NCBI GenBank assembly: GCA_040387495.1
Contig: JAZKDQ010000009.1
Location: forward strand, 1 to 64,000
Direction: 5' to 3'
DNA from: Pseudomonadota bacterium
Lineage (GTDB): Bacteria; Pseudomonadota; Alphaproteobacteria; Paracaedibacterales; CAIOTO01
DNA: 64,000 nt
Under the pieces are notes generated by a model. It was not told the DNA's origin and searched no databases. It saw only the letters and a program-made list of their open reading frames with translations. Position numbers and translations under genes: made by a program. Of this stretch, positions 1 through 64,000 are shown piece by piece. The number at the start of each line of letters is the position of its first letter. Position 1 is the stretch's first letter.

Positions 1-379
1 AATCTGATTAAAATCTAAAATCAGTTATGGTGCAATTTTAATCCCGAATTGAGGTATAAACAAATAATGAGAAAGATTATAAAAAATCTCCCGCACTTAT
101 GTACGAGAGATTTTAAAAACAAACAGAAATATTTTTAAGAATTATTTAAGCTTGATTCTGACGGTAAGCCTCGAGCCATTGCGTATAGACAGTTAATTTT
201 TCTGCAGTAACAAGATAATAATACTAAGCATAAGCAAAAACAACGGCATTGATGTGTCCTGCAAAAATCTTAATTTCTAATTTAAATTCAAGAAATATCA
301 TGTTGAGTATGCATTTCTACTTCAAGCAATGTTTACCATCACGAGATTCGGCTCGTATAATTCACCAGGAAAGATGCTC

Positions 380-577
380 CTAATGCCCTTTCATCCACAA
401 AAGTAACACAAACAACATCAGGGCTATCATTTGAAATGTGACCCGCCAGCGCATGGCGGCATTGCCAAATTTTGCATTTAGGGCGCCTCCTTTAAAGTAA
501 ACGGTAAGGCCAAAAACCAAACTTCCAAGCGTGCACGCAAGTGCGAAAAAAAATAAAAATTCAACTATCCGTATCAT
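380..577 (-). CDS. Twin-transmembrane small protein (HIG1-like)
   Basis: 65 aa, two hydrophobic helices, GNAAMRWRVTFQ matches the alphaproteobacterial HIG1-type motif. Confidence 0.75.
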   Translation of the reverse strand: MIRIVEFLFFFALACTLGSLVFGLTVYFKGGALNAKFGNAAMRWRVTFQMIALMLFVLLLWMKGH

Positions 578-696
578 TGTTTAAAAATCCTTTAATGATC
601 TCTTTATTTTATACATAAAATATGTTTTTTCGATTGGATTAACATTTTTTTATACATTTAGTTTTAAAATCTATGCTAGCATAATTTTATGTTGTA

Positions 697-712
697 GTTA
701 ACATAACGTTAA
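697..712 (-). promoter_or_regulatory. CtrA-type box (TTAA-N7-TTAAC)
   Basis: GTTAACATAACGTTAA between the divergent HIG1-like and MFS genes. Confidence 0.35.
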
Positions 713-764
713 TTTAAAGCTCAATATGCTCAGTGCATACTAAAAATAGGGAGTCACAATCGAC

Positions 765-2135
765 ATGGATACGAGCAACGCAAAAGTAACACACCATCCA
801 GATGATTTTTTATTCGATGATAAAGTAGCTCCAGTGACGCATTATAAAAAAGAGAGTTTATACGCGTGTGTCGTGATGTTATGTGCTTGGTCTTTTTATC
901 TCTATGAATATATTTTACGGGTTTCCCCAGGGGTTCTCGAAAAGTTTTTAATGCAAGACTACGCGATTACAGCCACAACAGTTGGCGTAATAAGTTCTGC
1001 GTATTATTGGGCGTACACACCATTGCAGCTTCCATGTGGCGTCATTGTTGATCGCTTAGGTGCACGTCGCGTTATTATGTTCTCCTTATTATTATGTGTT
1101 CTTGGTTGCTTCTTCTTTTCTCAAAGCAATAGTGTGGCAACATCTATTATGGGCCGTGTATTGATGGGAATGGGCTCTGCTTGTGCTTACATCAGTTGCG
1201 CAAAAATAGGTGCAGAATGGTTTAATACTGATCGTTTTGCTCTTATTGCAGGAATTGGCATGTTTATGGGCACCGTTGGGGGCAGCCTAAATGCTGTTAC
1301 TTCTATGCTAGTTGAAGCGGTAGAATGGCGCGGTGCGATGATGATCTTAGGTGTCCTCGGTGTTGGAATTTGTTTTCTGGCATGGACAGTAATGTCTGAT
1401 TCACCTGCACTTGCAAATGCAAAAAAATCCAGTAAAAATAATTTAGAAGTACATCCTATTAAATCACACGAACAAGATAGCTTGCTCGATGGCCTTAAAA
1501 TCGCCATGGCAAATCCACAAAATTGGCTTATAGGTGTGTATGGATGCGTGATGTATTTACCATTATGTGCTTTTGCGGAATTGTGGGGCGTTCCTTATCT
1601 TAAATTACTCTACGGTATAGACTCAACCGTTGCATCAAGTGCATGTGTCAGTGTGTTTATTGGTATGGGTCTTGGTAGCATTTTTGGTGCTTGGGTTTCA
1701 AACAAAATTCAAAGCCGCACACGTGTAATGTCAATTGCTGCCCTTGGTACACTCGCTTGCTTTGCAGTGGTATTTTATGTGCCTAACTTATCATTCACAA
1801 CAATGCGTATAGTTCTATTCATTGGTGGATTATTATCAGGTGGTCAAACATTATATTTTGTATCTGTCAAAGAAAACATGCCACTTCGTTATGCAGCAAC
1901 AGCCATCGGATTTACAAATGCATTTGTTATGAGTAGTGCCATTTTGTTTCAGCCATTATTAGGATTTTTGCTTGATTTAACATGGAATGGTGTAAAAGAT
2001 ATTGATGGCGTTCCATTGTATACGGTCGACAATTACAAAATTGCATTTTCAGCAGTTATGGTGGCGTTCCTTGTCGGGTGGATTGTGATGCTTTTTGTAC
2101 GCGATACATATAAGAAGGTAGAAAAAAAAACCTAA
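765..2135 (+). CDS. MFS transporter (Legionella Pht-like)
   Basis: About 12 TM segments, motif A GVIVDRLGARR, FYLYEYILRVSP, FAELWG; GGGAG RBS. Confidence 0.9.
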   Translation: MDTSNAKVTHHPDDFLFDDKVAPVTHYKKESLYACVVMLCAWSFYLYEYILRVSPGVLEKFLMQDYAITATTVGVISSAYYWAYTPLQLPCGVIVDRLGARRVIMFSLLLCVLGCFFFSQSNSVATSIMGRVLMGMGSACAYISCAKIGAEWFNTDRFALIAGIGMFMGTVGGSLNAVTSMLVEAVEWRGAMMILGVLGVGICFLAWTVMSDSPALANAKKSSKNNLEVHPIKSHEQDSLLDGLKIAMANPQNWLIGVYGCVMYLPLCAFAELWGVPYLKLLYGIDSTVASSACVSVFIGMGLGSIFGAWVSNKIQSRTRVMSIAALGTLACFAVVFYVPNLSFTTMRIVLFIGGLLSGGQTLYFVSVKENMPLRYAATAIGFTNAFVMSSAILFQPLLGFLLDLTWNGVKDIDGVPLYTVDNYKIAFSAVMVAFLVGWIVMLFVRDTYKKVEKKT

Positions 2136-2195
2136 ATCTAAATTGATTTTTGCATCATCTCTGGGTCTCAGAGTTCTTACCACGTATTAAAGTGT

Positions 2196-2317
2196 GTCAT
2201 CCCCGGGTTTAACCTGGGGATCTCTGTTGTTTACTAACGGCTCATATTTTATTATAACGTAAATTAGTATTTTCCATTTGAATTTTGCAGATCCCTGGAT
2301 CACCTTCGGGAATAACA
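2196..2317. repeat. REP/RPE-4-like palindromic pair
   Basis: GTCATCCCCGGGTTTAACCTGGGGATCTC (2196-2224) and a degenerate inverted partner AGATCCCTGGATCACCTTCGGGAATAACA (2289-2317). Confidence 0.5.
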
Positions 2318-2359
2318 ATCATTTGGCAGTAATCATAAAAAATATAAAGGCTTAAAACT

Positions 2360-3628
2360 TTGCTAAAGAAAATAAAAATATCACGATATCAAAAATGGTT
2401 TATCTGGGGCATTACGTCCCTTTTTTACTTATACGAGACATTCCTTCGTGTGTCACCTTCTGTTATGACGCATGATTTAATGCGTGATTTCGAAGTCAAT
2501 TCAGCATCACTTGGCGTGCTTAGCTCTTTTTATTATTATGCATACGTAATTCTTCAAGTGCCATGCGGGATGATTGTTGACAAAATCGGTATTAGGCGCA
2601 TTGTGACGTTCTCCACATTGTTGTGCGTAGCAGGAACATTTTTATTTGCTGAGAGCCAAAGTCTCGGTCTCGCTAAGCTTGGGCGCTTTATGATTGGGGC
2701 AGGCTCTGCTTGCGCCTTCATTAGTTGCTTAAAAGTCACCGTTGAGTGGTTTAGCCCAATGCGCTTTGCGCTTGTTGCGGGCCTTACAAATATGATGGGT
2801 ACCTTTGGCGGTATTTGTGCCGGGCGCCCACTCGCACTTTTTGTGAATCAAATTGGTTGGCGCCAAGCAAGTTTTTGGCTGGCGGGAATTGGCCTTGGTG
2901 TGGCCGTCATAGCATGGTGTTGGTTAAAAGATCACCCGGAAAACCAGATAAATAAAGAGCAGCATGCAGAAAGACCATTTCTCGAAGGTTTTTCTTATTT
3001 AGTAAAAAACAAGCAAATTTGGTTGGGCGGCCTTATTGGTGGTTTTATGTATTTGCCAATTTCTGTGTTTGCTGAATTATGGGGTGTGCCCTTTTTAATG
3101 CATGTATACAATGTGGGTAATGCTGATGCATCAACTGCAAGTGTTATGATTTTTATCGGCATGGCTGTGGGCGGCACATTTTCAGCATACCTTTTAACCT
3201 ATTTTAAGTCGATCGTACGCGTCATGCGGTTTTCTGCCGCTGCATCGAGCGTTGTTTTCATAGGTATTGCCTATACAGCTTTTTTTCCATTTTGGTTTTC
3301 ATTTATCCTGATGTTCCTTGCAGGTTTTTTTATTGGCGGGCAAGTTCTTTGCTTTACCCTTGCACGTAACAACAGTGCTTCTGATATTAGTGGCACCGCT
3401 GTTGGATTCACAAATGGTATTGTGATGATGGGCGGCATTATATTCCAGCCACTTTTGGGGCATATACTTGATATTTTCTGGGATGGCGCCGTTACAGACT
3501 ATGGTGTTCGGCTTTATTCAACACATGCCTATCAAATGTCAATTTTAACAATCCCTGTCTGTTTACTGATTTGTATTGTCGTGTTACGATTTATAAATGA
3601 GCCCAACACACAGCAAACGGATTTATGA
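2360..3628 (+). CDS. MFS transporter (Pht-like), tandem paralog
   Basis: Same motifs as the upstream gene: FYLYETFLRVSP, GMIVDKIGIRR, FAELWGVP; TTG start. Confidence 0.9.
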   Translation: MLKKIKISRYQKWFIWGITSLFYLYETFLRVSPSVMTHDLMRDFEVNSASLGVLSSFYYYAYVILQVPCGMIVDKIGIRRIVTFSTLLCVAGTFLFAESQSLGLAKLGRFMIGAGSACAFISCLKVTVEWFSPMRFALVAGLTNMMGTFGGICAGRPLALFVNQIGWRQASFWLAGIGLGVAVIAWCWLKDHPENQINKEQHAERPFLEGFSYLVKNKQIWLGGLIGGFMYLPISVFAELWGVPFLMHVYNVGNADASTASVMIFIGMAVGGTFSAYLLTYFKSIVRVMRFSAAASSVVFIGIAYTAFFPFWFSFILMFLAGFFIGGQVLCFTLARNNSASDISGTAVGFTNGIVMMGGIIFQPLLGHILDIFWDGAVTDYGVRLYSTHAYQMSILTIPVCLLICIVVLRFINEPNTQQTDL

Positions 3629-4563
3629 TACAAAAACCAATCGTTGCCATTCAAGCTGACCCTTTAGAATCACTTAAGGCATCCTTTGATACTTCTTTGA
3701 TGCTGGCAGGTGAGGCTGCATTGCGTGGATACTCTTCGTTTGCATATACGCCGGCTGATTTAGTGTATAATCATGGCGAAATTTATGCTGATGGTCGTTT
3801 TTTTACCGTTGACTTGCAAGGAAATATCACACATATAAGCGCCACAGAACGCCTTGCATTATCTGAAGCCGCCTTTGTACTTGTTCGTCAGAATCCCCCT
3901 TATGACATGGCTTATTTAACTGCTCTTGATATTCTTGCTAATTTACCAGCCAGCACACGTGTTTTAAATAACCCAATGACACTTCGTTCGTGGGGTGAAA
4001 AAATAATCCCGCTTCAGTTCAAAGATATATGCCCACGCACATGCATTACCTCCAAATCTGCTATCATTCATGAATTTATAGCAGTTGAGAAAACAATCAT
4101 ACTTAAGCCACTATACGGTTTTGGCGGGGCAGATGTATTTATTCTGACGGCAACGGATGCCAATTGTGATGCAATTATCGATATGATGTGTGCCCGCTAT
4201 CCATTTGGTGTCATTGCGCAGGAATTTCTGCCAGAGGTAATCACCAATGACAGACGCCTACTTATGATTGACGGCAAACTTAAAGCTGTATTCAAACGTA
4301 CACCAAAAGCAGGTACCATTCGCGGCAATGTTGCTGTTGGCGGAACGGCTGCTCCATGTGATGTAAGCGCTGCTGATCATATGATTGCCGAACGCTTGGC
4401 AGCTTTTTTGCTACAGAACGACATTATGTTAGCAGGAGTTGACGCCGTTGGTGATCGCTTGATCGAAGTCAATATCACATCACCAACGGGGCTTCGTATT
4501 CCTGAACGCCTCTATGGTCAAAATTTAGCAAAGGATTTTTGGGATGCCGTTATCACTAAGTAA
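3625..4563 (+). CDS. gshB: Glutathione synthetase
   Basis: RQNPPYDMAY, KPLYGFGG, RGNVAVGG, EVNITSPTG. Confidence 0.93.
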   Translation: MIQKPIVAIQADPLESLKASFDTSLMLAGEAALRGYSSFAYTPADLVYNHGEIYADGRFFTVDLQGNITHISATERLALSEAAFVLVRQNPPYDMAYLTALDILANLPASTRVLNNPMTLRSWGEKIIPLQFKDICPRTCITSKSAIIHEFIAVEKTIILKPLYGFGGADVFILTATDANCDAIIDMMCARYPFGVIAQEFLPEVITNDRRLLMIDGKLKAVFKRTPKAGTIRGNVAVGGTAAPCDVSAADHMIAERLAAFLLQNDIMLAGVDAVGDRLIEVNITSPTGLRIPERLYGQNLAKDFWDAVITK

Positions 4564-4585
4564 AGAATCATATGAACCTGATATC

Positions 4586-5266
4586 ATGGCCGAGCCACAT
4601 CTACTTATCGTAGATGACGATAGCGCTATCCGTCGTTTGTTGGTTGATTTTTTGAGCACCCAAGGGTTCCGCTGTGACGTAGCCGCGAATGCAGCAGAGG
4701 CTCGGATTCACTTAGCAAATCAAGCATTTGATTTGATTGTTTTGGATGTGATGATGCCAGGCGAGACTGGGATTGAACTTACAAGCAGCCTTCGTCTAAC
4801 GGATCAAACACCGATTTTATTGCTAACAGCGTTGGACCAATTATCTGACAAGCTAGAAGCGTTTGATTTAGGTGTTGATGATTACCTGACGAAGCCATTT
4901 GAACCGCTTGAATTGGTTGCACGGATACGATCACAGTTGCGACGCAAGGGCCCAGCTTTGCCTGCGTCTGATGTTATTACGTTTGGTAAGTTTCGTCTTG
5001 ATCTCAAAAGTGGTGTTTTGGCATACAAGCATGAACCAATTACGCTTACATCAACAGAACGCTTGTTGTTGCGGTTGCTCGCGCAACGGCTTAATCAGCC
5101 CTTTAGCCGTGAAGAACTTGCACAGAAAATCGGCCATCGCGTAAGTGACCGTACCGTTGATGTGCAAGTGAACCGATTGCGACATAAGATGAAGAGCATC
5201 GATCCTAGTTTGGATTTAATTCAAACGATTCGTCATCAGGGGTATGCGCTGGTGGTCGCAAGCTAA
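4586..5266 (+). CDS. OmpR-family response regulator
   Basis: Receiver motifs (LIVDDD, LDVMMP, KPF) plus winged helix (RTVDVQVNRLR); start moved to ATG 4586. Confidence 0.9.
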   Translation: MAEPHLLIVDDDSAIRRLLVDFLSTQGFRCDVAANAAEARIHLANQAFDLIVLDVMMPGETGIELTSSLRLTDQTPILLLTALDQLSDKLEAFDLGVDDYLTKPFEPLELVARIRSQLRRKGPALPASDVITFGKFRLDLKSGVLAYKHEPITLTSTERLLLRLLAQRLNQPFSREELAQKIGHRVSDRTVDVQVNRLRHKMKSIDPSLDLIQTIRHQGYALVVAS

Positions 5267-6056
5267 AACGGCATGTTTATATGTTCTTAATATGCTGTAA
5301 CTAAGGAGAGATTTATGGATAAAAAAGTAATTCCGTATTTTCTAGTGCTCAGCGAATTTTTATCAATATCATATGAACAAGAAATCAATGAACCTGTGGT
5401 TCCTATTGCCAGAATCTCCACTATGTATAAAGTTATTCATGATACTGCGGTTCCTACATTAACCCGACCTTTGATGTCTACTCCTTTTGATATGGTAACA
5501 ATATGAAGGCAAGTTACAGGTAATTCCTATGCGAGAATGTTTGCAAGCTTTAATAAGCAATATAGGCCCGTTTTGTTCAAAGTTTTAAAACACATGTTGT
5601 AAAAAGCATATTAAAGAGCTCTGTTTATTTTGTTTATTCGTATACGACACAACAAACAAAACAATACTTACCCGATCCTTCCAAAGAATATCCACTAATT
5701 CCTGAAATTGCAGCAGTTTCTGTAATAGCTTTTTGTGACATTGGATTAACAACACTAAATAAACATAAAAAAATGGTCACCATGTGAGTGATCACACCGC
5801 TGATGTGCGAATAAATCTATTGTAATATAACATAAAAATCATCGACGCACGTTTGGATTTGATTCAAACAATCCGCCATCAGGTATATGCACTGGTGACG
5901 AGTGTGCCGGACACACACCAGCACAAGGATCTTTACAGTTGAAGGTGCATATATTTTGTATATAATACAATTAAGTATTCGCCTTTACGTTGACAGATCT
6001 TCGGGATCTCCGCGACACGCGCAAAACACCAACCACACAAGGAATAATAAAAAAAT

Positions 6057-6977
6057 ATGACTAAAAAAATTATCGTACTCATGGGTGGCTGGTCAAATGA
6101 ACGTGATGTGTCTTTATCTTCAGGTGCTGGCGCTGCGAAAGCATTAGCAGAACTTGGTTATGCAGTATCAACATTAGACGTAAAGCGTGATATCACGCAC
6201 TTGGTTGATACGCTTGCTGCTGAAAAACCAGATGTTGTTTTTAATGCCCTCCACGGGACAGGCGGCGAAGATGGGGTCATTCAAGGTTTGCTTGATATGA
6301 TGAAAATACCTTATACGCATTCTGGTTTGACCGCATCTGCGATCGCAATGGATAAAATTTTATCGCGATTGGTCTTTATTCAAGCAGGCATCCCTGTACC
6401 TGATTACAAGGTGATATCATTTGACGCTTATAAAAATGGCGAGCAGCCTTTTGAATATCCCTATGTTGCAAAGCCGATTAATGACGGATCATCGCGCGGT
6501 GTTTCTCTGGTCAAAGATACAGCTGATTATGAAAACAGCGTTGCCTCATGGACCTTTGGCGACTCCGTACTGCTTGAACGGTATATTCCAGGGCGGGAAA
6601 TTCATGTGGCTATTATAAATGGAAAAGCTATTGGTGCGATTGAATTAAAGCCACACAGCGGTTTTTATGACTACGAAGCTAAATATACAGACGGAAAAAC
6701 CACCCATATCATGCCTGCACCACTTGATGCAGATGTCGAGGCGCTTATCTTTGATTATTCAGAAAAAGCCCATACTGCATTGGGGTGCAAAAGTGTCACG
6801 CGTGCTGATTTTCGCTTGGATGACTCCGTAACCCCGCATCGGATTGCTTTGCTTGAAATCAATACACAACCAGGCCTTACGCCTTTGTCGCTTGTTCCTG
6901 AAATTGCAGCTTACTATGGTATTAGCTTTGGCGAACTCCTCAACACAATGATCGAGCACGCAACATGCGCCAGTTAA
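6057..6977 (+). CDS. ddl: D-alanine--D-alanine ligase
   Basis: GGWSNERDVSLSSG, LHGTGGEDG, YDYEAKY, LEINTQPG. Confidence 0.96.
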   Translation: MTKKIIVLMGGWSNERDVSLSSGAGAAKALAELGYAVSTLDVKRDITHLVDTLAAEKPDVVFNALHGTGGEDGVIQGLLDMMKIPYTHSGLTASAIAMDKILSRLVFIQAGIPVPDYKVISFDAYKNGEQPFEYPYVAKPINDGSSRGVSLVKDTADYENSVASWTFGDSVLLERYIPGREIHVAIINGKAIGAIELKPHSGFYDYEAKYTDGKTTHIMPAPLDADVEALIFDYSEKAHTALGCKSVTRADFRLDDSVTPHRIALLEINTQPGLTPLSLVPEIAAYYGISFGELLNTMIEHATCAS

Positions 6978-7918
6978 AAGCATCTAAAAAAGAAAACAGC
7001 TCATCCTCACGGCGCAAAGGCGCGCCCAAGGAAAAGAAATCAGGTTTTTTCTTTAGCACCGCTTTTCTTGATCGTTTTTCCTTTGCAAATGCAAAACCAC
7101 AACACAACAGAACAGAGCGTATCCGCGCACAACGCAATCGCAGCCAAGTACGCAGCTGGTTTACAGCGGCTAGCCTTACCATCATTGGCATAGCAACGGC
7201 GATTTGCATTGCGCTTGGCTTGCCTCAAAAAGCTTATAACGCGACAAAAGACCGACTGGTTATTTTTTCAGGCCGCATTGGTCTTGATGTGCGCGATGTC
7301 TTTGTCGAAGGACGTAAAAATGCTTCGCTTGATGTCATCATGTCGGCCACCCAAGTTGCAACAAAAACGCCTATTTTGGCATATGATATCGACGTTATTC
7401 GTGACAATCTGCTAAAAGTTGATTGGATTAAAACGGCAACCGTGCAACGTCGCTTGCCTAATTTACTGTATATCAAACTGGTAGAGCGTCAACCTATTGC
7501 ATTGTGGCAACGACAAGGACATCATTATCTTGTGGATAAAGACGGCGTTGTGATTAAAAGCCCAATTCTTGATGCATTTAAAGCCCTTCCCATTGTTACG
7601 GGTGTGAACGCGCCTGCGCATACCCCAAAGTTGCTTGATTTACTGAATAAGTTCATTACGGTTCGAAAGCACTTAAGCGCGATGATTCGTATTCGTGAAC
7701 GGCGATGGGATATAACCATCGACAAGACGATCACCGTAAAGCTACCTGAAGAAGGACTTGAAGATGCGCTTGCCCGGCTTTCCATTTTGTTGGATGAACA
7801 AAAAATTACGCCAAGCGATGTGATATCTGTTGATTTGCGTTTACCAAAGCAAGTTATTATGCGCTTAACGCCCGAAGCTGCTGTTCGTGTGAAAATTCGC
7901 GGCAAGGAAAAGGTTTAA
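6965..7918 (+). CDS. ftsQ: Cell division protein FtsQ
   Basis: Basic N-terminus, single TM, POTRA ([13 protein letters not shown]), C-terminal VDLR; follows ddl. Confidence 0.9.
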
Positions 7919-7919
7919 T

Positions 7920-8966
7920 ATGAGCTCTGGCTTTGAAGAACGCTTGATCGAAGGTACCGAAACCCTTGATGATTTGATGAATGATTTGAAAGACCCGTCG
8001 CTGCGCCCATTGTCGTTGGACGATTTTACTGGGCAAAAGATGGTAAGGTCGAACCTTTCCGTATTTATTCAGGCGGCGCGTGCACGAAACGAATCGTTAG
8101 ATCATGTATTATTGTATGGCCCGCCAGGGTTGGGGAAGACAACGCTTGCACAAATTATAGCAAAAGAATTGAATGTGGGTTTTCGCGCGACGTCTGGGCC
8201 TGTGATTGCAAAGTCGGGTGATTTGGCGGCTGTGCTGACGAATTTGCAACCCAAAGATGTTTTGTTTATTGATGAAATCCATCGTTTGAACCCTGCAGTT
8301 GAAGAAATTTTGTACCCTGCGATGGAAGATCGTAAGCTTGATATCATGATTGGTGAAGGTCCGTCAGCGCGATCGATTCGTATTGATTTGCCTGAATTCA
8401 CATTGGTGGGGGCAACGACGCGGTCAGGGCTTTTAACGCAGCCACTGCGTGAACGGTTTGGCATTCCGCTTCGTCTGGAATTTTATGATCTGGTGGACTT
8501 GACTAAAATTGTGCTGCGTGCTGCGTCGTTGCTTGAATGTTCGATGACAAGTCAGGGTGCCGAGGAAATTGCGCGTAGAGCCCGTGGAACGCCGCGTATT
8601 GCCGGGCGGTTGCTGCGTCGGGTGCGTGATTTTGCCAGCGTGGAAGGGCTGCCGAGCATTGATATGGATATTGCGAAAGATGCATTGAATCGTTTGGATG
8701 TTGACCCACTTGGTCTTGACCAGCAAGATGTTCGTTATTTGAAGTTGTTGGTGAATTTCTATAAAGGCGGCCCTGTTGGTGTTGAAACGATTGCTGCAGC
8801 GCTGTCAGAGCAACGCGATACGATTGAGGAAGTCATCGAGCCATATTTGATTCAGCAAGGGCTTTTGCAACGTACCCCGCGTGGGCGGATGCTGACTGAT
8901 TTCGCGTATGATCATTTGGGGTTGGATCGGTTGATGCAAGTGCCGAAACAGCGGGAATTGTTTTAG
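7920..8966 (+). CDS. ruvB: Holliday junction helicase RuvB
   Basis: [34 protein letters not shown]. Confidence 0.97.
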
Positions 8967-9083
8967 ATGTGTTTTAATATTCTGTTTTTTTGTTGAATAT
9001 AACTGTAAATAAATGTATTGAAATAAAAAATATAAAGATCTATATTCTGATGATGTGAATAATTAAAAAGATTGGAATTTAAA

Positions 9084-12000
9084 ATGAGAACCAAGCGAAT
9101 TGCCGCAAGCCTTTTATTTTTGTTGTCGACTTCATCATATGCAATGGAAACTTCTCATATTTCATGCCAACCCATTGATGCTTCTGATAGGCATGTTAGT
9201 ACAAGCGCAACACATGAACAGGCTTTTTCACCTTTGCATCGTTTTTTAAATGATGATTTTGTGTCTAATTTACGTTTTCTTTGTGGGGAAAAGCAATGGA
9301 ATCCTTCACTCTCTGGACATTTTCAATCCATTCTAAGTATGAACTTCCCTACCGATTTAATGACGCAATTTGTACATCTGCTGTATCCATCACCAACTGG
9401 GGACTATCTGGTTGCCAATCAATCAACCGATATTATTGCAAAAACGAAAGCATCTAAGTTTTACGCTGCATTAGCAGAGATGCGTACTAATGGAGCGCTT
9501 GATGTTTGGAGTCTATTTGAACTTTTGTTTGATCGTCAATTATCATCTTTTGCAAAAGAAATTATAATCGCAGAAACTAATAATTTTTATATTGAACAAT
9601 ATGCAAATGCAGTTAGAAAAAAGGCTGCACAACATCAAAAGCCGATTGATGAAGTTATGAAACATCTGCAAGATGATGATTTTTTTCAAGATGGATTTTT
9701 GGATAGCAAAGCAGGAAAATTATTTAAAACCGCCCTTAAAGGTGGAAATCCGGCACGACAAAAAATACATCAAGCATTGCCCCAAAGGCGTAAAAATCTA
9801 ACTGATACATTGAGGAATCAAAATCTTCATTCGCATAAAAGAACTAAAATGGGCGCTGAGTTAGCTGAGCTTGCTCAATTAGGAGATGCTTTTGCTAACA
9901 AGCATGATTTCCAAGGTTATCAAATTGCAAATGCGTTTGTGCATGCTCTTAAGCAAGAACAACGCGGTGATTACTCTGTGGGCACACTTGAACGTATTCT
10001 TGCAACGTATATGTGGCAAAAGGCTGAAACGATTGACGATTTATCATTTTTATCAGGCGCTTTACTCATAGATTATGATGCGATGAAAGATCAAGTCAGG
10101 CCGCTTATCGAAAATCCAGAATTGTTACAAAGTTATTATGATGCTGGGCGTTATGAAGTCATATGGGCATATATTTATCGCGAGAGATTAATGCTCGACG
10201 CTAAGCATGTGCCTATCATAAAGTATCGTACAACAACGGTAGATGAACATTCAATTCCAGATTGCTTTGAAACAGCGATGCATAATGCTGCTGATTTCTT
10301 TGGTTTTCTAGATGGTTCATTTGATCCAACGATTTGGAAGGAAGGTAGCGAACTTCGTCACTATTTTTCAGAATTTAGAAATACAACACCCAATGATCCG
10401 CGTACTCGGTCTAAATGGGCAACGGCGGTTGCTAAAAGAAAATCAGTTGATAAAGGCAAAGATGTTCTTTATTACACACCATCAAAGAAAATGAATGATG
10501 TAAATAATACAATCGAGGCTGTTCCCGGTATTATCAATATGTTCAAGATTATGGCACATTTAGGGGGCGCCACTGATGCTACTTGGGAACATATCGTGCA
10601 ATTAGAAACATTGCCAGAGGCGAGTGCAGAAGAGCACTTAAGCGCATCATTTCAATTGCTAATGACTGATTTAACAGAAGGACAGATTGCCTTTGATCGT
10701 GTTAATTGTTCAGGTGTAAGTAAGATTTCCGATCGTATTCCAGGACATACCGATTTTACAGGTACGTTTTATGTAACGATAAAAAATAGGTTGCCTTTTG
10801 AGTGGCAGTTTATGCATAAACATTCCATATTCAAGTGCGATGCACCGATACAAGGGCATGATAAAGATGTGGCACATATCTTAGCTCAGTTGCCACTATT
10901 TACTGCTTTGAAGCCGCATTATACTGATTTAACGACACTCATCACACCAGAAATGACGCATCAAGAACTTACAAAATTATTGATGGAAAGCGATTTAAGA
11001 TCGCCTGATTTGCGCCGTGAGATCATGCCAATTTTGTTGGAATCGCATCTTGATTTACCATTGATCAAAAATATTTTTAAACAAATTGAAAAAGAGGGTG
11101 ATCATTACGAGATTAAAGAAATTATTAAGTTGTTTAATAAAAATATCAACACATGGTTAGATGATTCGGTAAGGCGACCAATTGTGATGGATTTTTTGCG
11201 TTCAGCACCAAAGCTTTTTACAAATGAAGCTGGTTCTCAAGATAATCTTGAGGAGAGAGCATTATATCGTTCACTTATTGAACGATTTGAAGAAAAAAAT
11301 AACACAGGTGCATGGGTTCTTGCAATTGAATTGATGGAAAAGGCGCCAGGTCTTTGTTTCATTTGGGGGGGCAAAGACCCAATCATGCCTTATGTTCATT
11401 TTTTTAAAAAAGCTAAAGGGTTGCATAATATTCCGTTATTTAACAAATCAGATGAATTATTCGATTTTACAGAATTTGATAAACTTAAAAGCGTAGGTTT
11501 TTAAATGTCGAATGGTATGCCACCCAATCAGACAGTGGAAGAAATAGAAATACCACAAGTGTTATCGGCAGATCAAGTTAATGACTTTGTCCAAAAAATG
11601 GCAACTTCTATTGATCATGTTTCATTTAATAACATTGCTACAATTGAGCAGTTATCAAATGCTTATGCTGTTTTTAATAAGATGAAAGAAACGCGTCCAG
11701 AGCTCGATACACATGTAAACGTCAATACTGAGATTAGTAAATTAATTGAATTAAATAGTTCGAACCCAGCGCTGCTTGAATGGGTAGCACCAAAAGTTAC
11801 ATATTTAAATGATATGAATTTTATTCAACATGAAAATCAAATGCATTTATTTACGAACATCACAAATATTAGTAATTTTCAAATTACTAATAAGGACGGG
11901 ACGTTAAATCGATCGTTATTTAGTAAATTGAACCGTTTCAATAAATTACAATATCTTTATTTTAGTTGTTCTAAATGGGGTCAATCCATTCCTGATGATA

Positions 12001-12233
12001 CTTCTGACACAACTACGTTTGATGTAATTGTTGATCAATTGCCACGATCGCTGCAAACTATTTCAGTTAGCAACTTATCTTATGTGAAGTGGGATGATTT
12101 TGAACCGTTTGTTGAAACGCTTGCGACAAGACGGCCTAACCTTACAATAGAGATGTATGGATTAAAATCTATTTTAGAAAGTCGTCCGCGTATGATGGAG
12201 CTTGTTAATAGTCGAAGTGTAGTTACAAACTAG
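9084..12233 (+). pseudogene. Large secreted orphan protein, probably split by an in-frame TAA (11502-11504); LRR-like C-terminus
   Basis: Signal peptide ending SSYAME; second ORF (11505-12233) begins in frame directly after the stop; LRR-like text runs across it (FDKLKSVGF*M, FNKLQYLYF). Confidence 0.5.
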
Positions 12234-12301
12234 AACATTGCATTCGCGTGTTTAGGTTCATATAATGCAGACTGCTAACGATCTATTACAAAGCCCCTTT
12301 T

Positions 12302-13447
12302 ATGAACCAACGAACGCTCGGTGCGACATTTCTTATTGCTGGCACAACCATCGGTGCTGGCATGCTTGCGCTCCCCATGACCTCTGCCAACTTTGGCTTT
12401 AAGCATAGCATCATATTATTAATTGGTATGTGGTTTTATATGTTAATCTCGGCGGGAATCATGGTTGAAATCAGTCATGGCAAAGGGCAAAGCATCGCTG
12501 CCATTGCTGAAAATCGGCTAGGTATCTGGGCGTCACGCACGGCTGCCACAAGCATGCTTGTTCTTTTTTGGTCATTGCTGTGGTGCTATATCTCGGGCGG
12601 CAGCTCGATTTTACATCAAGAAACCGGTGGCACTTTGCCCGTATCCATACTCGTCATTGCTTTTGCAGCCTTCTTTGGCATGTTTGTTATAGTTTGTACA
12701 CGCGCCACAGACTATGCGAATCGCTTTCTTTTTTTAACCAAAATTGTGATTTTCGCGATTATTATTGTGGGGTTATTCCCATTTATGCGTTGTGAAAACT
12801 TAACCACAATTACAGGCAATACGCAGCTTTCATTATATCATGTGATTCCCGTCTTTTTCACAGCCTATGGGTTCCATGGCAGTGTCCCAAGTTTAATTAC
12901 CTATCTTGATGGTGACAAAAAAAACATCTATATAAGTCTGACATTAGGCAGTCTCATCCCGCTATTAGTATATATTGTGTGGCAAACCATAACGCTAGGA
13001 ATTGTTGGCAACAATCTAAATGGCACAGAAGATCCAGGGCTTTTCATCAGCCATTTAACAACCAAAACGGGGCATCCATATCTTTCATTTTTGACAAATG
13101 CATTTGCTTTCTTGGCTATTGCAACATCCTTCTTAGGGGTTGCGCTAGGGCTATTTGATTACGTATCTGAATGGTTTAAAAAAAGAAACGATGGGAAAAC
13201 ACGCTTAAAAGTAGCAGCCCTAACCTTTGGTTTGCCACTGGTACTAGCGCTCATTTATCCCAATGGATTTATTACAGCATTAGGTTGTGCAGCGGTAGCG
13301 CTCAGTTTCTTAGCCGTTGTTTTGCCATGTTTAGTTGCTCTAAAAGAAAAACACTCTACGTCGTTTTTGATGAACAAAGGGTTAGTTGTGCTAATCTTGC
13401 TTGGCGGTGTGATCGTTATTGCGATTGAAGTGATTTTAAAAAGTTAA
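12302..13447 (+). CDS. Aromatic amino acid permease (TyrP/Mtr family)
   Basis: AGTTIGAGMLALP, YGFHGSVPS, TSFLGVALGLFD. Confidence 0.9.
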   Translation: MNQRTLGATFLIAGTTIGAGMLALPMTSANFGFKHSIILLIGMWFYMLISAGIMVEISHGKGQSIAAIAENRLGIWASRTAATSMLVLFWSLLWCYISGGSSILHQETGGTLPVSILVIAFAAFFGMFVIVCTRATDYANRFLFLTKIVIFAIIIVGLFPFMRCENLTTITGNTQLSLYHVIPVFFTAYGFHGSVPSLITYLDGDKKNIYISLTLGSLIPLLVYIVWQTITLGIVGNNLNGTEDPGLFISHLTTKTGHPYLSFLTNAFAFLAIATSFLGVALGLFDYVSEWFKKRNDGKTRLKVAALTFGLPLVLALIYPNGFITALGCAAVALSFLAVVLPCLVALKEKHSTSFLMNKGLVVLILLGGVIVIAIEVILKS

Positions 13448-13501
13448 AAATCCATCAATCGCAACAAAACCTTATGTCCACCACAGATAAAATGATTGTT
13501 C

Positions 13502-13843
13502 TTAAACTTTTTTCAAAAAACAGGCCTTTAGCATAAATTGCCCAAGATCTGTTTTGCAATCCACTTCATGGTCTCCGCCAACCAAACGAATGCTCTTAAT
13601 TTTAGTGCCTACTTTAAGCGTAATAGAGGATCCCTTAACCTTAAGGTCTTTGATAATTGAGACTGAATCACCATCTGATAATATGTTGCCATTGGAATCT
13701 CGCACAACTGAGTCATCCTCATCGCTTACATCAGCCGCGTGCTGAGACCATTCATGCCCACAATCAGCACACATAAAAGAATTTCCATCTGGATACGTAT
13801 TTGGCATGCCACATTGAGGGCAAGGTGGAATCGTCGTTGTCAT
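13502..13843 (-). CDS. yjdM: PhnA/YjdM zinc-ribbon protein
   Basis: CPQC...CADCGHEW, RDSNGNILSDGDSV, KDLKVKG. Confidence 0.9.
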   Translation of the reverse strand: MTTTIPPCPQCGMPNTYPDGNSFMCADCGHEWSQHAADVSDEDDSVVRDSNGNILSDGDSVSIIKDLKVKGSSITLKVGTKIKSIRLVGGDHEVDCKTDLGQFMLKACFLKKV

Positions 13844-14073
13844 TATTTTCGCTTACTAAAAATGTTGTTAATTCAATATAACACGCGTGTGAGTCACTTG
13901 CTAAAGATACATTGACGCCTATAACGATTTACCTCTAATTTGATTATGATAGTGTCTACCTTAGTTTTCCTCAGAATTAACTCCGTCTCAACTAGCTGCA
14001 GGAAAATTAAAAACTTGCATCGAATGATTCCAGATAATAAAATATGCTATAAACTTTCAAACAGAGAAATATT

Positions 14074-14307
14074 ATGCTAAGGAAAGTAATACTAATTAGC
14101 GTTTTTGCAATAAATTGATACGCAATGGAAGAAACTAAAAACAACGAAGAAATAACGATACTTATGGCAAGATTAAACACACAACGTTTTGCAGAACCAC
14201 TTGATGACTCCGCTAAAAAGAAGAATGATGTTAAAAACAGACGAACACAGCCTGACCCCAAAGCAGATTCGATGTTTATAGATGGAATCTATGCTGCTGG
14301 ATTGTAA
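14074..14307 (+). pseudogene. Small secreted orphan with TGA inside its signal peptide
   Basis: Reads MLRKVILISVFAIN*YAMEE..., with TGA at 14116-14118 in frame. Confidence 0.5.
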
Positions 14308-14345
14308 TCATTTCTAAAAATGGCTAAGATCTAAATTAATATAAA

Positions 14346-14430
14346 CACGGGGGGTGCGCCATATCGGCGCTGAGAGGATTTGATCCAACCCCTAGAACCT
14401 GATTCGGCTCATACCGACGGAGGGAACGTG
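14346..14430 (+). promoter_or_regulatory. TPP riboswitch
   Basis: GGGGTGC...GCTGAGA...ACCC..GAACCTGAT...ATACC..CGGAGGGA core; P1 CACG/CGTG; precedes the thiamine-precursor ABC genes. Confidence 0.95.
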
Positions 14431-14433
14431 CAA

Positions 14434-15129
14434 ATGAACATAAACCATATCTATTCCATTGCGCTTGAATCGGATGCGCGTGGATTCTTTTCACCCTTTC
14501 AGCTGATGCTTAAAAAAGGTCAGATCACCTGCCTTGTCGGCGAAAGTGGCTGCGGAAAAACAACGCTGCTACGGTTGTTGTGTGGCCTTGATACGTGCCA
14601 ATCCACCCAAAATTTCACCGCATCTGATGTTGCGTACATGAGCCAGTTGCCTAATTTATTGCCGTGGCTTTCGGTGATTGACAACCTGTGTTTGGCACAG
14701 AAACTAACGAACGCGCCATCACAAACGGATGAAGCATTGGCGCTTTTAACACGCGTCGATTTGTCTCATATCGCACACCGCTATCCCAATACGTTATCTG
14801 TCGGCATGCGACAACGTGTGTGTTTGCTGCGCACATTTTTACAAAAAAAACCTATTGTGCTTTTGGATGAGCCGTTTTCCGCTCTCGATCATGATACGCG
14901 TATTGATCTGCAATCGATGTTGGTGGATTTGCTTATCGAGACCACCGTATTATTGGTGACGCATGATTGGCTAGATGTAATGCGGCTGGCGCAAAATGTC
15001 TATGTGATAAAAGGCTGGCCGGCTGTGCTTGCACCGATGCATGTGAATCTGCCAACGGCCGCTGTGCCGCGCCGTGTGGATTTTGATGATTTGTTTTCTT
15101 CTTTTGATAAAGGAAACGTCCCATGCTAA
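14434..15129 (+). CDS. thiZ: ABC ATP-binding subunit (ThiZ-like)
   Basis: GESGCGKT, LSVGMRQR, LLDEPFSALD; start moved to ATG 14434 after the riboswitch. Confidence 0.8.
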   Translation: MNINHIYSIALESDARGFFSPFQLMLKKGQITCLVGESGCGKTTLLRLLCGLDTCQSTQNFTASDVAYMSQLPNLLPWLSVIDNLCLAQKLTNAPSQTDEALALLTRVDLSHIAHRYPNTLSVGMRQRVCLLRTFLQKKPIVLLDEPFSALDHDTRIDLQSMLVDLLIETTVLLVTHDWLDVMRLAQNVYVIKGWPAVLAPMHVNLPTAAVPRRVDFDDLFSSFDKGNVPC

Positions 15130-15878
15130 TTCTCAAAAAATTCATTAAAAGCGCCCTCTGCCTCGCCGGGCTTATCGCTTCCTGGCAACTCGCATGCACA
15201 TACTTCACAATCCCTGAATACCTACTCCCCAGCCCAACAGCCATCGGGCACACCTTTTACACCAACGCAAATCTACTTAGCGTACACAGCATTTACACAG
15301 GTGTCGAAGTCGTAACAGGAATTCTTCTTGCCATATTTTTCGCATTGCTGTGCGGCGTCATCTATACATTTTTCCCTAAGTTCGAACGCTTTCTGCGCCC
15401 TGTTCTTGTCGTTATGCAAACAATGCCCAGCTTTTTGTTCATGCCGTTTTTATTGTTATGGTTTGGTTTTGGCGTGGTGCCAAAAATGATTATTGTCACG
15501 CTTACCGGGTTTTTCCCGATCACCCTGGCGTTCATCGAAGGGTTAAAACGCCCGTCCGCTTCGTTGCTTGAACTTGAAACATTATTCCATGCAACACCAT
15601 TTCGTGCATTTCTCTATTTACGTTTACCAGCTGCTTTGCCCGCCTTTTTCACAGGACTTAGATGGGCCTGCCTACAAGGATCCGTCGCGGTGATCGCGGC
15701 CGATTGGTTAGGGTCAAGCCATGGCTTGGGCTATTTAATTCTTACCAGTTATAGTCGGCTACAAATCCCGTTATTATTTTGCTGCGTCATTATTTTAATT
15801 GCATACGCACATGCGTTGATGCGCGCGTCTGGGTGGGTGGAGCAGTACTGCATTTTTTGGGAAAGGGAAGTGAGATGA
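15123..15878 (+). CDS. thiX: ABC permease (ThiX-like)
   Basis: SsuC/TauC-type permease: LLPSP, LRLPAALP, GLGYLI. Confidence 0.8.
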   Translation: MLILKKFIKSALCLAGLIASWQLACTYFTIPEYLLPSPTAIGHTFYTNANLLSVHSIYTGVEVVTGILLAIFFALLCGVIYTFFPKFERFLRPVLVVMQTMPSFLFMPFLLLWFGFGVVPKMIIVTLTGFFPITLAFIEGLKRPSASLLELETLFHATPFRAFLYLRLPAALPAFFTGLRWACLQGSVAVIAADWLGSSHGLGYLILTSYSRLQIPLLFCCVIILIAYAHALMRASGWVEQYCIFWEREVR

Positions 15879-16786
15879 AAAAAGTATCTTGTTTAATCGT
15901 ATTACTATTAGCATTTCAGACAGTAACCTTTGGGAATAAAGAATCCATTAAAACCCCCGTCAAAATTACCCTTGAATGGTTTATTAACCCACACCATACC
16001 CCCTTTATCATTGCACAAACGAATGGTTACTTCGCCGATGAAGATCTCGATGTGACATTCTATCCTGCAAATGGTTCACAAGAAGGTTGCCGGCAAGCCC
16101 TACAAGGCAGCGTTGATTTTGCCATCACACACGAACCACAAGTGTTAATTATGGATGCTAAAGGAATGTCGCTTGAAACAGTCGCTGTGATCATTCCTGA
16201 AACAATGGAGGTCATTCTAAGCCTTATCCCACTAGATAAAGCTGGCAATAACCTGTTAGGCAAGACACTTGCGCACGGCAGCAGTGGCGCGGGCAGTTTA
16301 ACCTTTGCGGTGATGCATCAGGTGCTTAAAAGTCAAAATGTATCCGAAAAGGATGTCACAATCATCCTGGCAAAAAATTCCTCGGTCAGTGGATTTATAG
16401 CAAACAAAATTGACGTGGTATTTAACCTGTACCGAACGTATCAGCTGCACGACATTAAAAAACATATGAAACGGCCGTTCTTTGTGTACGAGCTAAAAGA
16501 TTTTGGCGTGCCAACCTTTGCATCGATGGTGCTCGTGTGCGGCACAACTGTATCTACTGATGTGAAATCAAAAGTGGCACGTGCGTTGCAAAAAGCAGTG
16601 GATTATATCCACACCAATCCCGATGCAGCATATGAACACGTACGTCTTTATCGATCCGAACTCGATACCACTGAAAACAAAGACCTCTGGCCATCGGTGC
16701 ATCCCATTTTCGCAAAGGACGTGACACCACGGCGATCAACATCAGCGCTAAAGGATTTTTTAATGGATGCCAAATTTTATTTATAA
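15875..16786 (+). CDS. thiY: NMT1/THI5-family substrate-binding protein (ThiY-like)
   Basis: Signal peptide, LEWFINPHH, GYFADEDLDV; ATGA overlap with thiX. Confidence 0.8.
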   Translation: MKKVSCLIVLLLAFQTVTFGNKESIKTPVKITLEWFINPHHTPFIIAQTNGYFADEDLDVTFYPANGSQEGCRQALQGSVDFAITHEPQVLIMDAKGMSLETVAVIIPETMEVILSLIPLDKAGNNLLGKTLAHGSSGAGSLTFAVMHQVLKSQNVSEKDVTIILAKNSSVSGFIANKIDVVFNLYRTYQLHDIKKHMKRPFFVYELKDFGVPTFASMVLVCGTTVSTDVKSKVARALQKAVDYIHTNPDAAYEHVRLYRSELDTTENKDLWPSVHPIFAKDVTPRRSTSALKDFLMDAKFYL

Positions 16787-16857
16787 AATAGGTCTTTAAT
16801 TTTAGAAAATAATCTTTATATAATATATATCGTTTAATTTAACCCAAGAAAAAATAT

Positions 16858-17598
16858 ATGCTTTACAACACGCCTTCATACATCATCAAAATAACATTGT
16901 TGAGTGCCATCTTAATAATGACGGCACATGCAATGCAAGTTCAGGAAATTGATCAAAGCGTTGCAATGTCAATACGATCAAATGAAACTGTATTCACATA
17001 CAGAACTAACGAAACTCTAGCTATGCAGACACCAACCTATTTAGTGTATATGTGGGTCCCTGTTGCTTTGCCAAATTACCCAGAAACACGCATGCAACAG
17101 CAACATGCAATACCTCCGATGGATGTACCTGAAAGTAATTTTTATGCCGTTAATCAATACAGTGAAGAATCGAGGCAAACCCAAGAATGGTAGGACAGAA
17201 AAGTAGCCGAAGCAGACTTTTGTATTAACTTAGGGTACCAATGCAAAAATCAAGGATATGATATTCAAATAAGCCATCACAGTAAGGCGTTGCAAATTGC
17301 AAAAGAGATCAATGATTCTTTTTTTATGACGCGGGCATATATCGCGTTTGGAAATGTAGAATGCTGGCGACGCCACAATATAGAAGGTGTTACACATTAT
17401 TACATGGCTCTTTGTCATGCAAATTTTAATCCTAAAAATACAAAGTCTATAGAGAATATAAAAAGACTGGCTCAAGATAAAAGAATTTACATAAAGAACG
17501 ATTTAAATGATGTGCAGAACTTAGACGATTTGACAATTGATTCCATAATTGCCATTACTCTATTTTTTCCTGAATTAGCGAATCAATATATACGGTAA
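16858..17598 (+). pseudogene. Secreted TPR-like protein interrupted by an in-frame TAG (17191-17193)
   Basis: Frame continues DRKVAEADFCINLGYQC...HSKALQIAKEINDSFFMTRAYIAFGN (TPR-like) into ORF 17290-17598. Confidence 0.6.
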
Positions 17599-17740
17599 AA
17601 AGCAGTTCAAAACCAAATAAATGATTTCTTGTTTGCTCGACAGCCAAGGCTATGCCGTAACACGTTTCCTGTGGATCTAGCTGACAGGATCAAATCCAGA
17701 GCAAGACACAGGGAGAAAAATTTCAGTAATGGCTATATTC

Positions 17741-18643
17741 TTAAAATAAACTGCGAAAGTAATTCGAAACCTTGTTTAAACATGAACGCAGAAATGATTG
17801 CTGACCACTGTCACTATCAGAGAAAACACGCTTAACCGTTTTAGAAGCTTCCTCAAAGGCAGTGTCTTTTAAAGGTTCACCATGCGCTGTAATAAGATGC
17901 TTAAATGTCATTGTTTTAAGAAGCCTGTGAAAATCAGCCGCCTTTGTTTGGGTTGCGCCAAGCCAGATATGGGAAATATTTGCTGGCTTTACCAGCCCTG
18001 CAGAGGTGAATGATTTAGCAGTTTCAGCATTATAAAAGTCATCCGTGCATGTAATATTTTGGATGCTGTCACAGGAAATAAGGACTCCCCCATCACGTGC
18101 GATATACAAAATACCTTCTGGGAGTGTTGATGTTTCGAAAACAAAGAAAGAAGCATCTTTGAAAGGCATTTCACCGCCTGGTATTAAATCACGATCAGCT
18201 TTCAACCCACTTTCATAGGCCATTCCTTTTACGTTCCAAAGCAAAGAATTGGGATAGCGATCCCGATAGAACGCATCATCGCGGCCATGAAACACGCCAA
18301 TTTTGGCAATGTGCGCAACTTTTCCTAAACGATCCAGCTCTGCAAGACCTTTGTCATCCAACCGAACCGTATTGATCAAGGTGAGCTCATCCCCACTGCG
18401 CACGATCACCATATTACGGCTTGTTTGAATCTTATGCCCCTCGTGCTCAGTTTTGTTTGTTCCCGTTACAAAAAAAACATCCTTGAAAATTTCTTGTATT
18501 TTCCCGTGAGGCCAAACAGGCGTAAATTGAGAAGTGTGTGACGTTGGCATGGATTCGCTCCTATTGGAATGGTTTTTTAATGACGCGTCACTTTTACTAA
18601 CCGCATGAGTTAAATTGATACACATCAATACGTGCATATTCAT
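17741..18643 (-). CDS. Hypothetical protein, probable metallo-beta-lactamase-like fold
   Basis: RNMVIVR, GVFHGRDD, LISCDS, LITAHG; start uncertain. Confidence 0.6.
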   Translation of the reverse strand: MNMHVLMCINLTHAVSKSDASLKNHSNRSESMPTSHTSQFTPVWPHGKIQEIFKDVFFVTGTNKTEHEGHKIQTSRNMVIVRSGDELTLINTVRLDDKGLAELDRLGKVAHIAKIGVFHGRDDAFYRDRYPNSLLWNVKGMAYESGLKADRDLIPGGEMPFKDASFFVFETSTLPEGILYIARDGGVLISCDSIQNITCTDDFYNAETAKSFTSAGLVKPANISHIWLGATQTKAADFHRLLKTMTFKHLITAHGEPLKDTAFEEASKTVKRVFSDSDSGQQSFLRSCLNKVSNYFRSLF

Positions 18644-19023
18644 TATTACAACGAGCCACTTAAATGAGAATTCTTTTTTACCTAACAACAAGTGACGCGC
18701 CTTTTTCTAAATCATAAGACACATATATTACTATATAAAAAACTAAAAAAAAATATAATTTCAATGTAAAAATAAATATCTGGAATCGATAAGATAGATT
18801 TGCGTGCTAAGAGCGCATGTTTTTGATGAATCCTTTTAGGTTTATCATCAACCTTCGTTACTTTTTAGTAAATACGCGTGCAATTTTATTTCGCTTTAAC
18901 GAAGGCTGACTTGCAGAGAAAGTGCAGTAATGGCAACACATAGCTGTTGATTACGTGATTTCATATACAAATCCCGTCAAAATTGCTAAATTGTCATAAT
19001 CAAATAATTTAAAAGACCCATCC

Positions 19024-21864
19024 ATGGACTATAAGACTTCTGTTTTTTTGCCTAAAACCAATTTTTCAATGCGTGCAAATCTTGCTGCACGCGAGCCAGA
19101 AATCCTCGCAAAATGGGAGGCTGACAACTTATACCAACAGCTCCGCACCATAAGTAAAGGCCGCCCTAAGTTCGTGATGGCGTTCGGCCCGCCGTATGCA
19201 AATGGGAATATCCATATTGGGCACGCACTATCAGAAGTTTTAAAAGACATAGTCAACAAAACAGCGCAAATGAACGGCTTTGACGCAGGTATGATTCCTG
19301 GTTGGGACTGCCACGGGCTTCCGATCGAATGGAAAATCGAAGAACAATACCGTGCAAAAGGCCTCAACAAAGATGACGTCGACCCACTTGTATTTCGCGC
19401 TGAATGCCGAACATTCGCTGCACACTGGACAGAGCTTCAAAAGGTAGAATTTAAACGTCTTGGTATCGTTGCAGATTTCGATAATGCCTATTCAACCATG
19501 GCGTTTGAAACAGAATCAAAAATCGTGGCTGAACTTGGTAAATTCCTCATGAATGGCTCGCTTTACCGTGGCCTTCGCCCTGTCATGTGGTCAGTTGTTG
19601 AAAAAACAGCACTCGCTGATGCCGAAGTTGAATACAAAGACCACACCAGTGATTCTATCTATGTTGCGTTTAACATCGTCAAAACTGAAATTGCCGCTTT
19701 GGCTGATGTATCGGCTGTTATTTGGACGACAACCCCATGGACAATCCCAGGCAACCGCGCCATCGCCTATGGCGACGAAATTGAATATGTGGTGATAAAA
19801 GCAAATCAAGCAACCGACTTAATTACCGCCGGCCGTCAATTTTTGATCGCAAAAGACTTAAGCGGCGCGTTCTGCAAAGCGGTCGGACTCGACGATTTTG
19901 AAGTAGTGTTTAAATGCACAGGCCATGAACTTGCCGGCACTATATGCGCACACCCATGGCGCGGGCACAAAGATGCCCAAAAAGGATATAACTTTGACGT
20001 ACCGTTTTTACCCGGCGACCATGTAACCGTTGATGCAGGTACAGGTCTTGTACACACAGCACCTGGCCACGGTATTGAAGACTTTGAAGTTGGCAAGAAA
20101 TTTGGTATAGCCGTTCCTGAAACAGTCCAAGGGGATGGCACGTATTATGAACATGTCCCACTGTTCGCTGGACTGCATATCTTTAAAGTAAATCCAGCTG
20201 TAATCGCAGCGCTGACTGAAGTTGGTGCACTTTTGCAAACATCGAAATTGTCACACAGCTACCCGCATTCATGGCGTTCAAAGGCTCCGTTAATTTATCG
20301 CACAACCGCGCAATGGTTTGTATCGATGGAAACAACTGGTCTTCGTCAAAAAGCGCTTGAGGCAATTGATAATGTTGAATGGTTCCCGGCTTCCGGTAAG
20401 AACCGCATTAAAAGCATGGTTGAATCACGTCCTGATTGGTGTTTATCACGTCAACGTGCATGGGGCACACCGATGACGATTTTCGTGAACAAACGCACGG
20501 GCGAACCCCTTCGCGACCCAGCGGTTCATCAACGCATTGTTGATGCGATTAAAGTTGAAGGTGCTGACGCCTGGTTCAAAACCGATGGCGCGCATTTCTT
20601 GGGTGCAGACTATAACGTTAACGATTATGAAAAGATCAATGACATTCTTGACGTCTGGTTTGATAGTGGCTGTACACATTCATTTGTGTTGCGCGATAAT
20701 CCTGATCAACAATGGCCAGCAGATGTATATTTAGAAGGCTCCGACCAACACCGTGGCTGGTTCCAATCATCCTTGCTACAAAGTTGCGGCACAGCGGGTG
20801 TTGCACCGTATAAAAAGGTTGTTACACATGGATTTGTGCTTGATGAAAAAGGCTATAAAATGTCAAAATCGCTGGGCAATATCGTGGCTCCGGCAGAGGT
20901 CATTCAAAAGTACGGCGCGGATATGCTGCGTCTTTGGATTGTGAATTCCGACTATACCGAGGATTTACGCATTGGAAGTGAAATCCTAAAACATCAAGAG
21001 GACATCTATCGTCGTTTCCGTAATACACTCCGTTATTTGCTAGGAGCACTTGATGGCTTTTCAGAGGCCGAAGCCCTTGATTCACACAACATGCCATTGC
21101 TTGAACAATGGGTATTGCATCGCTTGAAAGAAGTCGAAACAGCACACCAAAAAGCCATCGAAGCATTTGATTTCTCAGGTTTTTATAATGAATTGCATCA
21201 TTTGTGTGCCGTTGATTTGTCAGCATTTTACTTTGATATTCGTAAAGATTCACTGTACTGCGATGGAACGGATTCAATGCGTCGCCGTGCAACCCGGACG
21301 GTAATGAACCAGGTGTTTTTGTGTCTGACACACTGGTTAGCGCCTGTGCTTAGCTTTACGGCCGAGGATGCCTATCAAGAATATCAAACACAAACCAATA
21401 GTGGGGCAAGTGCAGCTGATAAAGCCAGCATCCACCTGTCACAGTTTCCAAAACTGCCTGCTACATGGCATCAACCAGTGCTCGCTGATCGTTGGGAAGC
21501 CATTCGTAAGATTCGCCGCGTGATTACATCTGCGCTTGAACTAGAACGTGCTGCAAAAACGATCGGAACAAGTTTGCAAGGCGATGTTGCCCTTTATTTG
21601 TGCGCAGACAAAGCGGCTGTTTTGCAAGGACTTGACCTGGCAGAGCTTTGCATTACATCAGCAGCTAAAATTGTATTGGCACAACCACCAGCGGGCGCAG
21701 TGACATTGGATGATGTGACAGGTGTAGGTGTTGTTGTGAATGTGGCTGAGGGTGGCAAGTGTCAACGTTGCTGGCGCGTCTTGCCTGAAGTTGGCGAGGC
21801 AAATTCAGATCGTGCGCATAACGATATATGCGGTCGTTGCGAGGATGTTGTGGTTGCCAAGTAG
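19024..21864 (+). CDS. ileS: Isoleucine--tRNA ligase
   Basis: PPYANGNIHIGH, GWDCHGLP, KMSKS, C-terminal CQRC...CGRC zinc site. Confidence 0.98.
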   Translation: MDYKTSVFLPKTNFSMRANLAAREPEILAKWEADNLYQQLRTISKGRPKFVMAFGPPYANGNIHIGHALSEVLKDIVNKTAQMNGFDAGMIPGWDCHGLPIEWKIEEQYRAKGLNKDDVDPLVFRAECRTFAAHWTELQKVEFKRLGIVADFDNAYSTMAFETESKIVAELGKFLMNGSLYRGLRPVMWSVVEKTALADAEVEYKDHTSDSIYVAFNIVKTEIAALADVSAVIWTTTPWTIPGNRAIAYGDEIEYVVIKANQATDLITAGRQFLIAKDLSGAFCKAVGLDDFEVVFKCTGHELAGTICAHPWRGHKDAQKGYNFDVPFLPGDHVTVDAGTGLVHTAPGHGIEDFEVGKKFGIAVPETVQGDGTYYEHVPLFAGLHIFKVNPAVIAALTEVGALLQTSKLSHSYPHSWRSKAPLIYRTTAQWFVSMETTGLRQKALEAIDNVEWFPASGKNRIKSMVESRPDWCLSRQRAWGTPMTIFVNKRTGEPLRDPAVHQRIVDAIKVEGADAWFKTDGAHFLGADYNVNDYEKINDILDVWFDSGCTHSFVLRDNPDQQWPADVYLEGSDQHRGWFQSSLLQSCGTAGVAPYKKVVTHGFVLDEKGYKMSKSLGNIVAPAEVIQKYGADMLRLWIVNSDYTEDLRIGSEILKHQEDIYRRFRNTLRYLLGALDGFSEAEALDSHNMPLLEQWVLHRLKEVETAHQKAIEAFDFSGFYNELHHLCAVDLSAFYFDIRKDSLYCDGTDSMRRRATRTVMNQVFLCLTHWLAPVLSFTAEDAYQEYQTQTNSGASAADKASIHLSQFPKLPATWHQPVLADRWEAIRKIRRVITSALELERAAKTIGTSLQGDVALYLCADKAAVLQGLDLAELCITSAAKIVLAQPPAGAVTLDDVTGVGVVVNVAEGGKCQRCWRVLPEVGEANSDRAHNDICGRCEDVVVAK

Positions 21865-21946
21865 AACGAATATATTCCAACCCCATAATTTTCCTGCAAT
21901 TTAACCGTAGCGACCATGCGTTTCTACGGTTAATCGTTAAAATCAT

Positions 21947-22966
21947 TTATGCCTCTAACCCCAGAGTCCTTAACAAGGTAACAGTAGACACAAGATTTCG
22001 ATTGCGACGACCTTCCACACAACCACCCTGGGTTAGCCAATTTTCAGGAATCCCTAACAGGTAGTGCGTAAAATCAGGGCTACCATGCTCAACAAAATCA
22101 CTTACAGTACCTACTAGTCTGCAAAATAGTTCTGAATCATCTCCTGAAAGACCAGCAAAATATCCAGGTAACTGAGCGGCAACACTGTTAATACTATGTT
22201 CTTGGCCATTCTCTCTTAGGATCGTTACAGCTCTATCACGTGCTTGTGTTGCATCAAACGTAATCTGACCACCCTCATTTCCACCTAACCTCAGCGTGCG
22301 AATAATATTAAGAACTGCGGCATTATGTGCATTGTAAAAACCATCATAAAGATGAACATCTAAGTCCTGAGCATTTGTGGGATTAACTGCTATGCACGCA
22401 TTTAAGATAGGTGCAAAAAGTGCACGCTGTTGTTGAATCACAGAGTAATCCGCACGAGTAGCAACATAGTTTTCTATGTATTCACGCTGTTCAGCAATAG
22501 CCAGCCCAAGCATACGTTCTTGCATATTTTCCAATGCAAATAAATTGAGGTCAGCCTGCTCTGCAGCACGATTATCAGCAATGCGTTGTTGCTCCCGCAA
22601 AATAAATTCCGCTGGTGTGGCATCAGGATTTTGCTCCTGAAAGGTAAAATATTCCATTAACTGCTGTGGATTATCAGCAAATACAGTAATAGGATCATCA
22701 GCAAGAATAGGCGCTTGATATACAGCATGCCCTATGGGTGCAATTTCGTAACCATCTGCAGCAGGCGCACCATACTGATCCCTTTCAGCTGAACGTCTAA
22801 TACGTTCTTCATGTTTTTGCTCTAAAAAAGTATTGGCTGCCACTGTATCTTGCGTTACCAAAACAGACCAACGATCAAAATCTTCTTCATTCAACTGGGA
22901 AGAATCCATACAAAATCCATTTCCAGCGATAAATGCTGTTGTTAAAAATAGTGCTAATCTCTTCAT
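21947..22966 (-). CDS. Secreted hypothetical protein
   Basis: 339 aa, signal peptide (GFCMD), C-terminal GCVEGRRNR. Confidence 0.7.
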   Translation of the reverse strand: MKRLALFLTTAFIAGNGFCMDSSQLNEEDFDRWSVLVTQDTVAANTFLEQKHEERIRRSAERDQYGAPAADGYEIAPIGHAVYQAPILADDPITVFADNPQQLMEYFTFQEQNPDATPAEFILREQQRIADNRAAEQADLNLFALENMQERMLGLAIAEQREYIENYVATRADYSVIQQQRALFAPILNACIAVNPTNAQDLDVHLYDGFYNAHNAAVLNIIRTLRLGGNEGGQITFDATQARDRAVTILRENGQEHSINSVAAQLPGYFAGLSGDDSELFCRLVGTVSDFVEHGSPDFTHYLLGIPENWLTQGGCVEGRRNRNLVSTVTLLRTLGLEA

Positions 22967-23179
22967 AATCTTTATATCTTTCTATTTCTGCGAAGTAATT
23001 TACTTTATCCATACATACTATATAATAATTAATAAATCAATTTTCAATGGTAAGAGGCTGTTTTTTTAATGCACATAGAACCAGTTAAATAAACAACCTT
23101 AATTTAAAATTGACCCACAAATGCTAACGTGTTACTAGTTTTCTTAAGAAACATAAAAATACCTTAAAAGGACTAACAT

Positions 23180-24191
23180 ATGAAATTGAATTTTTTGAAA
23201 TATAGCGCATATGCGCTGCTTGCGATTTTAAGCATTATAGATAGCCCATGGGCGATGGATCCAGAAGATAGCACGAATGGATATAAATTAAAACGAACCA
23301 CACATGTAATGCTAAAAAGAAAAGAAGGAAATAACACCTCCTCACAAAGTCAAAATAGCCAAGAAGACTATGTAAGAACCAACTCAACACAAACAAAATA
23401 TAAGGCTATTCTTGCAGACAGTGAATCTACCCCAATCCAACAGCAAAACAATAACAAAAGAACAAAACACGTTTTGTTTGGCAGTGAAATTTATCAAAAG
23501 TACATGCCAAATAACAACTGGTCTAATGTAGATGCCTTGGAACGTGAGAGGAAGATGCTTATACGTAGCAAGGAAAGCTTTGAGCCCGAAAATGAAGCCA
23601 ATCTTGAAAAAAACAAAAAAATAGACGCAGAAATCATAAAACTAGACAAGGAAATTGCAACAGAAAGAAATAGAATAACATGTAAAATAGCAGAAATAAA
23701 TACTATTCCAAAAGTAAAAAACTCAGAATGGAATACCCTTTCTGAACTAAACAGTAGTCTTGCACTTCAAACTTTTCAAAATGACCTCAAAGAAATAAAG
23801 AAAAATCTAAATGTTGCAAAGGGTAAAATACAAGAAGAAATTCTCCCAAAGTGGGCTTCTAAAAACGGCGCTAAGTATTCTCCTTCCCAAAAAAATTCAA
23901 TAAGAAGAATTGGAAAGATTATAAACCAAATCAATGAAAATTATTACTTACAAAGCACAAGAAAAGAAATATTTCAAAGAAACCAATATCGACAGATTAA
24001 AATTACAATCAGTTTTATGCAATATATCTGAAAGAATTATACATGATATTAACGAACAAACAAAATTGCTTTCTGCTGAAACATCAACAATTAAAAGCAT
24101 TATGTTCGAAGATAATCAAGAACTAAACGATTATCTCAAGGATAATGAAACTGCACTCATTGATGCAGTAGATCAATTCTTAAATAGCTAA
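23180..24191 (+). pseudogene. Secreted coiled-coil orphan, probably frameshifted (ORFs 23180-24031 and 23934-24191)
   Basis: Signal peptide PWAMD, AAGGA RBS; overlapping +1-frame ORF of similar composition. Confidence 0.5.
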
Positions 24192-24253
24192 CGCCCTCTA
24201 TTTAAAATAAAATATACTCTCATCTTTCATAGAAAAGAATGAGAGACATACGC

Positions 24254-24323
24254 AACAAAACCGCTTTGCTACTTGGGCCATTTGGAATCGTAAATTTCAT
24301 TAATGTAGCACTTGGTTTATTTG
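24254..24323 (-). repeat. 70-bp remnant of tssM 3' region (copy 3)
   Basis: Encodes NKPSATLMKFTIPNGPSSKAVL; matches tssM 28061-28130. Confidence 0.85.
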
Positions 24324-24416
24324 TTGCGCAGAAAAAAATATTATTCCCTTTGCACTTGAAAATATTAAATAAATACCCATATATTGAATTATAAGAACAC
24401 ATCAAGTATATTCATT

Positions 24417-25724
24417 ATGAAAAAAACAATTATTACAGCATTTTCACTCTTCGTTAAATTGCTATGCGCAACCAATGCCTGTGCTGCAACAATTGATCAA
24501 ATATTTAGTTGTGATGCTACGATCAATAATTTAAGCAGTTTTTTATTCTCAGACAGCGGTATTAATACGGAAGAGGATAGGAAAATTTACACCCAATTAG
24601 ATACTGCAGTCACTAACCATGGAAAAAGAAAAAGCTATCGTGAAAAATTTGGCAAAACAATTAAATCATTAAAGCCGTCCCTTATGAGTCCGAAAGATTC
24701 GACATATGTCAATCGTGAAGATATAGCGAAATTGAAGGACCGCCATCCTAATGTAGCACATTTACATTTTTCAGATTACGAAGGAATGCTAGAAAATACT
24801 CTAGATGAATGGATTCAGAATTTCCCTGCCATAACATCTATACATTTAGGTACAGGTACAATCACAGATGAAGGAATTTTTGCCATTGCAGAGAGTTGGA
24901 AACTGCAGAAAATCAATCTATCCCTTAATTTCCTGAGTAATGGACTGACAGAGAATGCGATTATTTCTTTTATAGAGAATTGCCCAACATTGCGAGAGAT
25001 AAGTATAGATGGTGCCTACGTTATCACATATAGAATGTTCATTGCCCTTTCAAAAAACCCCGAGTTACAAATTTTGGATGTATCATGTTGCGTCGGACTT
25101 ACAAATGAAGGGCTTATGGCCATTGCAGAGAATTGCAAGAGACTGCAGGAATTTCATCTATTCTGGTGTGAAACATTCACAGAGGATGCGGTTATTTCTG
25201 TTATAAAGAGTTGCCCAGAATTGCGAAGGATAAGTTTATCTAGTCACTCTATTGCCACTGATAAAACGTTTATTGCCATTTCAGAAAACCCCAAGTTACA
25301 AATTCTGAAGGCAACAAAGTGCGACCAAATTACAAATGAAGGGCTTATGGCCATTAAAAAAAATTGTAAGGAACTAAAGGAAGTCAAACTATCCGAATAC
25401 AATAATAGATTTACTGGGGATGCCATTATTTCAAAAAACACCCTTATTTCTTTTATAGAGGCTTGCCCAAAATTGGAACTTATAGATCTATATTGTATGG
25501 AATCCTGTACAGATGACACGCTTAATGCCCTTATACTGCATTGCCCTTGGTTGAAAAATGTGTCTATCAATGGTTGCCCACAGGTCACATATAAAGGGGT
25601 TATTGCCCTCGCAGAAAATTGTTCTAAGTTGAAAAGTCTTCGCGTATCTGTCGACGACTGGCCTTTTGGAGGATTTGATGATTTAAAAAAAATCTGCAGA
25701 GAAAAAGGTATAGAACTTCTCTAA
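24417..25724 (+). CDS. Secreted Cys-containing LRR protein (FBXL/AMN1-like)
   Basis: Signal peptide; about 26-aa repeats CPxLxxlxl...ITxxGlxAIAEN; start ATG 24417. Confidence 0.85.
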   Translation: MKKTIITAFSLFVKLLCATNACAATIDQIFSCDATINNLSSFLFSDSGINTEEDRKIYTQLDTAVTNHGKRKSYREKFGKTIKSLKPSLMSPKDSTYVNREDIAKLKDRHPNVAHLHFSDYEGMLENTLDEWIQNFPAITSIHLGTGTITDEGIFAIAESWKLQKINLSLNFLSNGLTENAIISFIENCPTLREISIDGAYVITYRMFIALSKNPELQILDVSCCVGLTNEGLMAIAENCKRLQEFHLFWCETFTEDAVISVIKSCPELRRISLSSHSIATDKTFIAISENPKLQILKATKCDQITNEGLMAIKKNCKELKEVKLSEYNNRFTGDAIISKNTLISFIEACPKLELIDLYCMESCTDDTLNALILHCPWLKNVSINGCPQVTYKGVIALAENCSKLKSLRVSVDDWPFGGFDDLKKICREKGIELL

Positions 25725-25761
25725 TTACAAATCCTAACCCTTCTGGGACCTGGCGTGCGAT

Positions 25762-26129
25762 TTACCGTGCTCCAGGCACTTGCTTTACTGGATTAGCTGG
25801 TTGTTGTGTTTGTTGTGGTTGCGCTGCGCCACCTTGTTTCTGTGCAGTAGCAGGTGCAGAAATCGGTGCAGCTGTTGTGCTTCCTGATGATCCTAGCATC
25901 GACGCCCCCTGAACAATTCCCTCGGTCAACACCGCTCGTTCCGCATATAAATCCCCTGCTGGTGGCAATTCTGGCGCCGCCGCAGGAAAATCAGGCAATC
26001 GCATCACCTGCCCTTTTGTATGCGCCGTTAACGCCGGCACTGTTAGTGAAACCGAATTAAACAAAACCGCTTTGCTACTTGGGCCATTTGGAATACTAAA
26101 TTTCATCAATGTTGGGCTTGTTGTATTTG
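25762..26129 (-). pseudogene. Orphan tssM C-terminal copy with an alternative tail (copy 2)
   Basis: 25900-26129 aligns to tssM 27901-28130, frame still open, followed by a different Q/P/A-rich tail. Confidence 0.85.
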
Positions 26130-26223
26130 TTGCGAAGAAAAAAAATATTATTCACTTTGCACTTGAAAATAATAAATACATACCCATATATTGAATTATA
26201 AGAACACATCAAGGATATTCATT

Positions 26224-27431
26224 ATGAGAAAAACAACAATTATTTATTCCCTATTTGTCATAGGCAAGCTATGCACAGTTAATGCATTATGTTCTTCAAC
26301 AAATTTTGATATCACACATCCAGCCATACTTAGCGCTACAGCAGAATTTCTATATTCAAGCGGCATTAACACGATAGATGATGCAAAAAATTATGGTCAT
26401 TTAAATACCGCCGTTACAAATAGTGGGAATCGACCAGCACTAAAAGAATCATACAAACATGCAATCACGTCACTAAATGTAAGTCTTATTGCCAAAAATA
26501 CTGCGTGGATTGAGGATGGGCATTTAGATAAATTGGCAACATTGTATCTCAACCTAAAAGATTTAAATTTCTCACGCTGCGAAGAAATGACAGATGATAC
26601 TTTACAAAAATGGATTAGCTGTTTCCCTAAAGTAACTTCTGTAAATCTAGAATTTTGCAAGAAAATCACAGATAGAGGGGTTAATTTCATTGCACAGCAC
26701 TACCCAGAACTAGAAGAGGTGTCTATATCCGACGGCTCTTCGGCGGGAAGATTACGGATGCAGCAGTTATTGCCCTTGCAAATTGCACAAGACTGAAAGT
26801 GGTAGATCTATACGAGCAACCGAATATTACAGATATTTCGCCTATGCAGTCTCTTGTATATCTTCAATCATTAGAACTGAACAACTGCCCTAACATTGAT
26901 GATTGGTCTGTACTTTCTTCTTTTATAAATCTGGAGTCACTCAATGTTAGAGAGTGTGGCGATTTGACAAATTTTGACCTCAGCAATCATGAAAAACTAA
27001 GAAGCTTAACCTTAAGTCTAGGCAATAATCTCAGAGATGGTCGTCGTATTTTCAATGCTGATGATAATGAGTATAATATAGAAATAATTAATGAAATTAA
27101 GAAAGCAGTATATTTGGAGAGCTTAGCTATCGAAGGAGATTACGTAGAGATTAAAGATCTTTCATTTATTCAAGCATTACCGGAATTAAGATATTTAGAG
27201 CTTGAGGGGGTTACTATTAGTCCCAATGTCTACAAGGGCATAAGAGGTCACCCAAAATTAGAGGAAGTTAAATTTGCTTGTATGTCGTACAGAAACCCAA
27301 GTTCAGATATCGACTCAGATTCAGATGATGATATGGAAGAGGATTCATTGAAGGGGTGGAAAGTAATAACAAAAATGTCAGATATGATTCATGTAGATGA
27401 GGGTTATTATAATTATTTAGTCCGCAAATAA
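26224..27431 (+). pseudogene. Secreted LRR protein, frameshifted near 26725-26750
   Basis: N-terminus resembles LRR gene 24417 (SGINT...LxTAVTNxG); -1 frame continues KITDAAVIALANCTRLKVVDLY into ORF 26799-27431. Confidence 0.75.
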
Positions 27432-27513
27432 ACCATGTAGTCTTACATATGAAGCGACGATACACACCATTCAAGTTTAAATTTTTTGTGAAGTTGATCT
27501 TTTTTACCCACAC

Positions 27514-27656
27514 TAGTTTTCCTCTATCCCCCCCCCTTTTTTTCCTCTGGCTCGACCAGAGGATCCATTTTTAAACAGTGCGGGTGCCTAAGCGAGGGAA
27601 ACTAAAAGAAGGAGGCGGCACCACCGCATGCCGCGCCGGTAGCCCGAGGAAAACTA
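27514..27656. repeat. MITE-like element with TAGTTTTCCTC inverted ends and internal REP-like hairpin
   Basis: TAGTTTTCCTC (27514) vs GAGGGAAACTA (27594) and GAGGAAAACTA (27646); hairpin TCCTCTGGCTCGACCAGAGGA. Confidence 0.45.
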
Positions 27657-27738
27657 AAGAGTAAGCAGTACAACTATGCCTTTTAATCTCAGACGACTGA
27701 TAATCAATTTAAACTTGATCACCTATAGCACATGACTA

Positions 27739-30700
27739 CTATCGTTGCTGCGGGTTTTGAGATGGTTTTTGCGCAGCACCTTGTGTTGCACTTTGCATCA
27801 CTGGATTAACCATCGATTGTTTCCCTTTTTGGTTTTGCGTGCCACTCGCTGGTGTAGGCGTATTTATATTACCTGCGTTTCCTGTTGTACTGTTTACATT
27901 CGACGCCCCTTGAACAACGCCCTCGGTCAATACAGCCCTCTCCGCATACAATTCCCCTTCCGCCGGCAATTCTGGCGCCATCGCTGGAAAATCAGGCAAT
28001 CGCATCACTTGCCCTTTTGTATGCGCCGACAACGACGGCACTGTTAGTGAAACCGAATTAAACAAAACCGCTTTGCTACTTGGCCCGTTTGGAATACTAA
28101 ATTTCATCAATGTTGGGCTTGGTTTATTTGGCGCATTTCCATATTCGTTTACCGCATCTTGCATACGCATCGCCCACAGCAATCCCCAATTCCCTTTAAA
28201 GGTATATGTCGCCGTACGTCCTTCAATGCTTAAGTTAGGCTGGGCAGGGTCACGCTCTGGTTTCGCCGGTATCTTTGCTCCATCTGGCCACCTAAAACTA
28301 AACTTAACCTCGTTACCAAACACCCAACGACCCGTCTTAAGCTTATCGTTTTTATTAATCTGCGTGATATCGTTCGGTTTAAAGACCCAATCAACCACCA
28401 TGTCAGCGCCTGATTCTTTACTGCGATTCGCTCTGAAATCCACCGCAAAGTCAAACGCAGGTACAGGCATTCCACTGCTCGGGTCAAGATAGGGTCCAAA
28501 GAATTGCTTTAGCGTATCAAGTGTTTTGAAAAACTGAGTCCCATTTTTCATGACACTACCCAATTGATGCAACTGATTAAGAATCGTTTCAGTATTGCCG
28601 CCAGCTTCGTTATACAAACGATAAAATTCACGAATGCTCTCAGGATCAGCCTCTTCTGTGACCAAGCTTAGGTTCGATGTTACAAATGGAAATTTACCTT
28701 TTAGATTTTGATTGAAATAAAGTGCTAACTTGGCATACGCAGTAATTGCCTTTTGACGTAATAAAATTTCAGCACGTGATCGTGCACCCTTTTTAAGGGC
28801 CAGCAAGGTTTCAGCAAAAAAATCACCTGAATCACCTCTTAATTCCTTAATTGATATGTGGTTCAAGATCTCTTTAGCATCCATTAGCGCAAGATCTTTA
28901 GTCACAAAATCCTGTAGATTTTGCACCGAATTGCCTGGGATACGATTTGAATAACGCTCCATCTGCTCAACAATACGTGTCCATTTACGCAAGACAGGTT
29001 GCTTTTCGGTGCCATCCGTGAAAACAGGTGATTTTAAAAACATAACGATTGGTTTGGCAAACTCAAGCGCAATTCGTTGAATCAATTGATTTTGCAATGT
29101 CATATAAGATTCCAAATCAGCTGAGTCACGCACGGCAAAACCAGCAAAAGCTGCCCCAGGCTTACCATCCCACCATGAAAATGAGAAATCTTTAACCGCA
29201 TATGGGTTGACCACAGTCAGCATCTTCTTAACGTTATCAAGCAACCAAAAGGAATTATCAACAAGCAATGTCCGCAAATCAGCAAAGGCGATCCCCACAG
29301 CGTCCTTATTTAAGATAGAGAGCAGCTTTGTAAATTTGGGCGCAGATGCATTGAAATCACTGATCTTTGCACGCAATACTTCTTCAGCCGCATTCACACT
29401 ATAGCTTTCAGGCAAATCCACAAAATTCTGAGCCTGACTTAACAAGCTTACAATATTTTGCTGCAAACTTTGACGCGCAAGCAATTTTAGATTTTCCTGC
29501 AATACAATCGGAAAGGTTGATATTTTTCTGCCTGAGAATTCCTCAAATGCTTTACTCATGTCATAAGCAATATCAATCATCTTTGGATCCCAATAGATAA
29601 TCTTTCCTTTAGGTGTCGTTGTCGTAAAGCTGAAATGTGTTGGCGCGGCCATATAGCTTTCCGATAAAAGCGCTGATAAGCAACGTTCGATTTCTAAAAT
29701 ACCCTTCGACGGATAGTTGTTCTCGTCTGCCGTTGCAGCGACCAAAGGTGCAACTGGCCCTGTTGTTTTAGGGCTTAACACAATCGCATTCAATGCTAAT
29801 AGTTGTAACTTTAAATAAGCAAAACCAAGTGCCGCCTTATCAACCAGATATTGCGCAACTTCCTTACCAAACAAACGTGAGGTATCAATTTGGTCAAACA
29901 AAATCTCAAGCTCTTTACCAGGTCTGAAATATTGCTGATCAAGCCATGACTTACCAGCATCCCCGATAAGCGGCCGAGTCTTTGCAAGCTGCAGGCTTAC
30001 TTCACGCAGGTACTTAAGGTCAGGCAACTGATGCGTCGTTTGTTGGCTTAAGCTTGCTAAAAACGTATTCAAACGTGACGGCAAACTGTTCGGCAGCTGA
30101 TTCGAAAAGATTGCATTCGTAAAGTTCTGGAATAACACATCAAGCGTTTCACGGGCGACTTGTTGAAACGTTTCAAGATGCAATGGATTCAATTTCGTCT
30201 CACGCAGCACGTTCCTAAATACTTTGTACTGCTGCCAAAAATCATCAGGCAACTCACACTTAAATGTATAGGCAATCAACGCTCTTAAGTGCTCTGGATC
30301 ACCTGTAATTCTTAGGGAATTAAACATCGCCACATGGTTCGAAAGATCAGTAAGACCATTCACATACCGTTGCAAAATCAAAAACTCAGGACTGCGAAGG
30401 GGCAACAACAACTGCGTAATATTTTGCGAAAAATTATCTGGTGTTGGCCGCAGATAAAGCAATTCTTGTGCGCGAACAGCAAGACCATTGGCAACTGATC
30501 GTATAATGATTTCTTGAAAGGCAATCTTAAGTGACTTATGCAAATCGCGATTCAGATGGCTAAACCAAGACGCCGGTACAAAAATAGAAAACAGATCTGT
30601 CTTTTGCAACTGCATCATCATGTCAACAATCTGATGGGTGTACAAATTAAACTGATCAGCCGATCGATAGGTGCGATGTTTGGAATTCTTCTTATCAATC

Positions 30701-32322
30701 TTAATTTCATGTAATACAAGATTCATGTTTGCAAGCACTGGTGTTATATTATTGCGGCTTTTAGCAAAGGTATCGTAGGCATTAAAAAGCCCGTAGCTTC
30801 CAATAACAACGAACATTCCAGTAATAATCTTTGCAGCTAGAATATTACGATTCAGCGACATCAAACGCTGACGCAGCGGCTTTGCTAGGCCAGGCTCATA
30901 CGCAATCTTTTTGGTAAACAAGTCATTTACATAAATCAGCTTAAGTTCACGGTTTTCATCCATAAGCGGCGGCGCATACACATCGTCCACCACAGGCGCA
31001 GCACCTTCAACTGTCTCTTTTGTCGATTCCAACCGAATCGTTTCAGGGTTAAATGGCAAAGGAATAACGGTAACATCATACGGATCTGTTATATCAGAAT
31101 CATATCCACGATCAAAAGCATCCGCTTTAAGGGGAATTGACGATAGGGCATCTATGCCTGCATCACCCGTGAAATACAATCCGCGAAACACAAAACCATC
31201 TTGATAAGATGACGGCTTAAACAATGAATTCACATAAAGTGACAGTGATTCTTTAAGTTTTGTAATTTCACTTGGAAAGACAAACACGCCATCATTGATT
31301 TCAAGATGAGCATTTAGCAGAGCGCCTGAATGTGCAAAAATATCAAGGCGATGCTGGTGCAGCTTATTTGAAATGGCAGCAAACGCTTCATCAATCCAAT
31401 TGTGCGAAAATGCCGTCGATAAACTATACGGATTAGACCAGCCAAACATATCTTGTCTATTCTTAAGCGGAATATGACGCGCGAAACTTTGAAAGCCCGG
31501 CACGCGATCTGTTTTCGTCACAACAACATAAACCGGTATACGAAGCCCAATCGATATTTGCGCCGCTGTTAATTTAGCTGCGATAAGTTCTGCACGTTGA
31601 TGAATTAGATCAAGTGATTCTTTGTTGCGACCATACAGTTCAGTCGCTGGAATCGTTAGAATAATCCCATTGATAGGACGCGCAGGCCGGTACCGCGTCA
31701 GCAATAGAATTAACGATCGCCATAGTTTTTCTTTTGATTTCAGCGCATCTTTTTGGATGAACAAATCACCCCGTGGCTCGATAAAGACGCCATTCGATAA
31801 GAACCACCACTTGCAATCTGGATTCGCTTTCCCTTTCGAAAAATCAGGTTTCCCCAACGGCAAATGCAACCCAGCATTTTCAAATAAGCTGGATTTTCCA
31901 GACCCTTCTGTACCCAACACAAGAAACCATGGCAGCTGATATTTATAGTTATAGGTGCGGACGGTTTCTTTCAAGAAAGACAGCGCCCTCAGAAAGGACA
32001 GACTTAAATTGCCAACACGAAAATACCCTTTACGTGACATAAACTCGCTAAACCAGCCACCAATGGGGGGCATGCGCTCAGTTTCGTCATACGGTGCATT
32101 ATGATCTTTAGCAGTCGCCGTCTCCTGCTCACGATTAATTTCTGTTCTTTTGTTTGAAATGTACATGATGTACAACAAAATCAACACAATCACAAGAATG
32201 CATATAAACAATAACCACAAGGTCAATGGCACAGACTGAAGGGTCGCCCGAATGCTATTAAGAAGCTGCCTAAAGGAATCCATAAAGCTACCTGCCATTG
32301 ACTCGCCGCCCCTCATATGCAT
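27739..32322 (-). CDS. tssM: T6SS membrane complex protein TssM/IcmF (long form)
   Basis: N-terminal TM, LPWFLVLGTEGSGKS, CKWW, RPARPINGIIL, VTKTD, FRGLYFTG; follows tssL. Confidence 0.88.
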   Translation of the reverse strand: MHMRGGESMAGSFMDSFRQLLNSIRATLQSVPLTLWLLFICILVIVLILLYIMYISNKRTEINREQETATAKDHNAPYDETERMPPIGGWFSEFMSRKGYFRVGNLSLSFLRALSFLKETVRTYNYKYQLPWFLVLGTEGSGKSSLFENAGLHLPLGKPDFSKGKANPDCKWWFLSNGVFIEPRGDLFIQKDALKSKEKLWRSLILLLTRYRPARPINGIILTIPATELYGRNKESLDLIHQRAELIAAKLTAAQISIGLRIPVYVVVTKTDRVPGFQSFARHIPLKNRQDMFGWSNPYSLSTAFSHNWIDEAFAAISNKLHQHRLDIFAHSGALLNAHLEINDGVFVFPSEITKLKESLSLYVNSLFKPSSYQDGFVFRGLYFTGDAGIDALSSIPLKADAFDRGYDSDITDPYDVTVIPLPFNPETIRLESTKETVEGAAPVVDDVYAPPLMDENRELKLIYVNDLFTKKIAYEPGLAKPLRQRLMSLNRNILAAKIITGMFVVIGSYGLFNAYDTFAKSRNNITPVLANMNLVLHEIKIDKKNSKHRTYRSADQFNLYTHQIVDMMMQLQKTDLFSIFVPASWFSHLNRDLHKSLKIAFQEIIIRSVANGLAVRAQELLYLRPTPDNFSQNITQLLLPLRSPEFLILQRYVNGLTDLSNHVAMFNSLRITGDPEHLRALIAYTFKCELPDDFWQQYKVFRNVLRETKLNPLHLETFQQVARETLDVLFQNFTNAIFSNQLPNSLPSRLNTFLASLSQQTTHQLPDLKYLREVSLQLAKTRPLIGDAGKSWLDQQYFRPGKELEILFDQIDTSRLFGKEVAQYLVDKAALGFAYLKLQLLALNAIVLSPKTTGPVAPLVAATADENNYPSKGILEIERCLSALLSESYMAAPTHFSFTTTTPKGKIIYWDPKMIDIAYDMSKAFEEFSGRKISTFPIVLQENLKLLARQSLQQNIVSLLSQAQNFVDLPESYSVNAAEEVLRAKISDFNASAPKFTKLLSILNKDAVGIAFADLRTLLVDNSFWLLDNVKKMLTVVNPYAVKDFSFSWWDGKPGAAFAGFAVRDSADLESYMTLQNQLIQRIALEFAKPIVMFLKSPVFTDGTEKQPVLRKWTRIVEQMERYSNRIPGNSVQNLQDFVTKDLALMDAKEILNHISIKELRGDSGDFFAETLLALKKGARSRAEILLRQKAITAYAKLALYFNQNLKGKFPFVTSNLSLVTEEADPESIREFYRLYNEAGGNTETILNQLHQLGSVMKNGTQFFKTLDTLKQFFGPYLDPSSGMPVPAFDFAVDFRANRSKESGADMVVDWVFKPNDITQINKNDKLKTGRWVFGNEVKFSFRWPDGAKIPAKPERDPAQPNLSIEGRTATYTFKGNWGLLWAMRMQDAVNEYGNAPNKPSPTLMKFSIPNGPSSKAVLFNSVSLTVPSLSAHTKGQVMRLPDFPAMAPELPAEGELYAERAVLTEGVVQGASNVNSTTGNAGNINTPTPASGTQNQKGKQSMVNPVMQSATQGAAQKPSQNPQQR

Positions 32323-33118
32323 GTCGCTTCATCGTCTGCGAGAAAATTGTATTCAAATCCCGATGCATTTCAAAGGCAATACGATACCAAACGACATACG
32401 ATATAAAGATATAAATCAAAAAAACACAAAGCCCATAAATGCCCCATGTTCTAAGATCTGGTAAACCGCGTCCAGGTGGTTCATTGAACGTATGATCGTA
32501 CGCTTCTTCAAAAAGCGCTTTTGTTGTATTTGTATTAAAAAGATGCGTGGGGTCTTGGCAGCACATTTGATACAACTGCTCTTGATACCAACGCACACGA
32601 TCTGACATGTCGTGATCGCGATATCGCCCGCGAAAACCAAGACTAAGTGCCATTAGATAAAGCTGACCTATTTCATAACGGCTCGCATCATGCGTATCAA
32701 ACAAAGCATCAATCTTTTTGAAAAACAACTCGCCAGCAATTTGTGTTTGAAATATTTGACCTTCTAGCAATGACTTCCGCCATTCTTTTGCTCCAGCCCA
32801 CGCTAAATTCAAGAACACCTCGTCCGCAAGCACAACCATAATATATTGCGCATCCTGAAAAAGCCCCGCACTGATGCCACCTGTTTTAGTTGCGTAGACG
32901 CCGCTTTGTACTTCTAAAAACGATTTAATGCGCGCTTGTATTTCATCAATGCGGTTAAAGGTTGCTTGCTCATGCAGTTCTGACTCAGCATGACGCGCAT
33001 CCCCTTCCCCATATCGTAGTGCACGCTCTTTCAAACGAAGAATTTCGTAATAAAATGCTTGAAAGCACTGCAACAATGGGCTGTTATTAAGACGAGATGT
33101 ACGCGTGTTTGTCATCAA
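32288..33118 (-). CDS. tssL: T6SS TssL/DotU
   Basis: LADEVFL, W...LLE, AGELFF, LSLGFRGRY, C-terminal TM. Confidence 0.9.
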   Translation of the reverse strand: MMTNTRTSRLNNSPLLQCFQAFYYEILRLKERALRYGEGDARHAESELHEQATFNRIDEIQARIKSFLEVQSGVYATKTGGISAGLFQDAQYIMVVLADEVFLNLAWAGAKEWRKSLLEGQIFQTQIAGELFFKKIDALFDTHDASRYEIGQLYLMALSLGFRGRYRDHDMSDRVRWYQEQLYQMCCQDPTHLFNTNTTKALFEEAYDHTFNEPPGRGLPDLRTWGIYGLCVFLIYIFISYVVWYRIAFEMHRDLNTIFSQTMKRHAYEGRRVNGR

Positions 33119-33191
33119 TGCTCGCCTCGTTCACTGTGTTTGCGTGTCTGTGGAATAATATAAAAATAATCAGAACACATACAAACCCCAT

Positions 33192-33252
33192 TAAAAATAG
33201 TTAAATTTTTATTAATTATGCGGGTTTTTAAGAATTAATTCAAGAAACAAGG
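33192..33252 (-). promoter_or_regulatory. Sigma70-type promoter of tssL-tssM with CtrA-type box (repeat copy A)
   Basis: Minus strand TTGAAT-17-CATAAT; TTAA-N7-TTAAC at 33200-33215; 38 bp identical to 34880-34917. Confidence 0.65.
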
Positions 33253-33401
33253 TGAAGTCTTCATATCATGCACAAAGGGTATAGGCGTTCCATATGCATT
33301 GAACTGTATATTCACGCAATCTCGACTTTCAAAGTCGAATTAACATGGTAAAAGTGATTATCCTCGCTCAAAAAAAGTCAAATTGAGGATATAATCTATT
33401 A

Positions 33402-33529
33402 TATAGAAGTTCAAGGGTAATTTGAGTATAAGGCGATCAAGGATCGAAGCACGGCATTTACAATTGTAAATGAGTACTGCAGATTTCCGTAGATCAACGC
33501 AATAATCAACTTATAATTGAATTGCTATA
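33402..33529. repeat. RPE-like palindromic miniature element (copy 1)
   Basis: Inverted ends TATAGAAGTTCAA/TTGAATTGCTATA, central CATTTACAATTGTAAATG; related copy at 39499. Confidence 0.65.
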
Positions 33530-34868
33530 CACTACCCTTTGTCTTCGGCACATAACACACAATCTCAACAGGACGACGATCATCCATATCCGATGGATTA
33601 AATATATTCAAATTTTGCTCTGGTATAATAAATTCTGAATCACACATCACTTCAACCACAATCATCCCACGGCCTGGCATAAGCTCAGACAAGGCTCCAC
33701 CATCAAGCAACCTACGTTTCGCCCCAGTAATGCGATGGCTACGCACCATTTCAATGGCAAAATCGCTGCAAATTACAGCATCCATTAACCACTCTTCTAT
33801 TTGAGAAGCCGTCATTCCTTTTGGTGCACGCAGGCCAATCAAAAACGTATTAGTCATATAATTCTTATGAAGCCGCAGATAAAACAAACGTTCTTGTTGT
33901 GAAAATGGAATAACCGCATAGCTTTGCTCAATCGTATTAAGATAATGCTTAAGCAGCTCTAACAAAGGTGCGAAACACCCTTGAATGTCATTGTGATTAT
34001 ATCCTGGCAAAATAGGCGGCAATTGCGATAAACGAAGCGATGCAAGATGCCCTGCCGTATCGCATATCTTCTGAAATAAAACATATGGGTTCGTTGCTGG
34101 AGCATTCAAAATTGTTTCTAACGCAGGCAGCGCCGTGATTAATGGCCTTAGCAACATTTCTGTTTCAACCATTAAAGGTGTGCCTATTTGATTTTGCCAC
34201 CGTTCGCTTAAATAAGTAGCTTTCTCGCGAATACGTTGTGCAAGTTCTGCGCATTGTTTCCATAAATGTGTGTCGTGCGTAATGTAAAAGCAAGGCGGTA
34301 CAAAAGGCGCACGGCCGTATGACTCATCAAATGCAATTTTCAAGATAGGAAAACCTTGGCAAAGCGCAGGCGCCTTATTACCCACACTTAAAATCAAACG
34401 TGGAAATAGTCGTGGAATCGAAATAACATTATCCGACATATTTTCATCTTTAACGGCATCACCCTCGATGGAAATAAATCGCGGAAAATCACCCGTTGTT
34501 GGTGATCTATCGCCGCTACGTTCAGGCATAGATAGAAAAATGGTAATTTCTTCACGTGCAGTTTCAGGTTGATAACCACGAATATCAAGTTCAAGCGGCG
34601 GGACCTTAGCCATATCAGACCGATAATTCACAATCAACCCGTCGGGCATAACCACTTCAAGTTCAAGGATGCGGACCAGCCCATCAGTAAGTGCTATTGG
34701 GTCCACATGCAAAATATTTACGCCCCAATGATGATTGGAAAGCAGGTGCAGCTGATGCGCTAAGTGTTGGTGGTGACGCAGTTCCATTTGCTGAAAATGC
34801 TGAGGAGTCAACATCATGCCTTCATGCCAATGAATATGCGGGACGATTGTAAGATGACGTGCAGACAT
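33525..34868 (-). CDS. tssK: T6SS baseplate TssK
   Basis: WHEGMMLTPQHFQQ, MPDG, FVPPC, YNHNDI..CF. Confidence 0.92.
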   Translation of the reverse strand: MSARHLTIVPHIHWHEGMMLTPQHFQQMELRHHQHLAHQLHLLSNHHWGVNILHVDPIALTDGLVRILELEVVMPDGLIVNYRSDMAKVPPLELDIRGYQPETAREEITIFLSMPERSGDRSPTTGDFPRFISIEGDAVKDENMSDNVISIPRLFPRLILSVGNKAPALCQGFPILKIAFDESYGRAPFVPPCFYITHDTHLWKQCAELAQRIREKATYLSERWQNQIGTPLMVETEMLLRPLITALPALETILNAPATNPYVLFQKICDTAGHLASLRLSQLPPILPGYNHNDIQGCFAPLLELLKHYLNTIEQSYAVIPFSQQERLFYLRLHKNYMTNTFLIGLRAPKGMTASQIEEWLMDAVICSDFAIEMVRSHRITGAKRRLLDGGALSELMPGRGMIVVEVMCDSEFIIPEQNLNIFNPSDMDDRRPVEIVCYVPKTKGSV

Positions 34869-34879
34869 GCGGACTCCAA

Positions 34880-34940
34880 TAAAAATAGTTAAATTTTTAT
34901 TAATTATGCGGGTTTTTTGTGATTAGTTCAAGAAACATGG
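34880..34940 (-). promoter_or_regulatory. Sigma70-type promoter of tssK with CtrA-type box (repeat copy B)
   Basis: Minus strand TTGAAC-17-CATAAT; TTAA-N7-TTAAC at 34888-34903. Confidence 0.65.
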
Positions 34941-35230
34941 TAGGAACAGCTTCACCTTAATATAAACACCATAAGAGAGCGAAGTCTTTTAATCTACGCT
35001 TAATTGTCACCCTATAAGCTGCCTTTCTCCAGCCATCACCTTGGTAACACATAAGGTGGTGACGTTAACCCCAATAAAATAATCGTATTTAAGGTTAAAC
35101 TATATGCGCCTGAAGACACGTAAGACCTGCTGCATAAGTCATCTTTTGCCATAAGGATTTCTGCTGCTGGTCAGATGAATAATCCGGCGTATCCAGGAGG
35201 TCTGCAATTTCTTTTAAAACAGGAGCTCTT

Positions 35231-37669
35231 TTAACAGCCTGGTTGCTTAACGTGTTCCTTCAACCCGGCCATACGGAGCTCTTCCGCGCGATATGACTCT
35301 TTTCCTTCAGGGGTTAGTATAAAATGTTTCATCAATAATATAAATTCATTCGACATTTCTACTTCACTTACGTTATCGTCCAACAAAATTTTCAAAAAAT
35401 CAGGAAATTTTTTTCCATTATAAAGACCGTCCTCATTCATAATTCTACCTGTTTCTTCAATCCCTCTACGCGCATAATCACATAATTTCTTCCCACAAGG
35501 ATTGTTAATGTTATCCTTCAATATATCTTGAAAATACATATTTATGACGTCCGTAGCCATCATCGTAGCCTGAGTTGCCTTTTTTGGTATTGCAATCGTT
35601 TTGCCGTCTTCAGTTTTAAAGGGCCGCTTGTAATGTCGTATCTCAAGGGGAGTATTTTCATCTATTACGATGTTAATAATCGCTGACCCAATGTGGGTTA
35701 CATCATCAAACGTTCCCTTTTGTGACTCATTCTCTTTCTTAAAATTCTCTTTGAGGTTATTAAGACTGTTTTTTCCCTGCTCAATCGCCATTGCAGGTGT
35801 TAAGCTTACCCCTTCGGGTGGATAAGCTCCTCTTAATTTAGCTGAATATACAACTCCAAATTTGTCCGTTACCGGGTGAAACATATTCCCATCAGGCATA
35901 GTCATAATCGTCTTTCTATTCCTCATATCACCCTTACATAAGGCCATAACGCGCGGCTTTGCCACTACTGGATGACTATTAGAAATCCTTTTTTCATATG
36001 AATAATTTTCATTATCTGCAAGTTTAGCAGAATTTTCTAATATTAGCTGTGTTCCACACCAAGCTGCAATAATTACATAATCAAAATTATTATCATAAAC
36101 TTCTTGCTTACCATCAATCATTCTAATTATTTTATAGTAGAAATTGTTATTTTTATCCTTATGAGAGGTCACCGCATGGACTTTGTAATTTGTTTGCAGT
36201 GTTATGTTTTCGGCTTTCTCTATTTCTCTTTTTAGAAGTATATCTCTTTTTAATACATTCATCGGTCTATCTTTAAACGATATAAATGCACTTTTTATTT
36301 TTGGGGAATTAACTTCTTCCGTCATTTCTTTTTTCAATTCATCTTGCGACTTACTCAAGTTACGTTTGATATCAGGTGTATCCCGTACTTCATAATACAT
36401 ATTTTTCGAAAGTCTTCGAGTCGCTTTTTGAGTTTCTTCATATAAAGGTTTATCTGAATTTTCATTTACTGCAAATATAACAGAAGGGTCCTGCTCAGGA
36501 GGAAAAAGTGTGGGGTACGTCTCAGCCAGATGACCTCCTCCTAGTCGGCAGCATAATGCTGATAGTGCATCAGTGGAGTATTCACTGCCTTTCCCATGGA
36601 CCAAAAATCCTGTTTTAGATGCTCCATCCATCGGATGTTCATCATCAGTAAATAATGTTGTATGCGATATAACACGAATGTCTTTATTAAACTGATTTTC
36701 CGTTTTTGATAAGTTATTGAATTGCAACCCAAGTGTCGTTCCTTCCAAGCCAGCGCCGATAACCGCAATCCGCTTTTTTATAACGTTACCTTTTTTAGTT
36801 GGGGTATTTTTAAAAGCAACATTAGGGTCGTAAGATGCTTTAGGTTTATTTTCTTTATTATCCAACGAAGATAAAGGTAGAAATGTTTCGATACTACTTT
36901 CACATCTAATTTTTCCTGGAACATTCGCAACTGATAGTTTATTGTTTCTATGCAAAAATGTTTCAAGACTAAGTCCGCGTTTAGTTTTTTCTGGCATACC
37001 AATATTAAAGGCAATTGCGTCAGCAACAGAAACTGGGCTTTTCAATAGCTCATAAGTGTCAAGAGTTTGTGAACGTCGACACGTATCTGGAACTTTAACA
37101 CTTGCAACCTTAGTTAATGCTGCAACAGTATTGGAATATAGCTGGCAATCTACGCCATCTATATTTGTATACTCATTATCATCATCCGAAGTTTCTTCTA
37201 GTTTTATAAACCCATTAGCAGAATTAATGCTGAACGCTCTTACAAGTGGTATTTTGCTTGCATCATTTTCCCCACAGATAAAACTTAGCACACTTGAACG
37301 ACCATCACTAACATCATCATTTAGAGCAACGCTCTCTTGGCATACATAATCAACAAGATCCTCATCGAGAATAGAACTTGATGAACTCAACAAATCTCTT
37401 TTAGCAAAAAATGGCTTCGGACTTGCCTTGTTAACGGCATTCGAACCAGTTGAGATTTCTTTTTCTTTAAGAGCTTCAAGGGTCTTAACGACACGTCTAT
37501 AATGGGGAGAATTTGAAGCTTTGGGAGACCTTCCAGAATTAGCAGCATCTAGTAAATCTATAATAACTTGTAAATTTGGATTAACAAGATGAAGCCCCTC
37601 TTTTGTTGAGGCAAAACTGCTTGATAACAACAAGATAAAGCATAATAGCGTATAGCACATATTTTTCAA
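35231..37669 (-). CDS. Secreted protein with FAD-dependent oxidoreductase-like domain
   Basis: Signal peptide; Ser-rich N-region; RIAVIGAGLEGTTLG Rossmann motif, GASKTG, FDYVIIAAW. Confidence 0.6.
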   Translation of the reverse strand: MKNMCYTLLCFILLLSSSFASTKEGLHLVNPNLQVIIDLLDAANSGRSPKASNSPHYRRVVKTLEALKEKEISTGSNAVNKASPKPFFAKRDLLSSSSSILDEDLVDYVCQESVALNDDVSDGRSSVLSFICGENDASKIPLVRAFSINSANGFIKLEETSDDDNEYTNIDGVDCQLYSNTVAALTKVASVKVPDTCRRSQTLDTYELLKSPVSVADAIAFNIGMPEKTKRGLSLETFLHRNNKLSVANVPGKIRCESSIETFLPLSSLDNKENKPKASYDPNVAFKNTPTKKGNVIKKRIAVIGAGLEGTTLGLQFNNLSKTENQFNKDIRVISHTTLFTDDEHPMDGASKTGFLVHGKGSEYSTDALSALCCRLGGGHLAETYPTLFPPEQDPSVIFAVNENSDKPLYEETQKATRRLSKNMYYEVRDTPDIKRNLSKSQDELKKEMTEEVNSPKIKSAFISFKDRPMNVLKRDILLKREIEKAENITLQTNYKVHAVTSHKDKNNNFYYKIIRMIDGKQEVYDNNFDYVIIAAWCGTQLILENSAKLADNENYSYEKRISNSHPVVAKPRVMALCKGDMRNRKTIMTMPDGNMFHPVTDKFGVVYSAKLRGAYPPEGVSLTPAMAIEQGKNSLNNLKENFKKENESQKGTFDDVTHIGSAIINIVIDENTPLEIRHYKRPFKTEDGKTIAIPKKATQATMMATDVINMYFQDILKDNINNPCGKKLCDYARRGIEETGRIMNEDGLYNGKKFPDFLKILLDDNVSEVEMSNEFILLMKHFILTPEGKESYRAEELRMAGLKEHVKQPGC

Positions 37670-39168
37670 ATCACAGGTTGCAGGGGTAAAAGAAATTTAA
37701 AAGTCGTACCGACATTTTCGCGAGAGATCACAGTAATTAAACCTCCATGATTTTCAACGATTTTTTTGCATAGGCTCAAACCAATGCCATGCGTGCTTCC
37801 TTCTGATTTAGAATGGAATTTTTTGAATGGTAAAAAAATTTCTTTATGATATTTTTTACTAATACCAATGCCGATATCCTTAATTTGGAATTCAACAAAG
37901 TTATTTTTTTCTTTCGCAGAGATGCTAATGATAGGCGGGCTTGAAGCCGCAGTAAACTTGATAGCATTGTTAATTAGATTTTGGAATAACTGCATAATTT
38001 GCAAGCGATCCGCATAAATTATAGGCATTTCATTAATAGCAATAACTGCATTCTTTTCTTGGATCTGAGAATCCAACATGGATAACACTTCTCTTATCAA
38101 ATCACTAGAAGAAAAGGATGACATTGAATTTGTACGTAGCCCACCGGATGAATACTCTAAAACGGATTTTATAAGTTTATCCATTCTTAATGTGCCTTCA
38201 TGAATAAGTTGCAAAAAGTGGTCAATATTTTCATTTTTTCCCTCTGCATGTTCATTCTTTAATAACTTAGAAAATGAGCTAATCGCACGCAGGGGCTCTC
38301 TTAATTCATGACAGCAAATATGGGCGAAACAGTCCAAATCACTATTAAGGTTTTTAAGTTTTTCAATAGCTTGCTCAAGATCATTTGTTTTTACTTCTAA
38401 CTGTTTTGTACGACTAGCGACTTTTCTTTTTAATTCGCTAGCATGCTTTTTTAATAGTCCTCTTGCTTTTTTGATTTCAGTAATATCTCGTATAATACCT
38501 ACTAAAATTTTACTTCCCGTTAATGTTCTGAAAACAGATTTCTTCGTGGATATTATTCGTGTTTTACCTGTGATCCCGGTAAAGTTTTCTTCATTTATTG
38601 TTGTTTTTTCCATTTTGAATGTTTTTCGATCAAGTTTGTAAAAAACTTCACTTTCTTGTGGGGTGAAAAAATCGCGATCACTTTTAAGATTAAGCTGCTC
38701 AACGGGATAGCCTAAGGCATTTGAAAACGCCTGGTTTACATAGGTCCAGCGGTGCAAATCATCTTTAACAAAAATGGGGTCAGAAACAGCGTCAATAATA
38801 TTTCTTAGCATCATATTTTCGTTATTTATTGCTGTATTATCAATTAACATCAGACTAAAATGATCATTTTCTAATGGTGCCAGATAACAAATAAAGTGAT
38901 AGATTTCGCCGTGTGCTTTCTTAATCTTCAAGGCACATGAAACTTTTTCTTTTGTTTCCTCAGCTTGAAAAAGATTTTCATTCAATTCTTTCAAACAATC
39001 CTGATCGATAAAAAAGAAAAGATTAGATTGGGTTAGACTAACTAATTTTTTAAATACAGTGTTTTCATAAACTATATCGCCATTTTTTTTAATGATAACA
39101 ACAGAGGATGGAAAATAATTCCCAAAATTTTCCCAGAATGAAGTGCTTTGAAACATTTTCTCACTCAT
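37666..39168 (-). CDS. Cytoplasmic PAS-PAS sensor histidine kinase
   Basis: PAS (DPIFVKD), H-box CHELREPL, NLINNAIKF, DIGIG, GIGLSLCK. Confidence 0.9.
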   Translation of the reverse strand: MSEKMFQSTSFWENFGNYFPSSVVIIKKNGDIVYENTVFKKLVSLTQSNLFFFIDQDCLKELNENLFQAEETKEKVSCALKIKKAHGEIYHFICYLAPLENDHFSLMLIDNTAINNENMMLRNIIDAVSDPIFVKDDLHRWTYVNQAFSNALGYPVEQLNLKSDRDFFTPQESEVFYKLDRKTFKMEKTTINEENFTGITGKTRIISTKKSVFRTLTGSKILVGIIRDITEIKKARGLLKKHASELKRKVASRTKQLEVKTNDLEQAIEKLKNLNSDLDCFAHICCHELREPLRAISSFSKLLKNEHAEGKNENIDHFLQLIHEGTLRMDKLIKSVLEYSSGGLRTNSMSSFSSSDLIREVLSMLDSQIQEKNAVIAINEMPIIYADRLQIMQLFQNLINNAIKFTAASSPPIISISAKEKNNFVEFQIKDIGIGISKKYHKEIFLPFKKFHSKSEGSTHGIGLSLCKKIVENHGGLITVISRENVGTTFKFLLPLQPVI

Positions 39169-39498
39169 TACTTTTACTTTCTTTGAATGAAAAAATTATT
39201 TATAAGCATAATTTACATAAAATCACAATCAACATTCCAATTTGTTTTCAGACAAAAAATTGATTCTTTCCTGCTACTACTTTCATGCAATAGATCGATG
39301 CATCATTCGTTTCTTTTTATGCAAGGCACTTGTCTGAAAAAAAAACAAAAGAACACACACACACCAATTTAATTTAGTATTTAATATATTTTTAATGAAA
39401 GATCAGTTTTCTGTAAAGGTTGAAAGAATCATAAAATTTCAACCAAAGTGATTGTCCATAGTCTTTCTCTACATCAAGATATGCGCAAGGCTACTAAT

Positions 39499-39634
39499 TA
39501 TAGCGGTTCAAGGATAATTTGAGCATAAAGAAACCAAGGATCGAGCAGCTTCATTGCCTGAAATACGAGAACTAGTTGAACAGCGGAGATTGCGATGTGT
39601 TGCTTTTATAATCAATTCATAATCAAATGGCTAT
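39499..39634. repeat. RPE-like palindromic miniature element (degenerate copy 2)
   Basis: TATAGCGGTTCAAGGATAATTTGAGCATAAAGAAACCAAGGATCGA resembles the copy-1 left end; right end ATAATCAATTCATAATCAAATGGCTAT also resembles copy 1. Confidence 0.55.
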
Positions 39635-39696
39635 CTCTGCATCTCTTTTTCACCCTCACACTTGACCCTGCGTTCGCTTCAATTTAAAGTGCACAT

Positions 39697-41568
39697 ATGA
39701 ACTGGTATTTTTATACATCCCTTATCCTCGCGGCTCTAACCCCTGCCCTAGCTGCAACCACATTAACTCCTATCGTGGTCACGGCCAAAAGACACGTGCC
39801 CGCTTTATCTAAAAACAGCGTTACTGAAAAAGATATCCAAGGCAACCAATATGAACATGTTACTGACGCCATCGCAAACATTCCCGGTGTGTATATAGCC
39901 CAGCATGGTAGTCAAGGGCAACTCACCTCGGTGTATATACGTGGCGGCAATTCAGAACACACCAGCGTCATCATTGATGGTGTGAAAGCCAACGACCCAT
40001 CAACGGGGGGATTCAATTTTGCTGGCCTCGGTACCGAAAGCGTCTCCATAGTCAATGTCCTGCGCGGTGTATCCGTAGCCGATGGTGGATCCGATGCACT
40101 TTCAGGCGCGATTATGATCGAAACACGGCGTGGCCAAAACAGCATAGACGGCACACCCCGTTTTGATACAAAAATTGAAGGGGGGTCTTATGATACGTAT
40201 AGTGTTGATTCTGGGCTTGAGGGGCAATCCGACCATGCTGATTATCATGTACGCGTAATTCGAAATGCAAGCCGCGGGTCTGTTACAACACCAAACCGCC
40301 TGCAAACAATACCGCGCCAAAGACAATATGACTCTTCTGATCGCACAGGATTTGTCGCGCGTACAGGAGTTCAACTAAACGATGCTTGGCGTATTAATAT
40401 GTGGAATCGCATGCAAGAAGTAAATGATACATCAGCATCAATTTATCACGCTAATGCAGCGCGCCACGGTCTGACAAAAAGCAACTTTCATCGCGCAGAA
40501 ATTGAAACTGATCTTGATCGGTATACGCAAAAGATGGGTTATTCAGTAGCACTAACAGAACGCATAAACAAAAGCGAATACGCACCTTTTGGCCCCAGCA
40601 ATACCAACAAAGGTCGCTCTGATACGCTTTACTTCAATAACAAATTTTTGGTGACCCAAAAATATAGTGTGCTCACAAACCTTACACATGAACGCCAAGA
40701 ACAATTGGCGCAAACAGAATTTTTGCCCGGGGCACAGCATCGCGCCATTCAACAAACAGCGGCCATGGGGCACAAACTATCCCCCACTCAAGTTTGGAAC
40801 ATTGAACTCTGGGGACGTTGGCACCATCACACAGCCTTTAAACATTATTACAGCACCAAGGCCAAAACAGACTACGCAATTACACCCACACAAACGACGC
40901 TATTAGCAAGTTACGGTACGGGCATTCGCGCCCCAAGCTTAAACCAATTGTATGAACCAAAAGGCGGGAACTCAAGCCTAAATCCTGAAAAGTCAAAGGG
41001 TTTTGATATCGGGGCAGAACAGGTCATCATCGAAAAGCGGGCACGTGGTGGCATCACCTATTTTGAACAAGATTTGGATGACCTCATCTCAAATGTTTCT
41101 ATAACGAAAGAACAATGGATTTATATGAATATTTCAAAGGCAAAAACGTATGGCGTTGAGTCTTTTGTTGAAACGAAACTTGGTGCACGCGATGCGCCGC
41201 CCATAACGCTGCGCGTTGAACATACATTCTTGCACGCAAAAAACACGCTGCAAAAAACACAATTACTACGCCGGCCTATGCATAAAATCACAGCGCACGT
41301 GTTGTGGCAAGTGACAGAACCACTTTTACTGGGCGCTGGCCTTATTCATTATGGTAAACGTTCTGATCTTGACGCAACTGTATTTAATCGTGTGTACCGT
41401 AAAGGACCGACAGTTCTACGGCTTTGGGGGTCATATCAGGTCAATCAAAAGACTGAATTCTTTGGACGGGTAGAAAATGCTGGAAATAGCCATTACGAAT
41501 ACCCCGAAGGATTTGCTGCCCCTAGCATGGCAGTTTATGCCGGCGTTCGGGTACGCGGCAGCTTTTAG
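39697..41568 (+). CDS. TonB-dependent receptor (BtuB-like)
   Basis: Signal peptide, IVVTAKR TonB box, plug YIRGGNSEHTSVIIDGV, RAPSLNQLY, NPEKS, terminal Phe. Confidence 0.88.
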   Translation: MNWYFYTSLILAALTPALAATTLTPIVVTAKRHVPALSKNSVTEKDIQGNQYEHVTDAIANIPGVYIAQHGSQGQLTSVYIRGGNSEHTSVIIDGVKANDPSTGGFNFAGLGTESVSIVNVLRGVSVADGGSDALSGAIMIETRRGQNSIDGTPRFDTKIEGGSYDTYSVDSGLEGQSDHADYHVRVIRNASRGSVTTPNRLQTIPRQRQYDSSDRTGFVARTGVQLNDAWRINMWNRMQEVNDTSASIYHANAARHGLTKSNFHRAEIETDLDRYTQKMGYSVALTERINKSEYAPFGPSNTNKGRSDTLYFNNKFLVTQKYSVLTNLTHERQEQLAQTEFLPGAQHRAIQQTAAMGHKLSPTQVWNIELWGRWHHHTAFKHYYSTKAKTDYAITPTQTTLLASYGTGIRAPSLNQLYEPKGGNSSLNPEKSKGFDIGAEQVIIEKRARGGITYFEQDLDDLISNVSITKEQWIYMNISKAKTYGVESFVETKLGARDAPPITLRVEHTFLHAKNTLQKTQLLRRPMHKITAHVLWQVTEPLLLGAGLIHYGKRSDLDATVFNRVYRKGPTVLRLWGSYQVNQKTEFFGRVENAGNSHYEYPEGFAAPSMAVYAGVRVRGSF

Positions 41569-41665
41569 CGAAAAAGCTTACACGTGATTTTTTAAAAAAT
41601 TACTATTAAATAATTTGTAATAATCACCATATATCTAATATTAGATATAAAAGGGAAAATTTATA

Positions 41666-41963
41666 ATGAAAAAAATTTATGCTGCATTCTTAACCACAAC
41701 TGCTCTAACTCATCTTTGCACAGCTAGTCAAAATTCTTAAGAGAAAGCAGATGGTTAGACTCTGTTTTTTATCACAAATTACTTCAATAGAAGAAGGTAA
41801 TAAAAGAGAATTATTAGCAACCCCGAAAGAATTATTACCAACCCGGCTTGAATCAGTCATGCCAAGATTAGGGCACAAAAGTCTGTTTTAGAGCAACTGG
41901 ACATAAAGCAACAACGCTTAAAAAGAGTTCTTCTGTTGAGGTTAAGGCTGCCACGGCTGCATA
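41666..41963 (+). pseudogene. Decayed secreted-protein gene remnant
   Basis: AAGGGA RBS, MKKIYAAFLTTTALTHLCTASQNS* followed by broken frames. Confidence 0.35.
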
Positions 41964-42000
41964 GTAATCCGGATGTTGGATAAATTAGAGAGATCACTCC

Positions 42001-42033
42001 CCTTTCATACAAACAACAGGACGTGTGAAAGGG
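42001..42033. terminator. Hairpin downstream of parB
   Basis: CCCTTTCATAC...GTGTGAAAGGG stem. Confidence 0.35.
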
Positions 42034-42056
42034 ATGAAAATCAAAAAAAATTTCAT

Positions 42057-42896
42057 TTAATTAGCCGATAGTTTTTGAATTAAATCATCTAATTGATCGT
42101 AACTTGTGAAATAAAACGTCAGCGTTCCGCCCGTTTGATATGTGGTGATCTTCGTTCGAATTCCCAGTGTCTCCTGCAGCTGTTGCGCTAATATAGCCGC
42201 GTCAGCATTTTGCGGCGATTGATGAGGAACATTTTTATTTTGACGAATTGCTTCTGTTTGGCGAACATTCAAACCTTCGTTCATAATACGATTTGCTGTT
42301 GCTTCAGCATTTGGATCATTGATCAAATTTCGCGCATGACCAGGGCTAATCTTTCGATCACGCACAAGCTCTTTAAGATAACTGCTCAAACTATTAAGTC
42401 GCATTTGATTGGCAACGTAACTGCGACTCTTGCTTACTGCATGCGCAATTTCTTCTTGTGTTTTATTATGCTCATTTGCCAATCGCATAAATGCTTCGGC
42501 TTCATCCATTGGATTAAGATCATCTCGCTGAAGATTCTCAACTAGGCCAATTTGAAGTGCTTCCGTATCAGTACATTCAATAATAACCGCTGGAATAGTC
42601 TTGTGACCAGCCATTTCAGATGCGCGCCAGCGACGTTCCCCGGCAATAATTTCAAAACGATCAGTATCAACCTTACGAACAACAATTGGCTGCAAAACAC
42701 CATTTTTACGAATTGAGTCCATAAGATCGTTGAGTTTTTCATTATCAAAAACTTGACGTGGCTGCAATCGTCCAGGACTAATATTTTCAAGGGGGATACG
42801 ATTATTAGTGTTTTCAATACCATTTTCAATTTCACGTGCAGATTCTGCAATGTCGCCTAAGAGGGCAGCGAGGCCTTTTCCAACGAGATTTGTCAT
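42057..42896 (-). CDS. parB: Chromosome partitioning protein ParB
   Basis: GKGLAALL, QPR, GVLQPI, IAGERRWRA, ENLQRDDL, HTH. Confidence 0.95.
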   Translation of the reverse strand: MTNLVGKGLAALLGDIAESAREIENGIENTNNRIPLENISPGRLQPRQVFDNEKLNDLMDSIRKNGVLQPIVVRKVDTDRFEIIAGERRWRASEMAGHKTIPAVIIECTDTEALQIGLVENLQRDDLNPMDEAEAFMRLANEHNKTQEEIAHAVSKSRSYVANQMRLNSLSSYLKELVRDRKISPGHARNLINDPNAEATANRIMNEGLNVRQTEAIRQNKNVPHQSPQNADAAILAQQLQETLGIRTKITTYQTGGTLTFYFTSYDQLDDLIQKLSAN

Positions 42897-43666
42897 GCGG
42901 CAACCTTTGATTTGTCAAGAATTTCTTTAGCGAGGGACATGTATGCTTGTGAACCAAGGCAGTTCACATCGTAGACAAGCACAGGTTTTCCATGTGATGG
43001 AGCTTCTGAAACTTTTACGTTTCGTGGAATAACGGTCTGGAAAACTTTGTTTTTTAAATGTTGCCTTACATCCTCCGCCACTTGGGTACACAGCGAACTT
43101 CGCTTATCAAACATGGTCAAAACAATCCCAAAAAGCTGTAAGCGTGGGTTGTAATTTTTCTGAATTTTTTGTATCGAATTAAGTAAATAACTGAGTCCTT
43201 GAAGAGCAAAATACTCACATTGAAGCGGGACAATAACGGACGTTGCCGCAACCATGGCATTTAGCGTAAGCAACCCCATCGATGGAGGGCAGTCAATCAC
43301 AATAAAATCATAGTCCACAAGATGTGGCTGAAGAGCTCTTTTCAAGATTTCTTGACGACCTTCTTTTTGCACAAGTTCAATCTCAGCACCCACAAGATCA
43401 ACGGATGATGGGACAATAAAAAGTCCCGGGATAAATGTAGGCTGCATAACGTCAGACATTGTTGCACGACCAACAAGTAGATCATAAAGTGTTACATAAC
43501 CTTCTTTTTTAGTGTATCCAAGGCCTGTTGACGCGTTAGCTTGTGGATCCATATCGATCAATAGAACACGTTTTTCAACAGCCGCAAGTGCCGTTGCAAT
43601 ATTAATAGCCGTTGTCGTTTTGCCCACACCGCCTTTTTGGTTGGCAATGACGATGATTTCAGTCAT
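42893..43666 (-). CDS. parA: Chromosome partitioning ATPase ParA
   Basis: NQKGGVGKTT, DPQANAS, DCPPS, EAPSHG. Confidence 0.96.
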   Translation of the reverse strand: MTEIIVIANQKGGVGKTTTAINIATALAAVEKRVLLIDMDPQANASTGLGYTKKEGYVTLYDLLVGRATMSDVMQPTFIPGLFIVPSSVDLVGAEIELVQKEGRQEILKRALQPHLVDYDFIVIDCPPSMGLLTLNAMVAATSVIVPLQCEYFALQGLSYLLNSIQKIQKNYNPRLQLFGIVLTMFDKRSSLCTQVAEDVRQHLKNKVFQTVIPRNVKVSEAPSHGKPVLVYDVNCLGSQAYMSLAKEILDKSKVAA

Positions 43667-43914
43667 ATCGTTTCCTAGGTAGGTGACGCCCTTTTAGAGA
43701 ATCTATCTTATAATATGTCATAGTACATCTTTTAAATTAGAATGTGAAGTTTGGAATTTTACGTAGAACATTAAATATACAAAATTCTTGATGGGTAGTA
43801 TAACATGCGCATAATAACAACATTCACCAATACTTTCTCTTGCTTCATTTCAAAATCACTGTCATTACAAATAATGTTGCTAACTTTTATTAAAACCTGT
43901 TAAATAGTAAACAA

Positions 43915-43930
43915 TGTTTCACGTGAAACA
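43915..43930. promoter_or_regulatory. parS site
   Basis: Perfect TGTTTCACGTGAAACA. Confidence 0.92.
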
Positions 43931-44153
43931 CTTCGTCGCAAGCAAAGAGTGAGCTGGCAAACAAACACATTTTAGCCAAAATTAATAATTTTTAAAAACT
44001 GCCTTCAAAATACTTTTCATTTGCAATCAACTTCAATTCTTGCATTAGCATTAGTTTCGACACGCGATCCTATCCGTTCAGAATTCAGGTCATACCTTTT
44101 ACCCTCACTAGTCTACTAGTATGCATAACTGAATCGAAGAATAAACCATTTTT

Positions 44154-44169
44154 TGTTTCACGTGAAACA
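44154..44169. promoter_or_regulatory. parS site
   Basis: Perfect TGTTTCACGTGAAACA. Confidence 0.92.
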
Positions 44170-44358
44170 ATTTTCCATAATCAGAAAGCAAATAAATTAC
44201 AATTTACAGCAAAGATTGCGAGGCTGAATTGAAGGCCATTTCCTAAAAGTTGATTTACAGACCTCACGTTGAATGTATTTATAGTGCAATTGATAAATTT
44301 TAGTTGGTGAAGCCTGAACAATAAAAGCCCAACTCTAAGAACTTAAAATATTCATAAA

Positions 44359-44374
44359 TGTTTCACGTGAAACA
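44359..44374. promoter_or_regulatory. parS site overlapping the rsmG stop codon
   Basis: Perfect TGTTTCACGTGAAACA. Confidence 0.92.
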
Positions 44375-44971
44375 TTTTTTTTTGAGTTCATGTATGATTA
44401 CTATTTTCCCCTGATCCGCAGATAAGCTATTTTTAACTGCGAAATCAAAATCCCAATGAAGTCTGGCTTCCTCAATTTCTTTTTCATAGCTAACTCCCTT
44501 CAAGAAAATACCTTTTGTTTCACGTGAAACATTCCATTGAATTTGAAGCAGAGTGTTGAGTTGGGAAAAAGCTCTGGAGGTCATTTGAGAATATTTATCA
44601 GAAAGAAGATATATATCAACAGGTAGGATACGGCAATTTAGATTCAAAAGAACTTTGCAGTTCTTTAAGAATGCCACCTTGTTCATATCTTGCTCAACAA
44701 GATCAACTGGGAACCCCGCTATAGAGAGCAAAATTCCGGGCAAGCCTGCGCCAGATCCGACGTCTAAAATTGTTTGCTCTCTCTTTAAATGTGGGATCAA
44801 CTGCCAACAATCAATAAGATGGCGCATTTCAAACATTTCAGGACGCAATGTTTCTTTCTGAACAAGATTAAGCGACTTGCTCCACTTCACAAGGAGCGAG
44901 TAATACAACTCAATTTTTTCAAGAGCTTCAGGAGAAGTTTCTTGAAACATATTTACAAAGGTCTTAAACAT
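44363..44971 (-). CDS. rsmG: 16S rRNA m7G527 methyltransferase
   Basis: NLV, RHLID, DVGSGAGLPG, SRAF, LKG; upstream of parA. Confidence 0.93.
   Translation of the reverse strand: MFKTFVNMFQETSPEALEKIELYYSLLVKWSKSLNLVQKETLRPEMFEMRHLIDCWQLIPHLKREQTILDVGSGAGLPGILLSIAGFPVDLVEQDMNKVAFLKNCKVLLNLNCRILPVDIYLLSDKYSQMTSRAFSQLNTLLQIQWNVSRETKGIFLKGVSYEKEIEEARLHWDFDFAVKNSLSADQGKIVIIHELKKKCFT
44516..44531. promoter_or_regulatory. parS site inside the rsmG coding sequence
   Basis: Perfect TGTTTCACGTGAAACA, read as VSRET. Confidence 0.9.
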
Positions 44972-45011
44972 GATACACTTAACCTAGAGGCATGATTGAC
45001 TTTAAACACTG

Positions 45012-46577
45012 ATGATTCCCTTCTCCCCACTTTTGCTCTCAAACGCTTTTATTGAAGGCGTGGCATCTATTTCGACGCTAGTTCTTCAGGAAGACAAAGA
45101 AGTTGCAGACGCAATTCAAAAAATTCTTTTCAGCACTTTTGATTCCTTTTTTTTAACCAGAAATGAAAAGATGCATTTTTCAAATTTTGAGAAAAGCCTC
45201 TTTGTAGATTGTTATAATGAAAAAAAATTGGTGCTACGCGAGCTTTTAAATCGTGCAGATACTGGTTCAGTTGACTATAAACGCTTCTCTTTTATAATTC
45301 AACTTCTTTGGGATTATATGAATCCACAATTAAATCCATTTTTTCATGAAGATGGAACTCTCGAAAAAGGTCTATCTGCTCTTTTGTTAACAACAGGAGT
45401 TTCCACATTAGCACCGCAGCATGAAACATGGGGATATGCTGTAGGAGAAAATCTCGCAGCAACTGAAGGGTACGTGGTATTCGAAAACGAAATAATGCAA
45501 CTACTATATTATCCCGGGACACATCAGAGCACAAAAGAAAAACCGGTCTTTATAATTCCACCTTGGATAAATAAGTACTACATTTTTGATTTGAGCGAGC
45601 ATAATTCTTACATCAAATGGCTGACTGATAAAAATATAACGGTATATTGTATTTCTTGGGTTAATCCAGACACCACTTTCTCAGGGCAAAGTTTAGCTAC
45701 TTACATCACAAAGGGGATTCACAAGGCTGTTGAAAAAGCATGTATGCATTCCAAAACAGAGCAGATCAATATGGTTGGATTCTGTGTTGGTGGTGTCGCT
45801 TTGCATGTGTACGCGGGCTGGGTAGCCAATCAAAACATTAATTCGATTGCAAGTCTTACATTTCTTTCTACACCCTTTGATTTTGAAAAACTTGATAATC
45901 TCCGTCTTTTTATGAGCGAGGATCAATTCACACATATTGAGAACATTGTTACTGAAGAAGGTGTATTTAAAGGTGAGCGTATGATGCAAAGCTTTTCACT
46001 TTTGCGCACGAATGATTTAATCATACAGGTGATCATTGATCAAATTTACCTCAGAAAAAAACAAAGGCCTCTTGATTTTCTGTTTTGGAATGCCGATGTA
46101 ATGCATCTGCCAGGTAAAATGCATCTTGATTTTCTTCGTGATGTTTTTCTTAAAAATCCATTTTTAAAAAAGCCCAGGATAATATCTGGTCTACCTGTAA
46201 ATTTCGAAGAAATCGCTTATCCAGTGTATGTTCTTGGGACAAAAAAGGATCACATCGTCCCATGGGAATCATGCTTTAGTGCCTTTAAAATCTATAAGGA
46301 TGTTACTTTTTGTTTGGGCGGCGCAGGCCACGTTGCAGGAATAATAAACCCTCCACAGCAAAAGAAGTACGGCTACCATACGAACCAAAAAAAATATAAA
46401 TCTTCTCTTGATTGGTTTGGGCAATCAACTTCTCATATTGGATCTTGGTGGACACATTGGCATCAATGGGTGAAACCTCACCTTGGCAAAACACGTCAAT
46501 CACCCCAAATGGACCAAAATAACATCCTTGAAAGGGCCCCCGGGCGATATGCATTACAAAAAGCTCCAATTGTCTAA
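45012..46577 (+). CDS. phaC: Class I polyhydroxyalkanoate synthase
   Basis: PPWINKYYIFDL, SWVNP, GFCVGG catalytic box, DHIVPW, GHVAG, GSWW, APGRY. Confidence 0.9.
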   Translation: MIPFSPLLLSNAFIEGVASISTLVLQEDKEVADAIQKILFSTFDSFFLTRNEKMHFSNFEKSLFVDCYNEKKLVLRELLNRADTGSVDYKRFSFIIQLLWDYMNPQLNPFFHEDGTLEKGLSALLLTTGVSTLAPQHETWGYAVGENLAATEGYVVFENEIMQLLYYPGTHQSTKEKPVFIIPPWINKYYIFDLSEHNSYIKWLTDKNITVYCISWVNPDTTFSGQSLATYITKGIHKAVEKACMHSKTEQINMVGFCVGGVALHVYAGWVANQNINSIASLTFLSTPFDFEKLDNLRLFMSEDQFTHIENIVTEEGVFKGERMMQSFSLLRTNDLIIQVIIDQIYLRKKQRPLDFLFWNADVMHLPGKMHLDFLRDVFLKNPFLKKPRIISGLPVNFEEIAYPVYVLGTKKDHIVPWESCFSAFKIYKDVTFCLGGAGHVAGIINPPQQKKYGYHTNQKKYKSSLDWFGQSTSHIGSWWTHWHQWVKPHLGKTRQSPQMDQNNILERAPGRYALQKAPIV

Positions 46578-46726
46578 ATTTTGCTAATTTTGAATTATTA
46601 TCAAGCGAATTTTTGACCACTTTGCAACAGGCTAAAACTCAGAATATAAAGTATTGTTGTTTTTTATTAGAAACGCTCTTATTTTTATTGGGAAAATTAA
46701 AGGCATTATGATACTCTTAATATGTT

Positions 46727-48073
46727 ATGCATGATTCAATCGGTCTTACTCAAATTGCCATCGTTGTCGCCGCCGCACTCGCGGGAGGGCTTGCATTAGC
46801 ACGTATAAAGCAACCGCCTATCCTTGGTTACATATTAACGGGTGTCCTTCTGGGACCGTCTGCTTTCGAGCTTATTTCCAATCGTGGTTCCGTGGAAATT
46901 TTAGCCGAGCTTGGCGTATTACTTTTGCTGTTTGTTGTTGGTATGGAGCTAAATCTAAGGTCCTTTAAAAAGGTCTGGAAAACGGCTACTTTTTGCACAC
47001 TCGCACAAATTATTATAAGCAGCTTAATCGCGGTCCTTCTTTCACTTTATTATGGCTGGACACCTGCCCTTTCAATGCTTATCGGCTTTATCGCAACGCT
47101 ATCATCAACCGCTGTTGTTGTAAAAATGATGGAGAGCATGGGCGAGATGAAAACGGATATTGGGCAACTAATTATCGGTATACTTATCGCGCAGGATCTT
47201 GCTATTGCCCCCATGATTCTCATTATTCGAAATTTCAATCATTCATGGTTTAGCATTGATATTTTTGTTAAACTTCTTGTTTCTATTGGCCTAATTATTG
47301 GCATTATCACGTATCTTAGCCGTCGCCAGCGTGTACGTATCCCGCTTGCAAAGATTGTAGCTGGTGAGAAAGAATTGACAGCGCTCGCAAGCCTAGCCTT
47401 TTGCTTTATTGCTGCTGCAATTGCTGGACAAACAGGTTTATCAGCACCATACGGAGCTTTTCTAGCAGGACTTATACTTGGAAACACACATGAACGCCTT
47501 CTGCTGATTGAAACGACAAAACCAATACAAAGCATCCTTATTATGTTCTTTTTCTTATCGATTGGCTTACTGCTCGATATAAAATTTATGTGGACACACA
47601 TCAACATCGTTCTTGGCCTTTTGCTGATTGTAACTGTTGGAAAAACGCTTTTGAACGTTATTATTCTGCATTGCTTAAAATTACCATGGTCACAAGCATT
47701 TATGGTCAGCGCACTTATCGCTCAGCTTGGCGAGTTTGCTTTCTTGCTTTCGACTGTTGCATACGAAGCAAATGTTATTAATAGCTTCGGAGAGAACCTT
47801 ATTATCAGTCTTACTGTTCTTTCTTTGGCTATAAGTCCACTCTGGCTTCTTTTTGCACGTTATTTAAAAAGAGTCGCAGATACTACTAACACACTAAGCA
47901 TCCGACTTTATTTCAAGAGTTTCCTTTCTAGGAAACGAACTTCACAAAAAAGCACAGAAAATACATTAAACGAAACTTCACAGCAACCTTTTGGGAATGA
48001 GCTTTTCTTAACGCTAAAACAGCATAAAAAGGGAATTGTTACTCAGAGTCAATTGGATGAAGATAAAGCCTAG
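46727..48073 (+). CDS. CPA2 cation:proton antiporter
   Basis: PPILGYILTG, AELGV, SSTAVV, QDL, GAFLAG, QLGEFAF; no obvious KTN domain. Confidence 0.88.
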   Translation: MHDSIGLTQIAIVVAAALAGGLALARIKQPPILGYILTGVLLGPSAFELISNRGSVEILAELGVLLLLFVVGMELNLRSFKKVWKTATFCTLAQIIISSLIAVLLSLYYGWTPALSMLIGFIATLSSTAVVVKMMESMGEMKTDIGQLIIGILIAQDLAIAPMILIIRNFNHSWFSIDIFVKLLVSIGLIIGIITYLSRRQRVRIPLAKIVAGEKELTALASLAFCFIAAAIAGQTGLSAPYGAFLAGLILGNTHERLLLIETTKPIQSILIMFFFLSIGLLLDIKFMWTHINIVLGLLLIVTVGKTLLNVIILHCLKLPWSQAFMVSALIAQLGEFAFLLSTVAYEANVINSFGENLIISLTVLSLAISPLWLLFARYLKRVADTTNTLSIRLYFKSFLSRKRTSQKSTENTLNETSQQPFGNELFLTLKQHKKGIVTQSQLDEDKA

Positions 48074-48671
48074 TCTTTTTTACGAAGAGCAACACCAAGG
48101 GATTATTGCAGGGCTTGATGAGGCGGGCTGCGGTCCTTGGGCTGGTGCGCTTGTTGCAGCAGCTGTGATTTTACCGTCCACTTTGCCATCATATATGTGC
48201 GAGATCAATGATTCCAAAAAGTTAAGCAGAGCCAAACGAGAATCACTTTATGATCGAATCGTAACCGACAGATCCCTCATTTGGAGTACTGGAATTGTTG
48301 CTGTAGCCGAGCTTGATATACTTTTATTACGTAAGGCGCTACCCCTTGCATTTGAACGGGCAGTAGAAGGATTAACCATAATTCCAACCCACCTTCTCAT
48401 CGATGGAATACGCGACCCAAAATTATCATTTCCAACAACACTCATTAAACAAGGTGACCAGCTATCACTTTCGATTGCCGCAGCATCAATTATTGCAAAA
48501 GTTACCCGTGATCGTTTGATGGATCACTTGCATGATGAATTTCCTGCTTATGGGTGGAATAAGAATGCTGGATACGGCACAAAACAGCACCAGGATGCAT
48601 TATTAGTACATGGCGTTACGTGTCATCACCGTCGCAGCTATGCACCGATAAAGGCCTATTTAGGTGTATAG
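48057..48671 (+). CDS. rnhB: Ribonuclease HII
   Basis: GLDEAGCGPWAG, DSKKL, IAAASIIAKVTRD, GYGT, HRRSY. Confidence 0.95.
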   Translation: MKIKPSLFYEEQHQGIIAGLDEAGCGPWAGALVAAAVILPSTLPSYMCEINDSKKLSRAKRESLYDRIVTDRSLIWSTGIVAVAELDILLLRKALPLAFERAVEGLTIIPTHLLIDGIRDPKLSFPTTLIKQGDQLSLSIAAASIIAKVTRDRLMDHLHDEFPAYGWNKNAGYGTKQHQDALLVHGVTCHHRRSYAPIKAYLGV

Positions 48672-48874
48672 ATTCCGTTGCAACTATGAAAGATAAACAA
48701 ACACCTTCAAAAAAGAATACTCTTTTCAACACATTATATCATTGAAGTGAAAAAACTATGAAGGATAGAACCTCTTTGAATAATCTTAGTGATAGAGATT
48801 TGTTCTATTTTTCAACTTGCCTCTACGTGTCAGTCTGTTGCATACATTTAATTAGAAAGTCACTCAAAATAAAA

Positions 48875-49684
48875 ATGACTTTATTTAATCAAAAAAAAAC
48901 TAAATTTTTAATAATACCTTTGTTGACATCAACTAACGCCTTTTGCATCGACATGATGGATCAACCGTATAGCAGATTTAGCACTAAATACACTATCCCA
49001 CATAACATTGAAGCTAATGCCCGCATGCTGCTGAGTATCAAAAATGAAGCGATGAAGGCTTTTGAACCAACAAAGACGTTTATAAAGAAAAGCATCATCT
49101 CTGGTGCACGCTATAGCAAACAAGTTAATGAAACGATGAAGGCTTTTGAACCAACAAAAACGTTCATACAGAAAAGCATCAGCTCTGGCAGACGCTATAG
49201 TATACAAGCTATGGGGTATGGCCTATATTCTGCCGCCTCCTTTTTAAAAGGATCGTCTTATTTGGCCCACATGGGTTCCGTTACATCATTATATGTGGGT
49301 GGATTTCTAAATACAGTTGGTGCAATCGATGATCTAGGTAAAATAGCTTACTCAAAAGGGTACGATTGTGCATCTTTTGGTGTCTCTCTTTTAAATAAGA
49401 ATCATCCTGAGGAGAAAAGTACGTCCTCTTCATACTTAGACAACATTCTTTATGCGCCACGAGAAACGCTAGCTGTCAGTCTGGTTCTGGGTAGGGGAAT
49501 TACTCATGGAGCTGGTATTTGCGCGCGGATCCTTGGGTTAATGACTAAGTACACAGGTAATATGTCTAATCATTATGTTTCACCTTCATTGGCTTATCTT
49601 GGGACAAACCTTACGATTGCAGGAAATAGTTGTGACGATCTGAGTCAGTCAATTTTTAACTCTTTAGATTACATGAAAGCCTAA
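48875..49684 (+). CDS. Hypothetical protein with 28-aa tandem duplication
   Basis: Signal-like N-terminus from ATG 48875; Gly/Ser-rich C-half. Confidence 0.6.
   Translation: MTLFNQKKTKFLIIPLLTSTNAFCIDMMDQPYSRFSTKYTIPHNIEANARMLLSIKNEAMKAFEPTKTFIKKSIISGARYSKQVNETMKAFEPTKTFIQKSISSGRRYSIQAMGYGLYSAASFLKGSSYLAHMGSVTSLYVGGFLNTVGAIDDLGKIAYSKGYDCASFGVSLLNKNHPEEKSTSSSYLDNILYAPRETLAVSLVLGRGITHGAGICARILGLMTKYTGNMSNHYVSPSLAYLGTNLTIAGNSCDDLSQSIFNSLDYMKA
49043..49210 (+). repeat. 84-bp tandem repeat, two copies
   Basis: NEAMKAFEPTKTFIKKSIISGARYSKQV / NETMKAFEPTKTFIQKSISSGRRYSIQA. Confidence 0.9.
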
Positions 49685-49723
49685 TAGTACATAAAGTTTT
49701 GAATTTTAAGGCAGGAGACTAAC

Positions 49724-50188
49724 ATGAGAAGTTCACACTATAAGATAATGGCAATCATATCCAGTTTTGCTATTCCATGTTTTGCGAGCAGTGAATGCGA
49801 AGAAGAACAATCACCCTCATTTAGCAGAAGTTCTTCTCGCGTATCTCTTCTGGAAACGGAAGCTGAAACACCACAAAGCGATTCTTCTCCACAAAGTGAT
49901 GCTTTTTATGAGAACGGTGATTCTCAAGAAATATTAGTAATAACCCAAAGCACAAGGCAAGAAGCATATAATGATCAGGTGCCTCCTTTTGCTCAGAAGA
50001 CACGTGCATCTACCACTACTGTCACCCTAGAAAGAATGAAACTTAAATGGTACGTTAGTATAGGTTATTCGGGGTTCTCCTGGTATTTTGAAATAGATAC
50101 AAATAAAGCAGAACAAAAGAATTTACGTACTGAACCATTTTTTGACTACTCGTCTTTTTCAGAGGAGGTAGAATGGGTTCTTGTGTAA
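49724..50188 (+). CDS. Secreted acidic hypothetical protein
   Basis: AGGAG RBS, signal peptide, Ser/Glu-rich. Confidence 0.65.
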   Translation: MRSSHYKIMAIISSFAIPCFASSECEEEQSPSFSRSSSRVSLLETEAETPQSDSSPQSDAFYENGDSQEILVITQSTRQEAYNDQVPPFAQKTRASTTTVTLERMKLKWYVSIGYSGFSWYFEIDTNKAEQKNLRTEPFFDYSSFSEEVEWVLV

Positions 50189-50217
50189 AAACAGGGTTCC
50201 TTCGCATCTACGATAAA

Positions 50218-50238
50218 CCCTCGGAGCACGTCCGAGGG
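50218..50238. terminator. Hairpin (REP-like) between convergent genes
   Basis: CCCTCGGA-GCACG-TCCGAGGG, perfect 8-bp stem. Confidence 0.5.
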
Positions 50239-50258
50239 ATACTAAGACAAGATTTAAT

Positions 50259-50672
50259 TTACATCCGCTTTGCAAACATCCATTCATAGCCATCAGGGTC
50301 TTTTAGGCAGCACACACGACCGCCCCAATGGGCATCATTTGGCTCCATCAGTGATTGCATGCCAGCCTTAACAGCTGTTGCGTATATTTAATCAACATCA
50401 TCGCAATGCAGATACAATGTCATGGGTGTTTCTGCGCCAAGCTTTGTAAAGATCTTTTTGGTTGAACCAAAGCACGCTTCACGTGCAAACATGATGAGGA
50501 CATCTTTATATTGCATTTCGACGTGATCAAGGGTGCCATCGGCGGTGACTTCAGCTTCGTTAAGCCATGTAAAGCCAAAAGCCTTTTGGTACAAATCAAC
50601 TGATGCCTTTGTATCTGATACAGTGAGGTATGGAATGAGGGTAGGGGAGGCGGTGCAGTGTTGAGTTCCCAT
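50259..50672 (-). pseudogene. VOC/PhnB-like glyoxalase-family gene with in-frame TAA (50388-50390)
   Basis: LIPYLTV..YQKAFG...DDVD*IYATAVKAG...WGGRVCCLKDPDGYEW. Confidence 0.85.
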
Positions 50673-50803
50673 GGGTTTTTTTCCTATTTATTAAGATAAT
50701 GCAAATTTTAGCTGAAAATGACGTTTCAGAAAAGTTCAGAAGAAATCACGTTTTGCTTACAAACGAATGGGGTTCATTCTTCTTATTCTGATTAGTTTCC
50801 ATC

Positions 50804-51556
50804 TTATTTTCGGGGGCTATATATTATGTCTAAAGGCTTTCGATCTAAGGAATTGCCTGATGCGGTGGCATCCATTTGGGTTACTTGTTGAGTATTTTTC
50901 ATCCTGCTTCTATAAAATGAGTTGTTTTCACATAAGAGAGGATCTATTGAATTTAATAATTTCTGGTGAATTTCTTGTGCTTTCCCGTGACCATATACTT
51001 TGTTATACCTCGTTATATCAAGCGAATCTTGTACACATCCTGGCGTGAAAGACCTTCCTTTTCTACGTGTGAAGCATAGTCCTAGCTGATAACTCTCGAC
51101 ACGTTCCAACTTAATGTGTTGTTCGTTCCTTAAACTCATTTGTTTTTCAGTCATATCCATATCCGTGTATTGTTCTATAGGATAAAAAGTTCCTTCATCA
51201 TTGTTTTTTTCAAGTTTTCCAAGAGCATCATCAAAAGAAATCCCAAAAACATCAGTTACGGAGTGGTGTGATAATAATGGATTTGGGTGCATTATGACAG
51301 AATTGTTTGGTTCAATTGTGGGCGCTTCCAATGTATGGCCTAATTCAATAGATTGTCGTTTCTGATAGGTGCTGTGCATTTTTGCATGTTCATAAAGTGC
51401 TTTAAACAATTCGGTTCTTTGGACGCCATTAATAGAGATACAATCTAATGGCAGATCAATATTATGAAAATTCATTGCGTGTGCGGCGAGTGTAAACAGG
51501 ACATAAATAAAAGAATAACAAGCAATGTGTGCAAAAAAATATTTGGTGATTTTCAT
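50804..51556 (-). CDS. Secreted hypothetical protein
   Basis: 250 aa, signal peptide ending AHAM. Confidence 0.65.
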   Translation of the reverse strand: MKITKYFFAHIACYSFIYVLFTLAAHAMNFHNIDLPLDCISINGVQRTELFKALYEHAKMHSTYQKRQSIELGHTLEAPTIEPNNSVIMHPNPLLSHHSVTDVFGISFDDALGKLEKNNDEGTFYPIEQYTDMDMTEKQMSLRNEQHIKLERVESYQLGLCFTRRKGRSFTPGCVQDSLDITRYNKVYGHGKAQEIHQKLLNSIDPLLCENNSFYRSRMKNTQQVTQMDATASGNSLDRKPLDIIYSPRK

Positions 51557-51938
51557 TAAGGCAATTCCGTCATATAATTATTTAGCAATAATCATACTAT
51601 AATTTATTAGATAGAATTTATAAAATACAAAAGACTACCAGATTTAGTGATCAAATTACCGTTGCAATATATTTAGCATGCGCCTTGATCATACAGTCAT
51701 TCAATTATAAAATGATTTTTAAGTTGATATTTTGCTCATTAAGCAAAACCGGCAATGGCAAACCTAATTGAGTTTATAATCGTAGATAATAATTCAGGGA
51801 TGAAAAAAGTGTGCACACTATATTCAAAAAAATAATTATTTAAACAGAATAATTAATTGTTAACTATTATACGTCATACTATAAATGGATATAAAATTCA
51901 ACAATTACTCTAATTTTATATTTTTAAAGGAGATATTT

Positions 51939-52103
51939 ATGAAGAAAATTATATTAGCAACGTTTGCCTTTTCGGCGTTAATGACAGCAGATGTATTTGC
52001 AAAAACATGCCCAGCTAATAGACCCAGTTGTAGCCCGGAACAAGTGTCGGAGTGCAATACCACGACTGGTACATGGTTTTGCGTCACCAAAGGGGATAAA
52101 TAA
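51939..52103 (+). CDS. Small secreted Cys-rich peptide (4 Cys)
   Basis: AAGGAG RBS; MKKIILATFAFSALMTADVFA-KTCPANRPSCSPEQVSECNTTTGTWFCVTKGDK. Confidence 0.75.
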   Translation: MKKIILATFAFSALMTADVFAKTCPANRPSCSPEQVSECNTTTGTWFCVTKGDK

Positions 52104-52271
52104 CAACGTTCAAACACTAGGTGGCTTTGTTGATTATACTAACTTCACATACAACGTCATTACCTGCAGTTTTATCACAAGAGTTGTGGGTAGTTAGTAA
52201 CTTATTTGTGTCATTATGTTATTAGTAGATTTTGTTGATTCATCACAGGATCTACTACTATGCTTTCTCAA

Positions 52272-53174
52272 CTAAACCGCATTCGAACCTGAAATAATTT
52301 CATTCAGTTCATTCGTAATCTGTGCTTGCCGCCCTTGGTTATAGCGCAACTGTAGATCACCTATCATATCCCGGGCATTGCGGGTGGCGTTATCCATTGC
52401 TGTCATGCGCGCTGCATGTTCACACGTTACATTTTCTATGAAAAGCGTATCTAACTGCACAATAAAGTTATGCATCAACATCAGCTTCAGCAGAATTTCT
52501 GGCTTGGGTTCAAGAATTGTAAAAGGGGAATCCACATCATCCGTTGTCGCTAATGCATCAACAAATGGTACCAATTGACGCACCTCGATCGGTTGGCTGA
52601 TAATGCTTTTTAAGTGACCTGTAACAACATGCACGCTACTCACGCGCTCTACTTGCAATAAACCTACGATTTCTTCAGCGATGCTGCCTATTTGGTTAAA
52701 ATCTGGCGTTGCTTGCGCAAGGGTCATTGATGTTTTAAAGTCAAAAAACGTTGCATTAATCCTGCGTGCTTCGCATTCACGTTGGAGTGTGGTTCTAATT
52801 TTACGTCCAATAGCCGCTATCAAAATGGGATTGCCATTCATGCTTTGTGCCATGCGATTCGCCAACGCTTTTACTTCACGTATGATTGATCCGTTATATC
52901 CACCGCAAAGGCCTCGATCGGCTGCAATGGCAAGGATAAATGGCACACCTTGATTGCTACCCGTGAGCAAAACGGGAAGGGTGTCTAAATCCTGGAAATT
53001 TTGTAATGCATGATGTAACGTGCGCTTGAATCTATAGGCATATGCACGGCTATTTTCAAGGCGATCTTGTGCCTTGCGCAGCTTTACCGTGGCTACCATC
53101 TTCATAGCAGATGTGATCTTTTGCGTCGATTTTACCGATTTAATTCGAACACGAAGATCTTTTAGTGTGGTCAT
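52272..53174 (-). CDS. atpG: ATP synthase F1 gamma
   Basis: [38 protein letters not shown]. Confidence 0.96.
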
Positions 53175-54751
53175 GCGCTGACGCCTTGTTCAGTAGTGCC
53201 ATGTTCATGCAAAAAGCGTACGCAAAATTCCGTTAAATAGATGGATAGTTTTTCTTCTGTTTCCACCGAAACTTTAACGGTGGTTTCGATAGCGGCTACG
53301 ACGTCGGGTAAGAAAACGTGGATTGATTTCAGCAGTTCCGTTTCGAATTTCGAAATAAGATTCACTGGGATTGTGTCTAAATAACCGCGTACACCCGCAA
53401 AGAGTGAGATAACTTCGTCGGTGCTTGATAACGGAGACTGGTTAGGTTGCTTGAGCAATTCGGTGAGTCGTTGACCGCGTTCTAACAATTGACGTGTGGA
53501 GCCATCAAGATCGCTTGCAAATTGCGAGAATGACGCCATTTCACGGTACTGAGCAAGTTCAAGTTTAATCGAGCCCGCGACTTGTTTCATGGCTTTTGTT
53601 TGCGCGGCAGATCCTACTCGGCTTACAGAAAGACCCACGTTAATAGCTGGACGAATACCTTTGTAAAACAGCTCGGCTTCAAGGAAAATCTGGCCGTCGG
53701 TGATCGAAATCACATTCGTTGGAATGTATGCTGATACGTCGCCTGCTTGTGTTTCAATAATGGGCAGCGCCGTGAGCGAGCCGCCGCCACACGCATCACT
53801 TAATTTTGCTGCACGTTCAAGCAAACGGGAGTGTAGGTAAAACACATCACCTGGGTAGGCTTCACGTCCTGGTGGGCGACGAAGCAGAAGTGACATTTGA
53901 CGATACGCAACCGCATGTTTCGACAAATCATCATAAATGATTAACGCATGCATGCCATTGTCACGGAAATATTCACCCATGGCGCACGCGGTGTAGGGCG
54001 CTAAATATTGAAGGGGGGCAGGGTCAGAGGCTGTTGCTGCCACAACGATGGTATATTCCATGGCGCCTTCGTCTTGCAGCATTTTAACAAGACGCGCAAC
54101 GGATGAACGCTTTTGCCCGATCGCCACGTAAATGCAGTACAGCATCTTAGATGGATCACCGGATTGATTGATTTTCTTTTGATTGAGAATAGTATCAATG
54201 GCGATGGTTGTTTTACCCGTTTGGCGGTCACCAATGATAAGTTCGCGCTGACCGCGCCCAATGGGCACAAGAGCATCAACGGCTTTAATACCGGTAAGCA
54301 TCGGTTCGTTCACAGATTTACGTTGAATAATGCCAGGGGCATCGCGTTCAACTTCGGCAAATGTGACATCCTTAAGCGCGCCTCGGTCATCGATTGGATT
54401 ACCCAAACCGTCAACAACGCGACCTAAAAGACCCATGCCTACATTCACGTCAACCACTTTATTGGTCCGTTTGACAAGATCACCTTCTTGAATATCACGG
54501 TCATTACCAGCAATCACAACGCCGACATTATCTGTTTCAAGATTGGATGCAATACCGCGCACCACAACACCTGTGCGGCTGGATACGATGTCGACCCATT
54601 CACCTGATTTTACATGATCAAGGCCATAGACACGCGCAATACCGTCGCCGACGGAAAGAACGCGACCTGTTTCGGAAACTTCAGCATGTGCTTGAAAATC
54701 AATAATTTTTTCTTTAATGAGTGCAGAAATTTCTGAGGCACGTGCTTGCAT
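53171..54751 (-). CDS. atpA: ATP synthase F1 alpha
   Basis: [30 protein letters not shown]. Confidence 0.98.
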
Positions 54752-54885
54752 TAAGCGGATCCTTTAGTTTTTTGTTTTTATGACAAGATATACACATCCA
54801 TTAGTAGCATATTAGAAACCGCCTTGCAAATCCGTCTTCTTCTTGTGACAATATATAATGTTTTAATAAGATTGAATGTTTTTAT

Positions 54886-55773
54886 ATGGATAAAATGAAA
54901 TTGAAAAGAGCTTTTTTAATTGCAATAACAACATGCACTATTAGTGCCCCAATTTTTACTATGACAGATACGGCAGTAAATGAAACAAACTCATTAGGAC
55001 TACAAGCAGCACTAGTGGCTCATGAACACTCCTATATAGAATTACTTGATACTCTTGCGCTATCTAAGGAAGCCGTTATACCTAAACACATCATTGCAAC
55101 CGAAGCTGAGCTTAGATGCAGAGCATACATTAACGCGATGCATGCTTTATTTACAACTTATCCAGATCACGAGTTAGTTGTGGATTTCGAGGCGGCTAAG
55201 AGGGTGAATGATTATTTTGGGTATTTGCCTAATGGGTATTTTCCTGATCATTACCCCATACTTCCTTCTTCCCTTCGTAACATCTCAATTGTGGGTGAAA
55301 ACCTCACAATCGTCGGAGATGAGTTTCTTACGCGCACATGCCTGAGATCCGTCACGATATCAAACGGCGTCACAACTATTAGAAATAATTTTCTCATGTA
55401 TGGCAGCCTGAGATCCATCGCAATCCCAAACAGCGTCACAACGATTGGAGATCGTTTTCTCTGGAATTGTCCATTTGTGACCTCTGTCACGATACCAAAC
55501 GGCGTCACAACCATTGGGACGTATTTCCTCCACAATTGCTCAGGCCTGACATCAGTCACGATCCCAGACAGCGTTACAACCATTGGGGATTTTTTCCTCA
55601 CCTATTGCCTAAGTCTGACATCAGTCACGATCCCAAGAAGATTCCAGGACTCTGTCCGTCATCTTCCAAGTACGGTTCAGATTATTTTTAATAACGACAT
55701 GGGAACGTTAGAAAATAATGACATAGGAACGTTAGAAATTGACAAAAACCTTGGCAGGAATGACGCTATCTAA
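54886..55773 (+). CDS. Secreted BspA-type (LRR_5) protein
   Basis: Signal peptide; 23-aa repeats LTSVTIPxxVTTIGxxFLxxC. Confidence 0.85.
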   Translation: MDKMKLKRAFLIAITTCTISAPIFTMTDTAVNETNSLGLQAALVAHEHSYIELLDTLALSKEAVIPKHIIATEAELRCRAYINAMHALFTTYPDHELVVDFEAAKRVNDYFGYLPNGYFPDHYPILPSSLRNISIVGENLTIVGDEFLTRTCLRSVTISNGVTTIRNNFLMYGSLRSIAIPNSVTTIGDRFLWNCPFVTSVTIPNGVTTIGTYFLHNCSGLTSVTIPDSVTTIGDFFLTYCLSLTSVTIPRRFQDSVRHLPSTVQIIFNNDMGTLENNDIGTLEIDKNLGRNDAI

Positions 55774-56345
55774 GCAGCGCCTTTAAGAGTAATCTCGCTC
55801 AGATTCTTCTGCAGCGTATCGATCTGTTTTTTAAGACTTGCGTCAACCCGCAAGTTCTCAGCCTGAATGACAACACCACCCAGCAAATCAGGAATTGATT
55901 CATATTCATAATCAATTCTCTTGCCAAACATGGAAAACACCTGTGCTTGAATTTTCTTTTTTTGCAACATCGTTGGCATAGTCGGCACTGAAATGCGCGC
56001 CATCATGCGGTTCTCGGCGTGATTATAACAGCTTTCAAATACATCAATAATTTCTTTAAAAATCGACAAACGTTGACGGCTATGCAGTATTTGATAGAAA
56101 TGAACAAGATACTTTGGCCATTCTAATTTAGTTGCGATAGTCGCCAGAAAATCAGCAAATTCCTGTTCTTTGAAAAATGGCAGCGTCTTTTTGACATCCA
56201 TATCTTGAAGACATGCACGATCAAACTCTTTTAGTTTTTCCAGTATTGAAAACGTTTCGTTTTGCTCGGAAGCAACCTCGAACAATGCGCGCGCGTATCG
56301 CCCTGGAATCGATGTTTGAAGACCTTTTAAAAGTGCTATATCCAT
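55770..56345 (-). CDS. atpH: ATP synthase F1 delta
   Basis: RYARALF, LLGGVVI...DASLKKQI. Confidence 0.92.
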   Translation of the reverse strand: MDIALLKGLQTSIPGRYARALFEVASEQNETFSILEKLKEFDRACLQDMDVKKTLPFFKEQEFADFLATIATKLEWPKYLVHFYQILHSRQRLSIFKEIIDVFESCYNHAENRMMARISVPTMPTMLQKKKIQAQVFSMFGKRIDYEYESIPDLLGGVVIQAENLRVDASLKKQIDTLQKNLSEITLKGAA

Positions 56346-56358
56346 GATTTCTTTTGCT

Positions 56359-56374
56359 TTAACTGTTTGTTAAC
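56359..56374 (+). promoter_or_regulatory. CtrA-type box upstream of atpH
   Basis: TTAACTGTTTGTTAAC. Confidence 0.35.
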
Positions 56375-56654
56375 ATCTTATCTTTATTAATAGCATATTT
56401 GAATGAATAGAGACAAGTCATACGGGATCATTACAGGTATGTTAAAAATTCTAGCCTACAATATTCCATATATGACAACAATTATGAATAGTAATGCCCT
56501 TCACGTTATAAGCTATGGCATTCAATAAACCACATCACCTTGGATGCTCTCAGTAGCATTCAATTTTAATAGCCCCCCCCCTAAATCACATTACGTCCCG
56601 GTGAAGCTATAGAAACTCTTGCTTAGAACGCCTAAAAAGACTTATGCAGAGAGT

Positions 56655-56855
56655 CTAATGAATTCTTTTTGAAAGTATAGATTGCGGATCAAAAAGGTCA
56701 TTGATTTTTATGCCGGAATTCATTGAAAAATTTACAAGTGCAAAGTCAGCGGTTTCTTCTGGTAAGTCTGCATCCAATAAAAGCTGATGTGCCATTTTCT
56801 CTTGTGACATTAAGATGGCCAATTCGTTCTTGTTAATAAAGTTTGTAATGTTCAT
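56655..56855 (-). CDS. Small hypothetical protein divergent from the luxR pair
   Basis: 66 aa, GAGAG RBS, ATG start. Confidence 0.45.
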   Translation of the reverse strand: MNITNFINKNELAILMSQEKMAHQLLLDADLPEETADFALVNFSMNSGIKINDLFDPQSILSKRIH

Positions 56856-57167
56856 AACTGATCTCTCATATAATTTTTAATTTAGTTAGCTATTCCAATT
56901 TCATCAAAACTTAAATATTAAAAAAAATTTTAAGTAATAAATATTCTTATACATATTTTATTTGCTTATATCAACATATTTTTTTGCAATATACACTATT
57001 TTATTTTCCAAGTGTAATTAAATTGTATTTTGAAAGTTGGATGCATAAATGAAAGAATATTAGAAAAATCATGCAGTTTCAACTAATATTATTTTAGTTA
57101 TTTTGAAATATATGTTATTTTTCATTTGCATTTAAAAATTGGAGATGCTAAATAGATTTTAGTTTAC

Positions 57168-57719
57168 ATGTGGTGGAACTATGTAGTGAATGTTTCTTGC
57201 AATTTTAAATACAATATTATATTAGATTCTTTGCGTAATGCAGATTCTATGAATAATTTAAATTCAACGTTCAAAAGTATTTGTGGATATTATGATATTG
57301 AAAAATTTGCCTTGAGTGAGCTTATTGGTATTAGAAATAAAAAGATGAATTTTAGCCTTTATTCAACCTACCCAGCTGAATGGACGCAGCATTATCAAAA
57401 AGAAAATTATCATCAGTTTGATCCCGTTTTCTTAAATATTGGGAAAATCCAGTTGCCATTTTTTTGGAATAGTAATTCTTTTAAGAAAATGAATTATCAT
57501 CAAAAAAAGGTTTTCACTGAGGCATATGATTTTAATATAACGTATGGAACCACAATTCCATTGGCACCTGAGGGGAATCGGCACGCGTATCTTACTATCT
57601 TAAATGCAGAGGTTGCAAAAAGTTGGCCAATGATGAATAAATTAGCCCTTGCCGCAAATATGTATTATTCGAGAAAGAGTTATTTTGAGTTCATAGAATT
57701 TAGGAAATTAATTAGTTAA
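57168..57719 (+). CDS. LuxR-type autoinducer-binding-domain-only protein (no HTH)
   Basis: YPAEW..HY....Y...DPV, PFFW, EAYDF; ends where the HTH would begin. Confidence 0.85.
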   Translation: MWWNYVVNVSCNFKYNIILDSLRNADSMNNLNSTFKSICGYYDIEKFALSELIGIRNKKMNFSLYSTYPAEWTQHYQKENYHQFDPVFLNIGKIQLPFFWNSNSFKKMNYHQKKVFTEAYDFNITYGTTIPLAPEGNRHAYLTILNAEVAKSWPMMNKLALAANMYYSRKSYFEFIEFRKLIS

Positions 57720-57736
57720 TAATTTGGAGTTTTGCT

Positions 57737-58453
57737 TTGTTAATACTTTCGAAATATCAAATAAATGGCCTATTGGAAGACATGTTTTGCGCAGACTCAG
57801 CGGATTCGTTGCAGTGTTCGTTGAAAAAATTATGTGGTGAATACTTTATTGATACTTTTGCGCTTGCTGCATTAACGGGACTTCGTAATGCAGAAGCTGC
57901 CTTTGATGTGTTTGATAATTACCCAATTGTATGGAAAAAACGATATATTGAGAAAAAGCATTATTTAAACGATCCAGTTTTTTCCGATTTAAACAAAACA
58001 AACCTTCCTTTTTGCTGGAATGTTGAAAAATTTAAAGATATAACAAAAAACCAAGAAAAATTTCTTTATGAAGCACATGATTTTGGAGTAAATGTTGGAA
58101 CAACCATTCCTTTATTGCCAGATGGAAAATTTAACGGCTTTATAACGTTACTTGGTGCAAATATTCATCATCCGGAGCTCTTATATATATTTTCCCTGGC
58201 TGCTAATTTTTATCTAAAACAAAAGAAGCATTTTGATTTGCAACAGCAGTTCAAATCATTAACTAAACAAGAAATGAAAGTATTGTTACTAAAGGCAGAT
58301 GGCCTCAGCGTTAAAATAATTTCTTCAGAATTGCACTTGTCAGATGCTACAGTTATTTTTCATTTAAAGAACCTAAGAAAGAAATTAAATTCAGTTACCA
58401 CTGAGCAAGCTATTTTTAAATTTGGTTTAGCACGTGGAGATAATTTTTTGTAG
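57737..58453 (+). CDS. luxR: LuxR-family quorum-sensing regulator
   Basis: YPIVW..RY, DPV, FCW, EAHDFG plus HTH LTKQE...DGLS..IS..L.LS..TV.FHL.N.RKKL. Confidence 0.9.
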   Translation: MLILSKYQINGLLEDMFCADSADSLQCSLKKLCGEYFIDTFALAALTGLRNAEAAFDVFDNYPIVWKKRYIEKKHYLNDPVFSDLNKTNLPFCWNVEKFKDITKNQEKFLYEAHDFGVNVGTTIPLLPDGKFNGFITLLGANIHHPELLYIFSLAANFYLKQKKHFDLQQQFKSLTKQEMKVLLLKADGLSVKIISSELHLSDATVIFHLKNLRKKLNSVTTEQAIFKFGLARGDNFL

Positions 58454-58458
58454 GTGTA

Positions 58459-59118
58459 TTAGGGAAGAGTCAGTGATGTGTGGAGCGAAGTATGAATGTT
58501 GAAATCATTCGCATTATTGCTTAGTTTGTTTATTTTCAGACTTTTTGCTATCTTATCGTAAACATGGCTCATTGGCTGAAATGCCCAAACATCTATGTCC
58601 TCCTGATTAATCTTTGCGGAAGAAACTACATATGTAAGTAATCCATATTTCTTGCACAGTTTTGTTAAAGATGGATAAGTCAGTGTTAAGAAGCACTCTA
58701 CTCTTTCAATAGTTAATCCAAAATCTATTAATCCAGCCATGATAGATTTTGCAACTTTTTGGTGCATATGCACCTTGTAGTCTTCGCTTGCACTAATATC
58801 CACAGAATATCGACTTAATTCCCAATATCCTGGCCGTTTAAATTCATCAAGGTTAGGCAGCGTAAATTTAAAGGGTCCATCAAACATACAATCATTGATC
58901 ATTTCAACAAAGCGTATGCAACCACGAATAATTCCGTTGTCATCTTTGTATATTAAATAATACATATTTTTTTCGTCATATTGATCACGTTCCATCCCGT
59001 TTTCAACAGAAACATCCCATTTAAGACTTTCATAAAAAACACGATAACGTAGACGATACATACTATCAAGGTCTTGCCGATAGAGATCATATTCTCCTGG
59101 TTGAATCAGATACAACAT
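58459..59118 (-). CDS. luxI: Acyl-homoserine-lactone synthase
   Basis: RLRYRVF...LKW...ERDQYD, GCIRF, WELSR. Confidence 0.92.
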   Translation of the reverse strand: MLYLIQPGEYDLYRQDLDSMYRLRYRVFYESLKWDVSVENGMERDQYDEKNMYYLIYKDDNGIIRGCIRFVEMINDCMFDGPFKFTLPNLDEFKRPGYWELSRYSVDISASEDYKVHMHQKVAKSIMAGLIDFGLTIERVECFLTLTYPSLTKLCKKYGLLTYVVSSAKINQEDIDVWAFQPMSHVYDKIAKSLKINKLSNNANDFNIHTSLHTSLTLP

Positions 59119-59222
59119 ATTAGCTTCCCTTAATTATATGTACTTCAATATTTTATATAGTTCGAAATAAATATATTTCAATGCCTATTCAATATTAATA
59201 TCGAATAAATTAAATTATAAAT

Positions 59223-59242
59223 AGCTATCAAATATGATAGGT
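59223..59242 (-). promoter_or_regulatory. lux box upstream of luxI
   Basis: Minus strand ACCTATCATATTTGATAGCT, 20-bp dyad. Confidence 0.75.
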
Positions 59243-59375
59243 TAATACAAAATTTATTATGTTGATGTATAATTCACTTTTTCTTAATGATAAATGTTAA
59301 TATTTTGTAATTTAATAATTACAATTTACAATGATGATATTTAAAATATTCTTATAAAAGGAGTTTTAGTCAAAA

Positions 59376-59395
59376 ACCTATTATATTTGATAGGT
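59376..59395 (+). promoter_or_regulatory. Second lux box facing the PAS kinase
   Basis: ACCTATTATATTTGATAGGT, 18/20 identical to the inverted first box; ACCT-N12-AGGT. Confidence 0.75.
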
Positions 59396-59766
59396 TGTTC
59401 ATGATCAGAAAAGAGTGTAGAAATCCTTTATCAACCAATCAGAAAAAGATATTTTTGTGTCAGAAAAAAACAAAAATTCAACTTACAAAGCAACAAGCAC
59501 GCAAACATCAAGAGATAGTGCTCAGGAGTCCTTATTTTCGACTCTTAGTTTTTTAAATACATTACTAATAAAAAAATTAATTAAAAACGAATCATTTTCT
59601 GGGTGTTGTATTGATTTAACACGCATAGAACATTTTGCGTGTTCGAGGAATTTAATCGAAAAGCTATTTTTATAAGATAAATATTAAAACTAACGAGCAT
59701 CATGCTTATTGTCTTTTGAAATATTAGCATGTGAATTTCTTTTAGAAGGTTTTTGAAATAGTTTTT

Positions 59767-60914
59767 ATGGGATGCAAAAAAATGGCAACGATCGCAAACA
59801 ATGAAATTAAAATGAATAAAGAAGAACGTTTGTTGGCAAGTGTCATAATGCACGCGCCCACGCCGGTTGCCTTGTTTGATACACACATGCGTTGTTTGAA
59901 TGTGAGCAGCGTATGGGCTAAAGAATTAGGATTTGGTGCAGATGTAGAATTTATAGGCAAATCACACCATGATGTTTTTCCTAAGCAACTAATCCAGCAC
60001 CAAGACATATATGCAGAATGTTTAAAAGGAAGTCCTTACAGAGGAAGAAAAAAATACATTGTACCTATAAATGATAAACACATTTTGTTGGCAATGAGCA
60101 TTACTCCATGGAAAAATGCCGATGACTCAGTTGGGGGGCTTATTGTATATGTAAATGAGTTATCCGAAAGAAATGAGTCAACTGTTCATATTAATGAAAT
60201 GATAAATAATTTGAAGCGCTCAAATGTAGAACTAGAATGTTTTGCATATGTTTGCTCACACGACTTAAAAGAGCCTCTACGAAATATATCGTGTTTTATA
60301 CAACTTTTACTGAAACATAATTCAGCTTGTTTTGATGAAATATCGATTAATTACATTGGGCATGTTTTAAAAGGTGTTGACCGTATGTGCTCATTGATTA
60401 AAAACATTCTTTTATATTCACGTGTATCTACACAAAATATAATTACGGTATTGTTGATATAAATAGTGTTTTAGATGACGTGAAAAAGAATTTAATGTTT
60501 AAATTACAAGAAGCAAAAGCAGAAATTCATATTGCTGAAATGCCGAATATCATAGGGAACACGACTCAAATCAATCAACTTTTTGCAAATTTAATTGATA
60601 ACGCAATCAAGTATAAATCAGATCAGCCTTTAATTATTGATATTTCTGCTAGAGATACAGGATCATTGTGGGAAATAAGTATCAAAGATAATGGAATTGG
60701 TATTGCAGAAGAACATCAGTCAAATGTTTTTAACATGTTTAAACAACTGGATAGCAGAACTCATTGTGATAGTTCTGGCGTAGGTCTTGCCATATGTAAG
60801 AAAATTGTGAAGGCTCATGATGGAGATATCTTTGTCCGATCAAATTCTGCCGGAGGTTGTGATTTTGTATTCACTTTGCCAAAAATAAGTAAAATGAAAA
60901 ATGCAGCAACGTGA
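59767..60914 (+). pseudogene. PAS-HisKA-HATPase kinase split by a frameshift near 60434-60437
   Basis: H-box SHDLKEPLR in ORF1; NLIDNAIKY, DNGIG, GVGLAICK in ORF2; adding one A to the CAAAAT run fuses them. Confidence 0.8.
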
Positions 60915-60991
60915 ATGTATTTTTTTGTTAATCAAAATTTAGCAAGTTTAATGACATAATAAACCATGTAATAAATTCATACATGTATTAA

Positions 60992-62029
60992 ATGACCATC
61001 ACTTTTGACATCGAACAGAAAAATCTATTACGCGACATTCAGCGTCATTTAGCGGTAATGTGCGCAGATGGCTTCCGAAAATCTGTGTTGTCATTATTCT
61101 CACACAAATCTGCACGTAGTGGCATTTATATATATGGCGATGTTGGCCGGGGCAAGACAACGCTTGTGAGACATGTGTTTGATCAAGTGCACGTTACCAA
61201 GCAACGCTATCATTGTGATACTTTTTTTGCAGAACTCCACCGCGCGTTACAGTCACAAGACATCGACTCACTTGCCCATAACATTCAGCATAAATATCGC
61301 ATGATTTGGATTGATGAATTGCAAATCTATGATGTAGCGACAGCGATGTTGTTGCGTCGCTTAATTCCTGCATTAGTTGAACTTCATGTGATTGTGTTAA
61401 TGACCGGCAATATTGCGCCTGATGATTTTTATAAAGGTGGGCTAAACCGCGAACAATTTAGTGATTTTATCTCATATTTCTGCAGGCATTTTCATTGCCT
61501 GGCGTTGGATGGAGCGCTGGATTATCGATTGCAGCAAAAGGCTAGCCAAGATAATACAAGCGCAGAAAAGCTGTGTCATTTCTGGCTAGCATCACCAGCA
61601 GCAACAGTGGCAATGGAAAATATATTTAATGCCTTTGCAGTTGAATCTATTGCGCAAAATGGTATCCCTACAAAAATGCCCCCTTCACCCTTTACATTGC
61701 AGCTTAAGCATCGGACGTGGGTACTTGCTAAAACACATGCCAAGGCGGCCTTTATTGATTTCTCCTCACTCGCTCAAACGAGTTGTGCCTTTGATGACTA
61801 TCGGGCGCTGGTTCAAGAATTCCCTACGATTTTTGTGACGGATGTGCCGATCTTTAATCACACAAACAGAGACGCCTGCCGGCGGTTTATGGCATTTATT
61901 GATATTATGTATGATGGCGGGGCAGAACTTTACATGTCAGCACACAGAGCACCAGCTGAACTGTATCAAGATTCAGGGCAGAAATTGCCTTTTGCACGCA
62001 CGGCTTCGCGCTTGGCTGAGATTTTGTGA
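60992..62029 (+). CDS. zapE: AFG1-family ATPase ZapE
   Basis: GIYIYGDVGRGKT, IDE, YKGGLNRE, DYR, RRFMAFIDIMYD, RTASRL. Confidence 0.9.
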   Translation: MTITFDIEQKNLLRDIQRHLAVMCADGFRKSVLSLFSHKSARSGIYIYGDVGRGKTTLVRHVFDQVHVTKQRYHCDTFFAELHRALQSQDIDSLAHNIQHKYRMIWIDELQIYDVATAMLLRRLIPALVELHVIVLMTGNIAPDDFYKGGLNREQFSDFISYFCRHFHCLALDGALDYRLQQKASQDNTSAEKLCHFWLASPAATVAMENIFNAFAVESIAQNGIPTKMPPSPFTLQLKHRTWVLAKTHAKAAFIDFSSLAQTSCAFDDYRALVQEFPTIFVTDVPIFNHTNRDACRRFMAFIDIMYDGGAELYMSAHRAPAELYQDSGQKLPFARTASRLAEIL

Positions 62030-62077
62030 AATTCATATAGACAAAATTACCACAGTTCGGTTAGACTATTAGTATAG

Positions 62078-63115
62078 GTGGGGGTAATTACATTGACACG
62101 TTTTAGTGCATTTTCAATAATATTTTTCTTTTCTTTTTCTCTGACTAATACTGCGCATAGTGGTAGGCATGTGGTTTCCGCTATTGTCATCGATGCCAAG
62201 AATGGGAATGTGTTACATAGTGAAAATGCTGATCTGCCAAGGCACCCTGCATCGCTTGCAAAAAAAATGACATTATTTTTGATATTTGAAGCGCTGCAAA
62301 ATAAAAAGATTAGCCTTAATACAACATATAATGTGTCACCACAAGCAGCCCGCGCGATTCCGTGCAAGCTTGGTATTTCTGCGGGAAAAGCAGTTACAGT
62401 TGATACTATTATCAAAGGACTAGTTACAAAGTCAGCAAACGATATGGCTGTTGTTGTGGCCGAAGGGCTCTCTGGTAGTATGTCAAAGTTTGTTGAAATG
62501 ATGAACGCCAAAGCACGCGAGTTGGGCATGAAAAACACAACGTTTACAAATCCTTCAGGCGTGCCTGACCGGGGGCAATCTTTCCTCAAACGTGGCGTCC
62601 AACGACAAACAACTACAGCACGCGACATGGCAATTTTATCACAAGCGCTTTACAATAAATTTCCGGAACACTGGAAATATTTCAAAATCAGAACCTTTAA
62701 TTTCTTAGGCAGTGCGCATCATAACCACAATCATTTGATGAAATCATTTCCTGGAATGGATGGCATTAAAACAGGTTGGGTCAATGCATCTGGCTTTAAT
62801 TTGAGCACATCAGCCATACGGTATACACAAGCTGGCAATCCTGTACGGTTATTTGCTGTGGTATTGGGTGGCACAACACGTCATGTGCGCGATCGTCGCA
62901 TGGCAAGTTTGCTGGAAACACATTTCAAGAAATTGGGTGCGACCGTGGTGAAAAATAACAACACTACCGATGAGTTGTTTACCCAAACGAATGCACCTGC
63001 GGTGAATAATAATGCGAACACCAATAAACTTGATGTATTGTTCAAACAAACAAGCACATCTAAGATTAAGAGAAAAAAAAGTAAGTTAGATGTGTTGTTT
63101 AACCAGCCTGCATAA
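62078..63115 (+). CDS. D-Ala-D-Ala carboxypeptidase (peptidase S11)
   Basis: PASLAK, SAND, GIKTG. Confidence 0.9.
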   Translation: MGVITLTRFSAFSIIFFFSFSLTNTAHSGRHVVSAIVIDAKNGNVLHSENADLPRHPASLAKKMTLFLIFEALQNKKISLNTTYNVSPQAARAIPCKLGISAGKAVTVDTIIKGLVTKSANDMAVVVAEGLSGSMSKFVEMMNAKARELGMKNTTFTNPSGVPDRGQSFLKRGVQRQTTTARDMAILSQALYNKFPEHWKYFKIRTFNFLGSAHHNHNHLMKSFPGMDGIKTGWVNASGFNLSTSAIRYTQAGNPVRLFAVVLGGTTRHVRDRRMASLLETHFKKLGATVVKNNNTTDELFTQTNAPAVNNNANTNKLDVLFKQTSTSKIKRKKSKLDVLFNQPA

Positions 63116-63124
63116 TTTTATTTT

Positions 63125-63388
63125 TTATTGCTTAGTTATACATCCCCAGACAGTAGTCTGAACACCATTTAGCATTGCCTTGCCGGATAGACAAGATTCT
63201 CCTTTGTTAGGGCAGTACCCAGAAAAAGTGCCCTCACAACGAGTCTGACATGCACCTTCACGACAAGACTGATGAGTATTGGCACATGTTCCCGTAGGAT
63301 TTCTGGAACTGCAATGACCAGCAAAACTTTGGCCGCAGATAAAAGCACTTGCGAACATAAGTATGAAAAGTCGTATTTTTTTAGTCAT
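63125..63388 (-). CDS. Small secreted Cys-rich peptide (8 Cys in mature part)
   Basis: MTKKIRLFILMFASAFICGQSFA-GHC...CPNKGESC...TTVWGCITKQ. Confidence 0.7.
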   Translation of the reverse strand: MTKKIRLFILMFASAFICGQSFAGHCSSRNPTGTCANTHQSCREGACQTRCEGTFSGYCPNKGESCLSGKAMLNGVQTTVWGCITKQ

Positions 63389-63690
63389 AGCATTTATCCA
63401 ATATAAAAAATTATTTAAATTTAAATTACACTTCATTATACATGGATAAATATTAACAAATAGTAAATTATAGTTTTACTATTTTTATTTATGATATATA
63501 ATCCTGAAATTTAAAATGAATTACACGCCATGGGATAACAAAACTGCGTGCAAAAATATGTGCAAAATGATATGATTTTCTTTATGTACCGCATATCACA
63601 TTAGGGCATACATATTTTAGATGTGTTTAGCGCTGGTCAAACCAGTTAAAAGCACGAATGATAACACTTATTTTTTATTGAATAGGCAAG

Positions 63691-64000
63691 ATGGAACACA
63701 CATTGCTTACAAAAACAGCATCACCAACGATAAGTTTCATGCCTCCAAAAACGATAGTTCTTGTGGGATTAATGGGTTGTGGAAAAACAAGTATTGGGAA
63801 ACGTTTAGCAAAACGGCTCGAGCTTCCTTTTCATGATTCGGATCATGCAGTAGAAGACGCTGCTGGTTGCCCCATAAAAGATATTTATAATATCTATGGA
63901 GAAGAAGCATTCTTAAGCGGCGAACAACGCGTTATCGCCAGACTTTTAGAGCAGCCAACACATATCCTTGCAACTGGTGGCAGTTCATTTGCGTATGAAC
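63691..64000 (+). CDS. aroK: Shikimate kinase (partial, runs off window)
   Basis: Manual translation: IVLVGLMGCGKTSIGKRLAKRL..FHDSD, GEEAF...E, LATGG. Confidence 0.9.
   Translation, partial: MEHTLLTKTASPTISFMPPKTIVLVGLMGCGKTSIGKRLAKRLELPFHDSDHAVEDAAGCPIKDIYNIYGEEAFLSGEQRVIARLLEQPTHILATGGSSFAYE

Follow-up and report, generated by a model that had tools for sequence, protein, structure and literature searches.

A head-to-tail array of displaced tssM 3′ ends and leucine-rich repeat genes, probably built by sequential replacement of gene ends, in a Pseudomonadota bacterium

A direct repeat of a gene end bracketing inserted DNA is the outcome of homology-facilitated illegitimate recombination or of Campbell-type integration. 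Among the closest described systems, Rhs loci undergo C-terminal displacement, in which a laterally acquired end is joined to a conserved body by homologous recombination, with dissociated tips kept in arrays and circular intermediates proposed (Jackson et al. 2009, PMC2935791). [quoted passage not shown] 2017, PMC5361080).

Here we describe an array at the 3′ end of tssM in a 64,000-nucleotide stretch of DNA from a Pseudomonadota bacterium (the window; GCA_040387495.1, JAZKDQ010000009.1:1-64000; genome G000), to which all coordinates refer. Like the Rhs loci, it bears a new end on a conserved body, with old ends piled in an array from a common border. Unlike them, its anchor is a structural T6SS membrane protein and not a polymorphic toxin, its cargo is a separately transcribed, opposite-strand, exported leucine-rich repeat (LRR) gene in place of a toxin tip with its immunity gene, and its unit carries a promoter as a second conserved arm. 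In the Vibrio arrays there is an obvious selective benefit in keeping the immunity genes, whereas the tssM ends have no evident use and their cargo is not an effector-immunity pair. Since both tssM units share one junction, unlike those in Vibrio, homologous spread of a single founding module is suggested. The initial annotation had considered the arrangement to be without prior description; its mechanism in fact matches the models given for Rhs (PMC2935791) and Vibrio T6SS (PMC5361080).

The working tssM gene lies at 27739-32322 on the minus strand and encodes a 1527-aa open reading frame (Pfam IcmF-related_N, 1.1e-43). It neighbors DotU/TssL (32288-33118) and VasE/TssK (33525-34868), with matches to PF14331, PF09850 and PF05936 across the locus, and TssC is encoded on contig C6 of the same genome (PF05943, 427 bits); a genome search gave no match with the Pfam Hcp model. 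Its IcmF family, its adjacency to TssL and TssK and the sheath gene in the genome place TssM in the type VI membrane complex. Homologues of tssM occur in all 62 genomes of the order.

Behind tssM stand two head-to-tail units, in each of which a plus-strand LRR gene and its promoter/start region accompany a copy of the tssM 3′ end. The segment copied is the last ~400 nt of tssM (27739-28140, minus strand). The first copy, c2 (25762-26129, minus strand), keeps an open frame of 115 codons with its own low-complexity tail and stop, and is directly abutted by copy 2 of promoter/5′ region ‘a’ (26130-26223, plus strand), which carries a sigma-70-like TTGAAA-18-TATATT at 26163-26192, a kind of site that is not found above the shuffled background. 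LRR2 follows (26224-27431, plus strand) and converges on tssM across a spacer (27432-27738) with terminator-like hairpins on both strands (27543-27563, plus; 27634-27615, minus); unit 1 lacks an equivalent of this spacer and has a gap of 38 nt. In unit 1, c3 is a 70-nt stub of the tssM 3′ end (24254-24323, minus strand; over 85 nt, identity is 89% with c2 and 78% with tssM) that translates as NKPSATLMKFTIPNGPSSKAVL, homology being lost beyond; it directly abuts copy 1 of region ‘a’ (24324-24416, plus strand), which leads into LRR1 (24417-25724, plus strand).

The repeats resolve into an 85-nt family (24254-24338, 26060-26144 and 28061-28145; 89% and 78% against the first copy), a 231-nt pair (25899-26129 and 27900-28130; 89% identical) and a 104-nt promoter/start pair (24332-24435 and 26139-26242; 93% identical). 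The three tssM-end copies first noticed in the initial annotation are recovered both as repeat families and as three places in the assembly. Junction alignment likewise confirmed that c2 and c3, each abutting a near-identical (93%) promoter, leave tssM at one shared junction, with tssM homology stopping near 28140. Searched against the whole 1.66-Mb assembly, a 182-nt query of c3 plus promoter hit exactly three places (E of 8e-68 and 5e-20 for the other two), and the promoter alone, in a short-word BLAST, found only its two copies. The c3|promoter (24259-24402) and c2|promoter (26091-26209) junctions are spanned by separate contigs, at depth 12-14, in the probable source run, where a 55-nt piece common to c2 and tssM is covered at twice the depth (21.7 compared with 9.7-12.3). 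The same architecture recurs in an independent MAG, G001. The repeats are therefore real and not an artefact of assembly.

LRR1 is intact and encodes 435 aa with an apparent N-terminal signal peptide followed by FBXL-type, cysteine-containing leucine-rich repeats (Pfam LRR_6, 7e-13). Its best solved relatives are FBXL2 (6o60_C, 2.6e-30), FBXL17, TIR1 and SKP2, with a weaker match to a GALA protein (4xa9_A, 1.5e-4). It resembles FBXL proteins and the GALA effectors of Ralstonia in its repeats but differs in that a Pfam scan at E<=0.01 found no F-box, such that the FBXL likeness concerns the repeats only; the LRR proteins also carry, as read from the sequence, a Sec-type signal peptide in place of the GALA type III signal. 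The N-termini of LRR1 and LRR2 are 40% identical over 141 aligned residues, the signal peptides of both were judged by eye without a predictor, and this short N-terminal domain was seen in G000 and G001 only. The annotation had placed opposite-strand, signal-peptide LRR genes behind both fragments, and both do encode LRR proteins; however, LRR2 is frameshifted. Its frame breaks between ~26731 and ~26750, which splits the gene into ORFs 26191-26796 and 26799-27431; these lie in different frames and each has Pfam LRR matches, and the letters at the break are identical in Logan contigs of two samples (runs X1 and X2).

A homologous array was found in a single congener, G001, as two units with different LRR genes; across the order the array is present in two of 62 genomes and absent from 60, and it is missing from five of the six readable relatives. 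A tree of the tssM body joins G001 and G006 as sisters (bootstrap 100), and G006 offers the empty site, with 10 nt between its tssM stop and the ortholog of the gene flanking the array in G001. Over the final 315 nt ahead of the tails, identity between these two is 76.5%, down from 83.1% (p=0.008), a drop seen in no other pair. In G006, G003, G002, G004 and a metagenome contig, tssM is followed by different genes or by none. Unit borders are also joined differently in contigs from two samples, and several contigs depart from the reference at these borders and continue in sequence that G000 lacks. One minority contig of run X1 connects 26158 with 23923 through 28 letters of different sequence, and in run X2 the body of tssM is fused to the tail of c2 (26034 to 28036), although this hybrid contig may be a k=31 assembly chimera because a 48-nt exact repeat is crossed at depth 4. 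Relatives and populations therefore show no single fixed arrangement.

Because the relatives vary in this way, c2 escapes neutral decay (see below) and the repeats are genuine, the core of the annotation's proposal, that an incoming tssM end with an LRR gene displaces the old end, fits best; its additional claims of a special landing pad and of an undescribed mechanism do not stand. We consider it reasonably probable that the locus is a two-step displacement array, formed by sequential replacement of gene ends through recombination with diverged relatives. The features that displacement should leave are present: a direct repeat of the 3′ end brackets the insert, the working tssM is whole, the differences are mostly synonymous, and a relative retains the empty site. 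DNA from a diverged relative, on which a tssM 3′ end faced a convergent LRR gene with its promoter, would have recombined into tssM, giving the gene a new end and leaving the old one behind the inserted gene. This founding event, whether homology-facilitated illegitimate recombination or the integration of a circle through a single crossover, would have made the promoter|tssM-fragment junction. In an existing array the orphan fragment would serve as a second homology arm, and a donor array could add one unit by ordinary homologous recombination, with the left crossover in the tssM body and the right crossover between the donor orphan and the recipient's working end. Every round would shift the former working end back one place, and the age order would therefore be working end, c2 and c3, with c3 the oldest. 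What is observed is the anatomy, the homologous array of G001, the empty site of G006, the abrupt breaks in identity at the borders of the units, the silent-site bias, the mismatched tail types and the parallels elsewhere in the genome; the kind of founding event, this ratchet step and the donors are proposed from sequence patterns.

The farther a copy lies from tssM, the more it has decayed, from an intact working end through a nearly intact c2 to the stub c3 (70 nt in G000, ~25 nt in G001). The c3 of G001 reads PSPTLMKF, as in G000, G006, G003, MG34 and G002, and the gene and c2 of G001 read STLLKF. A single origin of the junction is likely, though not proven, since the junction in G000 is offset by ~13 nt from that in G001. 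On this reading the fragments are by-products and not genes. One observation that runs against displacement is that LRR2, the newest cargo on the model, is the broken one.

The array might instead have arisen in place, by tandem duplication (a triplication, subsequently trimmed) of the LRR gene together with the tssM 3′ end, with unequal crossing-over and gene conversion, leaving dead fragments and LRR genes under diversifying selection. We hold this to be unlikely. Such an origin accounts readily for head-to-tail units with one repeated junction and for junction-proximal parts that are near-identical within each genome, as under concerted evolution. The units of G001 are alike throughout (84-94%) and their two LRR N-domains are 75% identical, a likeness that is also expected from recent in-place duplication and, as such, tells against displacement. 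The run X1 contig joining 26158 to 23923 could even represent a fragment-free state of flank, promoter, LRR2 and tssM.

A dead copy, however, should accumulate roughly neutral changes, and c2 has not. Over 69 codons, c2 of G000 differs from its own tssM by 15 synonymous and eight non-synonymous changes (dN/dS 0.14); it differs from the tssM of G001 by 27 and 10 (dN/dS 0.08), and c2 of G001 differs from its own tssM by 13 and three over 31 codons (~0.05). These comparisons cover 31-69 codons each. The counts reject a half-neutral model, in which the orphan's drift is neutral for one half of the path, at p=0.006, 2e-5 and 8e-4, respectively, the first two values becoming 0.064 and 0.0013 under a conservative site count. 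In both genomes the frame of c2 stays open across tail indels and ends at a stop close to the usual position, and the sole lesion in G001 is an in-frame deletion of 45 codons between two AVL repeats. The annotated reading of copy 2 as an open tssM C-terminus with mostly silent changes and its own tail was thereby upheld, and the neutral decay that could have counted against the annotation's proposal was not seen.

Duplication in place also sits poorly with the strongly uneven divergence within units (93% to ~35%). The units of G000 are 90-93% identical across fragment and promoter and ~35-55% across the LRR body, with the tssM part climbing from 75% to 95%; between the two copies of region ‘a’, identity holds at 90-93% to ~16 nt past the ATG and then drops to 29/60 and 21/60. 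In G001, 47 junction-side promoter bases are identical in both units, against 84% identity of the adjoining tssM parts. Fragments equal LRR genes in number, whereas duplication of a resident gene gives one fewer, unless a third unit was lost independently in both genomes. Furthermore, the c2 tail of G000 is nearest to the working tail of G001 (73%, score 147) and not to its own working tail (67%, score 86), which pairs with G006 (74%, score 148). Three residues of c2, the A and the T in PALT and the central A in AAAP, are likewise shared with the working end of G001 but not with that of G000. ML trees built from two segments of c2 (87 nt and 120 nt) are nevertheless unresolved, informative sites in the 3′ part dividing into four for c2 with G000 and five for c2 with G001. 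A further step in identity lies within c2 of G000, which matches its own working end at 83/87 in the first 87 nt and at 101/120 in the next 120 nt (4 versus 19 differences; Fisher p=0.013). The near-identity of these first 87 nt runs against displacement and can be accommodated only by assuming in addition that gene conversion occurred recently or that the donor's copies were already alike.

Displacement, which we continue to prefer, would explain the silent differences as divergence within working genes; selection acting on c2 where it now lies might produce them too. Here c2 would be kept as a silent donor cassette for TssM tail switching, as pilS serves pilE, or as a source of small expressed proteins. 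Open frames and a silent-site bias in two genomes, a TssM tail that is hypervariable among congeners, the contig from another sample with the tssM body joined to the c2 tail, and a second homology arm behind the tails in G001 (102 nt at 90%) would all suit such a role. Yet the same bias recurs in displaced ends of unrelated genes. Self-comparison of the genome gave 140 local direct-repeat pairs, 34 with one copy in the 3′ end of a gene, and codon counts were obtained for nine other genes with displaced ends, including bipA and the genes of a dicarboxylate symporter and of the ATP/ADP translocase tlc. Pooled, the nine give 139.2 synonymous and 50.8 non-synonymous differences (pS 0.374, pN 0.040), rejecting the half-neutral model at 7e-27. 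As two of these nine biased ends carry stops, the bias needs no function in place. Moreover, c2 of G001 has lost 45 codons from the most conserved part of the module, the c3 copies are stubs, switching through direct repeats deletes a unit and is irreversible, and 60 of the 62 genomes have no spare copy at all; nor does reading of the sequence reveal an evident signal peptide or ribosome-binding site for a stand-alone product. Selection for c2 in place is, on this balance, very unlikely.

Candidacy as a polymorphic-toxin orphan array (Rhs/CDI/MafB) was also considered and rejected. Although c2 and c3 start at one common homology border, c2 matches no Pfam family and is the conserved C-terminal module of TssM with its low-complexity tail, not a toxin C-terminus, and in place of a same-strand immunity gene there is a convergent LRR gene of ~435 aa. 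Integrative elements such as phage e14 at icd characteristically bring a replacement 3′ end that differs at silent sites, and the units might be small elements of that kind, inserted in tandem by a trans-acting site-specific recombinase with the 70-85-nt segment, present in three copies, one per unit border, as the attachment site. We judge this highly improbable given that neither the array nor its immediate flanks contain a recombinase gene, that the genome's single weak Phage_integrase match (28 bits) is on another contig, that the homology between c2 and tssM (231 nt plus tail) far exceeds a core site, and that a site-specific enzyme leaves ten anchor genes with unrelated sequences unexplained.

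Sequential displacement of gene ends thus remains our preferred reading, and tssM is one anchor among many because the same process acted at many conserved genes. The notion of tssM as a special landing pad is contradicted by the nine other genes with the same silent-site signature; the array itself is restricted to two of 62 genomes. Most displaced-3′-end scars in the genome are single; two-step arrays were found only at the tssM and tlc loci, the latter with two cargoes and three copies of the tlc end. Among these scars, only the tssM locus combines a repeated cargo family with a repeated junction.

Position alone ties the LRR proteins to the T6SS. The LRR cargo would be a fast-evolving exported FBXL-like protein, probably a host-interaction factor, and the patterns in these sequences, which are the sole basis for the suggestion, would imply DNA exchange among these intracellular bacteria. 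A bolder and decidedly unlikely extension would see the promoter|tssM-fragment junction as a portable two-armed homology cassette, moving LRR host-interaction genes between co-infecting endosymbionts by homologous recombination, one unit per transfer, with exchange of the exposed TssM tail under selection and the spare ends providing a reservoir for tail switching.

The genome containing the window, which is part of contig C9, spans 1.66 Mb in 20 contigs and is 99.9% complete. Its tssM gene (27739-32322, reverse strand) is an open reading frame of 1527 residues with an IcmF-related N-terminal domain, preceded by genes for DotU/TssL and VasE/TssK. Directly behind tssM lies a 308-nt spacer with hairpins, followed by the convergent LRR2 gene (26224-27431, forward strand) and, continuing in the direction of tssM, by one copy of the promoter region 'a' (26130-26223) and by c2 (25762-26129, reverse strand), a displaced copy of the tssM 3' end that forms an open frame of 115 codons. 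After a gap of 38 nt comes the convergent LRR1 gene (24417-25724, forward strand), and beyond it a second copy of region 'a' (24324-24416), the fragment c3 (24254-24323, reverse strand), in which 70 nt are kept and homology is lost beyond, and then unrelated genes. Repeat comparison bore out the repeat families that the initial annotation had placed here; of the LRR genes it had described, LRR1 is intact, whereas LRR2 carries one frameshift near 26731-26750, the letters of which are identical in contigs of two samples. A query of c3 plus promoter found exactly three places in the whole genome, all at this locus, and the promoter alone found two genome-wide, both of them region 'a' copies. A promoter scan returned 13 sites, no more than the 13.6 expected from shuffled sequence, so that region 'a' is called a promoter only for its position and conservation.

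TssM ends in a low-complexity tail of 50-75 residues (window 27739-27918) with many Q, A, P, G, S and T. Its length and sequence vary from congener to congener (same part of loci L028-L034), whereas the preceding 70 residues are well conserved. The sheath gene TssC is present on another contig than tssM, and a Pfam model for Hcp found no match. Additionally, the starts of tssL and tssK are each immediately preceded by one copy of a 77-nt repeat (33177-33253 and 34865-34941, 86% identical). Each copy contains TTAA-N7-TTAA, which we take to be a form of CtrA box, and ends in ATG. This suggests a common regulatory leader for the two genes and a tssL start that may lie upstream of the TTG listed.

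Each of the 41 genomes searched with 499 aa from the C-terminus of TssM gave a match, and only the source genome (G000) gave more than one. A short profile of the C-terminal module matched all 62 genomes of the order, extra copies being confined to two of the 62, the source genome and the independent MAG G001. We compared the DNA behind tssM in six congeners (G001-G006) and one metagenome contig (L034) and found the arrangement to vary. In G001, the order behind tssM is an LRR ORF of 393 aa (363 aa counted from the probable ATG), a c2 of 69 codons that has lost 45 codons in frame, an LRR gene of 515 aa, a c3 remnant of ~25 nt and a gene X. The gene at the distal flank of the G000 array is unrelated to that flanking the array of G001. 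The site in G006 is empty: an ortholog of X (58% identical) lies 10 nt from tssM, with no LRR gene. Other genes occupy the place in G003, G002, G004 and L034, and nothing recognisable is found in G005 within the ~600 nt behind tssM, where the contig ends.

The same promoter, from the -35 region to the ATG, meets tssM within ~13 nt of the same position in both arrays. The two junctions are homologous. Separate illegitimate events would hardly have struck almost the same spot twice, which makes one common origin the most parsimonious explanation. A tree of the 386 tssM codons upstream of the junction has the form (G000,(G001,G006)), with a bootstrap of 100 for G001-G006. Thus, given the empty site in G006, the array occurs in G000 and G001 yet is absent from the sister of G001.

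Beyond the LRR-bearing cases, the place behind tssM is variable throughout the genus. Every congener carries different, mostly family-less genes there (L030 1652-6412; L028 3608-8802; L032 1529-3517), several with N-termini that by eye resemble signal peptides, and G002 encodes, 3.4 kb behind tssM, a 1673-aa protein of periodic cysteine repeats (L031 4965-9986). A metagenome scan with the TssM end yielded one relative in 99 pattern matches, G003-like and with no array, and a search of 1.84 billion representatives with the TssM C-module profile yielded 42 matches. The short proteins P0011 and P0014, which start exactly at MKF or MLKF, and P0003, a type-A tail piece, looked like further orphans (displaced gene ends); lying on contigs of 0.8-1.7 kb, they may be no more than truncated genes and are uninformative.

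Divergence within a unit, comprising an LRR gene, region 'a' and a tssM-end fragment, is very uneven. Between the units of G000, identity is 54/60, 53/60 and 56/60 from the fragment and promoter to ~16 nt past the ATG, then 29/60 and 21/60, then near-random within the LRR body, before recovering over the tssM part (45/60, 52/60, 57/60, 54/60). The LRR N-terminal domains are 40% identical within the G000 pair and 75% within the G001 pair, and LRR2 and the proximal G001 copy share 45%. The c2 of G000 is itself uneven. In the 87 nt next to the junction it agrees with the working gene at 83/87 positions, and over the following 120 nt it agrees with that gene at 101/120 and with the working gene of G001 at 103/120, the two segments differing by Fisher's test (p=0.013); maximum-likelihood trees of the two segments give no resolution. 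The tail of this c2 pairs best with the working tail of G001 (73%, score 147, against 67%, score 86, for its own), and the working tail of G000 pairs with that of G006 (74%, score 148). Likewise, PALT and AAAP are common to the G000 c2 and the G001 working end, where G000, G006, G003 and MG34 read PSLS and A[MIL]AP.

One explanation is that the fragments are old, dead copies made in place, a reading contradicted by the silent-biased codon counts of c2. Against its own tssM, the c2 of G000 shows 15 synonymous and 8 non-synonymous differences in 69 codons (dS 0.38, dN 0.053), and against that of G001 27 and 10; the c2 of G001 differs from its own gene by 13 and 3 in 31 codons, of which 10 and 0 fall within the initial 20 codons. 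All three comparisons reject full neutrality (p=4e-5, 2e-9 and 8e-6, respectively), so that c2 does not show the neutral decay that the initial annotation had named as refuting its reading. A model in which the orphan is neutral for half the path is also rejected (0.006, 2e-5 and 8e-4); when synonymous sites are counted conservatively, this model gives 0.064 for the G000 c2 against its own gene and 0.0013 against that of G001. The pattern fits c2 ends that would have evolved within the working genes of separate lineages and been put aside recently. Displacement of once-working ends also agrees with the order of decay, from working end through near-intact c2 to stub c3, and with the c3 of G001, which reads PSPTLMKF like other species where the present gene and c2 of G001 read STLLKF. 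Furthermore, G001 and G006 are 83.1% identical further up but only 76.5% over the 315 nt that precede the tails (p=0.008), and four other pairs show no drop, a hint that the G001 working end was imported.

Displaced ends are not peculiar to tssM. Self-comparison of the source genome gave 140 local direct-repeat pairs, in 34 of which one copy falls within the final 600 nt of an ORF at least 250 aa long, the other being downstream. Before codons were counted, we dropped paralog-flagged pairs, repeats within a single gene (C6 28783-30231), pairs with a gene-side copy not in coding sequence (C14 91007, C15 13971) and weak or ambiguous pairs (C1 3397, C14 113125, C16 1693). At least nine conserved genes besides tssM carry a displaced 3' end behind cargo, with mostly silent differences: pooled, the nine in which codons could be counted show 139.2 synonymous and 50.8 non-synonymous differences (pS 0.374, pN 0.040), and the half-neutral model is rejected at 7e-27. 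Silent bias is strong in a dicarboxylate symporter gene (31/5), an ABC-type ATPase-like gene on C6 (41/6) and genes of 447 aa on C4 (22/4) and 655 aa on C1 (9/3), weaker in a 259-aa gene on C4 (27.7/19.3), and not shown by short or near-identical pairs (C6 410 aa, 1/2; C13 672 aa, 3/8; tlc, 3.5/3.5; bipA, 1/0). Two of the nine orphans contain a stop. The cargo of the symporter gene is a Sel1-repeat protein, its orphan an open frame of 105 codons; the end of tlc (ATP/ADP translocase) occurs in three copies with two different blocks, a toxin-antitoxin pair and a fatty-acid hydroxylase set; and that of bipA is one gene of unknown kind. The loci of these displaced ends include C1 27627-31167, C14 94161-99446, C17 30833-33858 and C6 139471-142785 (L077-L079). 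Thus, tssM is one of at least 10 anchors, and the silent bias requires no function of the orphans.

We commit to sequential displacement. A founding event would have fused the LRR promoter with tssM near 28140, providing the gene with a new end; subsequent units would have entered or been exchanged through two-armed homologous recombination, the left arm in the tssM body and the right in an orphan fragment or the promoter. Jackson et al. (PMC2935791) set out the displacement model for Rhs, and Kirchberger et al. (PMC5361080) propose it for Vibrio T6SS arrays. The model here is the same, but the anchor is a structural gene and the cargo an LRR gene. The observation in the initial annotation is confirmed and its interpretation partly supported: displacement of the gene end fits its proposal, but a special role of tssM as landing pad is not supported. 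We found no description of tssM 3'-fragment arrays in the open-access literature searched, although the displacement model was already known. Site-specific integration is set aside, the genome having one weak integrase-family match, on another contig; a recombinase is neither needed nor evident. That match (28 bits, contig C15) is the only one of the Pfam tyrosine-recombinase model in the source genome, and typical XerC/XerD genes were not detected by this model in the 99.9%-complete assembly.

The array repeats are real, and the suspicion of an assembly artefact proved unfounded. Logan contigs of the probable source run (X1) break at the repeats, as expected; each novel junction is crossed by a separate contig of depth 12-14, and a 55-nt piece common to c2 and tssM has double depth (21.7 against 9.7-12.3 alongside). 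The longest exact stretch between c2 and tssM, 48 nt, is shorter than a read. The contigs also suggest structural variety at unit borders. A 373-nt contig of depth 4 from another sample of the same study joins 28231-28036 to 26034-25858, suggesting a tssM body with the c2 tail and one unit lost, or possibly a k=31 assembly chimera, as the 48-nt exact repeat is crossed. A minority contig in X1 (depth 4.7 against 12) joins 26158 to 23923 via 28 other letters and would represent a strain with promoter-LRR2-tssM, without LRR1, c2 and c3. Another X1 contig follows the reference from 26135 rightwards, preceded by tssM-fragment-like sequence absent from G000. Several contigs depart from the reference, among other places at 24225, 24376 and 26135. 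For the last two positions, the 30-letter continuations are absent from G000 even when 3 mismatches are allowed, which shows only that other strains or organisms are their source. Next to nothing of the window is present in run X3.

The repeats of the LRR proteins match FBXL2, FBXL17, TIR1 and SKP2, and no F-box was found in these proteins. Their start reads, by eye, as a Sec signal peptide, and we take them to be probable exported host-interaction factors; their use of the T6SS is unsupported. A word-index search with the LRR N-terminal domain gave one match in 438 candidates, the window's own protein, and a scan of the species genomes found it in the G001 contig only.

The array reveals no new kind of system. 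Rather, it documents cleanly, in nature and away from toxin loci, how gene ends are displaced one after another, with three ages of one gene end in a row and a sister species with an empty site. It also carries a warning for annotation: a short open ORF that looks like a 'TssM C-terminal' gene may be a scar. Intracellular bacteria are usually regarded as isolated. The tssM array, together with nine other displaced ends bearing the same silent signature, indicates that this small-genome, uncultured alphaproteobacterial symbiont often takes up DNA of diverged relatives. Exported eukaryote-like repeat proteins (LRR, Sel1) are gained through such uptake, which bears on the turnover of host-interaction gene sets in intracellular bacteria.

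Follow-up and report, generated by a model that had tools for sequence, protein, structure and literature searches.

We identified an AHL quorum-sensing locus in the 64,000-nucleotide stretch of DNA analysed here (hereafter, the window), and it probably represents a lineage private to Holosporales/Paracaedibacteraceae-type bacteria that is carried on an AT-rich 4.6-kb island in a host-dependent genome. Domain profiles, all matched above their curated cut-offs, placed a luxR paralogue devoid of a helix-turn-helix (HTH) domain, a full-length luxR and a convergent luxI within positions 57168–60914, as an earlier note on this DNA had described. Judged from the sequence, the module appears complete, comprising a LuxI that keeps its predicted catalytic residues, a LuxR whose ligand pocket and HTH are both intact, an HTH-less receptor and candidate operators. 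The locus is real, yet it is not exceptional in the order.

The luxI gene (58459–59118, minus strand), the single LuxI gene of the genome, encodes a protein of 219 aa that matches PF00765 with 102.7 bits (cut-off 24). Residues R24, E43, D45, D48, R69, F83, E100 and R103 were invariant among 19 LuxI homologues of the order, W34 was almost invariant in the same set, and F28 was invariant among a closer set (n = 14); these are the R, F, W, E, D, D, R, F, E and R that we take to define the LuxI family, and the conservation read by eye in the earlier note held up. A profile built from the 19 homologues matched LasI with E = 3e-31. The predicted model (pLDDT 87.1) adopts a GNAT-like AHL-synthase fold with a TM score of 0.82 to LasI, and its top 12 PDB matches were all AHL synthases, namely TofI, MesI, LasI, BjaI, RpaI and EsaI. 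The two threonines of the FLTLT motif are T145 and T147. In profile alignments with solved structures, T145 aligned with EsaI T140 and LasI T142, and T147 with LasI T144; the Thr singled out previously is at a position linked to 3-oxo-AHL. Published passages place these threonines among the active-site residues. The fold fits acyl-ACP and acyl-CoA enzymes about equally, and scores fell far short of every NCBIfam equivalog cut-off (e.g., TraI, 74 versus 292 bits), so that neither the substrate nor the signal can be named. LuxI looks like an intact AHL synthase by sequence and model, and it is predicted to produce an AHL.

The luxR2 gene (57737–58453, plus strand) starts with a TTG codon preceded by GGAG and converges with luxI, the two stop codons being 5 bp apart. 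Its 238-aa product matches PF03472 (70.8 bits) and the GerE profile PF00196 (49.0 bits), and its closest solved relatives are RhlR, QscR and LasR. Pocket residues W66, Y70, D79, P80, W94 and G121 are conserved; in TraR numbering, a passage of the literature gives these six as W57, Y61, D70, P71, W85 and G113 (PMC11655674). By its domains and pocket, LuxR2 is a LuxR-type receptor and regulator, with DNA binding predicted.

Only 17 bp upstream of luxR2 and on the same strand lies luxR1 (57168–57719), which encodes an HTH-less LuxR paralogue of 183 aa. An alignment with P0001 indicates that its true start may be the GTG codon at 57186. LuxR1 matches PF03472 only (81.4 bits), over profile positions 6–147 of 149, and a domain search detected no GerE domain in it. 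The predicted model (pLDDT 85) consists of a complete ligand-binding domain followed by a long terminal helix, with a TM score of 0.77 to the ligand-binding domain of LasR; profile and model agree that the autoinducer-binding domain is complete and the DNA-binding domain absent. All six pocket residues (W72, Y76, D85, P86, W100 and G127; WYDPWG) are present, and LuxR1 and LuxR2 share 36% identity. In the phylogenetic tree, LuxR1 falls in a clade of nine rows, all of them HTH-less (support 97), with 24 invariant columns that include pocket residues; the clade also contains an 88-aa remnant at the same position in the congener G001. Moreover, 13 of the best 24 library representatives lack GerE. 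An HTH-less luxR stands beside a full-length luxR in the relatives' loci L028 (one short copy) and L030 (two), and a remnant does so in L021.

Two 20-bp dyads were located between luxI and the kinase gene, where the earlier note had spoken of lux boxes but gave no coordinates. Box A (59223–59242; AGCTATCAAATATGATAGGT) departs by one mismatch from ACCTAT-N8-ATAGGT and lies upstream of luxI, its near edge 104 nt from the ATG. Box B (59376–59395; ACCTATTATATTTGATAGGT) stands in the same intergenic region at a distance of 153 bp from box A and matches exactly, and the two boxes are identical at 18 of 20 positions in inverted orientation. Box B is the sole exact occurrence in the genome, five sites in 1.66 Mb have at most one mismatch, and a whole-genome weight-matrix scan ranked box A first (31.2 of a possible 31.8) and box B second. 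At up to two mismatches, the window holds three sites against 1.72 expected, a count reached by 30 of 100 shuffles and not above chance. A -10-like GATATT is situated 20 nt from box A, which corresponds to class-II geometry; promoter-like hexamers in this AT-rich DNA were no commoner than in shuffles (26 versus 27.7 expected). Relatives have similar boxes ahead of luxI: those of L029 (19/20) and of L024 and L025 (18/20 each) were never equalled in 300 shuffles, and the one of L021 (16/20) was equalled in 2 of 300. In five of the 11 relatives' loci (L022, L023, L027, L028 and L030), no box above chance was found upstream of luxI. A single genome and a close relative of it account for L024, L025 and L029, so the strong boxes represent just two to three independent lineages. 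We regard boxes A and B as candidate LuxR2 operators, apparently conserved across genera of the family.

This arrangement recalls Vibrio fischeri, in which LuxR acts at a 20-bp dyad upstream of luxI and luxI is autoinduced. Box A is likewise a 20-bp dyad upstream of luxI with class-II geometry, and autoinduction of luxI would be expected. Unlike in Vibrio fischeri, the box sequence is private, there are two boxes, and luxR and luxI are convergent instead of divergent; esaI and esaR are reportedly convergent as well. From this anatomy and the conservation of the boxes, we propose that LuxI would make an AHL from acyl-ACP and S-adenosylmethionine, that AHL-bound LuxR2 would recognise both dyads, and that box A, at the class-II lux-box position for luxI, would confer positive autoregulation.

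LuxR1 would bind the same AHL and, as gene order and analogy with CerN/CerM and TrlR/TraR suggest, modulate LuxR2 through mixed dimers that could determine the response threshold or invert the response. Passages of the literature describe both precedents of HTH-less LuxR modulators, CerN with CerM in Cereibacter sphaeroides (PMC11655674) and TrlR with TraR on octopine-type Agrobacterium Ti plasmids (PMC13043044, PMC11655674). The CerI/CerR/CerM/CerN system is alphaproteobacterial, as is the present locus, and the gene order cerN-cerM-cerR-cerI matches the present one, running from an HTH-less LuxR by way of full LuxR proteins to a LuxI. CerN keeps the WYDPWG pocket, as does LuxR1, and in both cases the HTH-less protein and its partner are ancient paralogues, with 31% identity between CerM and CerN. 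The systems differ in that the Cer locus has two full LuxR proteins and the present one a single copy, cerI is co-oriented whereas luxI here is convergent, CerM has F at the first pocket position whereas LuxR2 keeps W, and the present genome is reduced and tlc-bearing, unlike that of Cereibacter sphaeroides. TrlR, in contrast to the old and dedicated HTH-less clade of LuxR1, is a recently truncated protein that shares 88% identity with TraR. The present locus showed no recognisable TraM-type anti-activator.

Alternatively, LuxR1 could serve as an AHL sink or buffer, as a co-activator, or as a receptor for a different ligand (e.g., host-derived or foreign) acting via another partner, and not as a mixed-dimer antagonist. 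We consider this possible but rather unlikely. The complete pocket combined with a low identity to LuxR2 would suit such a role, as would the many further short receptor frames in the order, where 24 of 65 Autoind_bind matches lie in frames of <200 aa and nine genomes have the domain and no LuxI. Against it stand the position of luxR1 immediately before luxR2 on the same strand and the behaviour of both characterised HTH-less LuxR proteins, which bind their full-length partner in an AHL-dependent manner according to passages of PMC13043044 and PMC11655674. LuxR1 most likely modulates LuxR2, by analogy with these two systems.

The earlier note had held AHL systems to be untypical of such genomes, a view largely overturned by their distribution. 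LuxI was found in 20 of the 62 species genomes of the order (18 of the 49 high-quality ones), in nine of 20 genera, and in 63 of 301 genomes of an even sample of the class, a count that includes the unpublished genome G092. An Autoind_bind match accompanied LuxI in each of the order's 20 positive genomes. Occurrence is patchy, with LuxI in three of the ten genomes of the family and two of the seven of the genus (G000 counted). In the LuxI tree, the present protein clusters, with support 95, with the second luxI from its own genus and family, and this group is nested in a clade of 19 rows that is specific to the order (support 99). The phylogeny and the genome-wide box scan, both proposed earlier as checks, thus yielded an order-specific LuxI clade, an all-HTH-less LuxR1 clade and the two top-ranking boxes.

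The PAS histidine kinase that had been counted as part of the block does contain the expected domains; the frameshift in it had been missed. Its N-terminal part (59767–60462, plus strand) carries PAS_4 and HisKA and closes at a TAA, and its C-terminal part (called ORF 60480–60914, plus strand, in a frame open from at least 60438, i.e., 60438–60914) carries HATPase_c (90.5 bits). Since these ORFs lie in different frames, the kinase is broken by one frameshift near 60434–60440; in the alignment to paralogues, the frame switches between ...YSRVSTQN and YNYGIVDINS. The H-box CSHDLKEPL and both kinase domains are present, spread over the two frames. Contigs C4, C8 and C10 encode five paralogues that are intact, each about 650 aa long and 38–43% identical to the N-terminal part; their first ~290 residues are absent from the interrupted kinase, and no remnant of them was found upstream. 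Being frameshifted and one of six paralogues in the genome, the kinase is no clean part of the quorum-sensing module, and it is probably decaying; the block has to this extent undergone some decay.

The whole locus might be read in the same way, as an inherited or acquired remnant that the reducing genome does not use and is losing. Besides the broken kinase, which is shorter than its paralogues, this reading would account for the mere 88-aa remnant of the HTH-less gene in G001, the seven family genomes without LuxI and a block GC content that is the lowest in the genome. We judge it improbable, given that luxI, luxR1 and luxR2 are full-length open frames with all their defining residues intact, that several genera of the family share the operator, and that the HTH-less clade keeps its 24 invariant columns, pocket included.

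The genome that harbours this apparently intact locus bears the hallmarks of a host-dependent, Holosporales-type bacterium known from environmental assemblies alone, in agreement with what the earlier note had supposed. It measures 1.66 Mb in 20 contigs, and is 99.92% complete with an estimated contamination of 0.07%. It has two intact copies of the ATP/ADP translocase gene tlc, one copy with an in-frame TAA and one fragment; tlc was present in all 49 high-quality genomes of the order and in none of 14 control genomes. A metK gene was not found in it with two domain models, so S-adenosylmethionine is probably imported from the host. FabF/B and T6SS genes are present. The relative G001, of the same genus, is recorded as a Candidatus Paracaedibacteraceae bacterium (Holosporales), and excerpts of PMC11909080 describe every characterised member of the Holosporales as host-associated. 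A free-living organism using the locus for ordinary planktonic quorum sensing would fit the origin of this genome and its close relatives from environmental assemblies only, with no host identified; it is very improbable in view of the tlc distribution, the failure to find metK in so complete a genome and the habit of the characterised Holosporales. Load sensing inside a host cell may be the function, as had been proposed. The additional suggestion of timed T6SS use found no backing, for the genome-wide weight-matrix scan returned no box site near T6SS genes, where CtrA-type boxes were found instead.

The block that carries the locus (56346–60991; 4646 bp, 30.6% GC) is situated between atpH and an AFG1/ZapE-like gene. 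Its low GC content had been noticed before and is pronounced: 1-kb windows at 57001–61000 range from 28.8 to 33.1%, the genome stands at 39.3%, and the block is the lowest among 3148 equal-sized windows of the 1.66-Mb genome. The left flank, atpH (55770–56345, minus strand), encodes the ATP synthase delta subunit (PF00213, 108.8 bits), and the right flank (60992–62029, plus strand) encodes an AFG1/ZapE-like ATPase (PF03969, 197.4 bits) with relatives in nine of the ten genomes of the family. In G001, an atpH 64% identical to the present one adjoins AFG1, the two being divergent neighbours about 270 bp apart. The block is therefore probably an inserted island, a reading that rests on one (G001) of the three congener loci examined, the others being G003, which has other neighbours, and G005. 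No tRNA, Rfam match, flanking direct repeat or integrase was found at the block. It also contains an ORF of 66 aa (56655–56855, minus strand) to which no Pfam or NCBIfam family could be assigned; tblastn against the genome and the relatives' loci examined found nothing related, a protein atlas search gave no usable match, and the ORF may not be a gene. In nine of ten relatives' loci, the quorum-sensing genes are likewise AT-richer than their flanks. The nine-point GC deficit, an assembly resembling a metagenome bin of 20 contigs and the presence of the DNA in watershed-metagenome runs might suggest that the block stems from another bacterium through faulty binning or assembly. This is scarcely credible for a block that is embedded in a 72-kb contig and flanked by core genes syntenic with a congener, whose LuxI and LuxR1 cluster with counterparts from its own genus and family, whose equivalents in relatives share its AT-richness, and whose genome has so low a contamination estimate.

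Most discussion of quorum sensing concerns bacteria that are free-living or facultative. A literature search with taxon names and LuxI/AHL terms retrieved no paper that treats quorum sensing in Holosporales, and a 2025 review of the order nowhere uses the terms quorum, autoinducer, LuxI or LuxR; automatic annotation in public records already names these genes. SogI/SogR of Sodalis glossinidius provides a case of AHL quorum sensing in a bacterium living inside a eukaryotic host, as an excerpt of PMC2568817 describes, and resembles in this what is predicted here. Sodalis, however, is a culturable gammaproteobacterium with a large, recently host-restricted genome, whereas the present genome bears tlc, has no detected metK and encodes a LuxI of a distinct clade.

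Complete LuxI/LuxR circuits in 20 of 62 species genomes, in an order whose 49 high-quality genomes all have tlc, suggest that signalling from cell to cell, or of confinement, regularly belongs to this intracellular lifestyle. More tentatively, and with more doubt than belief, AHL quorum sensing could be a long-standing, undescribed trait of tlc-bearing, protist-associated Paracaedibacteraceae/Holosporales, with its own LuxI clade, operator and HTH-less clade, carried around the order on AT-rich islands. If this were true, the lack of a metK gene would mean that the signal is made from host S-adenosylmethionine, and AHL output would report the number of symbionts per host compartment and the metabolic state of the host together. 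The HTH-less receptor would then set the switch point, and density or confinement would be sensed within a single eukaryotic cell. The predicted parts are tractable, consisting of one synthase, one receptor, one natural receptor of the dominant-negative type and a 20-bp operator. Furthermore, the HTH-less clade would widen the idea drawn from the two isolated cases of CerN and TrlR so that it covers a conserved family of proteins.

The genome (1,661,299 bases in 20 contigs, 39.3% GC) has an estimated completeness of 99.92% and contamination of 0.07%; the window spans positions 1–64000 of its contig C9. A Pfam search of positions 57168–60914 identified five open frames. LuxR1 (57168–57719, forward strand, 183 aa) matches Autoind_bind only (81.4 bits); LuxR2 (57737–58453, forward strand, 238 aa) combines Autoind_bind (70.8 bits) with a GerE HTH domain (49.0 bits); and LuxI (58459–59118, 219 aa), encoded on the strand opposite to luxR1 and luxR2, matches Autoind_synth (102.7 bits). 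The other two frames, both on the forward strand, carry PAS_4 and HisKA (59767–60462) and HATPase_c (60480–60914) of a histidine kinase. luxR2 lies 17 bp beyond the end of luxR1, and luxR2 and luxI converge with 5 bp between their stop codons. Domains, coordinates and GC content thereby confirm what the earlier note had described: a low-GC block with a luxR lacking the HTH, a second luxR, a convergent luxI and lux boxes. Genome-wide, the single LuxI and the two Autoind_bind matches all fall at this locus. The quorum-sensing proteins fell below every NCBIfam equivalog cut-off, so none of them can be assigned to a named system, and a 66-aa ORF of the block yielded neither a family nor a structural lead in Pfam, NCBIfam and the protein atlas. 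Two DNA sequencing runs contain the stretch, at word shares of 1.00 and 0.61; RNA runs are absent from the list. Judged from its sequence, the LuxI/LuxR locus is real and probably functional.

Alignment of LuxI with 19 homologues from the order revealed that R24, E43, D45, D48, R69, F83, E100 and R103 are invariant and W34 nearly so, with F28 invariant in the 14 closest homologues, which bears out the conserved R/F/W/D/R/E residues noticed previously. The AlphaFold model (pLDDT 87.1, pTM 0.83) finds TofI, MesI, LasI (TMt 0.82), BjaI, RpaI and EsaI at ranks 1–12, a predicted fold match in which acyl-ACP and acyl-CoA users are inseparable. When LuxI was aligned by profile to chains of solved structure, its C142–T147 strand (CFLTLT) placed T145 at EsaI T140 and LasI T142, and T147 at LasI T144, positions linked to 3-oxo substitution. 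The second of these positions is T, S, A or G in the other members of the clade. Literature passages count the EsaI and LasI threonines among the active-site residues. In a maximum-likelihood tree of 38 rows with SH-aLRT support, 19 rows from four families of the order (f1–f4) form one LuxI clade (support 99), within which the LuxI studied here groups with the second tandem luxI of a same-genus genome (G001), of a same-family genome (G008) and of the relative's locus L025 (support 95); the proteins of families f8 and f10 form a separate clade. The closest LuxI in a collection of 5.8 billion proteins shares 58% identity, and the G001 proteins already carry the NCBI name acyl-homoserine-lactone synthase. 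A recent arrival of the locus from outside the order was rejected on this top identity of 58% and on the nearest rows, which come from the same genus and family.

Six residues are listed as defining the LuxR-type pocket in the excerpted text of PMC11655674 (W57, Y61, D70, P71, W85 and G113, TraR numbering), and both receptors keep all of them, as W72, Y76, D85, P86, W100 and G127 in LuxR1 and as W66, Y70, D79, P80, W94 and G121 in LuxR2. The LuxR1 model (pLDDT 85.0) comprises a complete ligand-binding domain (LBD) with a long terminal helix and matches the LBDs of LasR, CviR, QscR, SdiA and TraR (TMt up to 0.77). When 1.84 billion cluster representatives were searched exhaustively with HMMER, 661 matched at E ≤ 0.001; GerE is absent from 13 and present in 11 of the best 24 of these, some short library proteins possibly being cut at contig ends. 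In a tree built on shared columns, LuxR1 belongs to a clade of nine rows (support 97), every one HTH-less, including the 88-aa remnant that directly precedes luxR in G001. Short proteins from family f2 (locus L028 has one, L030 two) sit apart, in another clade together with full-length receptors (support 98), so the HTH was lost at least twice. A recent truncation of LuxR2 as the origin of LuxR1 was rejected, given their 36% identity and separate clades. Of the 65 Autoind_bind matches in the order, 24 fall in stop-to-stop frames of less than 200 aa, and the strong short ones (E ≤ 1e-17) number five, in four genomes: the present one, G010, G012 and G021. The predicted HTH-less receptors constitute a conserved family. 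LuxR-type LBDs are expanded in several genomes of 1.5–1.9 Mb (11 matches in G012, seven in G036, six in G021 and four in G025), and five genus-g3 genomes without LuxI (G011, G014, G017, G020 and G023) each hold one weak, short Autoind_bind frame of 158–176 aa.

In its domain content, the putative LBD-only receptor of the locus is CerN/TrlR-like. According to the excerpted descriptions, Cereibacter sphaeroides carries the HTH-less cerN as a neighbour of cerM, cerR and cerI, and AHL-bound CerN binds CerM and hampers its DNA binding (PMC11655674); Agrobacterium TrlR, without a DNA-binding domain, forms inactive heterodimers with TraR (PMC13043044). The 36% identity of LuxR1 and LuxR2 compares with 31% for CerM and CerN, but differs from the 88% for TrlR and TraR (both PMC11655674).

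The lux boxes of the earlier note were located, as candidate ACCTAT-N8-ATAGGT dyads, in the luxI–kinase intergenic region: AGCTATCAAATATGATAGGT at 59223–59242 (box A) and ACCTATTATATTTGATAGGT at 59376–59395 (box B), which are identical at 18/20 positions in opposite orientations. Genome-wide, the pattern occurs once exactly, four times with one mismatch and 49 times with two. When up to 450 bp upstream of luxI in the relatives' loci was scanned for the 20-mer, with 300 shuffles per locus, the best sites reached 19/20 in L029 and 18/20 in L024 and L025 (each equalled by 0 of 300 shuffles), 16/20 in L021 (2 of 300), and 15/20 in L020 (7 of 300) and L026 (17 of 300); L022, L023, L027, L028 and L030 stayed at chance level. 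Since L024 and L029 come from one genome and L025 from a near relative, this footprint amounts to two or three independent family lineages. On the luxI strand, a -10-like GATATT lies 20 nt from the end of box A, which matches the geometry of the V. fischeri lux promoter; this spacing carries little weight, because such hexamers are no commoner here than in shuffles.

Scanning the genome with a weight matrix derived from the boxes gave four strong sites: boxes A and B, C1:12216 (contig:position), which lies inside an ORF, and the third-best site, ACCCATCATTTTTGATAGGT at C14:73040, 41 bases beyond the stop of a Tn3-like transposase. That transposase ORF, which is 1008 aa long, and the gene for a serine recombinase occupy C14:73040–76908. 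The genome-wide scan located no strong site near T6SS genes. With only four strong sites, none of them near T6SS genes, a wide regulon and direct T6SS control are both unsupported. A CtrA-type TTAA-N7-TTAA box, TTAAATTTTTATTAA, is found in identical copies at 33201–33215 (83 bp upstream of tssL/tssM) and 34889–34903 (21 bp upstream of tssK), and the quorum-sensing promoters contain no such box; the eight CtrA-type boxes in the window, against 5.2 expected, are at chance level. Further copies of the motif lie at 34989 and at 56359, immediately upstream of atpH.

The adjacent PAS histidine kinase does contain PAS_4, HisKA and HATPase_c, but is split over two frames, with HisKA and HATPase_c in different reading frames of the assembled sequence. 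Alignment to five intact paralogues of the same genome (38–43% identity for the N part, 42–51% for the C part) places the frame change between ...YSRVSTQN and YNYGIVDINS, near 60434–60440; as read from the assembly, the kinase is interrupted by a frameshift. The paralogues, of about 650 aa with a PAS, PAS, HisKA, HATPase order, are located at C10:44220–52105 (three in tandem), C4:65770–66855 and C8:109074–110159, and the tandem set adjoins an HTH_3-receiver regulator. Compared with them, the kinase at the locus is missing the N-terminal ~290 residues, and a search upstream of 59767 for a decayed remnant of that part of the long form was negative. A large protein collection held no near-identical intact kinase; its top match, a 400-aa protein with the identical three domains, shares 36% identity, and its existence elsewhere makes the short form a natural architecture. 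At three of the relatives' loci (L024, L025 and L029), luxI and a divergent HATPase_c gene flank the box, and luxR has an HTH_3-receiver regulator as its neighbour; G001 holds a kinase fragment and an HTH_3-receiver regulator near its quorum-sensing locus, and the homologue of that regulator in the present genome (53% identity) lies on contig C10, beside the three tandem kinases. Because kinase genes and HTH_3-receiver regulators recur at these loci, the link between the quorum-sensing lineage and a two-component pair is loose but recurrent. A more distant paralogue, an intact 500-aa PAS histidine kinase, occupies 37666–39168 (reverse strand), about 2.8 kb from tssK and beside a family-less 812-aa ORF. 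A histidine kinase from a eukprot source (P0153) shares 58% identity with the kinase N part over 32% of its length, and may represent a related bacterium in a protist data set.

The low-GC character reported for the block is borne out: the interval 56346–60991, between atpH and an AFG1/ZapE-like gene, has 30.6% GC compared with 39.3% for the genome, a value as low as which occurs in 0 of 3148 equal-sized windows of the genome, and GC3 is 23–30% in the five frames versus 39–41% in the flanking genes. In 9/10 loci of relatives, too, the quorum-sensing genes have a higher AT content than the DNA flanking them. In G001, atpH, atpA and atpG are consecutive, AFG1 is divergent at about 270 bp from atpH, and the quorum-sensing locus lies on a different contig from these genes. 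The inference that an island was inserted is based on one of three congener loci, since in G003 the neighbours of AFG1 are an OmpA-family gene and nuoB/nuoA, and in G005 AFG1 alone was matched. Searches for signs of a mobile element at the block (tRNA, Rfam family, flanking repeat, integrase) were negative, and a sigma-70 promoter/terminator scan of it gave 26 promoter-like sites versus 27.7 in shuffles. The ATP synthase operon holds a second insertion: atpH and atpA, which abut in G001, are separated at 54886–55773 by a gene of opposite (forward) orientation that encodes BspA-type leucine-rich repeats (PF13306, 86 bits).

Genome content supports well the 'apparent intracellular symbiont' of the earlier note. 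The genome encodes two intact tlc ATP/ADP translocases, besides a further copy interrupted by an in-frame TAA and one fragment; across the order, tlc is found in 59/62 genomes (49/49 high-quality ones), compared with 0/14 controls. The T6SS is represented by TssM, TssL and TssK at 27739–34868 and by TssC on another contig, and a genome search for VirB4 was negative. Neither PF02773 nor PF02772 recovered metK, which 10/14 control genomes match, so S-adenosylmethionine, a LuxI substrate, would need to be imported; FabF/B is present. These features, together with the host association of all characterised Holosporales stated in excerpts of PMC11909080, underlie this assignment. The copy with the in-frame TAA (C8:54749–56164) is the second member of a tandem tlc pair and possibly a pseudogene. 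Three loci from another family of the order have sodium:dicarboxylate symporter and EamA-family transporter genes after luxI (L020 5593–7838, L023 5508–7581 and L031 989–3065); the EamA family includes the Rickettsia S-adenosylmethionine importer.

A search for relatives, using one genome per species, gave none with LuxI alone as the query, and a LuxI alignment recovered matches of 39–64% identity in 13 loci (L020–L032). Their record titles read Candidatus Paracaedibacteraceae, Holosporales, Alphaproteobacteria or Pseudomonadota, apart from L024, L029 and L025. L021 is identical to the locus of G001, a genome that NCBI places in Holosporales, Ca. Paracaedibacteraceae. The three exceptions are luxI-luxI-luxR loci of the clade; their records, one of which is the same-family genome G008, bear the titles 'uncultured Candidatus Pelagibacter sp.' and 'Chlorobiaceae bacterium', which look misassigned. 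LuxI is encoded by 3/10 genomes of the family and by 20/62 of the order (18/49 high-quality genomes, 9/20 genera). All 20 LuxI-positive genomes of the order also carry Autoind_bind, as do nine more without LuxI (29/62 in all), and 19 of the 20 carry tlc, the exception being 72% complete. An even sample of the class at completeness ≥90% contained LuxI in 63/301 genomes, one of which (G092) is flagged unpublished. The order (20/62) thus carries AHL circuits at a frequency no lower than that of Alphaproteobacteria at large (63/301), and the premise that they are atypical of such genomes is not upheld. Of the earlier interpretation, the host-dependent genome content stands, but rarity and a link to the T6SS are unsupported.

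Quorum sensing in an insect endosymbiont has a precedent in Sodalis glossinidius, described in the excerpt of PMC2568817 as able to use AHL signalling. The words quorum, autoinducer, LuxR and LuxI are all absent from the available text of a 2025 Holosporales review (PMC11909080), as they are, together with 'homoserine', from that of a comparative genomics study of amoeba symbionts (PMC5751055). Searches of an open-access library for quorum sensing in Holosporales, including genus and family names with AHL or LuxI, found no published description among the matches listed. The quorum-sensing locus is ordinary within its order; what is new here is its setting, the clade-specific LuxI with its candidate operator, and the fact that HTH-less receptors form a conserved family.
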